Positions 1 through 64,000 of a DNA stretch of 64,000 nucleotides are shown here, piece by piece. The notes beneath the pieces were generated by a model that ran no database searches, was not told the DNA's origin, and saw nothing but the letters and a program-made list of their open reading frames with translations. Origin of the DNA: a virus (taxonomy: Duplodnaviria > Caudoviricetes); IMG/VR virus record IMGVR_UViG_3300029286_001711. The stretch is one strand, 5' to 3'. Position 1 is the stretch's first letter. Each line of letters opens with the position of its first letter. The translations under genes were made by a program, and so were the position numbers.

Positions 1-199
1 AATAATCAGACCATTCACCACCTAACGCAAAGTTTTTATTTATTTTCCTATCAAGATTAGTGGTTATTTGAAAATTACCAAATGTAAATAAGGATACCCC
101 GTCAGTAAATTGAAGTCCAACTAAATTTGGAGCGAAGTCACCCTCTCTCCTTTTATATGCATCGGTGAGTGAACGAGGTACAACCTTAACTGTTGCCAT
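1..199 (-). CDS. Conserved-looking virion/baseplate-region protein, N-terminal part only (runs off the window edge)
   Basis: Hand translation from ATG at 199: MATVKVVPRSLTDAYKRREGDFAPNLVGLQFTDG..., open to position 1. TAATG overlap with the stop of the upstream gene. Absent from the ORF track because it has no stop in the window. Confidence 0.75.
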   Translation of the reverse strand, partial: MATVKVVPRSLTDAYKRREGDFAPNLVGLQFTDGVSLFTFGNFQITTNLDRKINKNFALGGEWSDY

Positions 200-1095
200 T
201 AAGCTGTTGGTATATTAGTGATTGTATTGAAATCTTTAGTGAAATCAATATTATTAACCAATTGACGAACCTCATGTAACGGTTCACCTGTGAATTGATC
301 TTGGACTTCGTATAAGTTGTATTGTTTATAAATATTATTTTGAAAGTCGTAAATAGTGTACTTACCGTCAACGATAGATTTAATTTGATTACCGAATATA
401 CCGTAAGCTAATGTTTCAATATCGTATTCAACCATATCGATTTCTAATGATATTGGATTAAAATATGTATTACAAACCGAAATTAATTGTCCAGCAACAC
501 CAATATCTGGGAATAAATTAGGTTTTACATTTGGTGCTGAACTTGGTGTTACCGTACAGAAAACTAAATTGGATGAATCATTAAAACGATATCTAACCGC
601 TTTTTGTGTTGTGTTAGATAGGTTAGCATTTACTGGTTCAACTCTATTAGCTGAAGTTATAATCCTAAAAAAATTTGGAATTCTAGCACCGTTACTATTA
701 TAATATTCAACACGATAACCAATTAAACTTGTTACATCCGCGATACCTAATAGGTTAGCATCTAAAACAAGTCCTTTAACATCAGGAAATGCAGCTAAAA
801 CACCACAATCTGTTATTGTTACCCTAACCTCTTTTGGTTTAATTACAACGGTGTAAATTCCTTTAGCAGAAAAATTAGCTAAAGGTAACTGTAAATTATA
901 TAAACCATCAAATAATGGTATACCGTTTGCGTCTGGCACGGGATGATTAAATCTTGAAATAACCTGATTTGGGTTTAAAGACTGTAATGGTATTGTCGGT
1001 ATTTTATCTCTTGATGGACTATACGTGTAGTAAATCTCCATATCATCTGGACCCGCTGTCGCTGGTCTAACTATGCCATAATTTCCTGTTGCCAT
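199..1095 (-). CDS. Hypothetical virion structural protein (298 aa)
   Basis: Long ORF translationally coupled within the baseplate operon. No recognisable catalytic motif. Confidence 0.6.
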   Translation of the reverse strand: MATGNYGIVRPATAGPDDMEIYYTYSPSRDKIPTIPLQSLNPNQVISRFNHPVPDANGIPLFDGLYNLQLPLANFSAKGIYTVVIKPKEVRVTITDCGVLAAFPDVKGLVLDANLLGIADVTSLIGYRVEYYNSNGARIPNFFRIITSANRVEPVNANLSNTTQKAVRYRFNDSSNLVFCTVTPSSAPNVKPNLFPDIGVAGQLISVCNTYFNPISLEIDMVEYDIETLAYGIFGNQIKSIVDGKYTIYDFQNNIYKQYNLYEVQDQFTGEPLHEVRQLVNNIDFTKDFNTITNIPTA

Positions 1096-1098
1096 GTT

Positions 1099-1530
1099 TT
1101 AATTGTTATCTATAATTTTGTAGTAACCATTTCTGTAGTTTATCAAACCTTCCATTGTTTTAATTTCAGAAAGTCTGGAATGATGTTCAAAAACCGCTAA
1201 ACTCATCCTTTCTATAAATAGCTCGTTATCGACTTTTGGTGGGAAAACTAATCCCATTTTAGCCTCTTCTTTTATAAAAAAATACTTAGCAAAATCAAAC
1301 CCATTTAAATTAGTGTTAAATGTTGTTGGATGTGTAAAATTACTAACACCAAAACCCTTTTTTGTTGGTTGGTACTGTGTTTCATAGTTAATACCATCTA
1401 TTGTATATTTTATTACCGTTGGGTTACCAGATATTATAGCTGTAACCCCGTTTACACCAACCTGAAAAGGGTTGGTTTGACTATACGTACTAATTACGTC
1501 TAATTTATGTGATGTAAACCCTGTTATCAT
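1099..1530 (-). CDS. Hypothetical protein (about 143 aa; start probably ATG at 1530)
   Basis: ATG at 1530 overlaps the TGA of the upstream gene (ATGA), which favours it over the track start at 1566. Confidence 0.6.
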   Translation of the reverse strand: MITGFTSHKLDVISTYSQTNPFQVGVNGVTAIISGNPTVIKYTIDGINYETQYQPTKKGFGVSNFTHPTTFNTNLNGFDFAKYFFIKEEAKMGLVFPPKVDNELFIERMSLAVFEHHSRLSEIKTMEGLINYRNGYYKIIDNN

Positions 1531-3458
1531 GGTGTTAATGTTATATTTTGTGGCCCTAACACACAACCATTTGCGTCAGTTATTGTTACTGTTAATACGG
1601 TACCTACACAGTATGAGTTAGATGTAATTAATGTACCACCATCACCCCATAAAATAGAATAAGGTGTAACACCACCAATAATATTAATTATTGCTTGTCT
1701 ACAATCGTTAATACCACAACCAGTACACGTAGTACCTGTTGTACTATCAATAATACCTATATCTAAAATAGATAATGGATCTGGCTGTACTGTATTAACG
1801 GTTGTTGAAGCTGAGCAACCAAATTTATCTACTGTAATTATTGTATTTGACCCTGCTGATAATGTTAGTAAGACTAAAGACGATGAGTTAGATGGTCCAT
1901 AACTACAACCAGATGTTGTACATTGAGTTTGTAGTGTACCATTAACATAATACTTATGAAAATTGGTTGGTATTGTTGGGTATCCAGTAACAAAAGTTCC
2001 AGTAGTATAAAAACTAGTTGCTGATATTATAACACTACCACCATTACAAGGTATATCAAAACCATTTGTTTGTGGTGGTTTTGTAAATGAGTTACTCAAT
2101 AAAGGTGGTCTGGTTAACTGTATACTAGTTGTAGGACCTGGACAACCAGATGTATCTACCATTGATATGGTGTAATTAGCAGCAATTAAGTTATTAAACA
2201 TGTATGGTCCATTGACGGCTGGTGTTGTAAAATTAGTATTACCACCGTTAATTGTGATAAGATATGAACCGTTACCACCTGTAGGGTTAACTGTTATTGT
2301 ACCGTCAGTTGCATTAAAACAACTAACTTGAGTTAAGAATCCTACATAACCATATGAACTTATGTTGTATGTGTATGTTACAAAAATAGGTTGGGTTAAT
2401 GTAACTGGTATGTTAATAAAAGAACCAACATTATCTGTAATTTTAACATTATAAGTTCCAACTGGTAAGTTATTGAAAATTCCTGTATAATTAGTTTCTG
2501 TAGCCGGTCCTGTTAACTCATAAAGATACCCTGTATATCCAATACCACCCTCACCCTGGACTGTTATATTTCCAGTGTTACCACCTTGACAATCGATATT
2601 AGTTGTGGTGATGACATTACCTGATAATACAATTGGTTCTGTAATATCAAATACAGCTGATACAATAGTACCACTACCATCTACAACTTGTACAGTGTAA
2701 TGACCAGCACATAGTGATGTGAGACCTGTTGATGTACCTAATGTGTTAGTTGGTGAACCTGAATACCATAGATAGGTATAAGGTAATTGACCACCTTGTG
2801 GTGTAACACCGGCTGAACCATTACACCCAGAAGTTGCGTTAACTTGTGAATTTATAGTTGTTAAATCTAGAGTTAACCCTTGTGGTTGTTGTAAAAAATA
2901 CGATGTATATGAAATATTATTATTATTGTCTGTAACTTTTAAAACATAACTACCAGCTTCTAAACCTGTTATAGTTGGGTTTGTTGAACTAAACCCGTTA
3001 GGCCCAGTCCATTCTGTAGTAGCCGGTCCAGCACTCCTATTTGGGACAGCCGATAATATACCATCTGAGGCCCCAAATTGGGTGATAGGTTTTTCAGTTA
3101 TAGAGGAATCACCGTTGGATGAACTAGCATTTGTAGTTCTTGCTTGTTGTGAAGACGAGTCTGCCGCACCACCATTATTAGCACTATTGTTATTACCCAT
3201 AGCGTAAGACACACCACCAATACCCACTTTACCCGTTGTTTTAAGGGTTGATTCCAGTATTACACCATTGTTGGATAAATTCCATAATCCTTGTGCGCTA
3301 ACTATTTCATATACAGGGTTTGCTGTATCGGTATATATTCCAATGTCTTCATAGTCTTGTTTAAGAAAAATAGGGAAATATAAAGTTGTGGCAGTAACAA
3401 CTAACATGTTTGTTCTACCAATTTCTTCATATCCAACTGATCTCTTATAAAATTCCAT
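1527..3458 (-). CDS. SprB-repeat (Ig-like beta-sandwich repeat) virion-associated protein
   Basis: About six repeats of the type L-x-(A/V)G-x-Y-x-V-x-V-x-D-x-x-GC (e.g. LEAGSYVLKVTDNNN, LCAGHYTVQVVDGSG, LPVGTYNVKITDNVG, LTVTITDANGC). No signal peptide or T9SS C-terminal domain. Lies inside the baseplate operon. Confidence 0.7.
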   Translation of the reverse strand: MEFYKRSVGYEEIGRTNMLVVTATTLYFPIFLKQDYEDIGIYTDTANPVYEIVSAQGLWNLSNNGVILESTLKTTGKVGIGGVSYAMGNNNSANNGGAADSSSQQARTTNASSSNGDSSITEKPITQFGASDGILSAVPNRSAGPATTEWTGPNGFSSTNPTITGLEAGSYVLKVTDNNNNISYTSYFLQQPQGLTLDLTTINSQVNATSGCNGSAGVTPQGGQLPYTYLWYSGSPTNTLGTSTGLTSLCAGHYTVQVVDGSGTIVSAVFDITEPIVLSGNVITTTNIDCQGGNTGNITVQGEGGIGYTGYLYELTGPATETNYTGIFNNLPVGTYNVKITDNVGSFINIPVTLTQPIFVTYTYNISSYGYVGFLTQVSCFNATDGTITVNPTGGNGSYLITINGGNTNFTTPAVNGPYMFNNLIAANYTISMVDTSGCPGPTTSIQLTRPPLLSNSFTKPPQTNGFDIPCNGGSVIISATSFYTTGTFVTGYPTIPTNFHKYYVNGTLQTQCTTSGCSYGPSNSSSLVLLTLSAGSNTIITVDKFGCSASTTVNTVQPDPLSILDIGIIDSTTGTTCTGCGINDCRQAIINIIGGVTPYSILWGDGGTLITSNSYCVGTVLTVTITDANGCVLGPQNITLTP

Positions 3459-4267
3459 TATGACATTATAAATTCAGATAGTGTTATTACAGTAGGTGTA
3501 TTAGCGCCGAATGGTGTGTAAGGTCTAAAATTATATTCACCGTTATTAAGTTTAGGGTTTAATAACTCCACAGCACTCGTTCTCCAACTTCTGTTGGTAT
3601 TATTTTTATATTGGTTAACACTAATTGGTGCACCAGTGAAATTGTTAACAATAGATAACGGTATATTAATAAATTTTGTAATCTTACCTGTCTTTGCATT
3701 AAAGAATCTAGCTTCCATATAAACAATTTTGTTATTATTATTCTTCACAAAATATTCATCATTCCTTAACCAATAAAGTCTATTAAAAGATATTGTCGGT
3801 TGTATGGTTTCCCCAACATTTAAATCTTCAGTAAAAATTAAATTATTTGTATCACCACTATTACTGTCATAGAAATATAGTCTAAAGAAACTTTTTTTAA
3901 ACCCATTAATACGATTATTTACATCTGTTGTTGTAAGACCGTTTGCTGCGTAAGAAACCGTATAACTATTAGAAACAGTATCCCAAAACCTAAAATTTAT
4001 TAATAACCCAGCCCCCACATTCGCTAACATATTACTAAATTTATATTTAGTTGTTTCAGCGTCGAAAGTAGGATTTATAGCTTTTTTCCTTTCGGATAAA
4101 ACAATGTCTTGCACATCTTCCCCGTAATCAACGGGAAAAAAATTTGTATTAATTGGGAATACAACTGATTTATATAAATCAAAATTATTAGTACCAGCTG
4201 CATTAACACTAAAAGTATTACCTGTTACTGATTTAAAAGTATTCTGTATTTGATATTTTATTAACAT
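3458..4267 (-). CDS. Hypothetical virion structural protein (269 aa)
   Basis: Coupled ORF in the baseplate operon, N/T-rich. Confidence 0.55.
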   Translation of the reverse strand: MLIKYQIQNTFKSVTGNTFSVNAAGTNNFDLYKSVVFPINTNFFPVDYGEDVQDIVLSERKKAINPTFDAETTKYKFSNMLANVGAGLLINFRFWDTVSNSYTVSYAANGLTTTDVNNRINGFKKSFFRLYFYDSNSGDTNNLIFTEDLNVGETIQPTISFNRLYWLRNDEYFVKNNNNKIVYMEARFFNAKTGKITKFINIPLSIVNNFTGAPISVNQYKNNTNRSWRTSAVELLNPKLNNGEYNFRPYTPFGANTPTVITLSEFIMS

Positions 4268-6069
4268 TCCTCTGTTAAGTTTTTAACCTCTTTAGATGCA
4301 CTCTGATTTATTAAGTTAACTGGATTCTGTCTTCTAACAAATAAATTATGGTTAAAATAAAAATAGTGTGAATTATTTAAGAATGGATAATCAACACCGT
4401 TAACACCCTCTTCAAAATAACCTATTGTTAGTAAGTCTTTCCACCATATAGAACCGTCGGCATAGGTAACATAGTTATCTGGTATGTCAATAATGATTTC
4501 ATTAGCTAACGCGGTTTCCACTACTTCACTATAAGCCCTTATTTTTAATTTTCTAAAAGGTTTATAAAAATATCCCTCCCCATTTGGATTTGTGTTAACT
4601 CCAAATCTGTGTATAATATCAGCAACATTTCTCTCTGTAATTTCCAAACTATTAAATTCAACAAAATCACCAATATATTTACTACCCATTACCTGTTGTA
4701 CCTGACCCTGTACGTTGATAACCTCACTCCTTGGTGTCGATTTTACAATAGAACCTATTCCTGTTGGGTTATTAAGTGAGATGTTTTCTAAACTATTAGC
4801 GGTGTTAGTGGTAGTGGCATTAAATTCCCAGTCAGATGTGACATTACTCCAGTTATAAGGGTTTTTACCTGACCTTTTTACTGTAGTATAATATAATTCA
4901 GAAACGAAACCGTTTCTATTATCCCTTAATCTCTCAACGTTAATATCCTGATTATATTGAAATAACCACGTATCATTTGCTGTACCAACAGTAGGATCTG
5001 AAGTATCAGAATAGATACTTGTACTATAGGCACAATTATAAACATCGTAATTATTGGATGTTAATAACTCAAAATTTCTAATATAGTATTCTGATGGGGT
5101 ACCATCTAATAACCGATATTTTGAAATAGACGGTGTATAGAAAAAATTTGTACCTTTAGTGTTAGATATTGACGTTCTAATAACAAATTTTGTTGCCCCC
5201 ACAATATTATAAACACGCCAAACACCATTTAATGTGTTGATATTATTAGTTCTTATATCAACAAAGTCGTTAATTAATAAGTTGTGTGGTGTTGTCGATG
5301 TAATTGTTGTATACATAGTTTCACCAACTAGGTACGTACCAACTGTTGAGCCACTAATATCTGTTGCGGTTGCTTGAATAAAACTTAATGGGTTATTAAA
5401 TCTACCATCATCAAATGACGACCTCACTACCCTTACAAAATTACCAGTACCTGAAGGTGGTGTTGTGATAATAGTTTCTAATGTTACATCAGTGGTGGGG
5501 TTTATTCCACCAATACCTAGAGTTTGTACTTTATGAATACCTTGTAACGGGTTATACGTTGAATTACTATATAAATAAATGTAATCACCTTCTACTAAGT
5601 TATGTCTTTGAACACCTTTTATCGTTAATTTATTGTCCCCGTTAATAACTGTAGTACCTAAAATTTGATATTGTAAACCTCTATAAGCATTTGATGATAT
5701 GGTACCAGCTGGAACTCTAGCGTTTATTACAAAATTAGGATCCATAGTTGATGGGTATGTTACTTGCATAACCCAATTATTAGGTGTTACCGCTGGTGTG
5801 CCATAAAATAGTGGGTCCCACATTATACTCGTAGCACCAGTACTTAAAACGTTAGAGGTGTAGATGTTTAATTTACCATTAACTCTATACTTGAAAGATT
5901 TTTGTCTTTCCTCCTCGAAAAGTAGTGGCACGTTAACAATATCAATAATATCATACTCAGTTAGTGGTTTTGTTTTTTCTTCTAACTGTGTTTGTATATT
6001 AGTGTTGGTATTAGAGGCAAGTTTGTACCTCTTATTACCAATGAGTTGTCTAACGTAATTTCTTTCCAT
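4261..6069 (-). CDS. Putative baseplate wedge-associated structural protein (602 aa)
   Basis: Directly downstream of the gp6-like gene. Contains two internal beta-rich repeats (HNLVEGDYIYL / HNLLINDFVDI). Confidence 0.5.
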   Translation of the reverse strand: MERNYVRQLIGNKRYKLASNTNTNIQTQLEEKTKPLTEYDIIDIVNVPLLFEEERQKSFKYRVNGKLNIYTSNVLSTGATSIMWDPLFYGTPAVTPNNWVMQVTYPSTMDPNFVINARVPAGTISSNAYRGLQYQILGTTVINGDNKLTIKGVQRHNLVEGDYIYLYSNSTYNPLQGIHKVQTLGIGGINPTTDVTLETIITTPPSGTGNFVRVVRSSFDDGRFNNPLSFIQATATDISGSTVGTYLVGETMYTTITSTTPHNLLINDFVDIRTNNINTLNGVWRVYNIVGATKFVIRTSISNTKGTNFFYTPSISKYRLLDGTPSEYYIRNFELLTSNNYDVYNCAYSTSIYSDTSDPTVGTANDTWLFQYNQDINVERLRDNRNGFVSELYYTTVKRSGKNPYNWSNVTSDWEFNATTTNTANSLENISLNNPTGIGSIVKSTPRSEVINVQGQVQQVMGSKYIGDFVEFNSLEITERNVADIIHRFGVNTNPNGEGYFYKPFRKLKIRAYSEVVETALANEIIIDIPDNYVTYADGSIWWKDLLTIGYFEEGVNGVDYPFLNNSHYFYFNHNLFVRRQNPVNLINQSASKEVKNLTEEC

Positions 6070-7886
6070 TAACTTTTAACCTTCACACGAATATCTGTTG
6101 CTGGTATTTTAATTTCAAACATAGTATCATATTCACCAAATAAAGCGAAATCACCTGTTAAATCTATTTGTTTAGTGATAGCGTCCAAATAAGGTTGTGA
6201 TGTTTTATTTAACGAATAATTTCCACCAACTTTATTATATATTTTAATATCAACCACGTTTAGTACTCCTGATACATTATTAATCGCCTCTATTAGTTGT
6301 GCTAAATAAATGTTTTGACCCATCTCCCATTTTTTAATATCAAAATAACTTGTCACCGCGTTAATAGTGTTATTAATAATTTCACCCTGATTATAGGCTT
6401 TATCAACAAATAAATCTATGTCAAAGGCTAAATCAATTATTCTACCGTCTCTAACCAAAACATAATCATTTATCATTCTATAATCAGATAACCAAGTTGC
6501 AATATTCTCTTTTAATGTATTGGTGGATGAATTATCTAACTTACCGTTAGAGTTTAAACCTAAAATAGAAAATTCTACTTTATTTTGTCTTTCACCCACA
6601 TTTAATCTAAATGGAACACCATACTTACCTGGCATTTTAAATACCTGTGCTAAATAATCCTTAATTGTTACTGCCCTATTTTGTGATGCAAAATTATACT
6701 TTGTCATCCACCTAATTTCATCAATAGTTGGTTCATCCCCCCCACCAAAAGCAGGAACAGGGTTATTAACTTTTAATGAAAGTTTAACCGTTTGATTGGT
6801 TGTTGAGTTAGGTCCGTTGATAAACATATCAACAAATCCTACACTGTTAATAGTATTACTACCTATATTTGCACTAGTCCCACCGCCAACACGATATCTA
6901 ACAAACATCGTACTATTAGGTCTAGGTATTTCACCTAAAGCTGTACTGTTAAAGAAATTAGCTATTTGTAAAACATACTGGTTACTAGTAAAATCCTGTA
7001 AACTTTGTTGATCTGAAAATCCAGATCCAAAGGTCATTTTACAAAAACCAGTATCTGTATATTCTTTAACAAGTTTTTTGGTGATAGAAATCCATTTACC
7101 AGGTTTAATACCCGTATTATCAGTACTTCTTGTTGGATCGTCAACAAACATTTTATCTTCAGCTAACGAATCCACTTCCCACCATCTTATGTTATTATCA
7201 AAAAAATCACCTATTGGTGGTGTTGAGGTAAAAGTGGTCCCTTCTTTAATTATAACCTGTTCTATTTCTACCACATTAGAATCTGGTAGTATAACCTCTA
7301 AAAAGGGTATAGCATCATTGGTTCCTATAATTTTTTTGAATATCTTTGTAATACCGTTACTCACAATCTCTCTTTTAACTAAAGTGTAGTTAATTATTTG
7401 GTTGTTGGCATTAATATTCGGTATTATTAATCTGTTTGGTATACCTCCGGCACTAAACGATGAAGAGAAATCAATATCATCTAACGTCTCAAATGTTTGA
7501 CCACCACCAGCAACTTGTGTACCAACTTTTATTATTGGAGCATATCTAATATCAAATGTATCACCAAATACTGGGACTGTTACTGAAAAATCGACCAAAG
7601 TCACAGATGACCTTTTGCCTGGGATATTTAAACCCAAAGTTCTAGCTATATTCATAACCGATCTTCTCTCTTGTGCAAAATCAATTTGTGTTTCGGTAAA
7701 CATCCTATCTGTATGGAAGGATAACATATCAGCAACCGCTGCGTTAAGGTCTAACAACATCATACCGACTGATGCGTCATTAAAATCTTGGAATAATTCG
7801 GGATAGAAATGTTTAACAAATGTTGTTAATTCACTTCTTACATCAGCAAAATTCCTAGCGAAATAATCTATTTTTTTCTCTGCCAT
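6069..7886 (-). CDS. Baseplate wedge subunit, T4 gp6 / baseplate J-like
   Basis: IDYFARNFADVRSEL, DFNDASVGMMLLDL, YRVGGGTSAN, GGDEPTIDEIR and QNRAVTIKDY motifs typical of gp6/BpJ. Follows the gp25-like gene. Confidence 0.85.
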   Translation of the reverse strand: MAEKKIDYFARNFADVRSELTTFVKHFYPELFQDFNDASVGMMLLDLNAAVADMLSFHTDRMFTETQIDFAQERRSVMNIARTLGLNIPGKRSSVTLVDFSVTVPVFGDTFDIRYAPIIKVGTQVAGGGQTFETLDDIDFSSSFSAGGIPNRLIIPNINANNQIINYTLVKREIVSNGITKIFKKIIGTNDAIPFLEVILPDSNVVEIEQVIIKEGTTFTSTPPIGDFFDNNIRWWEVDSLAEDKMFVDDPTRSTDNTGIKPGKWISITKKLVKEYTDTGFCKMTFGSGFSDQQSLQDFTSNQYVLQIANFFNSTALGEIPRPNSTMFVRYRVGGGTSANIGSNTINSVGFVDMFINGPNSTTNQTVKLSLKVNNPVPAFGGGDEPTIDEIRWMTKYNFASQNRAVTIKDYLAQVFKMPGKYGVPFRLNVGERQNKVEFSILGLNSNGKLDNSSTNTLKENIATWLSDYRMINDYVLVRDGRIIDLAFDIDLFVDKAYNQGEIINNTINAVTSYFDIKKWEMGQNIYLAQLIEAINNVSGVLNVVDIKIYNKVGGNYSLNKTSQPYLDAITKQIDLTGDFALFGEYDTMFEIKIPATDIRVKVKS

Positions 7887-7890
7887 GGTT

Positions 7891-8277
7891 TTATAGTTCT
7901 AAAGTAACAAAATCAGTTTCTTGAAAAGTATTTGTTGTAACCGTATAACTTAATTTAACTACAACAGCATGATTATTACTTTCAGATGGTGTTGTAGTTA
8001 GTTCGGTTATTAGTAAATTTGGAATATACTTTTTAATAGCCTCATTTATTTCGTTTCTTATACCCGTATATGAGGGTTCATCGTTTTGTTCAAAAAGATA
8101 TTGTCTTAAATTAGCACCAAAATCTGGCATATATAATCTCTCTCCTCTGTTAGTTAATAATAAATGTACCAAATCAGCTTTTATAGCTTTTTTAGTATCG
8201 TTATTCATTTCTAAGAACTTACCGTCTGGATCATCCGTAAAAGGAAATTGAATGTTTATGAATCTTTGTTGTGCCAT
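7891..8277 (-). CDS. Baseplate wedge protein, gp25/GPW-like
   Basis: IKADLVHLLLTNRGERLYMPDFGANL is the gp25 signature. 128 aa. Confidence 0.9.
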   Translation of the reverse strand: MAQQRFINIQFPFTDDPDGKFLEMNNDTKKAIKADLVHLLLTNRGERLYMPDFGANLRQYLFEQNDEPSYTGIRNEINEAIKKYIPNLLITELTTTPSESNNHAVVVKLSYTVTTNTFQETDFVTLEL

Positions 8278-8288
8278 TGTATTTTATC

Positions 8289-8297
8289 TATAAATAT
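8289..8297 (-). promoter_or_regulatory. Putative phage late promoter motif (ATATTTATA) for the baseplate operon
   Basis: Motif on the coding strand 11 nt upstream of the gp25-like ATG. Same motif recurs upstream of many structural genes. Confidence 0.6.
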
Positions 8298-8353
8298 TCG
8301 ATAAAGAAATTTACCATCAAAAAATAAAATCTAAAGTGTAAAGTTTACAGCAT

Positions 8354-8380
8354 AAAAAAACCCTCCGTTAGGAGGGTTCT
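8354..8380 (-). terminator. Rho-independent terminator after nrdJ
   Basis: Stem AACCCTCC/GGAGGGTT, 4-nt loop, U7 tract on the minus strand. Confidence 0.85.
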
Positions 8381-8383
8381 TAA

Positions 8384-10921
8384 TTAACCACATTTAGAGT
8401 AACCACAATCCTTACATTTGTAACATCCTTCTTGCATTAACATGCCATCTGGAGAACCACAAGATTCACAAGAGTGTGATGAAAAATTTTCGTCTTTCAA
8501 ATATTTCTTAAGTGTTCTTGCTATAGCTTTAGAGAATGATACAATTGTACCTTCAGATTTCATTAATTGTTCATAAATGAAATTGATGTCAGCTCCGTGA
8601 CGTAATGACGTTGAAATCATACGTGTTAAAGCTTCTTGTTCGTCAGACTCAAATAACTCTTTTAAATCTTCAAGTGTAAAACCATCCAATTCTAAATCGT
8701 ATTTACCTTTTCTAATCTTAGATAGTTTACCGTGTTTAAACTTTTCAGAAAGATTAATGTTTTTCTTTTTGAAAGCAAAAATCTCATACGGGTCTTCACC
8801 TAATAAACCAACTAATACAATCCATTTATCACCAGAAACTGTTAAGTGATGGATATCACAACTTAAAGTTTTAGGTCTTTTTGGTGCCGTAGTTTTAGGT
8901 ACTTTAGTGTCGTCTGAAGATGTATTATCTGAAGATGATTTCTCAGAAAGAACAACGGTCATTGTACCAGCTCTATAAGTCGTACCACCCTTAACTACAC
9001 CTGTATTATATAAATCAGTGTAAAGTCTCTTAAAGTCTTCATAAGGATATTCATTTGGTAAGTTAACAGTCTTAGACATCGCTGAGTCAATATATTTTGC
9101 CATGATAGCCATTGTCTTAACGTGTTCATCAATTGTAAGTTCAGTTGTTGTAGCTGCCCAAGTTGCTTTAGAATCCCATTCATTCTTAGTTTCTAAGAAA
9201 CGAACAGCGTAATCTTTAACCCAAGATTCTCTTAATAAACCTCTTGATTTGTCTACTTTCCAAACATAACCACCAAAATCAGTTGTTAAAAGGTTTTCAT
9301 CACCTTCTTTAATCCACTTCCAAACTGTTGTAGAATCGTAGGTTTTGTTCCCCCAATCAATATTTTTTGGTTTATCTAAACCTTCAGGTGCGTAAGGCAT
9401 AATTGTTGTTCTAACGTACTGAGGCATAAATAACGGTTCTAAACCACCACTAACATTGTTAGCGAATACCGAAGAATTCCCTGTTGGTTGAATTGACAAT
9501 AAGTGTGAGTTACGTATACCGTATCTTTTAATCATTGTAATTGTTTCTTCAGAAAGAGAATCTTTAATGAATTTAGAATTCAAATATTTCTCTTCATCGT
9601 ACAATGGAAAGGCACCTTTTTCAGATGCAATGATTGCTGACGATTGATAAGCCTTATTTGCTAAGAAATCCATTAATTTGTCGGTTAAATTAAGAGCTTC
9701 ATCAGAACCATAACGTACTTTTAACATCATAAGTGCTGAACCATACCCTAAGAAACCTAAACCAATTCTTCTTTTATTCTTTAAACCTTCTCTTTGTGTT
9801 GGTAATGGAACATAAGTTTTATCATTTACGTTATCCATTAAACGAATTGCGATTGGTATTAACTTACCTAATTTATCGTAATCCCAGTCTTTATTACTGA
9901 AATCAACAAACTGTGTTAGGTTAATCGAACCCAATAAACAAACACCACCAATAGGTAAAATTTGTTCACCACAAGGATTAGTTGCGTTAATATATTCACA
10001 GTAATAGAGGTTATTCAACTTATTCATTGTGTCAGAAAACAAAACTCCTGGTTCGTTTCTGTTATAAGTTGAGGTCATAATAATATCCCAAAGTTGGTTT
10101 GCGTTCTCATATGTTTTATACACTACTGTACCATAACCAAGTGCTTTCCACTTTTTCATATTACCATCCCAATCCTTTTTATATTCATTAGAATGTTTTT
10201 CGTAATCAGGAAATTCTAAACTCCATGGTTGGTTGTTTTTAACTGCTTCCATAAAATCATCAGTAATTAAAACTGACATATTGAATTTAGTTAAACGACC
10301 TGGTGTTTGTTTTGCCATGATGTATTCTTCAACATCAGGATGCCAAACAGACATCGTCACCATTTGTGCACCTTTACGAATTTTAACTTTAGCTTTTTTC
10401 TTTTTGGTTTTGTTACCACTACCCTCTGTAATTACTGCTGATTGTGTATCCCACATATCTAACATTCTTACAGAACCTGGTGATTCATTACCGATACCAC
10501 CAATGAAAGAACCTCTCGGTCTCATTACATCAGCACAAAATCCGTAACCACCTTCTGATTTAAGAATCAGGGCCTGTCTTCTAAGAGCGTCAAGAATTCC
10601 TTCCATAGAGTCTTGGTCTTCACCCATGAAACCATCTACAAAGCAATTGATATAGGTTGTACCTTTCAATCCAGTACCAGCGTTAGATGTGATTCTACCA
10701 CCAGGTACAAATTTAAAGTTTTCAAGAGCCCATAAAAATTCTTGTGTCCAATGTTCAGGATCTTTTTCGATAGACGCTAAATCCTTAGCCACACGAAGTT
10801 GTGTTTTGTTAATATCTTCATCACCATATTTGTAGGTTTGCTCGTAAATCTCTTTACTAAAGTCGTCAACAAATTCCGTATTTATCTTGTAATTTACGTC
10901 CATAATTTGATTATTGTCCAT
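8384..10921 (-). CDS. nrdJ: Ribonucleotide reductase, class II (adenosylcobalamin-dependent)
   Basis: FVPGGRI, INCFV, TNPCGEQ, VCLLGSINL, RRIGLGFLG, SIQPTGNSS and SAMSKTVNLP motifs. C-terminal TSCPD-like and CxxC...CxxC tail. No beta subunit nearby. Confidence 0.9.
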   Translation of the reverse strand: MDNNQIMDVNYKINTEFVDDFSKEIYEQTYKYGDEDINKTQLRVAKDLASIEKDPEHWTQEFLWALENFKFVPGGRITSNAGTGLKGTTYINCFVDGFMGEDQDSMEGILDALRRQALILKSEGGYGFCADVMRPRGSFIGGIGNESPGSVRMLDMWDTQSAVITEGSGNKTKKKKAKVKIRKGAQMVTMSVWHPDVEEYIMAKQTPGRLTKFNMSVLITDDFMEAVKNNQPWSLEFPDYEKHSNEYKKDWDGNMKKWKALGYGTVVYKTYENANQLWDIIMTSTYNRNEPGVLFSDTMNKLNNLYYCEYINATNPCGEQILPIGGVCLLGSINLTQFVDFSNKDWDYDKLGKLIPIAIRLMDNVNDKTYVPLPTQREGLKNKRRIGLGFLGYGSALMMLKVRYGSDEALNLTDKLMDFLANKAYQSSAIIASEKGAFPLYDEEKYLNSKFIKDSLSEETITMIKRYGIRNSHLLSIQPTGNSSVFANNVSGGLEPLFMPQYVRTTIMPYAPEGLDKPKNIDWGNKTYDSTTVWKWIKEGDENLLTTDFGGYVWKVDKSRGLLRESWVKDYAVRFLETKNEWDSKATWAATTTELTIDEHVKTMAIMAKYIDSAMSKTVNLPNEYPYEDFKRLYTDLYNTGVVKGGTTYRAGTMTVVLSEKSSSDNTSSDDTKVPKTTAPKRPKTLSCDIHHLTVSGDKWIVLVGLLGEDPYEIFAFKKKNINLSEKFKHGKLSKIRKGKYDLELDGFTLEDLKELFESDEQEALTRMISTSLRHGADINFIYEQLMKSEGTIVSFSKAIARTLKKYLKDENFSSHSCESCGSPDGMLMQEGCYKCKDCGYSKCG

Positions 10922-10942
10922 TTTTTAAAATTTTTTAAATAA

Positions 10943-10974
10943 ATTATCCCCATAATTTTCATTACAGGGATAAT
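10943..10974 (-). promoter_or_regulatory. 14-bp RNA hairpin with GAAA tetraloop between dnaB and nrdJ
   Basis: Minus strand ATTATCCCTGTAAT-GAAA-ATTATGGGGATAAT, with two G-U pairs that work only on the sense strand, followed by TTATTT. Confidence 0.55.
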
Positions 10975-10976
10975 GA

Positions 10977-12401
10977 TTAATTCTTTTCTTCTACTTTGTT
11001 TTTTTGTAAATCTTTTGCTCTTTGTATTCTAGAACGAGTTGCTGATTCTTTCTTGTCTTCTTGGCCTTTTTCATAACCTAAGAATGTTTGAGAAGTTTCA
11101 GTATCGATATAGACTTTACCGTTGTCAAACGTACAGTCTTCAAATACCACACCATCACGTCCGAAACGTGACTTTAAAACAGCTATTGTTGCTCTTCCAG
11201 ACTCTTTTTGAGGGAGTGTTCTAGCAACTGACATAATAAAATGTCCTATCTGGGCTTTCTTAATTGAACCACCCATTTGGTCTCCAGTTACAACATCTGA
11301 ACTAATTGAACTTCTGTTTCCTTGAACGGCAGTCCATCCGACTAATCCGAATTCACTTAACATAGATTCAAAAGCTCTCATAACTCCACCCTCACCAGAC
11401 CATTCATCACTATATTGCTTTACAGATTCAACACAATCAATATAATCTAAAAGGACTATATCTGGTTTAAATCCAGTTGAGATTTCATGTCTAATGAATG
11501 ATTTAATTGTGTGCATTGTTACACCTTCAGATGTAAACTTCTTGATTTTAAGGTCATTAGTTTTGTTTGAAGTAACTTCCTTATGTTTAGCTAAAACTTC
11601 TATTTTTCTTTCAGCTAAATCATTTAAATCAATTCCTGACCAACAAGCTAAATGTTTTCTTTTAATAACATCCGGCATATCTTCAAAAACAATTTGTAAA
11701 ACATTATACCCCGCATTATAAGCTGTATTAGCCATTTTGGTTAATATTGTTGTTTTACCAACTCCATACGGAGCTAACACAACACCAAGTTCACCTCTTG
11801 ATAGACCACCATCGGTTAATTGATCGATACCATTTATTCCCGTAGGAATTGGGTGTCTAAAATCTTTCTCTAATACTGCTTCAATATTTTCGGTAATAGA
11901 AGTTCCATCATCTTTCTCACCACCAACAGCGAGAGCTTCTCTTAGAATTTCAGCACAAGTTTCGTAACTATCAAACTCACCATTGTCAACAATCTTATTG
12001 ATTTTTTCATTGGCTTTTTTAAGTTCTTGTTGTCTACAAAAATTTAGTGCTTTACTCTGAATAAACTCCCAATCAGTTACATTTATATCATGAATTTCTT
12101 TCAACATTTCGAAAACGTAATCCTGAGATACTTTATCCTTAATCTCCATTTTTAAAACGGTTTCTAAGGTATCCATTGCTGGAATCTTTTCATACTTTTC
12201 GTAATAATCTTTGATTTGGGCTACAATGAGACGGAAATATTCATTATCAAAGTACTTTGCGTGTACTATATCTATAATTCTATCCGCGAATTTTTTGTTT
12301 GCTGGATGTAAAATTTGGTTAATTAGTTCGGTTTGAAACTTATAACCTAAATAACCTAGTGTAACATTTTTGCTCATTGTTTTCTTACCTTGTGTATTCA
12401 T
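10977..12401 (-). CDS. dnaB: Replicative DNA helicase, DnaB/gp41-like
   Basis: Walker A APYGVGKTT, Walker B VLLDYID, AVQGNR and KSRFG motifs. Start may be at 12377 (MSKN). Confidence 0.9.
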   Translation of the reverse strand: MNTQGKKTMSKNVTLGYLGYKFQTELINQILHPANKKFADRIIDIVHAKYFDNEYFRLIVAQIKDYYEKYEKIPAMDTLETVLKMEIKDKVSQDYVFEMLKEIHDINVTDWEFIQSKALNFCRQQELKKANEKINKIVDNGEFDSYETCAEILREALAVGGEKDDGTSITENIEAVLEKDFRHPIPTGINGIDQLTDGGLSRGELGVVLAPYGVGKTTILTKMANTAYNAGYNVLQIVFEDMPDVIKRKHLACWSGIDLNDLAERKIEVLAKHKEVTSNKTNDLKIKKFTSEGVTMHTIKSFIRHEISTGFKPDIVLLDYIDCVESVKQYSDEWSGEGGVMRAFESMLSEFGLVGWTAVQGNRSSISSDVVTGDQMGGSIKKAQIGHFIMSVARTLPQKESGRATIAVLKSRFGRDGVVFEDCTFDNGKVYIDTETSQTFLGYEKGQEDKKESATRSRIQRAKDLQKNKVEEKN

Positions 12402-12410
12402 AAATAGCTA

Positions 12411-12848
12411 TTACGATTTTGTTGTACCGTATTCCACAGATAAATTTTCTTCAGATAAAGTCTCTTGGATTCGGTAGATAATACTAGGTATTAACTCACG
12501 GATGTCAACACTATATCTAACTCTCTGCGGGTATACATTACCAGTGAAACGTTTTGTTGCTATTACTCTTTCGTCGATTCGAATTTCAAAATCAAAGATG
12601 TCTTCCTTATCATAGATAGGGGTTCTATTGATTTGTTCTTCCGTTTGTTTGTCATACGGATTAAACTGACCCCATAAATAATCAACAGCTTTGTCTTTCA
12701 ACTGCTCTTGAATCATATAGGTACATTGCTCAACACACTCTAACATATCGTAAGAGTTAGGGGACTTAGTGTTAAAATTTCTTACTGAGAAATATCTTTG
12801 GCAAATTATATTACCGTTAATTCTTAGTATAAACTCAAATTTCTTCAT
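12411..12848 (-). CDS. Hypothetical protein (145 aa)
   Basis: Clean ORF in the replication operon with an A-rich start context. Confidence 0.6.
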   Translation of the reverse strand: MKKFEFILRINGNIICQRYFSVRNFNTKSPNSYDMLECVEQCTYMIQEQLKDKAVDYLWGQFNPYDKQTEEQINRTPIYDKEDIFDFEIRIDERVIATKRFTGNVYPQRVRYSVDIRELIPSIIYRIQETLSEENLSVEYGTTKS

Positions 12849-12865
12849 GGTTTTTAATTTTTAAA

Positions 12866-13179
12866 TTAATATTTGTTTCGTTTAATATCCCTATTAGTTT
12901 TACTACAAAGGGGTTGTAGGTTTGTGTGGTGAAATAATTTCAATAATTCTTCTTCAGTATTTGCGGAAGATAATGGTACCATATGATCTATATCCCAACC
13001 GTAATTTAATTCACCGTTATATAAACCATAATTTTCCCAACTCATCCAAGGTTCCCATTTAGATTCGATATATATTTTCTAATTACTATCAATTCTTTAA
13101 CAATATCCTTGTACACTTTTTTGAAGTGTAAAACGTTTTTAGGTGTTGAATGTTCTTTATTTGGTACATTTTCATTCAT
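12866..13179 (-). pseudogene. Degenerate/split HNH endonuclease
   Basis: Frame 13078-12866 reads KIYIESKWEPWMSWENYGLYNGELNYGWDIDHMVPLSSANTEEELLKLFHHTNLQPLCSKTNRDIKRNKY (HNH core). Upstream in that frame are TAG and TAA stops. A 45-aa ORF from ATG 13179 overlaps ATG 13045 as ATGA. Confidence 0.7.
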
Positions 13180-13227
13180 AACTTATTGATTATTAATTAG
13201 GAGTACTTAGCAAGTAGTTAGGTGCAA

Positions 13228-13431
13228 TTAATCCAAATAGCACTTAATATCTGTAAATCTATATTTGTTTCCTATTACAAACTTACCATCTTTGAATACT
13301 GTATAGGTTTGGTCATTAGCATTGAAGTAAACATTAAACCCTTTGTTGCTCCCAATTAATTTAAGGTTATTAACTGCACCTAACAGCACATTGGCGTTAT
13401 TGTTTTGTTCTTCGTTTGATACTTTTGTCAT
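13228..13431 (-). CDS. Small hypothetical protein (67 aa)
   Basis: Fills the gap on the operon strand with a plausible start context. Confidence 0.55.
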   Translation of the reverse strand: MTKVSNEEQNNNANVLLGAVNNLKLIGSNKGFNVYFNANDQTYTVFKDGKFVIGNKYRFTDIKCYLD

Positions 13432-13484
13432 AATTTTAAAGTTTATCGTTTCTAATTAAATTCTGTGAAAGAATTCAAATTTTT

Positions 13485-14531
13485 TCATACTTTAGAATTT
13501 TTATAGTTTGTTTTTTCTTTTTTACTTAATTTAATAAATGGATCTAAAAAATTTACATATCCATTCTCCCCACCAGGGATTGCGTACATAACGCCATCTT
13601 CAAACATCATTTTTAAAACCGTTTTATAATCACGACCTTCAGGATTCAAGGGTAGTGTTATTAACCCCAAGACACCTTCTTTGGCTTCTTCAGTTAAAAG
13701 TGGTTGGTGTAAATCTATGATAATTTTATTAATATCATACACACCACCCTTGTGACATCCTTTAGTTTTACCTTCCAAAATAGAATCAAAAACTTTTAAT
13801 TTTTTTGATTCCTTAAGAACTTTAGTTTTCTCTAAAATTTCTTCTAGAGTTACTTTTCTTTCTTTTATTTCGGGAAAATGGGTTAATAGAGTATTCTCCG
13901 TAACACCATCAATTCCTTTAATATTATCCGTACTACATCCTTCTATAATTTTAACAATCCCGGCGTTATCATAATAGTGTTCGAAGTACCAATTATAGTT
14001 CCCAATACCTACCAATACTTTCTTATCAGCTAAGAAGATACTTACTTCATCAGTAATCATTTGACAAAGGTCTCTATCATTTGTATAAATGATGACCTCT
14101 TCAGTCTTCTTTTTATTAAGACAATAGTAGGCTAGTAAATCATCTGATTCACATTCTGGATCTTCAAATTGTCTTAGGAATAGGTCTTCAGCGTATGCTT
14201 TAACCCTTAATTTTTGGAATTCGTAATTTTGATCGAAAAATCTTGCTCTGTTACCTTTATATTCTGGGTAATAGGTAATCCTCAATGAACCACCCCTTTC
14301 ACCATCCCACATTATAATAACCTTATCAACTGATAATTCAATGATAAGTTTTCTAAGTGTTGTGTAAAACTGGAATATTCCACCAATGTGAACTTCTTTA
14401 TGGAAAACGTGCTTAGCTCCGTTAAATGAACGTTTCATCAGTACGTTTCCATCAATAAGAAGTGTTTTGGTCTTTTCTTTTTTCTTAGTTACTTTGAGTC
14501 CCATCACCCATGAAATTAAAGGGTTTAACAA
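13485..14531 (-). CDS. 5'-3' exonuclease / flap endonuclease (PolI N-terminal, T4 RNase H-like)
   Basis: LLIDGN, IMWDG, YPEYKGNR, ESDDLLA, TNDRDLCQ and DNIKGIDGV motifs. True start probably slightly downstream (MGLKVTK). Confidence 0.9.
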   Translation of the reverse strand: MLNPLISWVMGLKVTKKKEKTKTLLIDGNVLMKRSFNGAKHVFHKEVHIGGIFQFYTTLRKLIIELSVDKVIIMWDGERGGSLRITYYPEYKGNRARFFDQNYEFQKLRVKAYAEDLFLRQFEDPECESDDLLAYYCLNKKKTEEVIIYTNDRDLCQMITDEVSIFLADKKVLVGIGNYNWYFEHYYDNAGIVKIIEGCSTDNIKGIDGVTENTLLTHFPEIKERKVTLEEILEKTKVLKESKKLKVFDSILEGKTKGCHKGGVYDINKIIIDLHQPLLTEEAKEGVLGLITLPLNPEGRDYKTVLKMMFEDGVMYAIPGGENGYVNFLDPFIKLSKKEKTNYKNSKV

Positions 14532-14730
14532 TTTCTTTTCTTTCTTCTTGAAGTTCTTGTACTAAAACACCTAGGTCAACTAAAAAATTTTTATAGTCAT
14601 CACTTATACCATGACCTCTTAGGAATGATTCCACCCCATTTTGTATGGTATAATAACAACTTAACTAATCTCCATTATTATTTAGAGAGTCAAGATTTAA
14701 TTCTCTTAGTTTTTCATAGTTGATTTTCAT
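14485..14730 (-). pseudogene. 81-codon ORF interrupted by a single in-frame TAG
   Basis: MKINYEKLRELNLDSLNNNGD*LSCYYTIQNGVESFLRGHGISDDYKNFLVDLGVLVQELQEERKEIVKPFNFMGDGTQSN. TAG at 14667-14665. ATG lies 1 nt after the recA stop and the ORF fills the whole gap. Confidence 0.6.
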
Positions 14731-14731
14731 A

Positions 14732-15826
14732 TTACTCAAGTCCTTCTAGTTCTATATCTGTTTGAGATTCTTCTAACTGGAAATCTTCTCCTTCTTTGAT
14801 GTCTAAACCGTTCTTAATGAATGTGTCAGCCCAAAAACTAGAATATTCTAATTTATATTTATCTTCAGCTTCTTTTGTATCTTCAATGAAACCATGTGGT
14901 GTTACGATAACCTTACCATCTTCATACCCAATACCATTTACGTGGTTTTTAAGAATAGAGATTTTAGTACGAGAAGCGAATTTAATCTTTCTTCCGTTTT
15001 TAGTTGCCATAATTTTATTTGTACCAGCTCCTTTTTGATTACCAAATAAGAAAATTAAAGTACTGTTGAGGTATATTGCCTCTCCACCTTTCATCTTAAT
15101 TTTTGGTTGTCCCATTGGAGAATCTGGTAACTCAACCCATGGTTGATTTACGAAGACAATTGTGTTTGTGTATTTGTTTGGTTTACCATCAGCTAAAGTT
15201 TCCTTTCTTGATGATGTGATTCTACCATTTAATCCCATACCGATTTTATCAGCTAATACAGACGCGTTATGCATCTTACCACCTTTACCGTCGAATGTCA
15301 TTTTACAAGGTATTGAACCTACAGAATCCCAAAAGAAACAAATGTCATATGGAATTTCACCTTTTGCTTGTGCATCCAATACTTCATTGATATATTCGGT
15401 AATCTGTTCGATATAATCAAAATCATCACGGAATAAATAGAAACCATCCCATTCAGCTGGAGTTTTTTCCATTGTATCTAAACCCATTAGTTTAGCGTGT
15501 GGAAAACTCCATTTCTTCTCGGTAATAACAAACACAGGTAGTATACCGTTTTGTTGACACCAAATAGCACTTTTTAGTAATGCTGTTGTTTTACCTGTAT
15601 CAGAGTGACCCAAGAAAACATTTAAATGTCCGAGAGCTGGTCCAGGAACGCCTGTGGCTTTTTGGAAAGCTTCCCCTAAATCAATAAATCTATCGGCTTT
15701 ATATTTAGTTTTCGTACTAAACTTATCCTTTAGAGAATCGAGTGAGAAATCTTTTTTACCTATCGCCTTTTTTGGTTGTGTACTTATCTTAAGTTCACCA
15801 ATCGCTTTTTCTAATTTTCCTGACAT
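14732..15826 (-). CDS. recA: RecA/UvsX-like recombinase
   Basis: Walker A GHSDTGKTT, FFWDSVGS, FVNQ and KMKGGEAI motifs. Confidence 0.88.
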   Translation of the reverse strand: MSGKLEKAIGELKISTQPKKAIGKKDFSLDSLKDKFSTKTKYKADRFIDLGEAFQKATGVPGPALGHLNVFLGHSDTGKTTALLKSAIWCQQNGILPVFVITEKKWSFPHAKLMGLDTMEKTPAEWDGFYLFRDDFDYIEQITEYINEVLDAQAKGEIPYDICFFWDSVGSIPCKMTFDGKGGKMHNASVLADKIGMGLNGRITSSRKETLADGKPNKYTNTIVFVNQPWVELPDSPMGQPKIKMKGGEAIYLNSTLIFLFGNQKGAGTNKIMATKNGRKIKFASRTKISILKNHVNGIGYEDGKVIVTPHGFIEDTKEAEDKYKLEYSSFWADTFIKNGLDIKEGEDFQLEESQTDIELEGLE

Positions 15827-15835
15827 ATGTTAATA

Positions 15836-16690
15836 TTAAAATGGCATTTCATCATCTTCAGCCTCTTCTGATTCAGAAGAAGTTTCAGGTGCTTTATACG
15901 TTGCTGGTTTAGCGGCACTTGTAGTACCACTTTGTTTAGACACTTCTTCACCCTTAGCAACAAACTTCTTCAAGTTCTTATCCCAAACTGGAGATTCTCC
16001 GTTTGCAATAATTTCAAGATACTCAGCTGGGGACGCTTTGTAGATGCCTTTCCAAGTGGTAGCATCTTTCATCCAAGCCGTAGCTTTAGCTTTGTCATTA
16101 GTTAACATTGATGGATCTTCCACCATAATAGAGTTAACTTTGGTGTTGTTTTTATCACCTCTTCCTAACATAAGGACAAGGTCACGACCTTCTCTCGGGT
16201 CTGATAAATCACCTTTCTTAGTGAACAATGGAATCATTTTATCTAACTCCCCTTCACCTTTGTAATTGTTACGGAAACGCCAGATTTTGATACCATCATC
16301 TTCTTTCGAACGGTCAATTACACGAGCTAAATAAAATTTAGCCGCTTTGTAAGTCTTGGCAATTTTCTTGTCTTCCTCACTACCTGTAGCCTCTAAGGCT
16401 TTTCTTACTTCACACATTGGGCAGGTCTCACTGTCATTGTGTTCTTTACAATAAAGTTTTCTCCATTGTCCATTAACTTGCATAACATGGAAATAGCCTT
16501 CTTCAAAAGGTGAACCACCTTTTTCTTTAGCAGGCATAAGACGAATAGTGGCTTCACCATTCTTTTCTCCATCTTCTAATCTTGGGTTAAAGTACTTTGA
16601 GAAATCTTTCTCTTCGAAGGTCTTTCCACCTCCAGAAGTGTTCTTGTTTTTTTCATACTGCGACATAATCGCTCCTAAAACATCACTCAT
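15836..16690 (-). CDS. Single-stranded DNA-binding protein, T4 gp32-like
   Basis: ATIRLMP, H...C-x8-CPMC zinc site, YLARVIDR, acidic tail EDDEMPF. Adjacent to recA. Confidence 0.8.
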   Translation of the reverse strand: MSDVLGAIMSQYEKNKNTSGGGKTFEEKDFSKYFNPRLEDGEKNGEATIRLMPAKEKGGSPFEEGYFHVMQVNGQWRKLYCKEHNDSETCPMCEVRKALEATGSEEDKKIAKTYKAAKFYLARVIDRSKEDDGIKIWRFRNNYKGEGELDKMIPLFTKKGDLSDPREGRDLVLMLGRGDKNNTKVNSIMVEDPSMLTNDKAKATAWMKDATTWKGIYKASPAEYLEIIANGESPVWDKNLKKFVAKGEEVSKQSGTTSAAKPATYKAPETSSESEEAEDDEMPF

Positions 16691-16732
16691 TTTTCTTTTT
16701 TTTTAAATTGTTTAACAATAATACTTGGTTTA

Positions 16733-16761
16733 AGAATAGGTACTAATTGTTTAATTGTAAA
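16733..16761 (-). promoter_or_regulatory. Sigma70-like promoter GTTTACA-N17-TATTCT upstream of the SSB/recA operon
   Basis: Exact 17-nt spacer. Sits directly after a terminator, about 40 nt upstream of the SSB start. Confidence 0.5.
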
Positions 16762-16762
16762 C

Positions 16763-16791
16763 AAAAAAAGAGGCAATTGCCTCTTTTTTTT
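16763..16791. terminator. Bidirectional Rho-independent terminator
   Basis: AAAAAAAGAGGCAATTGCCTCTTTTTTTT perfect inverted repeat. Confidence 0.85.
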
Positions 16792-16808
16792 ATATCTTTG
16801 CGAAATTT

Positions 16809-17615
16809 TTATATTCTTTTTTTCTTCGATTTTGATTCAGGAACAAAAGATTTTTGAATATCTGTTTGATTCCAATTCTTTGTATCTTCAGGTGTTATCT
16901 TCCAAACATTAACTTGTCCATCTGGACTTTGTGCGTCAGGTTGAGAACCGTCAGTGATTTCATAATTATCTTTTAATTTTTCGTCATTCCAATAATCGGT
17001 TAACTTAACATTAAAGGGGTAACTATCTAAAGAACGTAATTCCAATTTTTCTTTTGGTTTTTGTGCTTGTAAATCTTTCTTAATTGAGGTTACTTCATTT
17101 CCTATTGTATTAATAGCTCCAAGTGATTTTTCTAACTCTTGAAATTTACTCATTAAATCTTTAATCATACTAGTACCTTCTTCAGCTGCAGATACAGCTT
17201 TCTCAGCGTAGTCTTTAGCGTCATCAGCTCTTTTTACTATATCAGTAACATCAATTTCCTCAACATCACCATCTGTTTCAATATCGTCAGCCGCACTAAA
17301 TTCGTCAGCTGTACCAAATTCGTCAGTATCTTCTTCACCTGTATCACCCTCAGCGTCACCACCAAAATCAAAGTCGGCGTTATCACCACCTTCTTCACCG
17401 GCTGTGTCACCTTTATCCCCTTCGCCACCAAAATCAAAATCTGGATTTTCTTTGTCTTCAGTGTCATCAGCATAATCCGTATATCCTGAATCAAGATATG
17501 GTTTATGGTTTCTTTCAGTTAAAGATAACTTGCCTTTTTCAACATCATAACCAAGAAGTTCTCTATATCTTTTTAGAGATTCTTGTAGTTCTTGAGGTAT
17601 TTCGTTTTTTTCCAT
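16809..17615 (-). CDS. Highly acidic hypothetical protein (about 268 aa), possible scaffold/inner-head protein
   Basis: D/E/G-rich low-complexity centre with a repeated DFDFGG motif, then a coiled coil. Start MEKN at 17615 follows the upstream stop. Confidence 0.6.
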   Translation of the reverse strand: MEKNEIPQELQESLKRYRELLGYDVEKGKLSLTERNHKPYLDSGYTDYADDTEDKENPDFDFGGEGDKGDTAGEEGGDNADFDFGGDAEGDTGEEDTDEFGTADEFSAADDIETDGDVEEIDVTDIVKRADDAKDYAEKAVSAAEEGTSMIKDLMSKFQELEKSLGAINTIGNEVTSIKKDLQAQKPKEKLELRSLDSYPFNVKLTDYWNDEKLKDNYEITDGSQPDAQSPDGQVNVWKITPEDTKNWNQTDIQKSFVPESKSKKKRI

Positions 17616-17616
17616 A

Positions 17617-17814
17617 TTATCTTTGTGTATATTCACTTAAAAGTTGTCTACCATCATTAGTGATGATTTTCTTATTTTCTCTTTTAACAATTTCTTCGGG
17701 ATTGTTGATTAAACATTCCTCACTATTACAGTTAGGATCCGTTCCTTTTAAGAAGGAATCAAGTTTAGCCTTAATATTCTTTTCGGCTTTTTCTTTATTT
17801 GTATCTCTAATCAT
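17617..17814 (-). CDS. Small hypothetical protein (65 aa)
   Basis: Preceded by the ATATTTATA motif. Confidence 0.6.
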   Translation of the reverse strand: MIRDTNKEKAEKNIKAKLDSFLKGTDPNCNSEECLINNPEEIVKRENKKIITNDGRQLLSEYTQR

Positions 17815-17827
17815 GATTGCTTTTTCT

Positions 17828-17836
17828 TATAAATAT
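17828..17836 (-). promoter_or_regulatory. Putative late promoter motif ATATTTATA
   Basis: 13 nt upstream of ATG 17814. Confidence 0.55.
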
Positions 17837-18243
17837 CAAGATTCAGATAAAAACACTCGTTCGATTGTGTTTATTTCAAGAACGTCACCTTTTAACAAGA
17901 TTATCTTATTATCAAACTTAGCCCAATCTATTTGATACTCTTTATGGTTAACATTACCCGCTAAACCACTTTCTTCCTCAATTAATTTATTCAAAGCATT
18001 AATTGTGAATATTGTATTACCCTTCTTATGTATTTGGATTGTTTTAGGCAGTTCTCTTCTAATGTCAATTTTTCTATCCGTATCGACACGAATTTTATAG
18101 GTCAATATAAAGTTACCTTCTCCTGTTTTAAAGAAGAAAACATAGTTATGTTTAATCCCGAATTTCTTTTTGATTCTTTCTAAGAACTCCTGTAATTTGT
18201 CTTCATTAACAAATGAGGCTAGAAGTAGTGTTTTTTGTTGCAT
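17836..18243 (-). CDS. Hypothetical protein (135 aa)
   Basis: Clean ORF overlapping its upstream neighbour. Confidence 0.6.
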   Translation of the reverse strand: MQQKTLLLASFVNEDKLQEFLERIKKKFGIKHNYVFFFKTGEGNFILTYKIRVDTDRKIDIRRELPKTIQIHKKGNTIFTINALNKLIEEESGLAGNVNHKEYQIDWAKFDNKIILLKGDVLEINTIERVFLSES

Positions 18244-18835
18244 CCTTAAACATCAGAAATGGTAAATATTTTATGTTTAAGTACTTAAGTTCGTTTTTGA
18301 AATTCTTCTCCTCTTCCTTCTCGAATAACATCAAATCTTCTCGCAATCTACTCAGTACTTTTTCCCTATCAAAACCTATAAAATCTAACTGTTCTAGGTC
18401 GATAGAAAAAAGACTAAAGTTGTGATAAACATATACAACTCTGTCCGAATATAAATATGCAAATCCACCCACAAGGCTTTTTAATTTTTCGATAAGTTCT
18501 TCTGTTGAATTTATTTTGAAGATGATTGGGTCGATATTAATGAACTTAATTCCCTTTATGTAATCATCGTAAGATCTTTTAATAAATTTTTTTAAATCCT
18601 CCTCAAAGACACCTCTTTTTTCTGTTGTCGCAAACGTCCAATAAAGATTATTGGTTATCTTCTTTTTAAGAATTGAGGCTTTATCAAAGTTTGTTTTAGC
18701 TAAACCCCAACCAAGAATTAGGGTTGGTAAATCGTTGTTGTCAGCTTTTAAATACTCTTCCATAGTCAATATGTTAAAATTACTGGGTATGTTAGTAATA
18801 CCCTCATTTGTCACAATATTTCCCACTATAATCAT
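18206..18835 (-). CDS. Hypothetical protein (209 aa)
   Basis: Clean ORF, divergent from the DUF6011-like gene. Confidence 0.6.
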   Translation of the reverse strand: MIIVGNIVTNEGITNIPSNFNILTMEEYLKADNNDLPTLILGWGLAKTNFDKASILKKKITNNLYWTFATTEKRGVFEEDLKKFIKRSYDDYIKGIKFINIDPIIFKINSTEELIEKLKSLVGGFAYLYSDRVVYVYHNFSLFSIDLEQLDFIGFDREKVLSRLREDLMLFEKEEEKNFKNELKYLNIKYLPFLMFKDATKNTTSSLIC

Positions 18836-18864
18836 TGCCAGTCTCGATTTATTTGTTATCTTCG
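18834..18864 (+). promoter_or_regulatory. Bacteroidota-type housekeeping promoter (TTG-N19-TATCTTCG)
   Basis: Matches the -33/-7 consensus TTG-N19-21-TAnnTTTG with one mismatch, 15 nt upstream of ATG 18880. Confidence 0.5.
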
Positions 18865-18879
18865 TATTAAATATACGAA

Positions 18880-19341
18880 ATGGAAACCAAAAAAGAAATA
18901 CACCAACTAACCGATAAAACCCTTTTAACTTTTATTTTAGCTGGTAACGCCACTTTTACTGTTACTAATGAATCAACTGGTAATCGTTTTACCTATCGTA
19001 TTCGTAAAGCTGGTTATGGTACTGCCACGTTTAAAGATACCGATGTTTTCTATGTTTCGGTTCTTACAGGTTCTGATAACACCTCTTCTTATCAATACTT
19101 AGGTACCTTCTTTAGTGGTACTAGTAAAACTTATGTTCATTCTACTAAAAGTAAAATTGGTATTTCTGCCGATAGTAATAAAGTTCTTACTTGGTTCTTT
19201 AATTATTTCGTTAAGAATACAGCCAAATACCCAACCGTTAGAGTTTATCACGCTGGTAAATGTGGTAAGTGCGGTAGAAAATTAACTACACCAGAATCAG
19301 TTGAGACTGGTTTAGGTCCTCACTGTGGTAACCGTAATTAA
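18880..19341 (+). CDS. DUF6011-like protein with C-terminal zinc ribbon
   Basis: FILAGNATFTV...RFTYRI N-terminus and CGKCGRKLTTPESVETGLGPHC C-terminus. Confidence 0.7.
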   Translation: METKKEIHQLTDKTLLTFILAGNATFTVTNESTGNRFTYRIRKAGYGTATFKDTDVFYVSVLTGSDNTSSYQYLGTFFSGTSKTYVHSTKSKIGISADSNKVLTWFFNYFVKNTAKYPTVRVYHAGKCGKCGRKLTTPESVETGLGPHCGNRN

Positions 19342-22300
19342 CCCCAATAAAGTGGGTCATTTGAATCTTTAAATCTTTTAATAAAATCTAAAGCAAACTT
19401 ACTTCTTTCATATGGATAGTTCATCTTATAGATTTCATAACCCTTATTGCATTTATCACAAACCTCAACGTGATTAGCAAAATTCCAAGCTGATATGTCA
19501 GCGTCTTTAGCCACACTACTATCTTTTAGAAAACGATTCCATAATGTCTTACCATAGGGGGTTTTTGGGTTGACTAAATATTCTAACTGACTTTCTACCG
19601 TATTTCCAACGTCTTCTACTTTAACATATTGTTGGTTCCATTGTATTAAACCATATGAAGAATATCCATTTAAATCTTTAGCGTTCACAGCCCCAGGGTT
19701 AAATAAACTCTCTTTTTGTATATTACCCATAATACCAGCCACTTGTATTTCAGTTAAACCTTTGGACTTAAGGAAGTTTTTTACTTTAACTTGATTTGTG
19801 GTCTTCTCAGTGTCAGATATTTTTGTGGATTGTGGTACATTTGAACCGTACCCCACATCAAAAGATGGTATAGCTGAATTTACATTACCAATACAATTTT
19901 CTTTCTTATTTAAAAATCTTGATCCGTCTATTTTTCCATCCCTAGACCAGTTTTTAGTGGTAAGCCTATGTACTTGTAGGTGTAAATGTAAACCAGTATT
20001 ACGAACATTAGTACCATTAGATGTTTTATTTGGCCATACCGATTTACCTAATTCTTGTCCTGTTGTCACCTTACTGTTAAGTGTTATATTACTATTTGCA
20101 ACAGAGTGTCCATAGACATAAAAATAATAAAAGCCATCACTAAAAGGATCTTCACCACCGTTCTCACCGTATCTTACAATAATCCAACCGCCATTTGGTG
20201 GGGAGCCGAAACCTTCTGCTTGACCGATATTTGTAACAACACCATTATATGCTGATTTAATTTTTGCACTCTTACCGTTACTTTTACTACGATTAAACTC
20301 TTCTGTACCTGCCACCCAAGATTCATCTGGACTACTAAATCCAATGTCTAATCCAGAATGTAGTTCACCACTGCTTCGATAAACCTGACTAGTGACTACT
20401 GGTTTATTAACACAATATACAGGGTTATCAAATAATTTTAAAATATCCTCACTTATATCAGGATAGAGATTTGGATCTACTCTTCCACCTCTAGCGTTGG
20501 TAACAATTTGACCTAACTTAGAACCTTTTTTAGCTTCCACATTTTTTAATGATAGATTCATAGCAACCGCCGCGTCAGTAACTAACGGTATGGTTGTTCT
20601 AGGTTGTCTAACACCTTTAAAGGTTGTTGTTGCGTGATTAGGTTTAATATTGTGTGATACTTTAGTTATTAGATAGGCCCCGTTAAACATTGGTACACCT
20701 AATAAGTCAAAATATGTCATTGGTTGAATCATCATATTACCTAACGACTCTATTTGACAGGTATATGAACGTGTTAAATATACACTATTTAAATTCTGAC
20801 CCTTTGTTGATTGGTCTGTTCCACCTTGTTGTGATAATTTATCGATAACTAATAATGATTCAGCTGTTTCACTAAATTCAGATTGATCTAATTGTATATT
20901 TTTAAAGTGATTCTGAGTGTCTAAACCATAAACAACCTTAAAAGCCACAAAACCAACATCATCATTACCATTTTCATTCGCTAAAACAGTTCCATCGAAT
21001 TCTGAAGGTCTACCACCACCAGTTGTTAAACTAAAGCCATCGTCCTCAAAATTAACTTTTATGTGGTCAGCCTCACATTTAGTGTCCATTGCATAATTGA
21101 GCTGTCTTGAATTCCCACCAACGTACATTGACAAAAATAGGGGTCCACAACTAATGCTTTCCATATCCATTACTGGTCTAAACATATCCTCTAAATCAGT
21201 CGCATTAAGTCCTTTAGCTGAAAAATTAACATAGGCTGGTAACGGAAAGAACATGTACTCATTATCTGTTAGTACATCTGCAATATATTGGTATAAAGAA
21301 ATTTTCTTATTGGTTTTTAACTCATTTAATTTGGTTGCATCAATTACAACTTCATTTCCAATGTCACCCATTGTTCTATTAACATATTGAAAGTGTGATG
21401 CCAATGTAGGTTTATCGTTTTTATTAATACCTCTACATTTACTATTATCACCCAACCCATCTTCTAGTATATTAAAAAATAATTTTCCAGATGAAGAAGA
21501 TGAAATCCACTTATCTGTTAAAGATTTAAATGACCTATAAAGTGATAACTTCACATCTGTGTCATCTAATGATGTGTCATTCAATGGGCTTTCAGCATCT
21601 GAAGTTGTTTTTTCCAGTTCGGATACCCTTTTATCGTTATCTGGTCCTGTTATTACTTTATGATATTCATCTAAATACTTGTTGTATGATTCTGTGTTGG
21701 CCTGAAATGAATCACCAAATGGGTTGTTACCAACCAATGGCCCTGATTGAATACCGTACCAAATTTTAGGTGTTGAGTTAACAATTGTCCACTCAGCGAA
21801 CATTTTATCTACAACACTTTGATTGTTTTCCCTAAGTAAAAAAGCCGCACTTGCAAATTCATCGAGAAACTTTTTGTCCTTATCATCAACCCTAGTATAT
21901 AATTTATACGTATTCTCCATTTTTGACTTACCAAAATGTATTGGATCTATAGTAGGTAAAATGTCGGTTTTCCATTCCGCATCACACCAATCAGTAAATG
22001 TTTTAACAAATAAATCTTTTACCTCATCTGGTATATTTTCCATAACTAAACCCAAACCACCGTCGAAACTATTACTTCTTCTAATCCTCTTTTTTTCAAA
22101 ATCTTCGAAATATTCTGTAATAGTTTTTGAACCATCATTAGAAGCCGTCCACATAGATTGATAATCGGTTGTACCGATGGAGTTTTTAAATAACTGTATG
22201 TACGTTTCAGGTGCATCGACAATGGTATTATTAGAGTCAAAAACTACTGGATGTGTGTATGGTATGTGATGTGGTGATATCCATAACGATGGCCAACTAT

Positions 22301-25300
22301 AATTTAATGTTGCTGATGCGGCTCTTACATTTTGAATCAGGTTGTTTACTGGGACATTACCGTTCCAGGTACCATAATTAGTTTTATCATTATTAGCGAT
22401 ATCATCTTTATAGACACCATAATAATCAAAAGAAATTTTGATATCGTCATTGATATCCATACCGAAATTTTCGTTACTAGTACTAATTGAGTTCTCGTAG
22501 TTATTACCAAAAGCACTAGTTTGTATTTTACTGGCCCAACCACCAGTTGTGTTACCATATATACGAGTTAGATATACATTAAAATCGTTTCTTTTACTGT
22601 CTACTACTTTTTCACCGTCATTTCTAACACTCTTGGTTGGGTTATAACAGTTAAATCCAGGTTGTGCTAAAGGATCAAAACCCGTTGGTAGTTGAGTCGG
22701 TAAAAAAGGTCTTCTCCAAACTGTACTTCCGTTAATTACTGTTGTTCCTACAAACTCTTTCCATCTCCATAATTCTGATCCAAAAGCTAATACCCAGGCT
22801 TTTGGTACTTTAATTACACCCCCAGTTATATTGAAATTTTTAATAGTCCAAAACTCTGTACTATCTTTTAGATCATAGGCCCCTACACCCGTATTTGATA
22901 ACCCTCTAATTATCAATGGTGATGGCTTTAATAAATGTAAAAATAAGTAGGCTAGATTTCTATTTTGTGTTGTTTCCTCATTACCACTAGAATCTAATTT
23001 TAATGGTAGTGCACCAGCTAATTGTCTAAACGAATTAATGTTATCGTTCCAAATTGGTGTTGTCACAAAGGAGTCTATAATGCCACCTCTTTCCTCAACC
23101 TCAGAAGCGTCTGAGGTTGAACCAAATATACTACCTCTAAAATATATGTTTGTTCCACCAGTAACGTTTTTAAATTCAATAGTATCCTCTTGTTTAATTT
23201 CTGTCCCCCAAATAGTTGTTTGATTTGATGAAAAATTATAATCCGATTGAGCTTTTAAACTCACGGGGTAGGCCTCATTTACACGGGTAGTGTCTATCGC
23301 GGTAAAATATGTTAACCAGTATGGTTTAATTGCGTTTAAATTTCCCGTATCCCACCAGTCACCTTTTTGGTTGGCGTCCTGACAAGCTAAATTTATAAAA
23401 ATATTTTTAGTTTTAAACTCTAATATTTGTTGTGTCTCATCTAACACAAGGTTGTTTTCTATTTTAAAATCACTATCCGAAAAGTTAACGATGGTAGGGA
23501 AATATGTCGTTAATTTCGATTTATAATCTTCTAATACCGTTTTAAAATCTGTATTTGTTATTTCTATTTTATTAAATGTAGCACCATCGGTTATTATTTT
23601 CATTAAATTATCTACACCACCATCTTCTATCATTAAAAAAGGATCAGGATAGATGTGAACTGTGGTATCAACATCGGGCGCTGTTAATGTTATAAATGCG
23701 TCATTTGGGGTATATTTAATAATTGAGTTTGCCTCTGTAAGAGTCCCAGATTTACCTAATTCATTCTTAATAGAGGTTTTAAAATTTTCTAAGTCTTTAA
23801 AACTATCTTTTAATACTTGTAAAAATAGTTTACCAGCAGACCCATCTTTAGAATTTAATAAATTCCAACCATCTATTTTACCTAGAATAGTTGGTAAATC
23901 TGTTTTTGAATCTACAAATGGGTTCCATTTTCCTTTAGATTCTTGTGTTGGTAAAACAGTTCCTGTATATCTTTGTGGTTGAAAATTGGTGTGATCTAAT
24001 GAAATAAACAATCTCTCACCTATCGTCTTACTTATCCCCTCTAAAGATGTATCGGTCAAATCAGCATAAATCATTTTATTTTCATGTGAAATGGGTGCCT
24101 CTAATGTTGTAATTGGAGCGTAATTATCATATCCCACCTTACCTTCAGTATTGTTGTTAAGAATTTCTATTTCTTTTTCAAATTTTAAAAAAGCATCAAT
24201 AAAGTCTTCTACAAATCTAACTTCAACCCAGTTTTTAATAACAGATTTTGAACTCACACCTGGGTAGACTTCTTTTGTACCTTGGTCTTTACCAACCCCT
24301 TTTGAGGGGTAGTGGTTTGTTTCGTAATATGTAGGCCAAGCATAAACAGCTCCATCATTAGAAGTTATTTTTTCTCCAGGTCCTTGTTTATTGATTTCTT
24401 GTTTATAAGAATCTTTGTTATCTTTATGATAACGTTCTGCTTTTGTCGCTACCTCTAATAATGTACTTATGAAAGCTTCAGTATTGCATAATAAAACGGT
24501 GAATATGTTTCTAATTGTTGGTTTAAAACCAAACTGGGATTCGATAATAGTGTTGATTCCATCAACCGCTGTTTCTCTTTTGTTTTTAATAATACCCTTT
24601 ATTGTCTCCTCATCACCGTTAATCTTACTAAGTATGTATCCAAAATCTATGTAAAAAATTTCATTTCCAGTACTTGGATCTGTTTGTACTTCAGTAGATT
24701 CTTTATAACCGAGTAGTACCCCACGTTGCCAAGCTGTACTATCTAAGTCACTATAAACACGGTTAATATTCGTTTCTACATCAAAATCAGTCTTAGTTAA
24801 GGATGTTTGAACATTAATCCCCTCTAACCCATAATTTCCAGGTGTTATTTCTTGGGTTTTTATTCCCTTAATTAACCCAATTAAAGATCCAATATCCTTT
24901 CCAGATTTATTAAAATACTTCCCTAGAACCACATTGGCTGCATCAACTTCGGCTCTAGTTTTAAATTCAAATCTTACTCTTGGTTGTCCTGTTTGTGTTG
25001 ACCCCTTTGGGGTTAAACCGAGCTTTGTAATTAATTCATCTTTAATTAATTTATCTATCGATTCCTTATAATTTTCATATTTACTCTGAAATGATAAGAT
25101 ATTGGATAGTTCTAAAAACTCATCACTACCTTTAACTTCTGGTAATGAGGTTTCATTTAACCTATCTAATGCCTTTAAAATGTCTAATATGTTAACACAT
25201 CTATTTGGGGATACTGCAGGATTATCACAAAAAGGGTTTCCTCCTGTTACTAATTTATTATCTGTATAAAATTTCCAAGTATTTTCATATGCATTCCTCA

Positions 25301-26039
25301 AAGATTGTTTTGTTCCGTATGTACCTTCTGGAAGTAGTTGTGATGCACCAATATAACCAACAATCATATCGGATAAGAAGGCAAATGACCAACCAATAAA
25401 TTCTGCCTTACATTCCATATTACCTGTGTCTGAATTAAATCTCGCATTGAATTTAACTAAGTTTAAATAATATTTAACTGGTTTACCGTAATACCCCTTT
25501 ACTGTTAATTCAAATATTGGGTATGGTAGGTTGAAAAATAATCCGTATGGTGAACAAGAACCTTGTTCAAAGAGTGTAGCACCACGGACATCAACAAAAT
25601 CAATACTAACTTTAGGTGTTGTGACACTTTCAATATTAATATCAATGTTTGTTATACCAAAAGATTCGTAATCTTTCCCTAAACTTCCAGATTTGAATCC
25701 ACCTATTTCAGTCCAGTCTGTTGTTAAATTAGGTTTGGACCTAAATAGTTTTGTTCCGTCAACACTTTCTTGTGGGGAGGCTAAATTTATGGTATTTTTA
25801 ACATCGTTAGTAACCTTAATTTCATTATTTTCTTCAGTGATTACACTTTTACTTCTTTGTTTCGCAACCAAACTAACAAAGATATTTAAATCTTCATGTG
25901 GTACTATTTCTCCGATTGGGTTGGGATCTATTATTCTAATATTAGCACCAATGCCTACACCCGTATTTGATATTATTTGTGGGTTAAAACTACTTTTTGA
26001 GATAAAATTTAATCCACCAGTACCTTTATTATCTGCCAT
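19338..26039 (-). CDS. Giant baseplate hub/tail-tip protein with C-terminal M23 peptidase and phage tail lysozyme domains (2233 aa)
   Basis: M23 motifs HSGLD and HLH at about 19950-20420. Lysozyme motif VAGIMGNIQKES...YGLIQW at about 19341-19790. Position after the gp53-like gene. Confidence 0.75.
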   Translation of the reverse strand: MADNKGTGGLNFISKSSFNPQIISNTGVGIGANIRIIDPNPIGEIVPHEDLNIFVSLVAKQRSKSVITEENNEIKVTNDVKNTINLASPQESVDGTKLFRSKPNLTTDWTEIGGFKSGSLGKDYESFGITNIDINIESVTTPKVSIDFVDVRGATLFEQGSCSPYGLFFNLPYPIFELTVKGYYGKPVKYYLNLVKFNARFNSDTGNMECKAEFIGWSFAFLSDMIVGYIGASQLLPEGTYGTKQSLRNAYENTWKFYTDNKLVTGGNPFCDNPAVSPNRCVNILDILKALDRLNETSLPEVKGSDEFLELSNILSFQSKYENYKESIDKLIKDELITKLGLTPKGSTQTGQPRVRFEFKTRAEVDAANVVLGKYFNKSGKDIGSLIGLIKGIKTQEITPGNYGLEGINVQTSLTKTDFDVETNINRVYSDLDSTAWQRGVLLGYKESTEVQTDPSTGNEIFYIDFGYILSKINGDEETIKGIIKNKRETAVDGINTIIESQFGFKPTIRNIFTVLLCNTEAFISTLLEVATKAERYHKDNKDSYKQEINKQGPGEKITSNDGAVYAWPTYYETNHYPSKGVGKDQGTKEVYPGVSSKSVIKNWVEVRFVEDFIDAFLKFEKEIEILNNNTEGKVGYDNYAPITTLEAPISHENKMIYADLTDTSLEGISKTIGERLFISLDHTNFQPQRYTGTVLPTQESKGKWNPFVDSKTDLPTILGKIDGWNLLNSKDGSAGKLFLQVLKDSFKDLENFKTSIKNELGKSGTLTEANSIIKYTPNDAFITLTAPDVDTTVHIYPDPFLMIEDGGVDNLMKIITDGATFNKIEITNTDFKTVLEDYKSKLTTYFPTIVNFSDSDFKIENNLVLDETQQILEFKTKNIFINLACQDANQKGDWWDTGNLNAIKPYWLTYFTAIDTTRVNEAYPVSLKAQSDYNFSSNQTTIWGTEIKQEDTIEFKNVTGGTNIYFRGSIFGSTSDASEVEERGGIIDSFVTTPIWNDNINSFRQLAGALPLKLDSSGNEETTQNRNLAYLFLHLLKPSPLIIRGLSNTGVGAYDLKDSTEFWTIKNFNITGGVIKVPKAWVLAFGSELWRWKEFVGTTVINGSTVWRRPFLPTQLPTGFDPLAQPGFNCYNPTKSVRNDGEKVVDSKRNDFNVYLTRIYGNTTGGWASKIQTSAFGNNYENSISTSNENFGMDINDDIKISFDYYGVYKDDIANNDKTNYGTWNGNVPVNNLIQNVRAASATLNYSWPSLWISPHHIPYTHPVVFDSNNTIVDAPETYIQLFKNSIGTTDYQSMWTASNDGSKTITEYFEDFEKKRIRRSNSFDGGLGLVMENIPDEVKDLFVKTFTDWCDAEWKTDILPTIDPIHFGKSKMENTYKLYTRVDDKDKKFLDEFASAAFLLRENNQSVVDKMFAEWTIVNSTPKIWYGIQSGPLVGNNPFGDSFQANTESYNKYLDEYHKVITGPDNDKRVSELEKTTSDAESPLNDTSLDDTDVKLSLYRSFKSLTDKWISSSSSGKLFFNILEDGLGDNSKCRGINKNDKPTLASHFQYVNRTMGDIGNEVVIDATKLNELKTNKKISLYQYIADVLTDNEYMFFPLPAYVNFSAKGLNATDLEDMFRPVMDMESISCGPLFLSMYVGGNSRQLNYAMDTKCEADHIKVNFEDDGFSLTTGGGRPSEFDGTVLANENGNDDVGFVAFKVVYGLDTQNHFKNIQLDQSEFSETAESLLVIDKLSQQGGTDQSTKGQNLNSVYLTRSYTCQIESLGNMMIQPMTYFDLLGVPMFNGAYLITKVSHNIKPNHATTTFKGVRQPRTTIPLVTDAAVAMNLSLKNVEAKKGSKLGQIVTNARGGRVDPNLYPDISEDILKLFDNPVYCVNKPVVTSQVYRSSGELHSGLDIGFSSPDESWVAGTEEFNRSKSNGKSAKIKSAYNGVVTNIGQAEGFGSPPNGGWIIVRYGENGGEDPFSDGFYYFYVYGHSVANSNITLNSKVTTGQELGKSVWPNKTSNGTNVRNTGLHLHLQVHRLTTKNWSRDGKIDGSRFLNKKENCIGNVNSAIPSFDVGYGSNVPQSTKISDTEKTTNQVKVKNFLKSKGLTEIQVAGIMGNIQKESLFNPGAVNAKDLNGYSSYGLIQWNQQYVKVEDVGNTVESQLEYLVNPKTPYGKTLWNRFLKDSSVAKDADISAWNFANHVEVCDKCNKGYEIYKMNYPYERSKFALDFIKRFKDSNDPLYWG

Positions 26040-26041
26040 AC

Positions 26042-26368
26042 TTAATCATTAATTCCGTATAAAACGTTATATTGGTTTACTTGTTGTTGGTAATTTTGTA
26101 ACGCCGTAGGTAATGGAAAAGGTATTCTAATTTCCGTTCCATCGGGTATATTAAACTCCAAACCACCGAATTGGGGGTTTGCTAACATAATAAGCCAACC
26201 ATAGTATGGTGTATCATAATAGTGTTGTGAAACAATGTCAAGTCTAGTATTATTTTTATACTGTATTATTATGTCCGTTGGTTGTCCAAGTATTTTAATA
26301 AATGGTAGGACTTTATTTTTATTGTCTATCTTGAAATTACTATATCTATCGAAATATTTTTTTGCCAT
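26042..26368 (-). CDS. Baseplate wedge protein, gp53/LysM-like
   Basis: RLDIVSQHYYDTPYYGWLIMLANP...IPDGTEIRIP pattern. Position between tube initiator and hub. Confidence 0.75.
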   Translation of the reverse strand: MAKKYFDRYSNFKIDNKNKVLPFIKILGQPTDIIIQYKNNTRLDIVSQHYYDTPYYGWLIMLANPQFGGLEFNIPDGTEIRIPFPLPTALQNYQQQVNQYNVLYGIND

Positions 26369-26380
26369 ATTATATAATTT

Positions 26381-29300
26381 TTAATATCCTAAACTAGTTA
26401 GTGCCGTATTTACCGAACCGCCTGTACCTTTTTTAGAGGTGACGGTTGAAATTAATGTTACGTTACCGTATGGTGATTGGTAGGTTCCACTGTCTATTAC
26501 AATACCCTTAGAGGTACCATATAAAACACTAGTAACGGACCATATTTTCCACTTACCTTCATCAAGAAACTGTATGTAATTATTACTATCAGTTCTAAAT
26601 CTAAAGCCAAAAGGACCTGTCTGGGTTAAATCCTGACTTTTAACAACAATAGTCTCGGTAAATGTTACAAATCCATTCCCTTTTGATATTATATAAAGAG
26701 GACTATTCATATTTGTTAAAACATCTGTAAGTCTATTCCCCAAAAGAACTGACGGTGGTTTATTATCTGTATTTGATTTAGTGTTATCTACTGGTGATTT
26801 TTCCTCTATAACTTTATTCTCTTCTGGGGTGGTTTCAGCTTTTGTTGTATTATTATTTGTTGCGTTCTGTACCTCTTTATTAATCTCTTTTTGTATTTCA
26901 CTATATATCCTATCTGCATCTTCTGGTGAATTGAATGCACCATAAATGAAACTTCTTTTAGATTCTAACGCATTATTAATTTTTTGGGCTGGGTTATAAA
27001 CACCCGTATTGGCAAAAAAGTTATACGATACCGCGTTCTGTAATTGTTTGATTGGTCCACCCAGTGATGAACCACCAATAAACTTAAAGGATAAATCAAC
27101 TTTAACAATCATTGGTTGAACACCAATCCCTTCTGGGTTTAAATCCCATATTAAAGGATCATAGGTAAAGTTTATACTATCAATAATGATTTTAGTATGA
27201 TAGAAATCACCGATTCTTAACACACAAACTGGTGGTCTACCAAATACCATATTTTGTGGTGAGGTAGGATCCATTAATTGTGGTCCTTGTCTAGTACATT
27301 GTTGTAAGAAGGTTAACCTAGAGTTAAACCCCTCTGGGGTTATAGCGTGGAATGCCGGATGAAAATTATCCAATCTATCTTTCATTGAATTGTATATAAA
27401 TGGATCTTTATGTTTCATCTCCATAAAATAATCCGATTCGTTTATAAAAAGCTTTGCTATTTGTTTTTTAGCATCAGCTAATTGTTGAGCTTCTTTGTTC
27501 TTTTCAATAATCGATTTATTCTCTTCACTTTTAACTTCGTTAAGTAGATTAGATTGGAGTACTGGGTTTTTCTCTAATTTAATGGTTACTTTTCTAGCTT
27601 GTCTAGAATTTAAAGAATTCTCATTTTTACCGTTTGCACTACACGGATCTATTGCCGCCTCCACTTTCCAATCCTCGTCTTGGGTATCTGGTGGCGCTCC
27701 ACTCTCACCATCACTTGTCATTACCCATCTATCCTTACTATTTTCAATTACAATTTCAGAAGGGTAAGTTTTATCAGTACCCTCTAACTTAGGTGGACCC
27801 CCTTGATTTAATTCGTAATCTCGCATTTTAGTTAATAGATAGTCTCTAGTTGCTAAAGCTCTATCATTTCCCAATTTTTTGTTATAACCACCTGATGCGG
27901 TACCAGAACAATAACCATTAATTTTTATTGTATAGTTTTTACCGTCAGATGTTACCAGAAATTTAGCTAAATTATTTAAATCATCCTCTTTACCCTCATT
28001 TAAACCAGCTCTTGAACTATTAGGACAGTCCAAAGGGCCCACCTCATAACCATTTGGGTTTGCTAAATCTATTAAAAATACCGATCTACCAAGTTGTGTT
28101 GTATTAACACTGGTACATCCCTTATTTGCTGGACATTTTTCATCTGTTCTAGCATTCTGGAAAAATATATTTATATTATTTATAGGTGGTTCTTTTGGTG
28201 GATCAACTTTTACTGGTGTTTCATTAGGTGGTAAACAATCTTTACATGGAGCTGGATCTGGCACTTTAATTTCTTCAGGAAGAAAATCTTTAAACTTACT
28301 TTTTAAATCCGCACACCCACCAAAAAATGAATGTACAAAATCATCGGTTAACGCATTTGTTTCGAAATCCTTTTTTATTTGATTTAACACCGCTGGGTGA
28401 TCTACTACGATAGAAAAACTTAAATTTCCAGAACGTTCAGTGTGATTATATGTGTATATAGGTTCACCCCTTCCAACCATAGTGGTAGCATCCCAACTAA
28501 CAGATGTGTTATCATTAAAATCTAAATTGTATGGTGGAAACCACATAATTCTCCCCCTATTAGGTCCTTTTTCGGAATTAGGTAAGTAGTTGTATTGTGG
28601 TGCATCTACCCAAGCTAGATTTTCAATAGATAACATATATGGTACTAACAACCCTTTTATAGCAGTTAAATTAGTCGCGTTGTCTAAATTCTCCTTTTGT
28701 AATTGTTGAGCTCTAGTTGGTAGTGAATCTTTATAATTTGTGTTATCCGCAGAATCCCACGCAATTTTAGGTATACCAGTTTCAGTTAACGTCATATTTT
28801 TGGTTAAACCTCTTTCATCTACGTTTCTCCACCAATTTTTTTCACTTCTAATTAAATGACCAAAATCTTTATAAGGCCTTCTAACTGACCAAGAACGACA
28901 ATAAGCGTCACCCTCTTGTGTTAATGTTGTATTACCATTTGAATAGAAATCATGTTTTCCATCAAACTTATAGTTAGAATCATCATTTATAACACCAATA
29001 TACTGACCAGCAGTACCCTTTTTAGTTATAGAATTATTAACTAAATCTTGTGTGTATTTTAAAATACCTTTTTTAAATGGGTTTTTTCTAAATCCCCAGT
29101 ACATACCATTATCTAACGGTTGATGGAAGTCTGGTAATATCCCAGCAGGCATCGCCGTCCCAATACCACCTCTATCAAACTCACCACCACTACCCATGGG
29201 TGACGGTCCCCTTACATCCCAAGTGTCTGTAACGTTATTTAATAGGGTGTCAAAACCGTTACGATCCACCACACTTTTTCCATCACTACTAATTGTTAAA

Positions 29301-30613
29301 GATGGTGTGGTAGGGTCTAATGTGTTAAAATCAGGACCTGGTTTTACTGGGGTTTTATTACCACCAAAAATACTTTTTACTTTGTCATTAATATCTTCTA
29401 TTACAGAAGGGTTTCTAGTATTAGTGGGGTCTGTTGGTGCTGGTGATAAATAATTTATTGTACTTGGTGGTTGTCCCGCTCCAGCTAAATTCTTTTTAAC
29501 TGTTGCGTTAGTGGGTGTAGTATATGATGACCCCAATACTGGACCGTATTTGTTAATATAGAGAGCATCAAATAATAACGATTTCTGTCCGGCACCTGTA
29601 TAATCCAATAGTTCATTGGTTATATCTGGGTTATTTGGATCTGGAACCACACCATATCCACCAAAAGCGTCTTGTGGTATGATACTTGTCGGTAAGTTAA
29701 ATCCAGCTAATTTGGCTGTAAATTCAGCTACCTTTCCAAGACCTGTTTTAGGGACTGTAATGGTATAATTTCTTTCGATTAAATTACCACCAGCTAAAAG
29801 ACCAAAAGGACTTGTATTGATAGCGCCAACCGTATTATCAACAAAATTTAGTTTTATTCTATTCTTTAGTTCCTCACCCCTTCTTTTTCTGGCGATAGTA
29901 TCCAATTCGGAAATGTTTTGACCGTCTGGTTTATAGTTAATTCCTGATGATAAAGTACTGAAGGGTATACCACCAACACCTAAAGTTCTATTTAAATATG
30001 TTTCTCTAAAGTCTAATTGTATTTTGTCGTTGTATTGAATGAAACCCGTATTAATACCTGGATTATCTGGGTCATTATATGCAATAATTTCAGCTGGGCC
30101 GTATTTATTATTCTCCCTAGCGAACATTTTTAAATCCCTAATCTCATGGACGGTTGATGTATATCCCCCTTCATTAACCCATTCCTCAACATTACCAGCA
30201 AAACCTAATTTAAAGGTTTGTGGTACACCATAAGAAGTTCCTTGTGATGGAAACCCTTGGGAAAATATAAAGCTGTAATCTGGATGCCAAGCAGATAACT
30301 CAGTCTCTGTTGGATTCTTCGTAATACCGTCAGGGAGTGGACTAGTTAGATTATTATAAAGAGATGGTGTTACCGCTACAGTTTGTAAATCTGGTACGTC
30401 TGTGACGTTAAAAGTACTTTCTGATACGTTATACTCTGCACCCTTATCGTTTGATATTGAAGATCCTAAAGCCGTGTTAATAATTGGGTTAATATCTTTT
30501 AAATTATGACCCAATAGGAAATCCCTGAAATTATTATCAGTTATTGGTCCTAAGATACCACTATCAAAGTTATCAATATTATAGTTATTTGGGTTTATTT
30601 GATTTGACGGCAT
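26381..30613 (-). CDS. Tail tube initiator-like (gp48/gp54-type) protein with an inserted OmpA-like domain (1410 aa)
   Basis: Two tube-like segments (WFPPYNLDFND...GRGEPIYTYNHTERSG; PVCVLRIGDFYHTKIIIDSINF) flank IKINGYCS...YNKKLGNDRA...ARKVTI (OmpA C-like). Follows the tape measure gene. Confidence 0.55.
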   Translation of the reverse strand: MPSNQINPNNYNIDNFDSGILGPITDNNFRDFLLGHNLKDINPIINTALGSSISNDKGAEYNVSESTFNVTDVPDLQTVAVTPSLYNNLTSPLPDGITKNPTETELSAWHPDYSFIFSQGFPSQGTSYGVPQTFKLGFAGNVEEWVNEGGYTSTVHEIRDLKMFARENNKYGPAEIIAYNDPDNPGINTGFIQYNDKIQLDFRETYLNRTLGVGGIPFSTLSSGINYKPDGQNISELDTIARKRRGEELKNRIKLNFVDNTVGAINTSPFGLLAGGNLIERNYTITVPKTGLGKVAEFTAKLAGFNLPTSIIPQDAFGGYGVVPDPNNPDITNELLDYTGAGQKSLLFDALYINKYGPVLGSSYTTPTNATVKKNLAGAGQPPSTINYLSPAPTDPTNTRNPSVIEDINDKVKSIFGGNKTPVKPGPDFNTLDPTTPSLTISSDGKSVVDRNGFDTLLNNVTDTWDVRGPSPMGSGGEFDRGGIGTAMPAGILPDFHQPLDNGMYWGFRKNPFKKGILKYTQDLVNNSITKKGTAGQYIGVINDDSNYKFDGKHDFYSNGNTTLTQEGDAYCRSWSVRRPYKDFGHLIRSEKNWWRNVDERGLTKNMTLTETGIPKIAWDSADNTNYKDSLPTRAQQLQKENLDNATNLTAIKGLLVPYMLSIENLAWVDAPQYNYLPNSEKGPNRGRIMWFPPYNLDFNDNTSVSWDATTMVGRGEPIYTYNHTERSGNLSFSIVVDHPAVLNQIKKDFETNALTDDFVHSFFGGCADLKSKFKDFLPEEIKVPDPAPCKDCLPPNETPVKVDPPKEPPINNINIFFQNARTDEKCPANKGCTSVNTTQLGRSVFLIDLANPNGYEVGPLDCPNSSRAGLNEGKEDDLNNLAKFLVTSDGKNYTIKINGYCSGTASGGYNKKLGNDRALATRDYLLTKMRDYELNQGGPPKLEGTDKTYPSEIVIENSKDRWVMTSDGESGAPPDTQDEDWKVEAAIDPCSANGKNENSLNSRQARKVTIKLEKNPVLQSNLLNEVKSEENKSIIEKNKEAQQLADAKKQIAKLFINESDYFMEMKHKDPFIYNSMKDRLDNFHPAFHAITPEGFNSRLTFLQQCTRQGPQLMDPTSPQNMVFGRPPVCVLRIGDFYHTKIIIDSINFTYDPLIWDLNPEGIGVQPMIVKVDLSFKFIGGSSLGGPIKQLQNAVSYNFFANTGVYNPAQKINNALESKRSFIYGAFNSPEDADRIYSEIQKEINKEVQNATNNNTTKAETTPEENKVIEEKSPVDNTKSNTDNKPPSVLLGNRLTDVLTNMNSPLYIISKGNGFVTFTETIVVKSQDLTQTGPFGFRFRTDSNNYIQFLDEGKWKIWSVTSVLYGTSKGIVIDSGTYQSPYGNVTLISTVTSKKGTGGSVNTALTSLGY

Positions 30614-30631
30614 AATTCCAATCTATTTTTC

Positions 30632-30640
30632 TATAAATAT
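30632..30640 (-). promoter_or_regulatory. Putative late promoter motif ATATTTATA
   Basis: 18 nt upstream of ATG 30613. Confidence 0.55.
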
Positions 30641-30742
30641 TTACTTATTACTATTTTCTTGCTAAATTTAGCACAGATCCTAATATTAAATAATAAGCTT
30701 ATAAGTTAATATAAAAGGTAAATAAATAAAGCAGATCAAAAA

Positions 30743-33502
30743 TTAACTAGCCATCCCTCTTTTGGAATATTCGTGTGTGGAGAAAATCATTTTGGCAAGT
30801 TCTTCTTTTTGTGCAGAATTTAATTTACTAAGGTCTATTTCCGTACTACTACCATTCTTACCCGTTAATTCTATTTCCCCATCCACTGTAAGAGACTCAT
30901 CGAATTTAATTGTTGTGGTACCACCTAACAATGACAACCATTGTGCAAGTTCCTTTAAAGAGTTTAATTTGTCGGTATCTACACTATTTATCGCACCTAC
31001 AGATGAGGCAAGTGTAGAACCCATTTTTGTTAACATCATTATAATTGGTAATCCAACTATGGCTGTAGTGGTTAAACCAAACATAGCTTGACCTAATTTT
31101 TCAACACCCATTGCCATTACCATAAAACCAGTACCCGCGGAAATTAAACCAGAACCATCACCACCGATAGCTGTACTAAATTGAATTAATGGTGCCGTGA
31201 CAGCACTTAATCCTAACCCCAATACTAATAAGGCACCCCCTAAAGCTATCATCGCTATAATACCAGCACCAAATAAAACAGCTCCAATACCAGTTGCCAT
31301 CAGTAAACCCAAACCAAATATTGCGGCTGTGAAAACCACTAACGCAACCCCAGCTATCGCTAGAGACTCCCAAGATAGACCCTGCATAAGACTCATACCG
31401 TAAGCAAACGGTATTAATGAGGCACCAAGTAGTGTTATCGCAATAGCCCCTTCAATCATAGAACCAGAGGCTTTACCGATTAACCAAGCTGCAACACCCA
31501 ACACCGTCAAACCGACAGCGGCCTGAGCCAATGTTTCCCAACCGTTTTGTAATTTATCAAATTCTTGTAGGGCTTTAGCAAACACAAATAATGCGGCCGA
31601 CAAGATTAAAATTGCGGCAGCCCCCTTAATCATATCCATTGGATTAAGACCCTTTGTCATCTGACCCGGCCCATTATCTATTGCAGGACCTTGTGTTACT
31701 CTAGTTAAACCCCCCCCAGCGTTTCTCTTAAAACCACCAGATTGACTTTTTAAAAAGTCTTTAGTATTTGTAGATAGTCCACCTTTACCTGTGGTTCCCG
31801 CCTGGAAACCTTTTGTAGATAGTCCACCTTTACCTGTGGTTCCCGCCTGGAAACCTTTCGCCATTTCTAATCCAGCTTTAAAATGTTTCCCAGTTCCAAA
31901 AAACCCCTTAACAATATCTATAGCTTTAAAGACCTGCATACCAGCCCAAAGTAGGGTTACAGCACCTAGGAATATACCGATACCCTTAGTCCAAGTTTTA
32001 ATGGAACCCATAAATTCAGTGATTTTGGTTGTCAAAACATCAACGCCGGGTTTAAGATATTCCTGTAAAGCTTGTAACAAAGGCCATGTTGCCATCATTA
32101 ACTGATCTAACACACCCTGCCACTGTTGTCTCATACTAACAGCATCCTTCTGACTTTTATCAGCTAATTTTCTTTTTTCCATTAAAACTTCAGCATCACC
32201 CTTAGTAAGTTCAGACAGTTTTTTTATGTTAGCAGTACCATCTTTATTAAACCCTACTTGAATTGTACCGTCAGCATCAGCTAACCCACTTAACATATCT
32301 ATCTGTTCTTGATCTAATCCCTTACCTTTTAATAAACCCTCAAACATGTTTATTTTAGCACCCTGTTTAGCTGTTTTCACTAACTCTTCATAACTAATAC
32401 CTAAAGCGGCACCAGCTTCTTTTAACCTATCTAATTCATAGGCGTTAACCTTCCACTCACCCGTGGTTTTATCAAAAGTTGCTGAGGCTGTCGCAGCCTT
32501 AGTTAAACTTTTAGCCAACTCCTCTGGTGAATTACGTGCTTTATACATTAATTGGAATGGGTCACCTAATGAGGATAACGAACCACCTAAGACTTGTAAT
32601 TGGGCCGCGGCCTCAATAGCACCCTCGGGTCTGAATACTTTATCAGCTACCGCTGCCACAGAATTCATATCTAATTTATATTTCTCAGAATATTTGGACA
32701 TTGCCATCATTCCTTTAACACCGTTCTTAAAGTTTAATTTATTCATTAAACCTAAATTTGATTGAAAACTTTTAAGTACCTTGGCTGAGTTAACACCTAT
32801 TGATTCAGCATCAGAAGAAAGTTGTGTTACCAACTCAACAGACTTTGTCGCTCCCAAACCAAACGCCTCCATTTGAGCTGCCATTTGAGAAATACCATCA
32901 ACACCCAAACCAGTTTTGGTTCCTAGTATAGCCATATTCTCAAGGGCTTGTTCACTTAATATAACGGAACGACCTAATTCGTCAGAATAAGAACCTTGTG
33001 CCTCAGCTAGAGCTGTAGCAGATACACCCCACGCAGCGGTTTTCATTCCGGCATTAATGATGTTGGTTTGCATGACACTCATCCTTTGACCAGATATACC
33101 CATGGTATTAGCTGTTTTACGAACAGCCTCATCAAAATCAAACCACTTAGTTAAAATATTACCTACTACACCTAAAAACTGTTTGTCTAAAATGTTAGCG
33201 CTAGCTTTAAGTAGGGAACCTTGTTTCCTTAATTCTTTATTAACTTCTAATAGTTGGTCGTATTCTTTTCTTAAAACCTTAGCCTTTTTTAACGACTCCT
33301 TTGTACCCTCTTTTTCTAATTCGAGGATTTCTGCTTGCATTGTTTTAAGTTCTTTCCATATCTTACCAATCTTTGCTTGCCATTCAGCATATGATTGTAT
33401 GGAGTCTACCTGACTCTTAAAGTTCTCCTTAATGTCTTGTTGAATTTTGAGAAACTCTATTTCGTCCTTTTTGTTTCTTTTAAAGTTACCTTCGTTCGCC
33501 AT
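30743..33502 (-). CDS. Tail tape measure protein (919 aa)
   Basis: Long Ala/Leu/Gly-rich helical protein with periodic hydrophobic segments in the C-terminal third, located downstream of the tail chaperone and upstream of the baseplate genes. Confidence 0.85.
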   Translation of the reverse strand: MANEGNFKRNKKDEIEFLKIQQDIKENFKSQVDSIQSYAEWQAKIGKIWKELKTMQAEILELEKEGTKESLKKAKVLRKEYDQLLEVNKELRKQGSLLKASANILDKQFLGVVGNILTKWFDFDEAVRKTANTMGISGQRMSVMQTNIINAGMKTAAWGVSATALAEAQGSYSDELGRSVILSEQALENMAILGTKTGLGVDGISQMAAQMEAFGLGATKSVELVTQLSSDAESIGVNSAKVLKSFQSNLGLMNKLNFKNGVKGMMAMSKYSEKYKLDMNSVAAVADKVFRPEGAIEAAAQLQVLGGSLSSLGDPFQLMYKARNSPEELAKSLTKAATASATFDKTTGEWKVNAYELDRLKEAGAALGISYEELVKTAKQGAKINMFEGLLKGKGLDQEQIDMLSGLADADGTIQVGFNKDGTANIKKLSELTKGDAEVLMEKRKLADKSQKDAVSMRQQWQGVLDQLMMATWPLLQALQEYLKPGVDVLTTKITEFMGSIKTWTKGIGIFLGAVTLLWAGMQVFKAIDIVKGFFGTGKHFKAGLEMAKGFQAGTTGKGGLSTKGFQAGTTGKGGLSTNTKDFLKSQSGGFKRNAGGGLTRVTQGPAIDNGPGQMTKGLNPMDMIKGAAAILILSAALFVFAKALQEFDKLQNGWETLAQAAVGLTVLGVAAWLIGKASGSMIEGAIAITLLGASLIPFAYGMSLMQGLSWESLAIAGVALVVFTAAIFGLGLLMATGIGAVLFGAGIIAMIALGGALLVLGLGLSAVTAPLIQFSTAIGGDGSGLISAGTGFMVMAMGVEKLGQAMFGLTTTAIVGLPIIMMLTKMGSTLASSVGAINSVDTDKLNSLKELAQWLSLLGGTTTIKFDESLTVDGEIELTGKNGSSTEIDLSKLNSAQKEELAKMIFSTHEYSKRGMAS
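31767..31858. repeat. Perfect 45-nt tandem duplication inside the tape measure gene
   Basis: Two identical 45-nt units (31767-31811, 31812-31856) encoding KGFQAGTTGKGGLST twice. Confidence 0.95.
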
Positions 33503-35373
33503 TATCTATTTTTTAGTATTAAGACCCCTTCAAAAGGTTCTTGTGGATAACCCAAAGCTTTCTTACCTATTAAAACATCAATAGGTTTAGAAGAGGTCCA
33601 ATTAATTAGACCACCATCTTTTGGTTTTACCATTAAAAACCCATCACCAGATCCTGATTTTTTGATAATGATAGAAAAGTTTTCACCTTTATCACCACTC
33701 ATACTTTTTCTAATCTCTAGGTTTTGATCACCCTGATTAAATAAATTTATTATTTCTTTTACGTTTAAATCGGAAGGGGTATCAGATTTTTCAACATCAT
33801 ATAACCTACCAATAACTGGGTAAAATTTCTTATCCTCCATTGAGGTATTGGTTAACGGCTTACCTTGTTCACCCCCTTTACCCCCACCGCCATAAGTGGT
33901 CTCAATATCACCATCTTTTTTAGCTTTACCCTTTGGACCTAAAACTATACCCTTTAAATATATTTTTGCTGTTGTATTAGATTTTTTTTGATCTTCGTCA
34001 GCTTCAAATATTAACTCTGTATTATCTGATATGTAACGATAAAAATCTTCTGCCACTCCAGTATTTGACATTGACGCCTTTGGCATGTTTTTTACTTTCA
34101 CATTCTTACCACTATTTTGTTTCCCATTACCTTTAATCATTTCGGATAGTTTTGAAAAACTAACTAAAAAGTTTTTAAAACTTCCTACTAATTTTTTCCA
34201 AAGTTGTTTTCTTGTTTGTACATCGGCAATACTAGTTTTACCCTTAGTAGCTATAAAGTATAGTTGTTTATAGAAATCTTTAATAACTTGAAAAGTTTGT
34301 GAGTTTCTACCATTTTTTGCTACCTTAGCGAAAATAGAAAAAACATCGAACATAAAATTCTGTAGGTTTAGTTTAACCTTTAAATATTTTCTTTGATTAC
34401 CAGACATTGAAGTTGGTGCTTCTAATAACCCTTGTGATTTTAAACCCTTTAAGGCTGTTAAAAGTGGTTGTTGATTTATTTTAATAGATTTTGTCCCATC
34501 AATAATAGCATCTAAAAAAATCTTTTGGAATTCTGGGTCGTCTTTGTACGCTGTTAATATGTTAAACCAACGAGCTTTATCTTTCGTACTGGAAAGCTTA
34601 GCGTTAACCTCCTTTAAATCTTTTCCGTTATAAAAATTACCTTCCTTTTCATTCTGAGTAGAATTATTATCTTCTCCACCTTTTTTAATATTTTTTCTAT
34701 TAACGATAACGGTACCACCCTTACCATCACCTATCGTAAAATTATCACCGTCTATTTTAGTAATACCACCTTTACCGTTCTCTCCACCATCAGTTGTAAA
34801 ATCAACCGTATCACCCACTTTGTATTCCTCACCCTCTGTTTCTAAATCACCACTTTTTATTGTGGTAACAAAAGAAGGACCAAACTCTACCGTATAAAAT
34901 TTACCCTCACTTTCACCCACAGCTAAAGCAATTATTTTTTTCTTGGTACCTGGTAATACAGTATAGACCTCATTACTTTCAGTAAATTTTATTAAAAAAG
35001 TTGATTCACTATTTTGTGGTTTGAATTCTAAAATTAAATTATTAGAATCTTTAACAACCCTAGCTAATCCAGTAAATGTTTGTGATTTTGGTAGTGTTAG
35101 TTCCTCTGGGTTATCTAATAAATCCTGTAAAACGTAACTTAATTTAAAAGGTTCAACAGATAATTGTTGTATTGAAAAAATAGTGTCTAGTTCTGGTAAA
35201 TTAACACCCATACGAGCCATTATTTCTTTAGCTCTTCCAGCGGCCATCTCACCTCTAGCTCCAGATGCTGCAGCCTCATCACCAGTAACTGAAGTTGGTT
35301 TAGCTTCAGTCATGATATATTCTAACAGTATCTTGTCTGATGTGACTTTTTTAATTAAGGTATTAATGCTCAT
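33502..35373 (-). CDS. Hypothetical protein (623 aa), candidate internal head/ejected protein
   Basis: Own late motif. N-terminus TLIKKV...ILLE. Central KOW/SH3-like segment (YKVGDTVDF...). Lys-rich. Confidence 0.55.
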   Translation of the reverse strand: MSINTLIKKVTSDKILLEYIMTEAKPTSVTGDEAAASGARGEMAAGRAKEIMARMGVNLPELDTIFSIQQLSVEPFKLSYVLQDLLDNPEELTLPKSQTFTGLARVVKDSNNLILEFKPQNSESTFLIKFTESNEVYTVLPGTKKKIIALAVGESEGKFYTVEFGPSFVTTIKSGDLETEGEEYKVGDTVDFTTDGGENGKGGITKIDGDNFTIGDGKGGTVIVNRKNIKKGGEDNNSTQNEKEGNFYNGKDLKEVNAKLSSTKDKARWFNILTAYKDDPEFQKIFLDAIIDGTKSIKINQQPLLTALKGLKSQGLLEAPTSMSGNQRKYLKVKLNLQNFMFDVFSIFAKVAKNGRNSQTFQVIKDFYKQLYFIATKGKTSIADVQTRKQLWKKLVGSFKNFLVSFSKLSEMIKGNGKQNSGKNVKVKNMPKASMSNTGVAEDFYRYISDNTELIFEADEDQKKSNTTAKIYLKGIVLGPKGKAKKDGDIETTYGGGGKGGEQGKPLTNTSMEDKKFYPVIGRLYDVEKSDTPSDLNVKEIINLFNQGDQNLEIRKSMSGDKGENFSIIIKKSGSGDGFLMVKPKDGGLINWTSSKPIDVLIGKKALGYPQEPFEGVLILKNR

Positions 35374-35384
35374 AATGATTTCTT

Positions 35385-35393
35385 TATAAATAT
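35385..35393 (-). promoter_or_regulatory. Putative late promoter motif ATATTTATA
   Basis: 11 nt upstream of ATG 35373, just after a terminator. Confidence 0.6.
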
Positions 35394-35403
35394 CACTTAA
35401 ATT

Positions 35404-35430
35404 AAAAATGGGACTTTCGTCCCATCTTTT
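35404..35430 (-). terminator. Rho-independent terminator after the chaperone frameshift product
   Basis: Stem ATGGGAC/GTCCCAT, GAAA loop and U5 tract on the minus strand. Confidence 0.8.
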
Positions 35431-35630
35431 ATCTTGATTTTCCTTTTGTTTTAGCTTTGTCGTATTCTTTCTTTTGTTCTTCTAATTCTTGTTGCCACAT
35501 GTCGAGATAGATTCTTCTTTCCCAGATTGGCATACTTAACGTTGATTCGTAAGAAAATCTCATATGTTTTACCATATAATATATTTCTCTTTTAAGACCT
35601 AAATTATACTCTGACGTTAGGCCAAAAAAA
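35429..35630 (-). CDS. C-terminal extension of the tail assembly chaperone (gpT-like), probably reached by frameshift
   Basis: Frame FFGLTSEYNLGLKREIYYMVKH...SMPIWERRIYL overlaps the chaperone end at a U7 run. No start codon covers its first ~17 residues other than one far upstream at 35710. Confidence 0.7.
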
Positions 35631-36383
35631 GTTGAGTCCGAGGGTAATTGGAGCTTGAAATGTGCCTGTCGGTCCCTCCACTTCGGCCGACATCTCAATT
35701 CCTGGTTCAATGTTATCTGAATATTCTCTAAATTTAAGAGAATCGAATGCTGGCATCACATTAACGAATTGTTGAATGTAATTAGAATCCCTATTACCAT
35801 CAACTTCTTTAATTTGTGCTTGTAACCTATATGTTAATGTGTTTGAAATTTGAGACTTTGTTGCTTTCTCATATTTATCAGCCCTATTAACAATAGAACG
35901 TTCATCACCAACAGTTAATAATGTAAATTTAATTTTTTTCTTACTTCTAGGTAAATCAAAAGAGAACTCACCTCTTTCATCTGGTGTTACACCATCTGGT
36001 AATTCTTTTGAGGCTAAAGCACTTAAATCGAATTCATGTTCAAATTCAACACCACTTGTAGGATCTGTTATTTTAACTGGGTACATCTCACCGTATCCTG
36101 TTGCTCTTAACCAAATCATAATGGCGTTTCTATCGCCAACTAATAATTGGTCGAAAGGTACTGGGGATTCTTTAATCTTTCTTTCTAACAATATTTCAAT
36201 GGCTTTACCATTCTTAATTAAGTTAGGTGATGTTAGGATGTTCTCATCCATTGCTGTCATATATTCCACTTTAACTGTACCAACCTGTCCAGGATACAAT
36301 AACCCCTTAGATGGTAAAGGTAGAACGTCAAACGGAGCTTGGAATTGAATATCTTGAGCTTGTTGTTGATTTTGTTTTGACAT
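35604..36383 (-). CDS. Tail assembly chaperone / T4 gp26-like baseplate hub assembly protein (259 aa)
   Basis: LPLPSKGLLY, YMTAMDENILTSPNL, LLVGDRNAIMIWLR and LGLNFFWP motifs. Upstream of the tape measure gene. Confidence 0.75.
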   Translation of the reverse strand: MSKQNQQQAQDIQFQAPFDVLPLPSKGLLYPGQVGTVKVEYMTAMDENILTSPNLIKNGKAIEILLERKIKESPVPFDQLLVGDRNAIMIWLRATGYGEMYPVKITDPTSGVEFEHEFDLSALASKELPDGVTPDERGEFSFDLPRSKKKIKFTLLTVGDERSIVNRADKYEKATKSQISNTLTYRLQAQIKEVDGNRDSNYIQQFVNVMPAFDSLKFREYSDNIEPGIEMSAEVEGPTGTFQAPITLGLNFFWPNVRV

Positions 36384-36451
36384 ATTAAAAACTTTTTTTA
36401 ACTTTGTTATTCAGAATAACTTTAAAACTATATCTATAATTGTAAAGGTTC

Positions 36452-36459
36452 TATAAATA
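36452..36459 (-). promoter_or_regulatory. Putative late promoter motif TATTTATA
   Basis: 68 nt upstream of the chaperone ATG, in a divergent intergenic region. Confidence 0.45.
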
Positions 36460-36492
36460 AATACATTATTTTCGGTTTTTTCTCGTGAAAGA

Positions 36493-36524
36493 TTTGTTCT
36501 TTCTGAGAATTATTATTATCTTTA
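36493..36524 (+). promoter_or_regulatory. Bacteroidota-type housekeeping promoter (TTTG-N20-TATCTTTA)
   Basis: -33 TTTG at 36493-36496 and -7 element at 36517-36524, 21 nt before ATG 36546. Confidence 0.55.
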
Positions 36525-36545
36525 CGTATAAATCTAAACAAACAT

Positions 36546-37565
36546 ATGAAAATGACAGAAGATAAACTTAATCGTTTAAAAGAAGTGCTTTCAGTTCCTA
36601 CTTATTCTAGGGATGAAGCACTCATGATTGAGTATTTGAGAAAGACGTTAACAGAAAAAGGGTATGAACCGACCGTTGACGAGTGGGGGAATGTTTATGT
36701 GACGAAAGGTACCGCAGAATGGTATCCTTGTTTTATTGCACACACAGACACAGTACATAAGGTGAATGAAAACTTAGTTATCATTCAGGAAGAAAAGAAT
36801 GGTGAAACTATTCTTAGAGGTATCGATAAAACGAACAACATGCCATCAGGATGTGGTGGTGATGATAAATGTGGTGTGTACTTATGTCTTGAAATGTTAG
36901 ACACATTACCAAACGTTAAAATAGCTTTATTTGTTTCGGAAGAAATTGGTTGTAAGGGTAGTCAATACGCTGACCCAGAGTTCTTCAAGAATGTTGGTTA
37001 TGTAATTCAATACGATTCTCCTGAAGGGGATTCAATGAGTTTAACATTAATGGGTAGATACTTGTTCAACCAAAAATCAGAATTTTCTGATAAGGTTTCT
37101 GGTTTAATCAGAGAACATGGTATTACAAATTGGGCTTATCACCCTTATACCGATGTTTGGCAAATATTTGAGAAATTTAACATCGCATGTTTGAATTTAG
37201 CAGCTGGTTATTACAGAATGCATTCTGACAATGAATATGTAAAAGTTGATGATGTTCAAAACGGTTATGAACTTGGTTTGAAATTACTTGAACAACTAGG
37301 TGAAAACAGATACGAAAACCCAAAAGAAGAAAGAACATATTCTTGGAATGGTGGTTACGGTACTGGTAGTTATAAAAAGACCCAAAAACCCGATACTGGT
37401 GGTCAAAAACTTCTTACTGAAGGTAAGGAGAAAGATGGTGATGAAAAAGAATATGATGATTGGGCCGACCTTTTTAATAGTGGTGAGTATCTATATACAA
37501 ACCGTGATAAGGGTGGATCTTCTTATTATGGTCGTCACTGGGATGAAGACAGATTTAATTGGTAA
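36546..37565 (+). CDS. M20/M28/M42-clan zinc peptidase
   Basis: AHTDTVH, GGDDKCG, SEEIGC, QYD and HSDNE metal-ligand pattern. Confidence 0.85.
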   Translation: MKMTEDKLNRLKEVLSVPTYSRDEALMIEYLRKTLTEKGYEPTVDEWGNVYVTKGTAEWYPCFIAHTDTVHKVNENLVIIQEEKNGETILRGIDKTNNMPSGCGGDDKCGVYLCLEMLDTLPNVKIALFVSEEIGCKGSQYADPEFFKNVGYVIQYDSPEGDSMSLTLMGRYLFNQKSEFSDKVSGLIREHGITNWAYHPYTDVWQIFEKFNIACLNLAAGYYRMHSDNEYVKVDDVQNGYELGLKLLEQLGENRYENPKEERTYSWNGGYGTGSYKKTQKPDTGGQKLLTEGKEKDGDEKEYDDWADLFNSGEYLYTNRDKGGSSYYGRHWDEDRFNW

Positions 37566-37567
37566 AC

Positions 37568-37595
37568 AAAAAAGGGACTTAAAAGTCCCTTTTTT
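37568..37595. terminator. Bidirectional terminator between convergent genes
   Basis: AAAAAAGGGACTT-AA-AAGTCCCTTTTTT. Confidence 0.85.
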
Positions 37596-37597
37596 AA

Positions 37598-38236
37598 TTA
37601 TTCATTACTACTTCTTTTATACTCGGCAAATTCATCATCGTGTTTTTTGATTGTTTTACCAACAACACCACCTGCGGCAGCTGCCGCAACAACCCAAATT
37701 AAAGGTATTAAATAAGTTTTAGGGTCTTCAAGGTTACCACCACCAGTCATTACACCAGCACTAAATAAAGAACCAAGAACAGTCCCGAGAGTACCACCTA
37801 TACCAGCACCACTCAATGGTGTAACTTTACTGCCCATTAAATAATCGTTTTTATCTTCTTTCTTTTCAACCTCTGAATCGGAAGATTCGATATCACCTTT
37901 ATATGTTGGTAATGGTTTATCTTCAACTTCATTAACTGAATAACCTTCTGAAATAGAATCTACAGCTGGTTTTACAATGGAATCAATAGATTCACCATGT
38001 TTTATTGCTTTTACTGACTGAACTAAAACCTCTTTTGGTACACCCATTGAGATTAATTCTTTGATGGCTTTTTTAAGGGTTTCTGGGTCTGACGCTAAAT
38101 CTTTAGCGATATCTTGTACTTCTTTATTTTGTGATAAAGAATAATCCTCTTTTAATAATCCCTTAGATTTTAAGTAAGAATTTTCCACCCTTTGATTGGC
38201 TTCCATAATTACTTTTAATTTATCTTGTTTTCTCAT
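37598..38236 (-). CDS. Leader-bearing protein with a C-terminal glycine-zipper transmembrane hairpin (212 aa)
   Basis: N-terminus MRKQDKLKVIME...LLKE. C-terminal GAGIGGTLGTVLGSLF and LIPLIWVVAAAAAGGVVG hydrophobic segments. Confidence 0.6.
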   Translation of the reverse strand: MRKQDKLKVIMEANQRVENSYLKSKGLLKEDYSLSQNKEVQDIAKDLASDPETLKKAIKELISMGVPKEVLVQSVKAIKHGESIDSIVKPAVDSISEGYSVNEVEDKPLPTYKGDIESSDSEVEKKEDKNDYLMGSKVTPLSGAGIGGTLGTVLGSLFSAGVMTGGGNLEDPKTYLIPLIWVVAAAAAGGVVGKTIKKHDDEFAEYKRSSNE

Positions 38237-38248
38237 TGTGGTTTTATT

Positions 38249-38256
38249 TATAAATA
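38249..38256 (-). promoter_or_regulatory. Putative late promoter motif TATTTATA
   Basis: 12 nt upstream of ATG 38236. Confidence 0.55.
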
Positions 38257-38257
38257 G

Positions 38258-39631
38258 TTATAACATTTGATATGTTAGGTATAATCCTGGAAAGTAAGCT
38301 GCGATTTCACGTCTCTTAGTCCAATGGTCAATGTTTTCTAAATGTTCGTATTGTTGACCCCAAAGATAATCATAGGGTAAACTTTGTGAGTATTCTATTA
38401 ATTTTTTACCAATACCTAACCCTTTATACTCTGGGTCAATACCTAAAGCCACGCCCTCAACACCATCTAAATTTTGGAATTCCATTGGATTAACCTTAAT
38501 TGAACCTGGGTTTTTTTCTTCACATTCTTCTGGCGAGTAACAATTATAATCTCTTTGCATATAGTGTAACATATAATCAGCAATTTGATTTTCAGCTAAA
38601 AAATAAAATCCAACCACCTTACCTTGATAAGTTGCTTTAACAGATATATCCCAATCGGTGGCCTCAGAAAGGTATTTTATTAATGCCTTTGGTGTCATTT
38701 GACCCTCAAAAACCTTCAAACCAACTCTTAAGGCGTCAAGAATCTCATCTTCATCTTCAAAATTAGATATTTCTATTCCTTCAGAATATGTTTTTTTATC
38801 TTCTGGAAATTCTATTTCTAATTGGTTTGGATCACCATCAACCTCTTCCTCCTCATCACTAACATAATCATCACCATCTTTTAACCAACTAACAAATTCT
38901 TCTGCAAATTGTTCAATAGATAAATCCGTTACATCAACCTCATTTGAAAATTCTTGTACTTCAGCGACATTTGCTGTAACCCCATGAACAGATTGTAGTT
39001 CATGAATAAAATAACTAATATCCTCGTCAGTCCAATCCTCCCACCATTCTTTTTCGGTGGTTTCAGATTCTTCTGTCATAAAATCTTCTCTCTCATCTTC
39101 TGGAAACTCTTCATCTTCTATATCATCATCTGGATATATATCTTCATTGGCATTTGTTATTTCATAATAAAAATATTCACGTATTTTGTCTCTACCAGAG
39201 AACCAAATCTCATCAAATCCATCAATTTCATAAAGTAATCTACCCAACCAAGGATCGTTTACCATAAGTGTATCATGGTCATAATCAACAACAATAATCC
39301 AATGTGGTGTTCCTTGAACGTTTGCTCTAACAACACAAGGGTGTCCTTTGTCGATAGAGTCTTTAAGTGATTGATAAGGATCTTCTTCACTCATATGTTC
39401 AATATATTCAATACCCATGTATTTAAGACCTTTGACCATTCTATCAGGAGGTGTTCCAACAACCCAATCAGTACCACAAGCACGACATATATCAGATATT
39501 TTAAACCTGTTACCAACAAAAAAATCGTGAACCATCTTTAAACAAGTCGGACCACAACTATTTCCTGTTGGTTGATAGTGATGTGGGACTTGTATTTCGG
39601 ATAATATTTTTTTAATTCTACTCCTCACCAC
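38258..39631 (-). CDS. C39-like cysteine peptidase - acidic linker - GNAT acetyltransferase fusion (457 aa)
   Basis: QPTGNSCGP, PHWIIV and VNDPW (Q/C/H/D papain-like set) at the N-terminus. VEGVALGIDPEYKGLGIGKKLI (GNAT motif A) at the C-terminus. GTG start. Confidence 0.75.
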   Translation of the reverse strand: MVRSRIKKILSEIQVPHHYQPTGNSCGPTCLKMVHDFFVGNRFKISDICRACGTDWVVGTPPDRMVKGLKYMGIEYIEHMSEEDPYQSLKDSIDKGHPCVVRANVQGTPHWIIVVDYDHDTLMVNDPWLGRLLYEIDGFDEIWFSGRDKIREYFYYEITNANEDIYPDDDIEDEEFPEDEREDFMTEESETTEKEWWEDWTDEDISYFIHELQSVHGVTANVAEVQEFSNEVDVTDLSIEQFAEEFVSWLKDGDDYVSDEEEEVDGDPNQLEIEFPEDKKTYSEGIEISNFEDEDEILDALRVGLKVFEGQMTPKALIKYLSEATDWDISVKATYQGKVVGFYFLAENQIADYMLHYMQRDYNCYSPEECEEKNPGSIKVNPMEFQNLDGVEGVALGIDPEYKGLGIGKKLIEYSQSLPYDYLWGQQYEHLENIDHWTKRREIAAYFPGLYLTYQML

Positions 39632-40064
39632 TTATAATTTGATTGCGTAATTCTTCAATTGTTGAATTTAGTTCATCTATTTGACTTTTTAGGTCATCAA
39701 TTTCTTCCTGCCTTTCTTCCCTACCCTCTTCACGTGCTGTATCTTCTCTATCAGAAACCACATCTTCATATACATAATCGTCACAACATCCATCACAACT
39801 ATAGTCGTAATTATCTTGCGCGTAAGTGTATGTATTATCAGCTTGTTGATATACGTATTCCCCAATTTCTTTTAATTTTTCTAAATCGTGGACACCAGCA
39901 CCAATCAACATTTGATAAAGTCCCTCACCCCCAAAGTCATAATCATGGTCAGCTTTTATGAAATCTTTTTTAATCTCTTTTTCGGCAATATGAACATCAA
40001 GATCCTTAACCCATTCAAAATGGTCTTCCTGTTCTTTTAATATTTTCTTAATTAAATCTCTCAT
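39618..40064 (-). CDS. Acidic CxxCC coiled-coil protein, paralog 2 (148 aa)
   Basis: MRDLIKKILKEQEDHFEWVKD, SCDGCCDD, C-terminal heptad coil. Confidence 0.7.
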   Translation of the reverse strand: MRDLIKKILKEQEDHFEWVKDLDVHIAEKEIKKDFIKADHDYDFGGEGLYQMLIGAGVHDLEKLKEIGEYVYQQADNTYTYAQDNYDYSCDGCCDDYVYEDVVSDREDTAREEGREERQEEIDDLKSQIDELNSTIEELRNQIISGEE

Positions 40065-40075
40065 TAACCTTCTTA

Positions 40076-40567
40076 TTAATTTAAATCATCGTTACTACCA
40101 GCTAATCTAGCCTGTAATTCTTCAATTTGTTCTTCTAATTCCTCAATTTTATCTTGCATTTCAGATTTTCCTGCTTCATAACCCGTCTCTTGACCCTCCT
40201 CATAACCTTCTTCACGAGCCTCTTTTTCTTTTTCTCTCACATCATCGATATAATACATGTCATCACAACAATAATCACAACCACAGTCATTTTGTCCACT
40301 ATCATATCCACTATCATAAGCTCTATAATAAGAACGACTAAATTCCTTTTTAATTTCCCTACCGATTTCAGTTAAATCTTCTGGTCTTGTGATACCCTTT
40401 TCTATTAATAAAGGTACCATTTCACTTACAAAATCGGTACTATATTCGTAATCCATATCTCTAAAAGGTTGTATAACAAGTTTTTCAGCCTCACTAGGGT
40501 TTATATCTTTCACCCAGTCAAACTCGTTTTCTTGTTCCTTTAATATCTTACGGATTAAGTTTTTCAT
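40076..40567 (-). CDS. Acidic CxxCC coiled-coil protein, paralog 1 (163 aa; start at 40567)
   Basis: MKNLIRKILKEQENEFDWVKD, CGCDYCCDD, EEGYEEG repeats, heptad coil. The late motif and a terminator lie inside the track's longer start, so ATG 40567 is preferred. Confidence 0.7.
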   Translation of the reverse strand: MKNLIRKILKEQENEFDWVKDINPSEAEKLVIQPFRDMDYEYSTDFVSEMVPLLIEKGITRPEDLTEIGREIKKEFSRSYYRAYDSGYDSGQNDCGCDYCCDDMYYIDDVREKEKEAREEGYEEGQETGYEAGKSEMQDKIEELEEQIEELQARLAGSNDDLN

Positions 40568-40572
40568 TTCTT

Positions 40573-40581
40573 TATAAATAT
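40573..40581 (-). promoter_or_regulatory. Putative late promoter motif ATATTTATA
   Basis: 5 nt upstream of ATG 40567. Confidence 0.55.
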
Positions 40582-40593
40582 CGATGGAATCAT

Positions 40594-40624
40594 AAAAAAT
40601 CCCCACCTTTTGAGTGAGGATTTT
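40594..40624 (-). terminator. Terminator after the tail tube gene
   Basis: Minus strand ATCCTCAC-TCAAAAG-GTGGGGAT with one G-U pair, then a U tract. Confidence 0.75.
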
Positions 40625-40645
40625 GTATAATTTGTTGTAAAATAA

Positions 40646-41134
40646 TTAGAATACGTGAATAGCTCTATCGAAACGTAAAGTTCCAGTAATTTCAGCAATT
40701 TCAGAAGTTGAATAATCTAACCCACCAAAGTCAACGTTTGTTAACATTGTACCTTGAAGAATCCATTTTTCAATTACAACACCTGTTGGGTCTAATAATT
40801 CTAATTCAATGTCTTTCTTATAACCAGCTGCATAACCTTGACGACCTGTTACTGATTCAGAGTGAAGACGTACCCACTCCATAATTGCTTGTGCCGCTGA
40901 AGGACCAATTGGGTCACGGAATGTAACGTCAATAGTATCCCAAGTAAAACGACCAATTACCCAAGTTGATGTGTTAAGAAATTGAATTTCTGTTTCCTCT
41001 TGAGAAATTTTAGGTCTTGATGCTGTTTTCACAAACCACTCTTGAATTCCAAGAGGTGAAGGGAATCTAAGTATGAATCGGTTCTGCTTTTTTGGTTCGT
41101 AAGGAACCGGCATCCTCATTAGTAAATCTGCCAT
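40646..41134 (-). CDS. Tail tube protein, T4 gp19-like
   Basis: YEPKKQNRFIL, GRFTWDTIDVTFRD, GYAAGYKKDIELELLDPTG and EKWILQG motifs. 162 aa. Confidence 0.9.
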   Translation of the reverse strand: MADLLMRMPVPYEPKKQNRFILRFPSPLGIQEWFVKTASRPKISQEETEIQFLNTSTWVIGRFTWDTIDVTFRDPIGPSAAQAIMEWVRLHSESVTGRQGYAAGYKKDIELELLDPTGVVIEKWILQGTMLTNVDFGGLDYSTSEIAEITGTLRFDRAIHVF

Positions 41135-41170
41135 AGTAATGTCTTTTTGTTTAAGTTGTTATCTTTTTAT

Positions 41171-41179
41171 TATAAATAT
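41171..41179 (-). promoter_or_regulatory. Putative late promoter motif ATATTTATA (second copy at 41219-41227)
   Basis: Two copies upstream of the tail tube gene. Confidence 0.55.
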
Positions 41180-41254
41180 GCTCTATTTTATTTTTAGCAG
41201 ATTGACTGCTAATTTTATTATAAATATCATTGTTTAAACAAAATTTATATAAAC

Positions 41255-41959
41255 ATGTTAAACGAATTCGAAAAATTTGCAATTAAAGACCAAGGGGTTG
41301 GTTCTAACACGTTGCACGCTTACCAAAACTTTATGTCAGAGGTTCCTGTGACAATCCAAGGTAGTATGACTCCCTATGTCTTGGAAGAAAGAGAAATGAG
41401 AGCAACACAAATTGATATCTTTTCTAGATTGATGATGGATAGAATCCTATGGGTTGCTGGTCCAGTAAATGATAGAATGTCTACGGTTGTACAGGCACAA
41501 CTTTTATTCTTAGACCAACAAGACCATAAGAAAACCATTACGATGCATATAGACTCACCTGGTGGGTCTGTGAAGTCAGGTTTGAGTATTGTTGATGTAA
41601 TGGAATACATCAAAGCCCCAATCGCCACCATTAATACTGGTATGGCGGCATCAATGGGTTCAGTTTTATTGGGAGCTGGAACAAAAGGTATGAGAAGTTC
41701 CTTAAGATTCTCAAAAACAATGTTACACCAATCAAGTGGTGGAGCAATGGGTAATATCCAAGACGCCCGTATCACAATGAAAGAATGGGAAAAAACCAAT
41801 GAAATTCTTTTTGAATTATTGGGTGGTTATTGTGGTAAAACTCGTGAACAAGTTGCTGACGATGCTTCACGTGATTTATGGTTATCAGCAGACGACGCTT
41901 TAGCGTATGGAATTATTGATGAAGTTATTAAACCTTTACAAAAAACAATTAAAAAATAA
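41255..41959 (+). CDS. clpP: ATP-dependent Clp protease proteolytic subunit
   Basis: DIFSRLMMDRI, IDSPGGSV, GMAASMG (Ser), LHQSSGG (His) and SRDLWL (Asp). N-terminal extension EFEKFAIK...MTPYVLEER resembles Bacteroidota ClpP. Confidence 0.95.
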   Translation: MLNEFEKFAIKDQGVGSNTLHAYQNFMSEVPVTIQGSMTPYVLEEREMRATQIDIFSRLMMDRILWVAGPVNDRMSTVVQAQLLFLDQQDHKKTITMHIDSPGGSVKSGLSIVDVMEYIKAPIATINTGMAASMGSVLLGAGTKGMRSSLRFSKTMLHQSSGGAMGNIQDARITMKEWEKTNEILFELLGGYCGKTREQVADDASRDLWLSADDALAYGIIDEVIKPLQKTIKK

Positions 41960-41963
41960 TAAG

Positions 41964-42425
41964 ATGAAAAAATTTTTAGCATTAATAGTAGGGGTTCTAT
42001 TCTTAACTTCTTGTAGTAACAACTATTCAAACGGTGAACGTATTGGAACAGTAAACAAACTTGCCAAGAAAGGTCTTATTTGGGATACATGGGAAGGTCA
42101 CCTTAACATTACCCAAACAGGAATGACCTCAACAGATAGTTGGGATTTTTCGATTGATAATGATAACGAACCAGATGGGTTGGTGGCACAATTGGATAGT
42201 GCGGCTGAATACGGTTGGAAAGTTAAACTTACATATACTCAAGTGTCTGGATGGAATTGGCTTGGTAATCGTGGTGAGACGGATTATTTTGTTAATAAAA
42301 TGGAAGTTCTTGAGAAAAATTTTGGAAACACCTTTAACGGTAAATCAGAAAATCCAAAAGAAGTTACTGGAAAAGTTATTGACACAATATATGTTGTCAT
42401 AGTGGATAAGAGTAGATTAAAATAA
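41964..42425 (+). CDS. Phage lipoprotein (153 aa; start at 41964)
   Basis: MKKFLALIVGVLFLTSC lipobox with Cys17. Confidence 0.75.
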   Translation: MKKFLALIVGVLFLTSCSNNYSNGERIGTVNKLAKKGLIWDTWEGHLNITQTGMTSTDSWDFSIDNDNEPDGLVAQLDSAAEYGWKVKLTYTQVSGWNWLGNRGETDYFVNKMEVLEKNFGNTFNGKSENPKEVTGKVIDTIYVVIVDKSRLK

Positions 42426-42448
42426 AGACGTTCGACACGTTATAAAAC

Positions 42449-42480
42449 AAAAAACCCTAACAGTAATGTTAGGGTTTTTT
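42449..42480. terminator. Bidirectional terminator
   Basis: AAAAAACCCTAACA-GTAA-TGTTAGGGTTTTTT. Confidence 0.85.
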
Positions 42481-42497
42481 TATATCTAATAATTTAA

Positions 42498-43124
42498 TTA
42501 TCCACCTACTACTCCACCTGGTCCACCAAGTTTAGAACCTAGACGTTTAAATTCTTTTTCTTCATCGTTCCATTCAGCGTTTTTACCGTTACCAGCAAGG
42601 ATAGGAAGACCAGCGTTAGCTTTCATAAATTTCATAACAGCGTTTTTGAAATCTTGAACATCACCGTTAGCATATGCTTTTGACATCTTTTCAGCGTTTT
42701 TAACATAAACTTGGTTCCAAGCTTGTTCAGCTTTCTTTTGGTCCCATCTGTGACCCATCCATTTCATAAGTTTGTCCCACATTTCACCAACACCCTCGTT
42801 CATTAATTCTTTGCTATAGTGTTCTCTAACCATTTTGGCTTTGTTTGAATGGGTTGCTTTAGCTGAAGACATATGTTTTTTTGCGTCAGCTGCTTGAGGT
42901 AATTTCTTTTGAAGTTTTCCTGCCGCAGGAACCCCTTCACCTTTTTCTACCATCTTACCTGACATCTTATTTTTAATGTGTTTTTTTGCCTCAGCACCTT
43001 GTGAAGGGATGTGGTTCTTAACTGGAGCCTTCTTATTGTTAATTGAAGCTGCCTCCATAACAAAGTTCTCAACTACTCTTTCAAGTTGTTCTTTGTTGAT
43101 TCTATATCTTTTTACAGTTGCCAT
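42498..43124 (-). CDS. Basic leader-bearing hypothetical protein (208 aa), candidate inner-head protein
   Basis: RYRINKEQLERVVENFVME N-terminus. Internal repeat AEAKKHIK / ADAKKHMS. LMNEG site. Confidence 0.6.
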   Translation of the reverse strand: MATVKRYRINKEQLERVVENFVMEAASINNKKAPVKNHIPSQGAEAKKHIKNKMSGKMVEKGEGVPAAGKLQKKLPQAADAKKHMSSAKATHSNKAKMVREHYSKELMNEGVGEMWDKLMKWMGHRWDQKKAEQAWNQVYVKNAEKMSKAYANGDVQDFKNAVMKFMKANAGLPILAGNGKNAEWNDEEKEFKRLGSKLGGPGGVVGG

Positions 43125-43131
43125 TTTTGTT

Positions 43132-43320
43132 TTAGTATTTGTATTTGAAGTTAGTAAGCTTATTAAATTGAGCTAATTCTTTCTTAAAATCTTCAGTAAG
43201 AACTTCAGCTTTAACCTTTGATTCTGTAACAACCTTTTTTTTAGGAGTTTCAATGCCTGCCTTTTTAAGGGTACTTTCAATAAGTACATCAAGGTCTTTC
43301 TTTTTAACAATTTTTGACAT
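43132..43320 (-). CDS. Small basic hypothetical protein (62 aa)
   Basis: Preceded by the late motif. Contains LIES, VTES and LTED sites. Confidence 0.6.
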   Translation of the reverse strand: MSKIVKKKDLDVLIESTLKKAGIETPKKKVVTESKVKAEVLTEDFKKELAQFNKLTNFKYKY

Positions 43321-43334
43321 GTTTTTTGTTTTTA

Positions 43335-43343
43335 TATAAATAT
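43335..43343 (-). promoter_or_regulatory. Putative late promoter motif ATATTTATA
   Basis: 14 nt upstream of ATG 43320, just after the sheath terminator. Confidence 0.6.
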
Positions 43344-43355
43344 GTTTATATTAGT

Positions 43356-43386
43356 AAAAGAACCTATTTTTACATAGGTTCTTTTT
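43356..43386 (-). terminator. Terminator after the tail sheath gene
   Basis: AAAAGAACCTAT-TTTTAC-ATAGGTTCTTTT inverted repeat. Confidence 0.8.
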
Positions 43387-43394
43387 ATAATTTA

Positions 43395-46164
43395 TTAGAT
43401 ATTATCAAATGATGCTCCAGTTGTAGTTACGTTGAACTCGATAATAATGAATTCTAATGATGGGATAGGTTTTAAGAAAATCTTACCTCTCATTTCATTT
43501 CTATCGATTTCTTCTGGGTCGTTAGATAATTGTACCCTAAAGTCTGCTAAACCTCTTTCTTTTCTGATATTATCCAAGATTGGGTTTACTAAGTTCAAGA
43601 ATTGATTTCTAACGATTTGGTCATTTTGTTCGAATAACAATCTAACACCAACTGCTGTAATTAATTTACGAGCTTGTAATAATAATCTTCTGATATTTAA
43701 TCTGTCAAGAACAGAATCTTTAACCTGTAAGTTTTTATTACCCCAAATTACAACACCCACATCTGAGAAAGTTGCCATTGGATTAACACGTCCTTCATAT
43801 AAAGTATCTCTATCATCTTCAGTTAATTTAATTCTAGCTTGAATAGCGTTTGTAAGACCTCTATTGTAACCAGCTACTGCGTACCAAGGGAAAGCGACAT
43901 TATCGGTTAATGCAATATTCTTACAAACTTCTAATGTTGGTGGTAACCAAATGTTAACAGTATTTTCAGTGTCTCTTTTCTTGTACCCAAGGCCAGTATG
44001 TGGCTGTGTAGTTAGAATCAATATCCGCTGCGTCTAATAAATTAACAAGTGCATCTGCCGTATCAATTGATACAGAATTAAATCCAATACCCACTAATTG
44101 GTCAGCGGTATCATAAGTAACATTCTCAGGAGAAGTTACAATATAAACTGAGTCAGCTCTTTCTTCTTCGATTAAATCGATTGTTTCTTGAACAAGATAG
44201 TTGTTATCAGTATAGTCAATCCCAGGAGATGCGAACACGTTAATGTTAACCGCTTCAGGGTTTTTAAATGTATTGATAGCGTTCCAATAAGCGTATAAAT
44301 CGGATGTACCGTCTTGTGGCCCTAATTGGATAAATTGTCCTTGTGCTACACCAGTTGTGAAACCAACTTTACCAACTCTATATCTATCAGTATTAGTCCT
44401 ACTTCTTCTGTAACAATCCCAACCATCAAATCCAAGATACGGAACGAAAGTGAATTTTCTTGCTGAAATACTTTCATAATCAGTACCTTCGATACCCACA
44501 CCATCTCTGAATTGGTAAAGACCACATTCAAAATTACCAGCTACAGTAGCTCCACTATCCATGTGGAAACCTTTAGTTGTTGCTGTCCAATAGTTATCAC
44601 CGTTCGTTAAACCTTTCCAGTTAAACATATCTTCGTCGATACCTAAAGTATCAGTAATACCAAGGTATACCTTTTTAATTCTTTCATTCTCAGGGAAGTA
44701 TTGAATCTTATAGTCAATCATCGGAGCTAATGCAGTACCGTTAGTACCTACATAATTACTTACGATATAACCTTCAAAACCAGCTGTGAAAGCGTCAATT
44801 GGTGCGTTAGCGTTCATAACCAACATTACGAATCTACTGTTTAATACGTTTTCTCCATCAGCGGTACCGATTCTTCTTGCAACATAGTTGTTTGAAGATG
44901 GGTCCATGTTACACTTAGGGTAACTTTCGAGGATAGACGGTCTTGCGTCAGTATCATTCCATTGTCTAATAATAATATCAAACTCTTTTGTATCTGGCTT
45001 AATATTTTGAATAGAGATTTTTATTTCTTGATTTGCTGATGAACCATCAGAAATTGAAATAAATTTAAATAATTTAACAACAACATTACCTCGTAATTCA
45101 GATACAACCCAAGGTGTTTCTGGTGTTTGATATTGTTGTTTATAGTTACTATTATATGGTATATAAATTAAATCTTCTTTTAAACCCATAATGTAACCGT
45201 TATCAATTAAATCTTGTGTGTTGTTAGTATAAATTTCATCAACATAAACTAAACTACCTCTATCGTGACAATCAACACCTAATACTCCAGGTATGTAATT
45301 TCTACTTGTTTTATCAAGAGATACATCATATGTGAAAGTACTACCAGTTAAACCTACTGAGGATGCTGATAATACAAATTGTCCTAAAGGATTTGTTAAT
45401 GCTCCTGTCATATTAGCAACTAAACCATTAATCGATTGGTCTGTACTCCAATTTAGGATATCACTAATATATCTACCTCTAGATCTTAAAACCGCTAATA
45501 CCATACCTTCATATGCTGTATAAGCACTTGCAATGTAAGTTGTAACAGTACCAGAAATAGTACCACTTAATCCAGATAAATTTGAAAGAAGTACCGTTGC
45601 TGAAACACCAGTAAATGAACCAGCTTGTTTACTGAAAACAATACCTTGTGGGTATGTTACCGAAACACCTGGTACGTTAGCTGTTGTTAATGTTGGACCA
45701 TTAGGAAATAAACCTAATGTGTATAAATATTGTGCGTTAATATTTGTGATATTCGCGTAAGTACTACCAGTAAAATCAGCAGTAAATAAGGTTGTAACAC
45801 CAGTAATAATTGTTGTTGGGTCGTAACCAGCTTCAGAAACTACTGCCCAAGCATCACCAGCGTCAAAACCAGTTAATCCTAGAGTTCTAGTTACGAATAA
45901 TTGATTTGATTCGGTTAAATAACTTTTTGCAATATAAGATGTCTCATATTTTGGTTTACCGTTATCAAATTTTTCTGGATTTAAACCACCGAAAATTGTT
46001 AAATATTCATTATAATTTGTAATGAATATTGGTTCGAAAGCTGGTCCTTTGACAGTCTCACCTGCGAGACCCAATGTAGTTACACCAACTTGTTGTGCTA
46101 CAAAGGTTAAATCTTTTTCTGATGTAAATACACCTGGTGATACAAATACTTTTTGTGAAGCCAT
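43395..46164 (-). CDS. Tail sheath protein, T4 gp18-like, split by a single frameshift at about 43976-43979
   Basis: N-part VSPGVFTSEKD...ATYWPWVQ joins C-part RDTENTVNIWLPPT...WYAVAG...DRLNIRRLL...IFLKPIPSLEFI. The span is 2770 nt = 923 codons + 1, so removing one A from GAAAAG restores one ORF. Confidence 0.88.
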
Positions 46165-46202
46165 TATTGTTTTTATTTTTTAAAGAGTTATTTTCTTTTT
46201 AT

Positions 46203-46211
46203 TATAAATAT
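46203..46211 (-). promoter_or_regulatory. Putative late promoter motif ATATTTATA for the sheath gene
   Basis: 38 nt upstream of ATG 46164. Confidence 0.55.
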
Positions 46212-46260
46212 TAGCTTCTTTTTCAAAAGTTTTTTAAAGTAAAGAATAAATCTGTATTAG

Positions 46261-46294
46261 TATGACTAGTGTAATACTTTTATATGACTAGTGT
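46261..46294. repeat. 12-bp direct repeat TATGACTAGTGT x2 with 22-bp period (candidate operator)
   Basis: Copies at 46261-46272 and 46283-46294, abutting the plus-strand ATATTTAT motif. Confidence 0.8.
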
Positions 46295-46295
46295 G

Positions 46296-46303
46296 ATATT
46301 TAT
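46296..46303 (+). promoter_or_regulatory. Putative late promoter motif ATATTTAT
   Basis: 10 nt upstream of ATG 46314. Confidence 0.5.
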
Positions 46304-46313
46304 GTAATAATAT

Positions 46314-46496
46314 ATGTTAAAAAGAGATAAAAATATTAAGATAACTACCACGACACACGAGTTATTAAAAAACTATTGTGAAGATAATGGTTTAAGAATG
46401 TTTGCTTTTGTAGAAAAATTAATTCGTGAGGGTTGTAAAGAAAAAACAAATACTGTTAAAATAAAAAAAGATATCTACGGTGACGAACTATCTTAA
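46314..46496 (+). CDS. Ribbon-helix-helix (CopG/Arc-like) DNA-binding protein (60 aa)
   Basis: Strand KNIKIT, helix HELLKNYCEDNG, helix MFAFVEKLIRE. Confidence 0.55.
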   Translation: MLKRDKNIKITTTTHELLKNYCEDNGLRMFAFVEKLIREGCKEKTNTVKIKKDIYGDELS

Positions 46497-46644
46497 GTCT
46501 ACCAGTACCACAATTAATAATATTTCCGTCTACAGTTAAATCACCCGTTATGTTTAAAGTTGAGGCAGAAAGTATTTGTTGTGCTCCAGATGGTTCAACA
46601 ATAAAAATTTTAGTTATATCACTATTTCCACAAAAATCTGTCAT
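46456..46644 (-). CDS. Short protein (62 aa), possibly a truncated fibre/collar gene
   Basis: Coupled to the tail terminator gene (TAATG). Beta-rich N-terminus (LNITGDLTVDGNIINCG). The last 13 codons overlap the convergent RHH gene. Confidence 0.45.
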   Translation of the reverse strand: MTDFCGNSDITKIFIVEPSGAQQILSASTLNITGDLTVDGNIINCGTGRLKIVRHRRYLFLF

Positions 46645-47684
46645 TATAATGGTACTGTTCCTCTTAGTATTAACTCAGATAACTGAGTAGAATTAGTTCT
46701 TACTATACTTATGCTAATCATGTCCGTTTCGGTAACAGAAAATGGTACCGAAGTTGGGATTGAGTTAATATAGAATGTGATTGATGAAATGTTATTCGTA
46801 TCAATAGATGTAAAACTAGCTACTGAATCAGATTGAAATGTTATAGTCGTTGGTGAACTAGGTAGAAATTGTATGATAAAACTTACGGTCTTATCATTTT
46901 TAGTTTCATCTTTAATTTTATTAACGACAACTTTAGGCTTTTTAGATTCAACCTCATAAGAAAGTATTGCTCTTTCTAGACCTGGTTTAATCTCAAATTC
47001 ATCCTCATCTAAAATATATGCCGCCATTCTTAATTCGTATGTTTGAACATAATATCGTTTACCCTCAATATCATCTATTGTTGATTCGTCACCAATACTT
47101 TCTAGATAAATAGGGAAGTAATGACCCTTTATATTGACATATGCTTGTGCTGAAGCGAAAGTTGTTAAAACCTTTTGGTTTAACTTATTTAATTCATTCA
47201 TTCTGAAGGTGAAAAATCTGATAGTATATGTTAAATCAACTCCAACGGGTTGTGGTATCATATAAACATCTGAACCTTTCTTATTACCATCCCAAGTTGG
47301 AATAGTCATATAGGGAAAAGTTTTTCTAACTGGTATTTTAAAATCAGCTGGATTAGTACCTGGTTGTGCATCTGGTTTTCTAACTACAGATACAAAAGGT
47401 ATTTTAATATTTTTATACTTATCGGAATTTTGCCAAGTTCTTGTGAATTCAGCCCATCTTTGTGCTGTTAAAAAAGTTACTGGAACTTTATTGTCGTCTA
47501 TAACAATACCTAAATCATTACCAACCCAATCAACAAATCCATTATCTAAATCAGCGTGGTCTACACCACGTGGTAAGTTAGCCTTATTTTGGTCATGATA
47601 ATCATCAATATATTTTTTAGGTCCCCCATCAAGAGCAACCCTTTTAACATTTAAATCTTTTTTATATTTCTTAGGTAAAGCCAT
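46644..47684 (-). CDS. Tail terminator / completion protein, gp15-like
   Basis: Position next to the neck gene. KIPFVSVVR and PVGVDLTYTIRF pattern. Confidence 0.5.
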   Translation of the reverse strand: MALPKKYKKDLNVKRVALDGGPKKYIDDYHDQNKANLPRGVDHADLDNGFVDWVGNDLGIVIDDNKVPVTFLTAQRWAEFTRTWQNSDKYKNIKIPFVSVVRKPDAQPGTNPADFKIPVRKTFPYMTIPTWDGNKKGSDVYMIPQPVGVDLTYTIRFFTFRMNELNKLNQKVLTTFASAQAYVNIKGHYFPIYLESIGDESTIDDIEGKRYYVQTYELRMAAYILDEDEFEIKPGLERAILSYEVESKKPKVVVNKIKDETKNDKTVSFIIQFLPSSPTTITFQSDSVASFTSIDTNNISSITFYINSIPTSVPFSVTETDMISISIVRTNSTQLSELILRGTVPL

Positions 47685-47687
47685 TTA

Positions 47688-48212
47688 TTAATAATTTGGT
47701 AAAAACTCGTTAGCGTCAGCTGTAATACAGGTGATTGTTCTATAATACCCCTTATACCCAATTCTTGTATGTGCGTTATCTGAAAATATCTTACCATCAT
47801 TGTTAACTGTAAAATATTTTATATTATCTTCTCTATCGGAATAACCGATATAATCACCGTAACTAATTTCAGCACTTAATTCTTCTAATTGTTCTTGAAA
47901 AATATGGAATTTAAATTGGCCGTAATCCAGATACCTATTCATACCTTCAGAATAGGTTTTATTCTCAGCCTCATCTAAGGCTAGTTTAACTCTTAATTCT
48001 TTAGGTGCTTTAAATCTAATTTCATTTGTTTTAGCTTCTCCATAAACATCATCAGTTTGTGTTTCTTTCCTATCTACTTGAAATAAAACAACCACTATGT
48101 TTAAGTCACCCTCGACATATTCACGAGACATTTCGTTTTCAATACCGAAATCAATCTCATCAAAAAATTTGCCCATCCTATTTATAGGGAATTTACGCTT
48201 AACCATATGCAC
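47688..48212 (-). CDS. Neck / head-closure protein, gp14-like
   Basis: DDVYGEAK...F..PKEL...GQFKFHIF...EISYGDYI pattern. True start probably ATG 48206. Confidence 0.55.
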   Translation of the reverse strand: MHMVKRKFPINRMGKFFDEIDFGIENEMSREYVEGDLNIVVVLFQVDRKETQTDDVYGEAKTNEIRFKAPKELRVKLALDEAENKTYSEGMNRYLDYGQFKFHIFQEQLEELSAEISYGDYIGYSDREDNIKYFTVNNDGKIFSDNAHTRIGYKGYYRTITCITADANEFLPNY

Positions 48213-48223
48213 ACTTATATTTT

Positions 48224-48232
48224 AATAAATAT
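48224..48232 (-). promoter_or_regulatory. Putative late promoter motif ATATTTATT
   Basis: Upstream of the neck gene at the strand switch. Confidence 0.45.
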
Positions 48233-48290
48233 TTGAATATGTACCATTTTCTTTATTTTCCACAGTCAAACACTATATTTATTTTGTCAT

Positions 48291-50132
48291 ATGGTGGATC
48301 TAACCAAATTAAAGAATAAAACGACATTAGATAGAATTCGAACCTACGAAGGAACTAATGAACATATCTTAAAAATGAAGAAAAAATTAGATATGGATGG
48401 GTTTTTCTTGCTCACACCTAGTCAAATAAGTTACATTGAAGAAAATTTTGAAAGAGAACCAATTGATATCAATAAAGTTGTTGATATAGCACCATACTTA
48501 GGTGAACAACTAAAAGAAAAATACAAATTAAAAAACGTTCCAGAACGTGTTTTCATAGAAAAACTCTTAGCTGAGAGTGATAAATCATATCATATTAGAG
48601 GTAAGTTATATAAAAACCAAAAAGAATCAGCATTATACTATCTCCCAAAAACACAAGTACATACAGACTTATTTGAAGAGAACCTAGATGATGTTACAAT
48701 AGATTTTGAAAAATACATAGAACTAGATAAGAAAAATAGGGTACCGTTTAAACATCAAGAATCGGGTATTAAATTTTTATATAAGAAAAACAAATGTATT
48801 TTAGCTGATGATATGGGTTTGGGTAAAACCTTTATGTCAATTGTGTCGGCTCTAGAAGTTAAAGCTGAGAAAGTATTAGTTATCTGTCCAGCAAACGCTA
48901 AAATTAATTGGAAACGTGAGATTATGAATTTTGTTGATGAAGATGAAATTTCTATAATCAAATCTGGACATTGGGACCCTAAAAGGTTCACTATCATTAA
49001 TTACGATATATTAAATAAATTCCATACATTAATTGACGGTAGAAAAAAATATAAGGACTATGAAATTAAAAGATTTCTAGTTGATGAGGGATTTGATTTA
49101 TTAATATTAGATGAGGCTCATTATGTTAAAAACCCAAAAGCAGATAGAACTAAAATTGTAAATGAGATTGCTAAACCAATTAAAAGAAGGTGGTTATTAA
49201 CTGGAACACCAATAGCTAATCGTCCAATGGATTATTATAATTTACTACACCTTTGTGATTCCCCTGTAACATCAAATTGGCAATTCTTCGCTTTTCGTTA
49301 TTGTGCGGCAAAAAAATTCAGGAAAAAAACTAAATTAGGTAAGGAGAGAATTATTTGGATTACTGACGGTGCTTCAAATTTAGAAGAGTTACATAAAAGA
49401 ACTACAAATTTGGTTTTAAGAAGAAAGAAAGAAGATCATCTAGATTTACCACCTAAAATTATATCACCTTATTATGTTGAGGTTGATGATAGAAAAAGAT
49501 ATGAATCTGTTTTCGAAGAATATCTTGAATGGGCAAAAAGTGAGGGTAAGAATCTTGGTGCTGGTAGACATATGGTTGAATTAGTGGTTTTACGTAAATT
49601 TTTAGCTATGGAGATGGTTCAACATACAGTCGAATTAGCTGAAAAGGCTATAGAAGAAGGTCATAAAGTTATTATTTTTACCTGTTTCACGGATTCACTT
49701 CTAGAATTAAAACGTAGACTTGGTGATATTGCCGTATGCCATCACGGCCCAATGAATGAAAAAGAAAAACAAAAATCTATTGACTCTTTCCAGGGAGATG
49801 ACAGAATAAAAGTATTCATAGGTAACATAATTTCAGCTGGTTCAGCTATTACACTAACCGCAGCTTCAGAAGTTATCATGAATGATTTAGATTTCGTACC
49901 CGCTAATCATAGTCAAGCAGAAGATAGATGTTACCGTATTGGACAAGATAAAACAGTAAATGTTTACTATCCATTATTTGAGAACACAGTACAAACTATG
50001 ATATTCGATACCCTCCAAAGAAAACGTGGAATTATCAATACTGTTATGGGTGAAGAACACCAAGAAATGGATATTATGACAGATTTCATGGATTTAATAA
50101 AAACTTCCGTTAAGAAACACAACTTTATCTAA
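48291..50132 (+). CDS. SNF2-family (SMARCAL1/HARP-like) helicase
   Basis: LADDMGLGKT, LDEAH, LTGTP and QAEDRCYRIGQ motifs. Confidence 0.9.
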   Translation: MVDLTKLKNKTTLDRIRTYEGTNEHILKMKKKLDMDGFFLLTPSQISYIEENFEREPIDINKVVDIAPYLGEQLKEKYKLKNVPERVFIEKLLAESDKSYHIRGKLYKNQKESALYYLPKTQVHTDLFEENLDDVTIDFEKYIELDKKNRVPFKHQESGIKFLYKKNKCILADDMGLGKTFMSIVSALEVKAEKVLVICPANAKINWKREIMNFVDEDEISIIKSGHWDPKRFTIINYDILNKFHTLIDGRKKYKDYEIKRFLVDEGFDLLILDEAHYVKNPKADRTKIVNEIAKPIKRRWLLTGTPIANRPMDYYNLLHLCDSPVTSNWQFFAFRYCAAKKFRKKTKLGKERIIWITDGASNLEELHKRTTNLVLRRKKEDHLDLPPKIISPYYVEVDDRKRYESVFEEYLEWAKSEGKNLGAGRHMVELVVLRKFLAMEMVQHTVELAEKAIEEGHKVIIFTCFTDSLLELKRRLGDIAVCHHGPMNEKEKQKSIDSFQGDDRIKVFIGNIISAGSAITLTAASEVIMNDLDFVPANHSQAEDRCYRIGQDKTVNVYYPLFENTVQTMIFDTLQRKRGIINTVMGEEHQEMDIMTDFMDLIKTSVKKHNFI

Positions 50133-50160
50133 TGATGTTCTAAACATTAACTATTCGGCG

Positions 50161-50168
50161 ATATTTAT
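50161..50168 (+). promoter_or_regulatory. Putative late promoter motif ATATTTAT
   Basis: 15 nt upstream of ATG 50184. Confidence 0.55.
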
Positions 50169-50183
50169 GAATAAAAGTCGAAC

Positions 50184-51320
50184 ATGTCACTTGTTATAGA
50201 AGAAGCGGAAAAACAGAAAGTATTTCGTCAAGTTAAACATAGATTAGGAGCACCACTCAGGAAAGTTGAGTTGGATGACGAACAAATGTGCACCCTATTA
50301 GAAATCGCTGTTGAAGATCATTCGTCTTATATAAACGAATGGTTAATTGAAACTCAATGGTCATCTTTAGATGGTATCAATTTAGATACTGCAGATTTAA
50401 CCAAAGCTTTAACAACTAGAGGTTTAGGTTATGAAGATTCATTTACATATGCCTATTCAAAAATTGTTGGTCTACAAGCTCGTGGACCTTGGGAACTTAA
50501 ACAAGATTTTGTTTCATTAAGAAACGGTCAACAAACATATTCTATCCCAGCTGGTAGAGAGTTAAATGAGGTATTATATTATCAACCACCAACTGTAGAT
50601 TTAGCATTATTTTCTAGTAATGGATTTGGTGGGGGTTATGGTGGTTTTGCTGCCGGTTTCGGTGGCGCTCAATTTGCCGGCGGTGGATTTGGTTATGGTG
50701 GTTCTTATTTAACCACATCTTTTGATATTGTATTAAGAAACGCTGACTATAATTTAAAACAAAGATTAATAAGTTCAGATTTAATTTATAGGTTAACCGC
50801 TGGCCCAAACGGGACTAGATTACTTCACCTAATTCCAACTCCAGGTAGTAGAGTTGCTTTTGGTGGAATAGGGTTAAACGGTCAGTCTGTTAACAACGCT
50901 AGAGTATGGTATTGGTATTACGAAACCACATCTGACGAAGAAAGACAAAGATGTTTAAACGCAAATAAAGATATTGTTAAATTACCATCTGACGTTCCTG
51001 TCGATGTAGTTAATTTTAGTGAATTAAATACACCATCTAAACAATGGGTAAGAGATTACTTTACTGCTTTATGTAAAGAAACTTTAGGTAGGGTTCGTGG
51101 TAAATTTGGTGGTGTACTAGGTGTTACTGACGCTGAAGTAACTATGGATTATGAATCACTATTAAGTGAATCAAAAGAAGATAGAGTAGCTCTAATGGAG
51201 AGACTAAATGAGAGATTAGAAAGATTAAGACCAGAAGCTATGTTAACACGTAAAGCTACTGAAGCTGAAATGTTAAATAAAGCATTACAATATAGACCAT
51301 TAGGTATTACAGTAATATAA
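50184..51320 (+). CDS. Neck / head-tail adaptor protein, T4 gp13-like
   Basis: HRLGAPLRKVELDDEQM resembles the gp13 N-terminus. WVRDYFTALCKETLGRVRGKF near the C-terminus. Confidence 0.75.
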   Translation: MSLVIEEAEKQKVFRQVKHRLGAPLRKVELDDEQMCTLLEIAVEDHSSYINEWLIETQWSSLDGINLDTADLTKALTTRGLGYEDSFTYAYSKIVGLQARGPWELKQDFVSLRNGQQTYSIPAGRELNEVLYYQPPTVDLALFSSNGFGGGYGGFAAGFGGAQFAGGGFGYGGSYLTTSFDIVLRNADYNLKQRLISSDLIYRLTAGPNGTRLLHLIPTPGSRVAFGGIGLNGQSVNNARVWYWYYETTSDEERQRCLNANKDIVKLPSDVPVDVVNFSELNTPSKQWVRDYFTALCKETLGRVRGKFGGVLGVTDAEVTMDYESLLSESKEDRVALMERLNERLERLRPEAMLTRKATEAEMLNKALQYRPLGITVI

Positions 51321-51321
51321 T

Positions 51322-53931
51322 ATGCCATTTTTTACAAGACCCAATTTTGAAGATAGACAACAGGTTCAATATAGTGGTAACACTATATCCTTATCTGGTA
51401 AAACCCATATAAATAGTACGGGGTACCTTCAAATAAATGCTCCAGTATTAGATTTTACGGGTAGTACATCAGCTAGTACACAATATATTTTAGCTGGATT
51501 ATCTGGTTATCGTAATTATGGTGAATTAACCTCACTAATAGTTAAACCCCCAATTCAATTAATAAGTGGTACGTCAGCAACTACAACAGTAAACGTTACA
51601 GGTTACATCTTAGGTGGTTTGGACGCACAAGGGCACGTCTCTTGGTTTCCTGCCTCATATTTTTTAACGGGTGGAACTAGTGGTGGTGGTAGTGGGACTA
51701 CATATGTTTATGTACAATTTACAGGTAATACTTCAGGTGATTGTATTACCGATATGTGGGTATCAAATATTCATAGTTGTGGATTAGCACCGGCATCCTT
51801 ACATATTCAACCTGTAAATACAAATCCCGTATTAATAGGTGAAAATGGGGCTCATGTGGCTATCGGTTCACCAAGTTTTAACCCCCAAACAATACTTCAT
51901 CTTAAGGGTGAGGGTACGGGTATGTTTAATACTTTTAGAATCACTAGTAGTGCGTCTTTAGACCATTTAGATGTAACCGACAACGGTCAATTTACTTGGG
52001 ATAATACAGCTTCATTAGTGATTAGAACTGGTGTAACTATAACTATAGAAACTGGTCCAGTTGCTGGATATGTTTTAACTTCTGATACTTTTGGTGGTGC
52101 AACTTGGCAACCAGCTCCTTCTGGTACTGGAACAACTATTGTACAATTTACAGGTAATACTTCAGCAAGTTGTATTACTGACCTATATGTTCATAATTTA
52201 TATGGATGTTCACCTATAAATGTAAAAGACAGTTTGGTGATGGGTAGTAATAAAATTATCCAATCATTAGGTACTACTAGTCAATTAGCATTAAATGATG
52301 ATAGTTTATTATTAGATACAGAGAGTGGTACAACAACTGGTTTCCATCTCGCAATGTCAAAAAATCCTTTTGGTGGTCAGTTAAATGTTGGTCATGGTTT
52401 TACCAATGTTATTACAGTATTCGAACCTAGCATATCTATCCCAGGTGGTGGTGTTAGTATATTAGGTGGTGATTATGTAGCCGCTAGTTCAACATCACTC
52501 CAATTTCAAGGATCTTCTTACGCTTTTTTAAAGGGGGATGCTTATAGTTTCCTTGGGGGTTCTGGTATTGAAGGAGATATTATAGTTGCTGACAACACTG
52601 GGTTAGATACACAATCAAAAGATAATAGACCAACAGCGGGAAGTTTTATATCAGCACAAAACGCAACAATACGTAGTGGATCGAATAATTCAGCTGTATT
52701 AGGTGGTTACGGATTAACAGCTTTTACCGCTAATACCATTTATTTAGGTAATAGTGTTAATATTAATAATAAATTCACATTACCCAATATAGACGGAACT
52801 GTTGGTCAGGTAATGACAACGAACGGTGCCGGAATTGTAACTTGGCAAACAGTAGCGTCAGGAAGTGGTGGAACTGGGGTTATCTCTGGAATGACATCAC
52901 CTTATATATTTGGGCCAAACACTTACGATATTGTAACACTTTCAGGAAACAATTTTACCCTTTCAAATAGGGCTTTGGTATTAGGTGGATTATCAAATAT
53001 TGTTCAAGGGATTGCCTCATCAATCATTAATGGTCAGTCTAATACTATAACTGGTAGTCCTAGATCTACAATTGTTAATGGTACCACTCATTTAATTAGT
53101 AATAGTGCAAATAGTACAATAATAAACGGTCTTACTAATACAATTGATGGTCCTATATTCCCATCAACATATAGTTTAATTGGTGGTGGTAGTACAAATA
53201 TAATTACTAATTCAAGATATAGTTTAATTGGTAATGGTTTTGGTAATGATATTACAGTTTTAGGTATTTTAGGTGGTTGGAATTCCATACTTAACGGTGA
53301 AAGTAATTCAATTTCAGCCGCGGTTAATTTTTCAACTATTTTAGGTGGTACCAATAATACAGTAAATTATACATACTCAACCATTGTGGGTGGTACCAGT
53401 AATATAGCCGCTAACCCCAACACTTTTATACTAGGTTCAAACATAACAACAACAACACCCGATACAACGTATACAGAAAAAGTTGTTGCTGGGGCTAGTA
53501 GTGTTAACGCTTATGTAGGTCATTTAAATGTTAATGATTATAATACTTATGGACCTATAAGACCTAATTTTATTACAGAATTATTAACATCTGGTAATAC
53601 TACTGGTGGAACATATAATATATACATACCTTCTGGTTGGACAGTAACAGATATACAAGTATATACAAAAACAACTGATCTATCTATATTCGGTGCTTCA
53701 GTCGGTACGATTGGGGGTATATGGAGTCCTTCTGGTTGGACAGGTTTTATACCAACACACAATATCATCACATTATTTAGGACAACACTTGAAAACGGTC
53801 CACATTATTTCCCAAATCCAGATTTAGCGACCATCTACTTTGTAGACGTGGGAGCATCACCACAAGCACTAACCACAGGTGAGTATAAGGTATTAATAAC
53901 CTATTGGAACAATCTTGAATTAGCTCTTTAA
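51322..53931 (+). CDS. Fibre/collar-whisker-like virion protein with beta-solenoid repeats (869 aa)
   Basis: Duplicated QFTGNTSxxCITD module, G(Y/Q)V(L/M)TxxxxGxxTWQ modules and about eight S-x-I-x-(N/G)-G-x-x-N repeats. Follows the neck gene. Confidence 0.65.
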   Translation: MPFFTRPNFEDRQQVQYSGNTISLSGKTHINSTGYLQINAPVLDFTGSTSASTQYILAGLSGYRNYGELTSLIVKPPIQLISGTSATTTVNVTGYILGGLDAQGHVSWFPASYFLTGGTSGGGSGTTYVYVQFTGNTSGDCITDMWVSNIHSCGLAPASLHIQPVNTNPVLIGENGAHVAIGSPSFNPQTILHLKGEGTGMFNTFRITSSASLDHLDVTDNGQFTWDNTASLVIRTGVTITIETGPVAGYVLTSDTFGGATWQPAPSGTGTTIVQFTGNTSASCITDLYVHNLYGCSPINVKDSLVMGSNKIIQSLGTTSQLALNDDSLLLDTESGTTTGFHLAMSKNPFGGQLNVGHGFTNVITVFEPSISIPGGGVSILGGDYVAASSTSLQFQGSSYAFLKGDAYSFLGGSGIEGDIIVADNTGLDTQSKDNRPTAGSFISAQNATIRSGSNNSAVLGGYGLTAFTANTIYLGNSVNINNKFTLPNIDGTVGQVMTTNGAGIVTWQTVASGSGGTGVISGMTSPYIFGPNTYDIVTLSGNNFTLSNRALVLGGLSNIVQGIASSIINGQSNTITGSPRSTIVNGTTHLISNSANSTIINGLTNTIDGPIFPSTYSLIGGGSTNIITNSRYSLIGNGFGNDITVLGILGGWNSILNGESNSISAAVNFSTILGGTNNTVNYTYSTIVGGTSNIAANPNTFILGSNITTTTPDTTYTEKVVAGASSVNAYVGHLNVNDYNTYGPIRPNFITELLTSGNTTGGTYNIYIPSGWTVTDIQVYTKTTDLSIFGASVGTIGGIWSPSGWTGFIPTHNIITLFRTTLENGPHYFPNPDLATIYFVDVGASPQALTTGEYKVLITYWNNLELAL

Positions 53932-55808
53932 TGATGGATATAAAAAATAACTATTTTTTTAAAAATTTTGAATCCATAAACATTGTTTACAGTGAGTATT
54001 GGGATTTCAATTTAGCTAATGATAGATTAGGTGATTGTTATGGATATGCCACAAATTGTAAGGATTCTTGTAAATATAGTATTATAGAAGACGGTTTAGT
54101 TGTTTGGTTTGATACTGATAATTCTAATACTACAATAGACGGTACATCTTTAACCTCATTAATTGAATGGTCTGGTAGAACCATAACGCCATCTTCAGGA
54201 TTTACATTAAATGATTGGGGATTAACAGGTGTTGATAATGGTCGAGTATCATGTCTTTCTGGTGAAACTTTAGTTATAACTTCAGCTAGTACTAAATTAG
54301 TTTTATATCCTGTAACAGCCTATACCGTTAGTTTTAACTTTTCTGGTTGTAGTTCTGGGATGACTGGTTGTACTTCAGGTTGTACTGTAGGTCCTGGACA
54401 ATATGTTTACCCTTGGATGTTCCATCAAAATACGATGACGCCTGAAGGTTGTCCTGTAGGTAATACTATTTGTTTAGATGGTGGGTTTTATCAAGGATTT
54501 TTTAAATTAGATAGAGATGTACCGGCACCGATATTAGTAGAACATATAGATTCTTGTTGTCGTACTGGATATACTTTAACATCCGTTTCGGCAACAACGG
54601 CTTGGCAAGTTATGCCAACCGATTTTCCTGTTGGGTGGTCAATGGAAACTTGGATTCAATCAAATAACGGGTTTTGTCAGTGTATTTCAGGATTTACAAG
54701 TGGTACTACTTCTGGTAATACTGGAACTACTTTTTGTGTGACAGGTACAACACTAAATGATATCTACCCAAATAATAAGAATTTTTTCTTCTATATCGGT
54801 ACTCGTGCTGAAAATAAATTTTGGGATGATTTTTCTGGTGAGACTGGTCTAAATACGACAACTGGAATACCATTATCACCATCAGCAGCTAAAGCTTTTG
54901 AAGAACATATTTCAGACGGTAGTCAAAGTTGGTTTAATATAAAAACACCGTGGGCCTGTAACTGTAATTGTGTTTGTACTGGATGTACAAATAATAGTTG
55001 TTGTGGTGTTGAAGAAGGTCCGATTGATCCTAACATCATAACTGGTGGTCAAAATTGGTTTAACATTTCATCACCTTACAATAATAGTTGTTGTAATTCT
55101 ACTAGATGTTTTCCAAATGAAAGTAGTATTACCACTGGTAGAACTTATTCATATTGTGACCAACTATCTGAAAACGCTTTAGGATTTAGAATTACTGACG
55201 ATGGTAGAATTGGTTATAGAAAAATGACAGTATCTGGTAGTTGTTATAATAATAAATACAGAATTACTGGTACTATGATGGAAGAGGGTTATTCAGAACC
55301 TAACGTTATTCCATCGGGAACAAGTTGGAATCATATAGCTGTAACATATACAGCTGGTAGTGGTATAAAAAACACTTTACCTTCAGGTACGTTAAAATTT
55401 TGGGTTAATGGGTTAGTAAAATATAAGGTAGATGATTTTATTGGTCTACAACTTAGAGCTCTTAACGAATGGAGTGATAAACAAATTGGGGTACCATTTA
55501 ATATGAGTTGGGGTGGTGGTACTCAGGGTTTAATCGAAAGTCAAACTTTTGGTGGACCAGACTATTCTGATAGAGGTCTATGGTTACAACAAAATTTTGC
55601 AGGTAGTTTCGAAGGTGAACTATCTCAGTTAAGATTCTATGAGAAACCTTTAAATGTTTTGGAAATAAGAAATAACTTCTTTGTTGATTGTAGAAGATAT
55701 TGTAGACCCGATACTTTTGGTGGTTCTCATATCGTACAACCTAACTCAGAATTTTGCGGTCAATGTAAAAGTGGACCATTACCACCGTACATTTTTGATA
55801 GTTGTTGA
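53931..55808 (+). CDS. Cysteine-rich concanavalin A-like (LamG) domain virion protein (625 aa)
   Basis: WSMETW, WNHIAVTY, LKFWVNG and FEGELSQLRFYEKPL LamG motifs with Cys-rich insertions. Confidence 0.7.
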   Translation: MMDIKNNYFFKNFESINIVYSEYWDFNLANDRLGDCYGYATNCKDSCKYSIIEDGLVVWFDTDNSNTTIDGTSLTSLIEWSGRTITPSSGFTLNDWGLTGVDNGRVSCLSGETLVITSASTKLVLYPVTAYTVSFNFSGCSSGMTGCTSGCTVGPGQYVYPWMFHQNTMTPEGCPVGNTICLDGGFYQGFFKLDRDVPAPILVEHIDSCCRTGYTLTSVSATTAWQVMPTDFPVGWSMETWIQSNNGFCQCISGFTSGTTSGNTGTTFCVTGTTLNDIYPNNKNFFFYIGTRAENKFWDDFSGETGLNTTTGIPLSPSAAKAFEEHISDGSQSWFNIKTPWACNCNCVCTGCTNNSCCGVEEGPIDPNIITGGQNWFNISSPYNNSCCNSTRCFPNESSITTGRTYSYCDQLSENALGFRITDDGRIGYRKMTVSGSCYNNKYRITGTMMEEGYSEPNVIPSGTSWNHIAVTYTAGSGIKNTLPSGTLKFWVNGLVKYKVDDFIGLQLRALNEWSDKQIGVPFNMSWGGGTQGLIESQTFGGPDYSDRGLWLQQNFAGSFEGELSQLRFYEKPLNVLEIRNNFFVDCRRYCRPDTFGGSHIVQPNSEFCGQCKSGPLPPYIFDSC

Positions 55809-55879
55809 TGAAAACGGTTCACCAATAATCACAGATAACGGGTTTGGAATAACTTGGGAATAAAAATAAAAATAAAATA

Positions 55880-56755
55880 ATGGCGAATAGAAAAATATGG
55901 GAATTTCCTGAAAATATTAATCCCACCAGTGGGAATGAATTTATAATAGATAACAATCACGTAACCCAAAAAATATCTTTGAGTGGGTTAACTAGTTATT
56001 TAAATACGGTATTAACACCACTACCAAACAACCCTTATGATTTTTACTTAGACGGTACGGTTGCAGTTGGTGGTGATGGTTCAATTGAACGTCCATTTAA
56101 AACACTTACTGAATTAAATGATGCTGTTCTATTACTTCCACCAAACGCCAATCTTTACACCGCGTACGTATTTCCTGACCCTAATGGGTACGGAAACGAA
56201 GTTGTTGGTACTTTAAACATAGCAGAAAATTTAAACTTAATTGGCATATCTGCGCCTAATACTACTATTAATTGTGCAATTAATTTTACCTCTACGGGTT
56301 TAGGTAGTGGCTCTAATGTTGTTACTTATAAAAATATAGCATTAACTAGTATACTTACTTTAGATTTAACATTATCAACATTTGCTTTTATTTCTTTAAT
56401 TGATGGGCAATATAATTTAACACGAGTAGATAACAATGCTAATGCTAATGTTAATTTAAAAGGGGGGTTACTAATTACTAATATTAGTGGGAGTGGTAGG
56501 GTAACTTTATCGAGTTGCCTAATTTTTGGAGATGTAAACTTATCTCGTGGGGCAACTTTATATTGTGTGAACACACAATTATATGGTGGTATTTTTAAAC
56601 TCTTTGGAAGCTGTACTTTAAAAACATTAAGCACTTTAAATCCATTAGCGGGTTATGTTGAAGGAACTGTTGATATTTCAGGTACTCCAACTTGGCTTAC
56701 AGACGCGGCAAGTGACACTGCTTTTACAGGTGTTGTAAATAAAACTGTTTATTAA
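55880..56755 (+). CDS. Putative tailspike/fibre with N-terminal anchor and beta-helix (291 aa)
   Basis: MANRKIWEFPE...TQKISL anchor-type N-terminus and GDGSIERPFKTL, which often opens pectin-lyase-like helices. Confidence 0.5.
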   Translation: MANRKIWEFPENINPTSGNEFIIDNNHVTQKISLSGLTSYLNTVLTPLPNNPYDFYLDGTVAVGGDGSIERPFKTLTELNDAVLLLPPNANLYTAYVFPDPNGYGNEVVGTLNIAENLNLIGISAPNTTINCAINFTSTGLGSGSNVVTYKNIALTSILTLDLTLSTFAFISLIDGQYNLTRVDNNANANVNLKGGLLITNISGSGRVTLSSCLIFGDVNLSRGATLYCVNTQLYGGIFKLFGSCTLKTLSTLNPLAGYVEGTVDISGTPTWLTDAASDTAFTGVVNKTVY

Positions 56756-56822
56756 TTAAATGGTGATAAGATATTTAATACCAGGTTTATTATCAATTAT
56801 ATGAACAATAGTTTAAAAACTA

Positions 56823-56830
56823 ATATTTAT
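56823..56830 (+). promoter_or_regulatory. Putative late promoter motif ATATTTAT
   Basis: 5 nt upstream of ATG 56836. Confidence 0.5.
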
Positions 56831-56835
56831 TAGAT

Positions 56836-57225
56836 ATGGCACAAAACTTTTTTATAAGAAAAAATTCAAACTTACCTCTATTAAAATTAAAGGTAATTAA
56901 CGACGGTAGACGTGATTTTCGTAAAATTTACGACCGTTTAGAAAATGCTGCCATCACATTCTCAATGATGGACGATAAAGGTGTCTACAAAGTGTTCAAT
57001 AAACAGGGGTTATTACTTCCAGTTGATAAAGAAATTTGTCAAGAAGATGGTGAATACTACCTTGGTTATAAATTCAATGTTAAAGACACAAACATGGCTG
57101 GTTGTTATCGTGCTGAATTCAGAATCGACTTCTTAGATGATGGATGTTCATTAATTGTACCAATCAGAGAAGACCTTTTCGTAAATGTACTTGACAGTTT
57201 TACTAACGCTAAAATAGTCTGTTAA
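56836..57225 (+). CDS. BppU N-terminal-like adaptor protein (129 aa)
   Basis: FFIRKNSNLP...AITFSM...YKF...DT..AG.YRAEF pattern. Confidence 0.55.
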   Translation: MAQNFFIRKNSNLPLLKLKVINDGRRDFRKIYDRLENAAITFSMMDDKGVYKVFNKQGLLLPVDKEICQEDGEYYLGYKFNVKDTNMAGCYRAEFRIDFLDDGCSLIVPIREDLFVNVLDSFTNAKIVC

Positions 57226-57314
57226 GGTTTACAAATCCCCAAATTTTTACGATTTTTTAAGTATATTAATTACATAAAACGAGTGGTAACTGTGCCCATC
57301 CCAAACAGAATCTT

Positions 57315-60227
57315 ATGAAAAAAGAAAAAGAACCTATTCTTCAGGCAACGCCTGAGGATATCAAATTGTTCCTTGAAGGACATGACCCCGAAAAATACAT
57401 CGTCGCAATAGAGTTAGACCAAACAGGTGATTGGTCGGTCGACGAATCTAATAGAGTTTACACTTTCATCGATGACCCTAAAAAGGGTAAGATGATAAAA
57501 ACCCAAAAATTTACACCCTTTTTATGGACTAAATCACTTAGAGGCAGTGGCTTTTACGGTGATGATATTGAAAAAATGCGTAAAGAGGCTAAGAAGTACG
57601 GTATTTTTACTGAGAAACTTAGAACAGATGATAATGAACGTCTTGAAGACGGATTTAAATTCATTGTTAAAACAACTGGAACTTATAGAGATTTAATAAA
57701 CTTCTTTAAACGTGGTGGTTTAGATCCTTGGAAGAGAAAAGACATGATTCAATTAATCCAACCGATTGAACAATTCATGATTCAAACAGGTAAAAGATTA
57801 TTTAAGGGTTGTGAAGAATATAACGATATACACAAGTTGGTATTTGATATTGAGACAACCTCTTTGGATCCAGAATCTGGACACATATTCTTGATAGGGA
57901 TAAAAGATAATCGTGGATATAGACAAATAATCGATTCTTATAATGAAGACGGCGTTTGGTCTGAAAAGACAGAACGTAAAATGTTAACTAAATTTTTCGA
58001 AATATTAACAGAACGTAATGCTTCAGTAATAACTGGTTATAATTCTGAGAATTTTGACTGGTATTACATATTAGGTAGAATGAAAATTCTAAATATGACT
58101 ACCGAAACATTTAAGTTTAGTAAAAGAGGTGATAAAACAACAACTATTGAATCCAAAGGTGTTATAAAAACCAGACATCCAGAAATCCCGATGGTTCGTA
58201 AAACAGCATCACTTAAATTAGGTGCTGAACTTGAAAATTACGAACAAACAGTTATGTGGGGTATTAATATTTTAGATACACTACATAGGGTTAGACAGGC
58301 ACAGGCTTTAAATTCTAATATTAGAGAGGCTGGATTAAAATACATAGCAAAAGAAGCTAAAGTAGAAAGACCAACTCGGGTTTATGTAGATGGTGGTCAA
58401 TTAGGTAAAATATGGACTGAAAATAAAAATTATAACTATAACCCAACAAGTGGTCAGTGGTACGACTTAGACGGTGTAAAACCAAGTCCTAAAACTCATG
58501 AAAATAAGAAGGGTGAAATGGTTGTAATTGACGGTTATGAAGATAAGTGGGAGATTAAAGATGGTAGATTTTTAATTACAGAATACTTAACGGATGACTT
58601 ATTGGAGACTGAACAAGTAGATGATATCTACACTCAAGCTGGTTTCTTAACGTCATCTTTAGTTCCGACAACTTTCGGACGTTCAATTACAATGGGTACG
58701 GCTACGTTATGGAAATTATTAATGATGGCTTGGTCTTATGAAAACGGTTTAGCATTACCAGATACATCACCTAAACGTGATTTTGTTGGTGGTTTATCTA
58801 GGTTACTACATTTAGGGTATAGTAGAAAGGTAGCTAAATTTGACTACGCATCACTCTACCCGTCAATTCAATTAACACACGAAGTATTTCCTGTTAGTGA
58901 TATAACTGGTGCGTTAAGAGCTATGTTATTATACCTTTATGATACCCGTAACAAATACAAAGGGTTGATGAATGAAGCTGCGGCAGCTGGTAATCAGATG
59001 TTGGCATCGAAATATGATAAAAAACAATTACCGATTAAGATTTTAAATAACTCCGCTTTTGGTTCTATTTCAGCACCATATATTTTCCCTTGGGGTGATA
59101 TCGATATTGGTGAACAAATTACCTGTACGGGTAGACAATATCTTCGTACAATGATTAAATTCTTTATGGATAGAGGTTATACTCCATTAGTATTAGATAC
59201 CGATGGTGTTAACTTTTCATCACCAGAAGATGTTGATTCACGTAAATACCTTGGTAAAGGATTACATCGTTTCGTTAAAAAGGATGTGGTTTATGAAGGT
59301 ATTGAAGCGGATGTTGCTGAATATAATGAAAGATTTATGTTTGGTGTTATGGGATTAGATATTGATGAAATTATGGATTCAACTGTTAACTTCTCAAGAA
59401 AGAATTACGCTATTTTGAAACAAGGTGGTAAAGTAAAATTCACTGGTAATACAATTAAGGGTAAAACAATCCAAAAATATATTGAAATATTTTTACATAA
59501 AGCCATTAGATTGTTACTAGATGGTAAAGGGAAAGAATTTGTGGATTATTACTATGAATATCTAGAACGTATCTATAACAAACAAGTTCCTTTAATTCAT
59601 ATCGCGAATAAAGCTAAAGTTAAAAGAAGTATTGAGTCATATCGTAAGAGGGGTGTAGATAAAAATGGTCGAGATTTACCTAGACAGGCTCATATGGAGT
59701 TAATTATTAGAGATAACATTCAAACTAGTTTGGGTGATACAATGTATTATGTTAATAATGGAACACGTAAGTCACATAACGATATTTCATTGAGTAGGAC
59801 TAAAAAGGATCCACCAGAGGGTACTGTTAAATTTAATTCCTATTTAATCACTGAAGAGGAGATTAAAAAGAATCCAGATTTAGTTGGTGAATATAACGTT
59901 CCAAAATATATTGAATCTTTTAATAAAAAAGTGGAACCACTTTTGGTTACTTTTCCATTACATGTTAGAGAATCACTTTTAATCGAAGATCCTGAATTTA
60001 AGCAATATTTCACATCTAAAGAGTTAGAACTTGTTGGCGGAATTCCGACAAAACCTGAAGACCAAGATACACTTGAAGGGTTAATGACTATGAGTGACGC
60101 TGAAATAGAGTTTTGGAGAATTAAAGGTATTTCACCTGAATATATGAATAAGGACCGTTTCAAAGATATGGAAGAATCTGTTATTGAGAACGAAGAAAGT
60201 ATTGGGTTAAAAAGAAACATTGGGTAA
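57315..60227 (+). CDS. polB: Family B DNA polymerase
   Basis: Exonuclease FDIET and GYNSENFDW. Polymerase FDYASLYPS, KILNNSAFG and LDTDG motifs. No intein. Confidence 0.93.
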   Translation: MKKEKEPILQATPEDIKLFLEGHDPEKYIVAIELDQTGDWSVDESNRVYTFIDDPKKGKMIKTQKFTPFLWTKSLRGSGFYGDDIEKMRKEAKKYGIFTEKLRTDDNERLEDGFKFIVKTTGTYRDLINFFKRGGLDPWKRKDMIQLIQPIEQFMIQTGKRLFKGCEEYNDIHKLVFDIETTSLDPESGHIFLIGIKDNRGYRQIIDSYNEDGVWSEKTERKMLTKFFEILTERNASVITGYNSENFDWYYILGRMKILNMTTETFKFSKRGDKTTTIESKGVIKTRHPEIPMVRKTASLKLGAELENYEQTVMWGINILDTLHRVRQAQALNSNIREAGLKYIAKEAKVERPTRVYVDGGQLGKIWTENKNYNYNPTSGQWYDLDGVKPSPKTHENKKGEMVVIDGYEDKWEIKDGRFLITEYLTDDLLETEQVDDIYTQAGFLTSSLVPTTFGRSITMGTATLWKLLMMAWSYENGLALPDTSPKRDFVGGLSRLLHLGYSRKVAKFDYASLYPSIQLTHEVFPVSDITGALRAMLLYLYDTRNKYKGLMNEAAAAGNQMLASKYDKKQLPIKILNNSAFGSISAPYIFPWGDIDIGEQITCTGRQYLRTMIKFFMDRGYTPLVLDTDGVNFSSPEDVDSRKYLGKGLHRFVKKDVVYEGIEADVAEYNERFMFGVMGLDIDEIMDSTVNFSRKNYAILKQGGKVKFTGNTIKGKTIQKYIEIFLHKAIRLLLDGKGKEFVDYYYEYLERIYNKQVPLIHIANKAKVKRSIESYRKRGVDKNGRDLPRQAHMELIIRDNIQTSLGDTMYYVNNGTRKSHNDISLSRTKKDPPEGTVKFNSYLITEEEIKKNPDLVGEYNVPKYIESFNKKVEPLLVTFPLHVRESLLIEDPEFKQYFTSKELELVGGIPTKPEDQDTLEGLMTMSDAEIEFWRIKGISPEYMNKDRFKDMEESVIENEESIGLKRNIG

Positions 60228-60245
60228 ATAATTGGTTTTTCTTTG

Positions 60246-60254
60246 ATATTTATA
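60246..60254 (+). promoter_or_regulatory. Putative late promoter motif ATATTTATA
   Basis: 15 nt upstream of ATG 60270. Confidence 0.55.
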
Positions 60255-60269
60255 AAGAAAACGGATTAT

Positions 60270-60974
60270 ATGATTAATTGGATAAAAGAATTTGTAGGCC
60301 AAAGTGGTGTTAGAATAGGTAGTAACAATGTTAAATTGAGTGTCGACAATTCTGTATCAGCCTCAAATAGTACAATTGACCCGATGTACAACCCCGAAGA
60401 TGGTGATCAACTTAAAAACGCTACTGCACAACAACGTCAACAAGGTTATAGAAAATTCCCATGGTCTTTAGTACCGATGCCAGCCCGTACGGTTGGTTTA
60501 TCTACATCAGTATCTTCTGAACCGTCTTCTGGGCCAACATATTCTTATATGGATGACACTGAAGAGGTTTTAACACCATCACAAAAAGTGAGAGAAAAAC
60601 AAAAATGGCCTGGTAAGAGTAATAAAAAACCGTCACCAGTACAGAAACCAAAAACTTCACCTTTCACTAATAACCCTAAAGAGAAATTAAAAGAAGCTTC
60701 CAGAAAAAAAATGGAAGAATATGTTGAAGATATTATTAGTAAAAAAAATCTATCTAAAGATGTTCTAAGTAAAAACGGTATTCCAGATGTTGACAACATA
60801 TCTGAAGATAACCCAGTTTTAGTTAGAAAAGTTAAAAGTCTAATCGATATCATCGAAAAGAACCAAGCCACAGGTGAACAAAAAGGTATGATATTGAATT
60901 ATTTAATCAATAATATCGGTACTGTAGACATCCCAGCTGAATATAAACAAGAAATGTTGAAAAAATTAAGATAA
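60270..60974 (+). CDS. Hypothetical protein (234 aa; start at 60270)
   Basis: The motif lies inside the track's TTG start, so ATG 60270 is preferred. Confidence 0.6.
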   Translation: MINWIKEFVGQSGVRIGSNNVKLSVDNSVSASNSTIDPMYNPEDGDQLKNATAQQRQQGYRKFPWSLVPMPARTVGLSTSVSSEPSSGPTYSYMDDTEEVLTPSQKVREKQKWPGKSNKKPSPVQKPKTSPFTNNPKEKLKEASRKKMEEYVEDIISKKNLSKDVLSKNGIPDVDNISEDNPVLVRKVKSLIDIIEKNQATGEQKGMILNYLINNIGTVDIPAEYKQEMLKKLR

Positions 60975-61486
60975 TGGCAAACAGTTCATTACAGGGATAC
61001 ACTTGGAATATACCAGAAAAGTTATATAACCATCTTCAACGTATTATGAATGCGTATAAAGGTGCTAAAAATGTTGAAGGTTATAAAAGGCTTGAAACTA
61101 TACTATCAAATAAAAAAATTAGTTATGAGAATCTTAAATTAATTAAGAATTTTTTTGACACTTTTGGTGGTACTATAAATGACACTGTTTATGTTCTGAA
61201 CGGTGGTACTAAAATGAAAGGTTGGGTTAATGACACATTATATAAAGCTAGAGAGGGTATTAAAAACCCTAAAGATGTTAAAATGAAATCTGGTATGAGT
61301 AATCAATTTCAAGATACTCACACAAAAGATGGTATATCAACAAATGATGTAAAAATAAAAAAACAAAAAGTAAGTTCTTCTTCTCGTAAAATTTCCGATA
61401 ATAAAGGTATTTATGAGATCAAGATAATGGAAAACATAATAAGCATCTTTGATAAAAACAAACAATTATGGCACACAGACAAGTAA
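60974..61486 (+). CDS. Basic hypothetical protein (170 aa)
   Basis: TAATG-coupled ORF. Confidence 0.6.
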   Translation: MANSSLQGYTWNIPEKLYNHLQRIMNAYKGAKNVEGYKRLETILSNKKISYENLKLIKNFFDTFGGTINDTVYVLNGGTKMKGWVNDTLYKAREGIKNPKDVKMKSGMSNQFQDTHTKDGISTNDVKIKKQKVSSSSRKISDNKGIYEIKIMENIISIFDKNKQLWHTDK

Positions 61487-61818
61487 TATCACCAGTATTG
61501 ACAAATCCAGACAGTGTTCAGGATATGGGACCAGGTGGGGTTTTAAACCAATTACCAAGTTTAAAAGAATCGGCTGATGCTGAAAGGAAGAAACTAACGG
61601 TTCTTAATGATTATAAGGACAACGATAATGACAGATACAACGCTCAACACGTAAATGCGTTAAGTGATAATGATGAACATGGTCGTGGTGAAACCAACAA
61701 CCAAGTAGGTACTAGAACCGATATTTTAACTAAAAATACTTTATTGTATTCGTCGGGTAATAAATACAAACCTGGTATGGGATATAATAACAAAAACTTC
61801 CCTGAAGAACATTGGTAA
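61468..61818 (+). CDS. Hypothetical protein (116 aa)
   Basis: Overlaps the upstream gene. D/N-rich. Confidence 0.6.
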   Translation: MAHRQVISPVLTNPDSVQDMGPGGVLNQLPSLKESADAERKKLTVLNDYKDNDNDRYNAQHVNALSDNDEHGRGETNNQVGTRTDILTKNTLLYSSGNKYKPGMGYNNKNFPEEHW

Positions 61819-61819
61819 G

Positions 61820-62203
61820 ATGAAACTTTACTCTATCTTAAATGAAGTTATTTTAGAGGCAGCTAGTAGAATGGAAGTAGAGAGGGCGATAACAAATCAC
61901 CAACCAATCAGAATCTATTATCAAGGCGACGATACTATTAACGCAGGTGAAAGGGATATCGAACCTTATGTATTAGGTCTTTCAAAAGCTGGCAACCCTA
62001 TACTTCGTGCATATCAATATAGAGGTGTTACAGATACTGAACAACCAGGATGGAAGACTTTTTTATTGGATAAGATTAGGGATTGGGATGAAGTAAGTTT
62101 TCCTTTTAGGTCACCTATTTCAGATAGATCACGTAACGCACAAAAATATAATGATAGAGGTGATAAGAGTATGATAACAATTTATAAACAAGCAAGGTTT
62201 TAA
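61820..62203 (+). CDS. Stand-alone WYL-domain protein (127 aa)
   Basis: AI....IRIYY...GERDIEPYVLG...LRAYQ...GWKTFLLDKI matches the WYL pattern. No HTH domain. Confidence 0.7.
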   Translation: MKLYSILNEVILEAASRMEVERAITNHQPIRIYYQGDDTINAGERDIEPYVLGLSKAGNPILRAYQYRGVTDTEQPGWKTFLLDKIRDWDEVSFPFRSPISDRSRNAQKYNDRGDKSMITIYKQARF

Positions 62204-62204
62204 T

Positions 62205-62870
62205 ATGAGTATGGATCCTAAATTAATGGAAATTTTAAAGAAAGCTAAACAGATAGATAAGGCTGCTGAGAAATTCGATGGGAGTGCCCCTAAAAAATCA
62301 AATTCAAGAGGTTTAATGGACCAAATTAGTGGTGACCAATTAATTACCGCTGAAGAAATGGCACACAGTGGTGGTAGAATGATGGAATCATCAGTAACTA
62401 ACATAAAAAAGGATATTGGTAATCCATCATATAATTCCGATGTTAAAAATTCCAAATTGCCACCAGCAATAAAAAGAGCAATGTTGGAAAATCCGATACC
62501 ACAAGGTGATATTAATTACGGAACTGGTGTGGATGAAGAAGCGATTAGACAAATAAGAGGTTCTGATAGTATATCTGAAACTAATCGTCCTTATTATAAT
62601 GAAGAAGATGAAACTGACATGTATGATAAACCTGTTAGAAGAACTGAAACAAAAAAGAAAGTTATAAGAGAACAGATTAGTCAACCTATTGATATTGACG
62701 AATCTTATATTAGAAAATTAATAGCATCTGAAATAACTAAAGCCCTACCTAAAATTATTGAACACTATTTTGATAGTCGTTTAGTTAAAGAAAATGTACA
62801 ATTTAAAGCTGGTAGTACCACCTTTTCTGGTACGGTAATGCCAATGCCAAAAGTAAAAGGAAAAGGATAA
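62205..62870 (+). CDS. Hypothetical protein (221 aa)
   Basis: Clean ORF with several I/L/M-x-E sites. Confidence 0.6.
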   Translation: MSMDPKLMEILKKAKQIDKAAEKFDGSAPKKSNSRGLMDQISGDQLITAEEMAHSGGRMMESSVTNIKKDIGNPSYNSDVKNSKLPPAIKRAMLENPIPQGDINYGTGVDEEAIRQIRGSDSISETNRPYYNEEDETDMYDKPVRRTETKKKVIREQISQPIDIDESYIRKLIASEITKALPKIIEHYFDSRLVKENVQFKAGSTTFSGTVMPMPKVKGKG

Positions 62871-62892
62871 TTCTAAATTAAAAAAACTAATC

Positions 62893-62949
62893 ATGGAAAA
62901 AGGTTGTGGATGTAAAGGTAAAAAAGGTACACCGAAAGGAAAAAGTTAA
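62893..62949 (+). CDS. Possible 18-aa basic microprotein MEKGCGCKGKKGTPKGKS
   Basis: A-rich start context like neighbouring genes, placed just before a terminator. Confidence 0.35.
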   Translation: MEKGCGCKGKKGTPKGKS

Positions 62950-62973
62950 TTAAAAACCCTTTACAAAAAGTAT

Positions 62974-63005
62974 AAAAACCGTCATTTTTATGTGACGGTT
63001 TTTTT
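62974..63005 (+). terminator. Rho-independent terminator
   Basis: AAAAACCGTCA-TTTTTATG-TGACGGTTTTTTT. Confidence 0.85.
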
Positions 63006-63033
63006 ATTTACAACAAATCGTCTTAAAAAATAT

Positions 63034-64000
63034 ATGAGCCAAATTAAAGTTTTAGTAATCCCTTCGGATCGTAGTGGTGTTTCGATGTTTAGATCAGTTG
63101 ACCCACATTTAAAATTACAAGAATTATACCCTAAAGAATTTTTTGTTGATATCGTAACAGCAGGAACTGACACTCTTAATTGGGATGATGATAGCTACTT
63201 AAAGCAATTTAATATAGTACATTTCCATAGAGCTGTTAACACCGTTGTCAATGGACAATTACAACCTGTTTACGGTGATGCTGCGAAGCATATCTTTGAT
63301 AAGCTTAAAAAAATGGGTATCACAACAATTATGGATATTGATGATTATTGGATGCCAACTCCCGATCACCCAGCCTACATGTTATTAAAACAGTCTAAGG
63401 TTGACGAATTAATCAAATCTAATATTAGAATTGTTGATTGGGTTATGACCACAACTGAAGTTTTTGCTAATGAAATTAGAAAGCTTAATAAAAATGTGAT
63501 TGTTGTACCTAACGCTATTGACCCTTCACAGGAACAATTCCAGTGTAAAGATGTTAAGAGTGATAAATTTAGAATTGGTTGGTTAGGTGGTTCTTCTCAC
63601 TTACATGATTTAGGTTTGATAAAACAAGGCTTAAATATTTGGATGAACGGTGAGGGTAAAAATGATACACAATTAGTACTTTGTGGTTTTGACTTAAGAG
63701 GTAATATTACAGAGACAAATCAACAAACTGGTGAGCAAAGAACCAGAAAGATTTTACCTATTGAAAGTGTTTGGTGTCGTTACGAAGAAATGTTCACCAA
63801 TAATTATGGTATACTTTCTCCAGAATATAAAAAACATCTTTTATCGTATAATCAAGATAATGATAAAGCTTACAACGATTCTAACGAACCATACCGTAGA
63901 GTTTGGACCAAACCCATTACCACTTACGCATCTAACTATAATATGTTTGATATTTCCTTAGCGCCAATTAAAGAACATATTTTTAACAAGTGTAAATCAC
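63034..64000 (+). CDS. GT-B fold glycosyltransferase, 3' end outside the window
   Basis: Hand translation open from ATG 63034 to the end: MDIDDYW, VVPNAID, RIGWLGGSSHLHDL, FDISLAPIKEHIFNKCKS. Absent from the ORF track because it has no stop in the window. Confidence 0.85.
   Translation, partial: MSQIKVLVIPSDRSGVSMFRSVDPHLKLQELYPKEFFVDIVTAGTDTLNWDDDSYLKQFNIVHFHRAVNTVVNGQLQPVYGDAAKHIFDKLKKMGITTIMDIDDYWMPTPDHPAYMLLKQSKVDELIKSNIRIVDWVMTTTEVFANEIRKLNKNVIVVPNAIDPSQEQFQCKDVKSDKFRIGWLGGSSHLHDLGLIKQGLNIWMNGEGKNDTQLVLCGFDLRGNITETNQQTGEQRTRKILPIESVWCRYEEMFTNNYGILSPEYKKHLLSYNQDNDKAYNDSNEPYRRVWTKPITTYASNYNMFDISLAPIKEHIFNKCKS

Follow-up and report, generated by a model that had tools for sequence, protein, structure and literature searches.

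Do unrelated late proteins of this phage carry a common N-terminal signal, and would such a signal take them into the head? The DNA examined (the window, 64,000 nt) is from an uncultured giant T4-like phage, whose nearest cultured relatives, all distant, are Flavobacterium phage immuto, Microcystis phage Mel-JY01 and Rhodothermus RM378; a megablast search with positions 33000–44000 against INPHARED gave no match. The initial annotation had listed eight genes of the window as sharing one N-terminal leader ending in [IL]-x-E, and had read it as a portable tag for loading proteins into the head. We compared these genes with those of related loci, which were found through the tail tube gene (576 relatives in IMG/VR).

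The class-A leader and the other listed genes

An 11-residue leader, M-[KR]-x-L-I-[KR]-K-I-L-x-E, opens three neighbouring late genes, at ATG 40567, ATG 40064 and GTG 39628. That these three have one leader in common was borne out by profile and sequence comparison with orthologues. This leader, designated class A, has the consensus M-K-N-L-I-K-K-I-L-K-E and the form of a basic amphipathic helix, with M1, L4, I5, I8 and L9 on its hydrophobic face and K/R at positions 2, 6, 7 and 10. The features of this region are:

40646..41134, minus strand: tail tube gene, leaderless, the anchor for finding relatives (phrog_4542, 5.5e-30)
40574..40581, minus strand: late motif ATATTTAT, 6 nt before ATG 40567
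40076..40567, minus strand: 163-aa acidic protein with class-A leader (leader codons 40535–40567; leader HMM, 19.0 bits)
39618..40064, minus strand: 148-aa paralogue of the 163-aa protein, with class-A leader (codons 40032–40064; 18.9 bits; alignment)
38258..39631, minus strand: C39 cysteine peptidase and GNAT protein with degenerate class-A leader (Pfam C39_2, 5.9e-9; GNAT weak)
35386–35393, 38250–38257 (variant CTATTTAT), 41172–41179, 43336–43343 and 46204–46211: further copies of the late motif

The gene for the 163-aa protein starts at ATG 40567 and not at GTG 40606, because the late motif falls within the extension. Downstream of the leader this protein has an acidic D-F-x-W motif and a CxCxxCC cluster, and it ends in a coil; the structure predicted from a 15-row alignment consists of helices only (mean pLDDT 57). 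In the C39-GNAT protein, the degenerate leader immediately precedes the catalytic Q-P-T-G-N-S-C-G-P. A 94% identical orthologue begins M-K-S-L-I-K-K-I-L-S-E, and comparison with orthologues suggests that the gene in the window probably starts at its second GTG, 39628, which would give it an 11-residue leader like theirs. The three class-A genes sit between the genes for the tail tube and the tape measure, outside any head module, and 120 nt separate the tube gene from one for a cellular-type ClpP (Pfam, 1.3e-58).

The remaining five listed genes do not carry this leader, so that the list as a whole comprises at least three leaders together with some x-E sites at chance level:

37598..38236, minus strand: 212-aa protein with C-terminal hydrophobic segments and a class-C leader of ~30 residues (sites I-M-E, V-E-N and L-K-E)
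61820..62203, plus strand: 127-aa protein of class-G pattern, starting M-K-L-Y-S-I-L-N-E-V-I-L-E (orthologues in relatives G001, G002 and G003 keep the pattern)
33502..35373, minus strand: 623-aa protein upstream of the tape measure, whose N-terminal ~18 residues end in I-L-L-E
43132..43320, minus strand: 62-aa protein whose N-terminus is conserved and ends in L-I-E (orthologue comparison; two more [VL]-T-E sites)
42498..43124, minus strand: 208-aa protein whose first 24 residues, ending in F-V-M-E, are the best conserved stretch in one orthologous family

The class-C leader of the gene starting at 38236, M-R-[RK]-x-D-K ... A-N-x-R-[LV]-E, recurs on six body clusters. The class-G pattern of the 61820 gene also heads unrelated proteins in another lineage (L150), and the 61820 gene taken alone is a weak case of a leader. 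The gene starting at 35373 represents a single orthologous family in which N-termini vary, yet L-x-E or I-x-E stays before a conserved P-x-S-G-D. As portable tags, two N-termini were rejected: class D, from the gene starting at 43320, whose bodies form one BLASTP cluster, and that of the gene starting at 43124, where a single orthologous family holds V-M-E. Pfam and PHROGs searches with the 623-, 212-, 208-, 163- and 62-aa proteins gave only chance-level matches.

Most leader genes had also been placed directly behind a late motif, which is so for those starting at 40567, 35373, 38236 (variant CTATTTAT) and 43320, whereas those at 40064, 39631 and 43124 lie within operons and lack a late motif of their own. 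In G001, a late motif lies at most 60 nt upstream of 10 of 17 leader genes, versus 67 of 397 other genes (p = 2e-4).

Position, portability and selection

Stop-to-stop ORFs from the window and 80 related loci were scanned with an HMM of the 11 residues (threshold ≥10 bits). Among the resulting 84 matches, 83 are located at a start codon (78 Met, 5 GTG) and the sole exception is an extended form, situated ~15 residues in; residues I5, I8, L9 and E11 are invariant in all 53 distinct leaders. The relatives have 15–32 leader genes per genome (4–7% of all genes), with 15–20 in each of two complete genomes; the 17–20 of G001 are scattered over at least eight regions, head module included.

A loose [IL]-x-E occurs by background in 23–25% of any 25-residue stretch, and was for this reason rejected as evidence by itself. 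In the window alone, the expected excess at N-termini appeared with a strict 8-residue motif (2/48 versus 0/718, p = 0.004) but not with the loose one (16/48 versus 162/718, p = 0.07). In related genomes both forms are enriched at N-termini, the strict one reaching 19/336 versus 4/3292 in G001 (p = 9e-17). Likewise, comparison of N-terminal 12-mers yielded 137 (G001) and 133 (G002) similar pairs, whereas an internal control segment gave 5 and 7.

That unrelated proteins carry a common leader was confirmed, since 55 leader proteins fall into 46 BLASTP body clusters; in the relatives, these bodies include PolyA_pol/CCA-type nucleotidyltransferase, lysozyme, PAP2, AAA_33 and SprT-like domains. 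Conservation begins at the ATG and ends after Glu11: identity at codon positions 1, 2 and 3 is 0.81, 0.83 and 0.61 in leader codons 2–11, falling to 0.32–0.38 in codons 12–21 and being 0.35 in the 40 nt upstream. Additionally, 36% of the codon pairs with identical amino acids differ in codon. Because third codon positions drift, selection acts at the level of the peptide. The codon positions and the background-level identity upstream led us to reject DNA-level copying, that is, a promoter and first codons spread by recombination.

The reverse exchange also occurs, as the C39-GNAT body is found in other lineages behind leaders of at least three further classes. Its homologues contain [ILM]-x-E in 89 of 100 distinct pre-domain segments, and the distance from the last such site to the C39 catalytic motif is 5–8 residues in 56 cases and 11 residues in 28. 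Several classes can coexist: G002 has A, B and C, and a further lineage has E, F and G. About half of the leaders run into a conserved acidic D-F-x-W motif. In both G001 and G002, very long ORFs contain a leader-type site plus acidic D-F-x-W as an internal linker every ~110–140 residues, and these internal copies fit a protease site, not a start-codon feature.

Head protease and capsid protein in relatives

The 64,000 nt of the window contain no head gene and no S77 protease, and the link to a protease therefore rests on relatives with 81–88% tube identity. A gp21-like protease beside the capsid gene, which the initial annotation proposed to look for, is present in their head module: Peptidase_S77 was found above the curated Pfam cut-off in four of five large related contigs, adjoining genes for portal, scaffold and Gp23 capsid protein. 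In G001, the protease is encoded at 8057–8869 of L093. In G001 and G002, leader genes occur within this module, flanking the protease and capsid genes. Flavobacterium phage immuto, one of the cultured relatives, likewise combines an S77 protease and a gp23-type capsid protein with leader-like N-termini.

Maturation of T4 gp23 removes 65 residues (PMC9958956), and gp21 cuts with L/I-X-E specificity (PMC9026906). In alignments of the capsid proteins, E65 of T4 gp23 coincides with L-I-S-E in G001 and G002 and with M-L-N-E in G003, from which we infer that the relatives' capsid proteins are cut at the aligned [IL]-x-E. G003, with S77 protease and gp23-type capsid protein, has few leader-like N-termini, and the class-A leader was not found in it. 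Predicting a complex between the G001 S77 protease and residues 1–45 of a leader protein gave an uncalibrated score of 0.00, which speaks neither for nor against an interaction. ClpP was considered as the maturation protease in the main reading and rejected, the S77 protease of the relatives being the one adjoining scaffold and capsid genes.

Function of the leader

On these comparisons the leader of 11 residues is probably a capsid targeting sequence (CTS) in the manner of T4, new in sequence and much expanded in use. The proposal of a portable head-loading tag is thus partly supported, by comparative evidence: portability, the L/I-x-E end, the S77 protease in relatives and the match with the capsid cut site. 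The accompanying suggestion of an undescribed system does not stand as to kind, because the principle is that of the T4 CTS, with a different sequence and a far larger scale. Late in infection, the leader helix would bind the assembling prohead core, a gp23-type shell would enclose the leader-bearing proteins, and the gp21-family (S77) protease would cut after Glu11 (L-x-E), freeing the mature proteins inside the head, from where they could leave together with the DNA. We infer core binding, cleavage, virion presence and ejection for the leader proteins as a group. In the window, candidate cargo with class A would be the two acidic CxxCC coiled-coil paralogues and the C39 peptidase-GNAT enzyme, and candidate cargo with a second leader the protein with C-terminal hydrophobic segments (gene 38236). 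Some leader proteins may instead belong to the prohead core and undergo degradation, and not act as injected effectors.

The T4 CTS is a 10-residue peptide, M-K-T-Y-Q-E-F-I-A-E (bioRxiv 10.1101/2021.01.19.427310). Like it, the leader is a peptide of about ten residues (here 11) at the extreme N-terminus of unrelated proteins, starting with M-K and ending in L/I-x-E, in a phage clade that encodes a protease of the gp21 family and a gp23-type capsid protein having such a site at the corresponding position; as with T4 internal proteins, expression is late and the cargo set differs among related phages. Unlike the T4 CTS, it is basic and amphipathic and has no sequence similarity beyond the M-K start and the x-E end. 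Leader genes number 15–32 per genome in the relatives, whereas T4 has a handful; a single genome holds three or more leader classes; very long ORFs also use the leader-type unit internally, as a linker; and an acidic D-F-x-W often follows the predicted cut site.

In phiKZ-like giant phages (phiKZ, 201phi2-1, SPN3US), ejection and inner-body proteins bear propeptides that are cut by gp175/gp245 and are thought to target the proteins into the prohead (PMC5694885, PMC7411985, PMC9026906). These propeptides are mostly longer than 100 residues and have the cut motif S/A/G-x-E (PMC5694885), and the proteins that bear them fall into families of paralogues. Common to both are a giant phage, many head-internal proteins and cleavage after Glu (both predicted here), there by a diverged gp21 homologue; the differences are a leader of 11 residues, L-x-E as in T4, unrelated bodies and a protease that, in the relatives, scores directly on Pfam S77. 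In the hypervariable internal-protein locus of T-even phages, CTS-like starts are found on diverse ORFs, with a presumed role of the bodies in countering host defences (as cited in PMC9026906 and PMC3012670). Here too the leader stays while bodies change between related phages; unlike that locus, one body (C39-GNAT) also takes different lineage-specific leaders, and leader genes occur at scattered genome positions. A literature search found no description of the class-A leader.

Several observations do not sit easily with targeting. The cargo would include enzymes without obvious need of packaging, such as a CCA-type nucleotidyltransferase; the number of leader genes per genome far exceeds that of T4; those of the window lie between tube and tape measure; G003 combines S77 and a gp23-type capsid protein with no class-A leader; and the acidic D-F-x-W has no T4 counterpart and no explained role.

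We consider it unlikely that the leader is a protease-removed propeptide of proteins that are mainly of prohead-core or scaffold type, or of zymogens inactive until cut, with no injected payload. The paralogues of the window, acidic with a long C-terminal helix, do resemble T4 core proteins such as gp67 (acidic run); small leader genes directly behind the tube gene could correspond to those that follow it in T4 (portal, gp67, gp68, protease, scaffold); and the 62-aa protein contains [ILV]-x-E three times, as would suit one destined for degradation. However, 46 unrelated bodies are too many for a scaffold, and the enzymes among them (C39-GNAT, lysozyme, PAP2, kinase-like, nucleotidyltransferase) have no plausible scaffold role.

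Similarly unlikely is an uncut helix that addresses or docks proteins elsewhere, in the tail lumen or baseplate, at the host membrane or on a common chaperone. N-terminal signals load the cargo of extracellular contractile injection systems, in which cargo genes are tied to the tail/tube operon and the signal is unconnected to a head protease. The position of the three class-A genes between tube and tape measure would suit such a role, and a basic amphipathic helix is a form that also binds membranes. Unlike contractile injection cargo, leader genes of G001 occupy at least eight regions, also beside protease, scaffold and capsid genes. The invariant Glu11, the abrupt loss of conservation after it and the fixed distance from [ILM]-x-E to C39 behind different leaders point to a cut site, and the use of the leader-type site as internal linker likewise argues against docking.

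Far less probable is that the leader marks its proteins for the phage ClpP, as a degron or recognition tag at the N-terminus that would time their destruction. N-termini of the form Met-basic-hydrophobic resemble one class of ClpX recognition motifs, and the ClpP encoded near the tube gene is conserved in G001 and G003 and, in two copies, in G002; but G003 has ClpP without the class-A leader, and the invariant Glu, the internal linkers and the match with the capsid cut site would be left unexplained. Lastly, an mRNA or translation feature, namely an A-rich unstructured 5′ end of near-leaderless late transcripts with no peptide signal, would agree with the very A/T-rich leader codons and with a late motif whose end is, in many leader genes, 4–8 nt upstream of the ATG, but is hardly credible given that amino acids are kept while third codon positions drift, that operonic genes without a late motif bear the same peptide and that internal copies occur far from any start.

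Should the reading as a capsid targeting sequence hold, a leader class, an N-terminal L-x-E and an S77 protease in the genome would together list the proteins that an uncultured giant phage has in its head and may deliver along with its DNA, for which virion proteomics of cultured phages is currently needed. The proteins so listed (the papain-like peptidase-acetyltransferase and, in relatives, lysozyme, phosphatase, kinase-like protein and nucleotidyltransferase) would be candidates for early host takeover or counter-defence. A further, rather doubtful possibility is that the leader classes are an addressing code that, with the polyprotein linkers, sorts 4–7% of the proteome by capsid layer, copy number or order of exit. 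If so, these uncultured giant phages would deliver with their DNA a large lineage-specific kit of enzymes (proteases, acetyltransferases, RNA-repair-type enzymes), and the packaged proteome of uncultured phages would be readable directly from sequence. As was done with the T4 CTS, the 11-residue tag could be put to use as a trial handle for packaging, and the swapping of leaders on a constant body, and of bodies behind a constant leader, offers a natural experiment on the co-evolution of targeting peptide and prohead core.

Leader genes in the tail-gene region

The 64-kb window (33% G+C) is a portion of an uncultured large myophage, with no close match among deposited phages. It contains tail genes and replication genes (RNR, DnaB-type helicase, UvsX-like recombinase and DNA polymerase), and no recognisable head gene was found within its 64 kb. 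Immediately past the tube gene, three minus-strand genes encode products that open with a common 11-residue leader, designated class A.

Features of the window
6069-8277, baseplate wedge
30743-33502, tape measure
35604-36383, gp26-like hub
40646-41134 (-), tail tube
43395-46164 (-), tail sheath
ATG 40567 (-), class A leader M-K-N-L-I-R-K-I-L-K-E
ATG 40064 (-), class A leader M-R-D-L-I-K-K-I-L-K-E
Second GTG, 39628 (-), weaker class A copy [M]-R-S-R-I-K-K-I-L-S-E
40574-40581, 35386-35393 and 43336-43343, late motif ATATTTAT

By alignment, the products of 40567 and 40064 are paralogues: both are acidic, contain a CxCxxCC cluster and have a coil at the C-terminus. The fold predicted for the acidic leader protein is of low confidence. 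The third gene (38258-39631, -) codes for a cysteine peptidase of the C39 type that also matches GNAT weakly, and its catalytic Q-P-T-G-N-S-C-G-P begins five residues past the leader. This protein and its nearest relatives (443-457 aa) carry a long, very acidic insert between both domains, absent from the majority of homologues (302-345 aa).

The initial annotation had read eight genes as sharing one leader on unrelated bodies; these three genes do share a leader. However, gene 38236 bears a separate recurrent leader (class C), present on six unrelated bodies, and gene 61820 a third pattern, kept in its orthologues and also found at the head of unrelated proteins of L150, a contig of another lineage. 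The other three do contain x-E sites, but are single families: 35373 has a variable N-terminus in which L-x-E or I-x-E persists ahead of a conserved segment, and 43124 and 43320 each have a conserved N-terminus among their orthologues. For the loose motif [IL]-x-E, the N-terminal excess within the window by itself fell short of significance (p=0.07).

The sheath gene is broken into overlapping frames (732 aa and 208 aa), with the junction near 43966-44021 and an A-rich run, G-A-A-A-A-G-A-G. It is a single ORF of 921-1030 aa in the large related contigs G001, G002 and G003, and the split reflects either a misassembly or a genuine frameshift. Between the sheath and tube genes, on the opposite strand (41255-42425, +), lie the genes for a ClpP of cellular type (Pfam 1.3e-58) and for a lipoprotein whose signal ends L-T-S-C-S-N-N; ClpP is also conserved in G001 and G003, and in duplicate in G002. 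An M20/M42-family peptidase (phrog_4191, 4.5e-39; 36546-37565, +) likewise lies on the opposite strand amid the late-gene run.

Recurrence and portability of the leader

Relatives of the tube protein in IMG/VR numbered 576, on contigs reaching 380 kb. With the window and 80 related loci read as stop-to-stop frames, an HMM of the 11 leader residues gave 84 matches of at least 10 bits from 40 sources (58 distinct N-termini), 83 of them at a start codon. Positions I5, I8, L9 and E11 were invariant, and information content was 1.9-5.6 bits at positions 1-11, ca. 1.5 at position 12 and below 1 beyond position 19.

Leader genes in contigs assembled from 20-kb pieces
G001: 318 kb, 414 ORFs, 17-20 class A
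G002: 380 kb, 463 ORFs, 15 class A, 13 class B (shorter, M-N-I-K-K-I-I-K-E-E), 4 class C
G003: 299 kb, 392 ORFs, class A absent

Pairs of similar N-terminal 12-mers came to 137 in G001 and 133 in G002, whereas residues 41-52 gave 5 and 7 such pairs; the leader is N-terminal beyond chance. With residues 1-28 trimmed off, the bodies of 55 leader proteins formed 46 BLASTP clusters, with Pfam domains including PolyA_pol, phage lysozyme, PAP2, AAA_33, SprT-like and two mycobacteriophage families. The leader is real and, as initially claimed, portable among unrelated bodies.

The C39-GNAT protein had 156 homologues in a collection of 5.8 billion proteins, in which the catalytic domain is conserved and the preceding segment is lineage-specific: class A, a segment ending R-I-K-x-I-M-G-L-N-E, M-K-K-x-I-I-T-E-x-Q-Y-K-x-L-V-K, or further classes. 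[ILM]-x-E occurs in 89 of 100 distinct segments (mean length 21.5 residues), against a background of ca. 23% per 25-mer, and its last copy lies 5-8 residues before the catalytic Gln in 56 cases and 11 residues in 28. Of 25 neighbouring genes in L150, 15 or more open with one of three such leaders. Every lineage thus has its own leaders, with an x-E site persisting at a set place before the mature domain.

An acidic stretch that contains D-F-x-W comes right behind about half of the class A and class B leaders. Within very long ORFs (G002 109811-113575 and G001 40204-42819; loci L134 and L098), this unit repeats every ca. 110-140 residues as [IL]-x-E, S, x, D-F-x-W, [VA]-x-D-[IV], joining modules of that size as a conserved linker, and one G001 protein has a complete internal leader at residue 144. 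These modular ORFs are candidate polyproteins for cleavage by the head protease.

Selection on the leader and the late motif

Among 29 class A genes, identity over codons 2-11 was 0.81, 0.83 and 0.61 at codon positions 1, 2 and 3, falling to 0.32-0.38 over codons 12-21 and 0.35 in the 40 nt upstream; 36% of same-residue codon pairs used different codons. The codon-position identities and differing codons indicate selection on the peptide, from the ATG to Glu11, which excludes a copied promoter-plus-start cassette and disfavours a purely translational role.

Most of the listed genes had been placed just behind the late motif. ATATTTAT lies 6-15 nt ahead of starts 40567, 35373 and 43320, as well as ahead of the tube and sheath genes, and a variant, CTATTTAT, lies 13 nt ahead of 38236. 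In G001, ATATTTAT occurs within 60 nt upstream of 10 of 17 leader genes versus 67 of 397 others (p=2e-4), but the excess was not significant in G002. In many leader genes of the window, G001 and G002, ATATTTAT ends 4-15 nt short of the ATG; were it to function as T4 late promoters do, their mRNAs would be nearly devoid of a 5′ untranslated region.

Twelve ORFs at 186-254 kb of G003 (loci L123-L126) have the apparent start M-[QH]-[VI]-K-F-I-S-F-I-F-V. Their true start is probably a Met ca. 17 residues downstream, in which case the shared sequence would be a DNA element conserved ahead of a block of genes and might act as an early promoter.

Relation to a T4-type head protease

Peptidase_S77 (T4 gp21) scored above its curated cut-off in four of five large related contigs, and the Gp23 capsid family was present in all five. 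The head genes of G001 and G002 are ordered portal, small proteins, protease, small proteins, acidic scaffold-like protein and capsid protein; a gp21-like protease beside the capsid gene is what the initial annotation had suggested looking for. In the G001 module, a 769-aa class A gene adjoins the protease and a 281-aa one lies past the capsid gene; that of G002 contains class A, B and C genes.

L9-x-E11 of the leader conforms to the rule of T4 gp21, which cleaves after L/I-X-E (PMC9026906). T4 gp21 shortens gp23 by 65 residues (PMC9958956), and MAFFT aligned gp23 E65 (F-L-T-E|A) with the Glu of L-I-S-E|T in G001 and G002 and of M-L-N-E|A in G003. Judged from these comparisons, the leader appears tied to a T4-type head protease. 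It resembles the T4 capsid targeting sequence, M-K-T-Y-Q-E-F-I-A-E (bioRxiv 10.1101/2021.01.19.427310), in length (11 versus 10) and M-K start, although the intervening residues are unrelated; it is a novel variant of an already known principle.

The location of leader genes within the tail module weighs somewhat against the proposed loading of their products into the head. However, in T4 the portal, gp67, gp68, protease and scaffold genes come directly after the tube gene. The leader genes of G001 are dispersed among eight or more regions. The most likely function of this portable leader, held with moderate confidence, is capsid targeting with subsequent cleavage.

Flavobacterium phage vB_FspM_immuto_3-5A (110367-160366; locus L151), a distant relative in culture, encodes an S77 protease as well as a capsid protein in which I-V-S-E occupies the corresponding alignment position. 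Several leader-like N-termini occur close to its head genes, and the phage is a possible experimental model.
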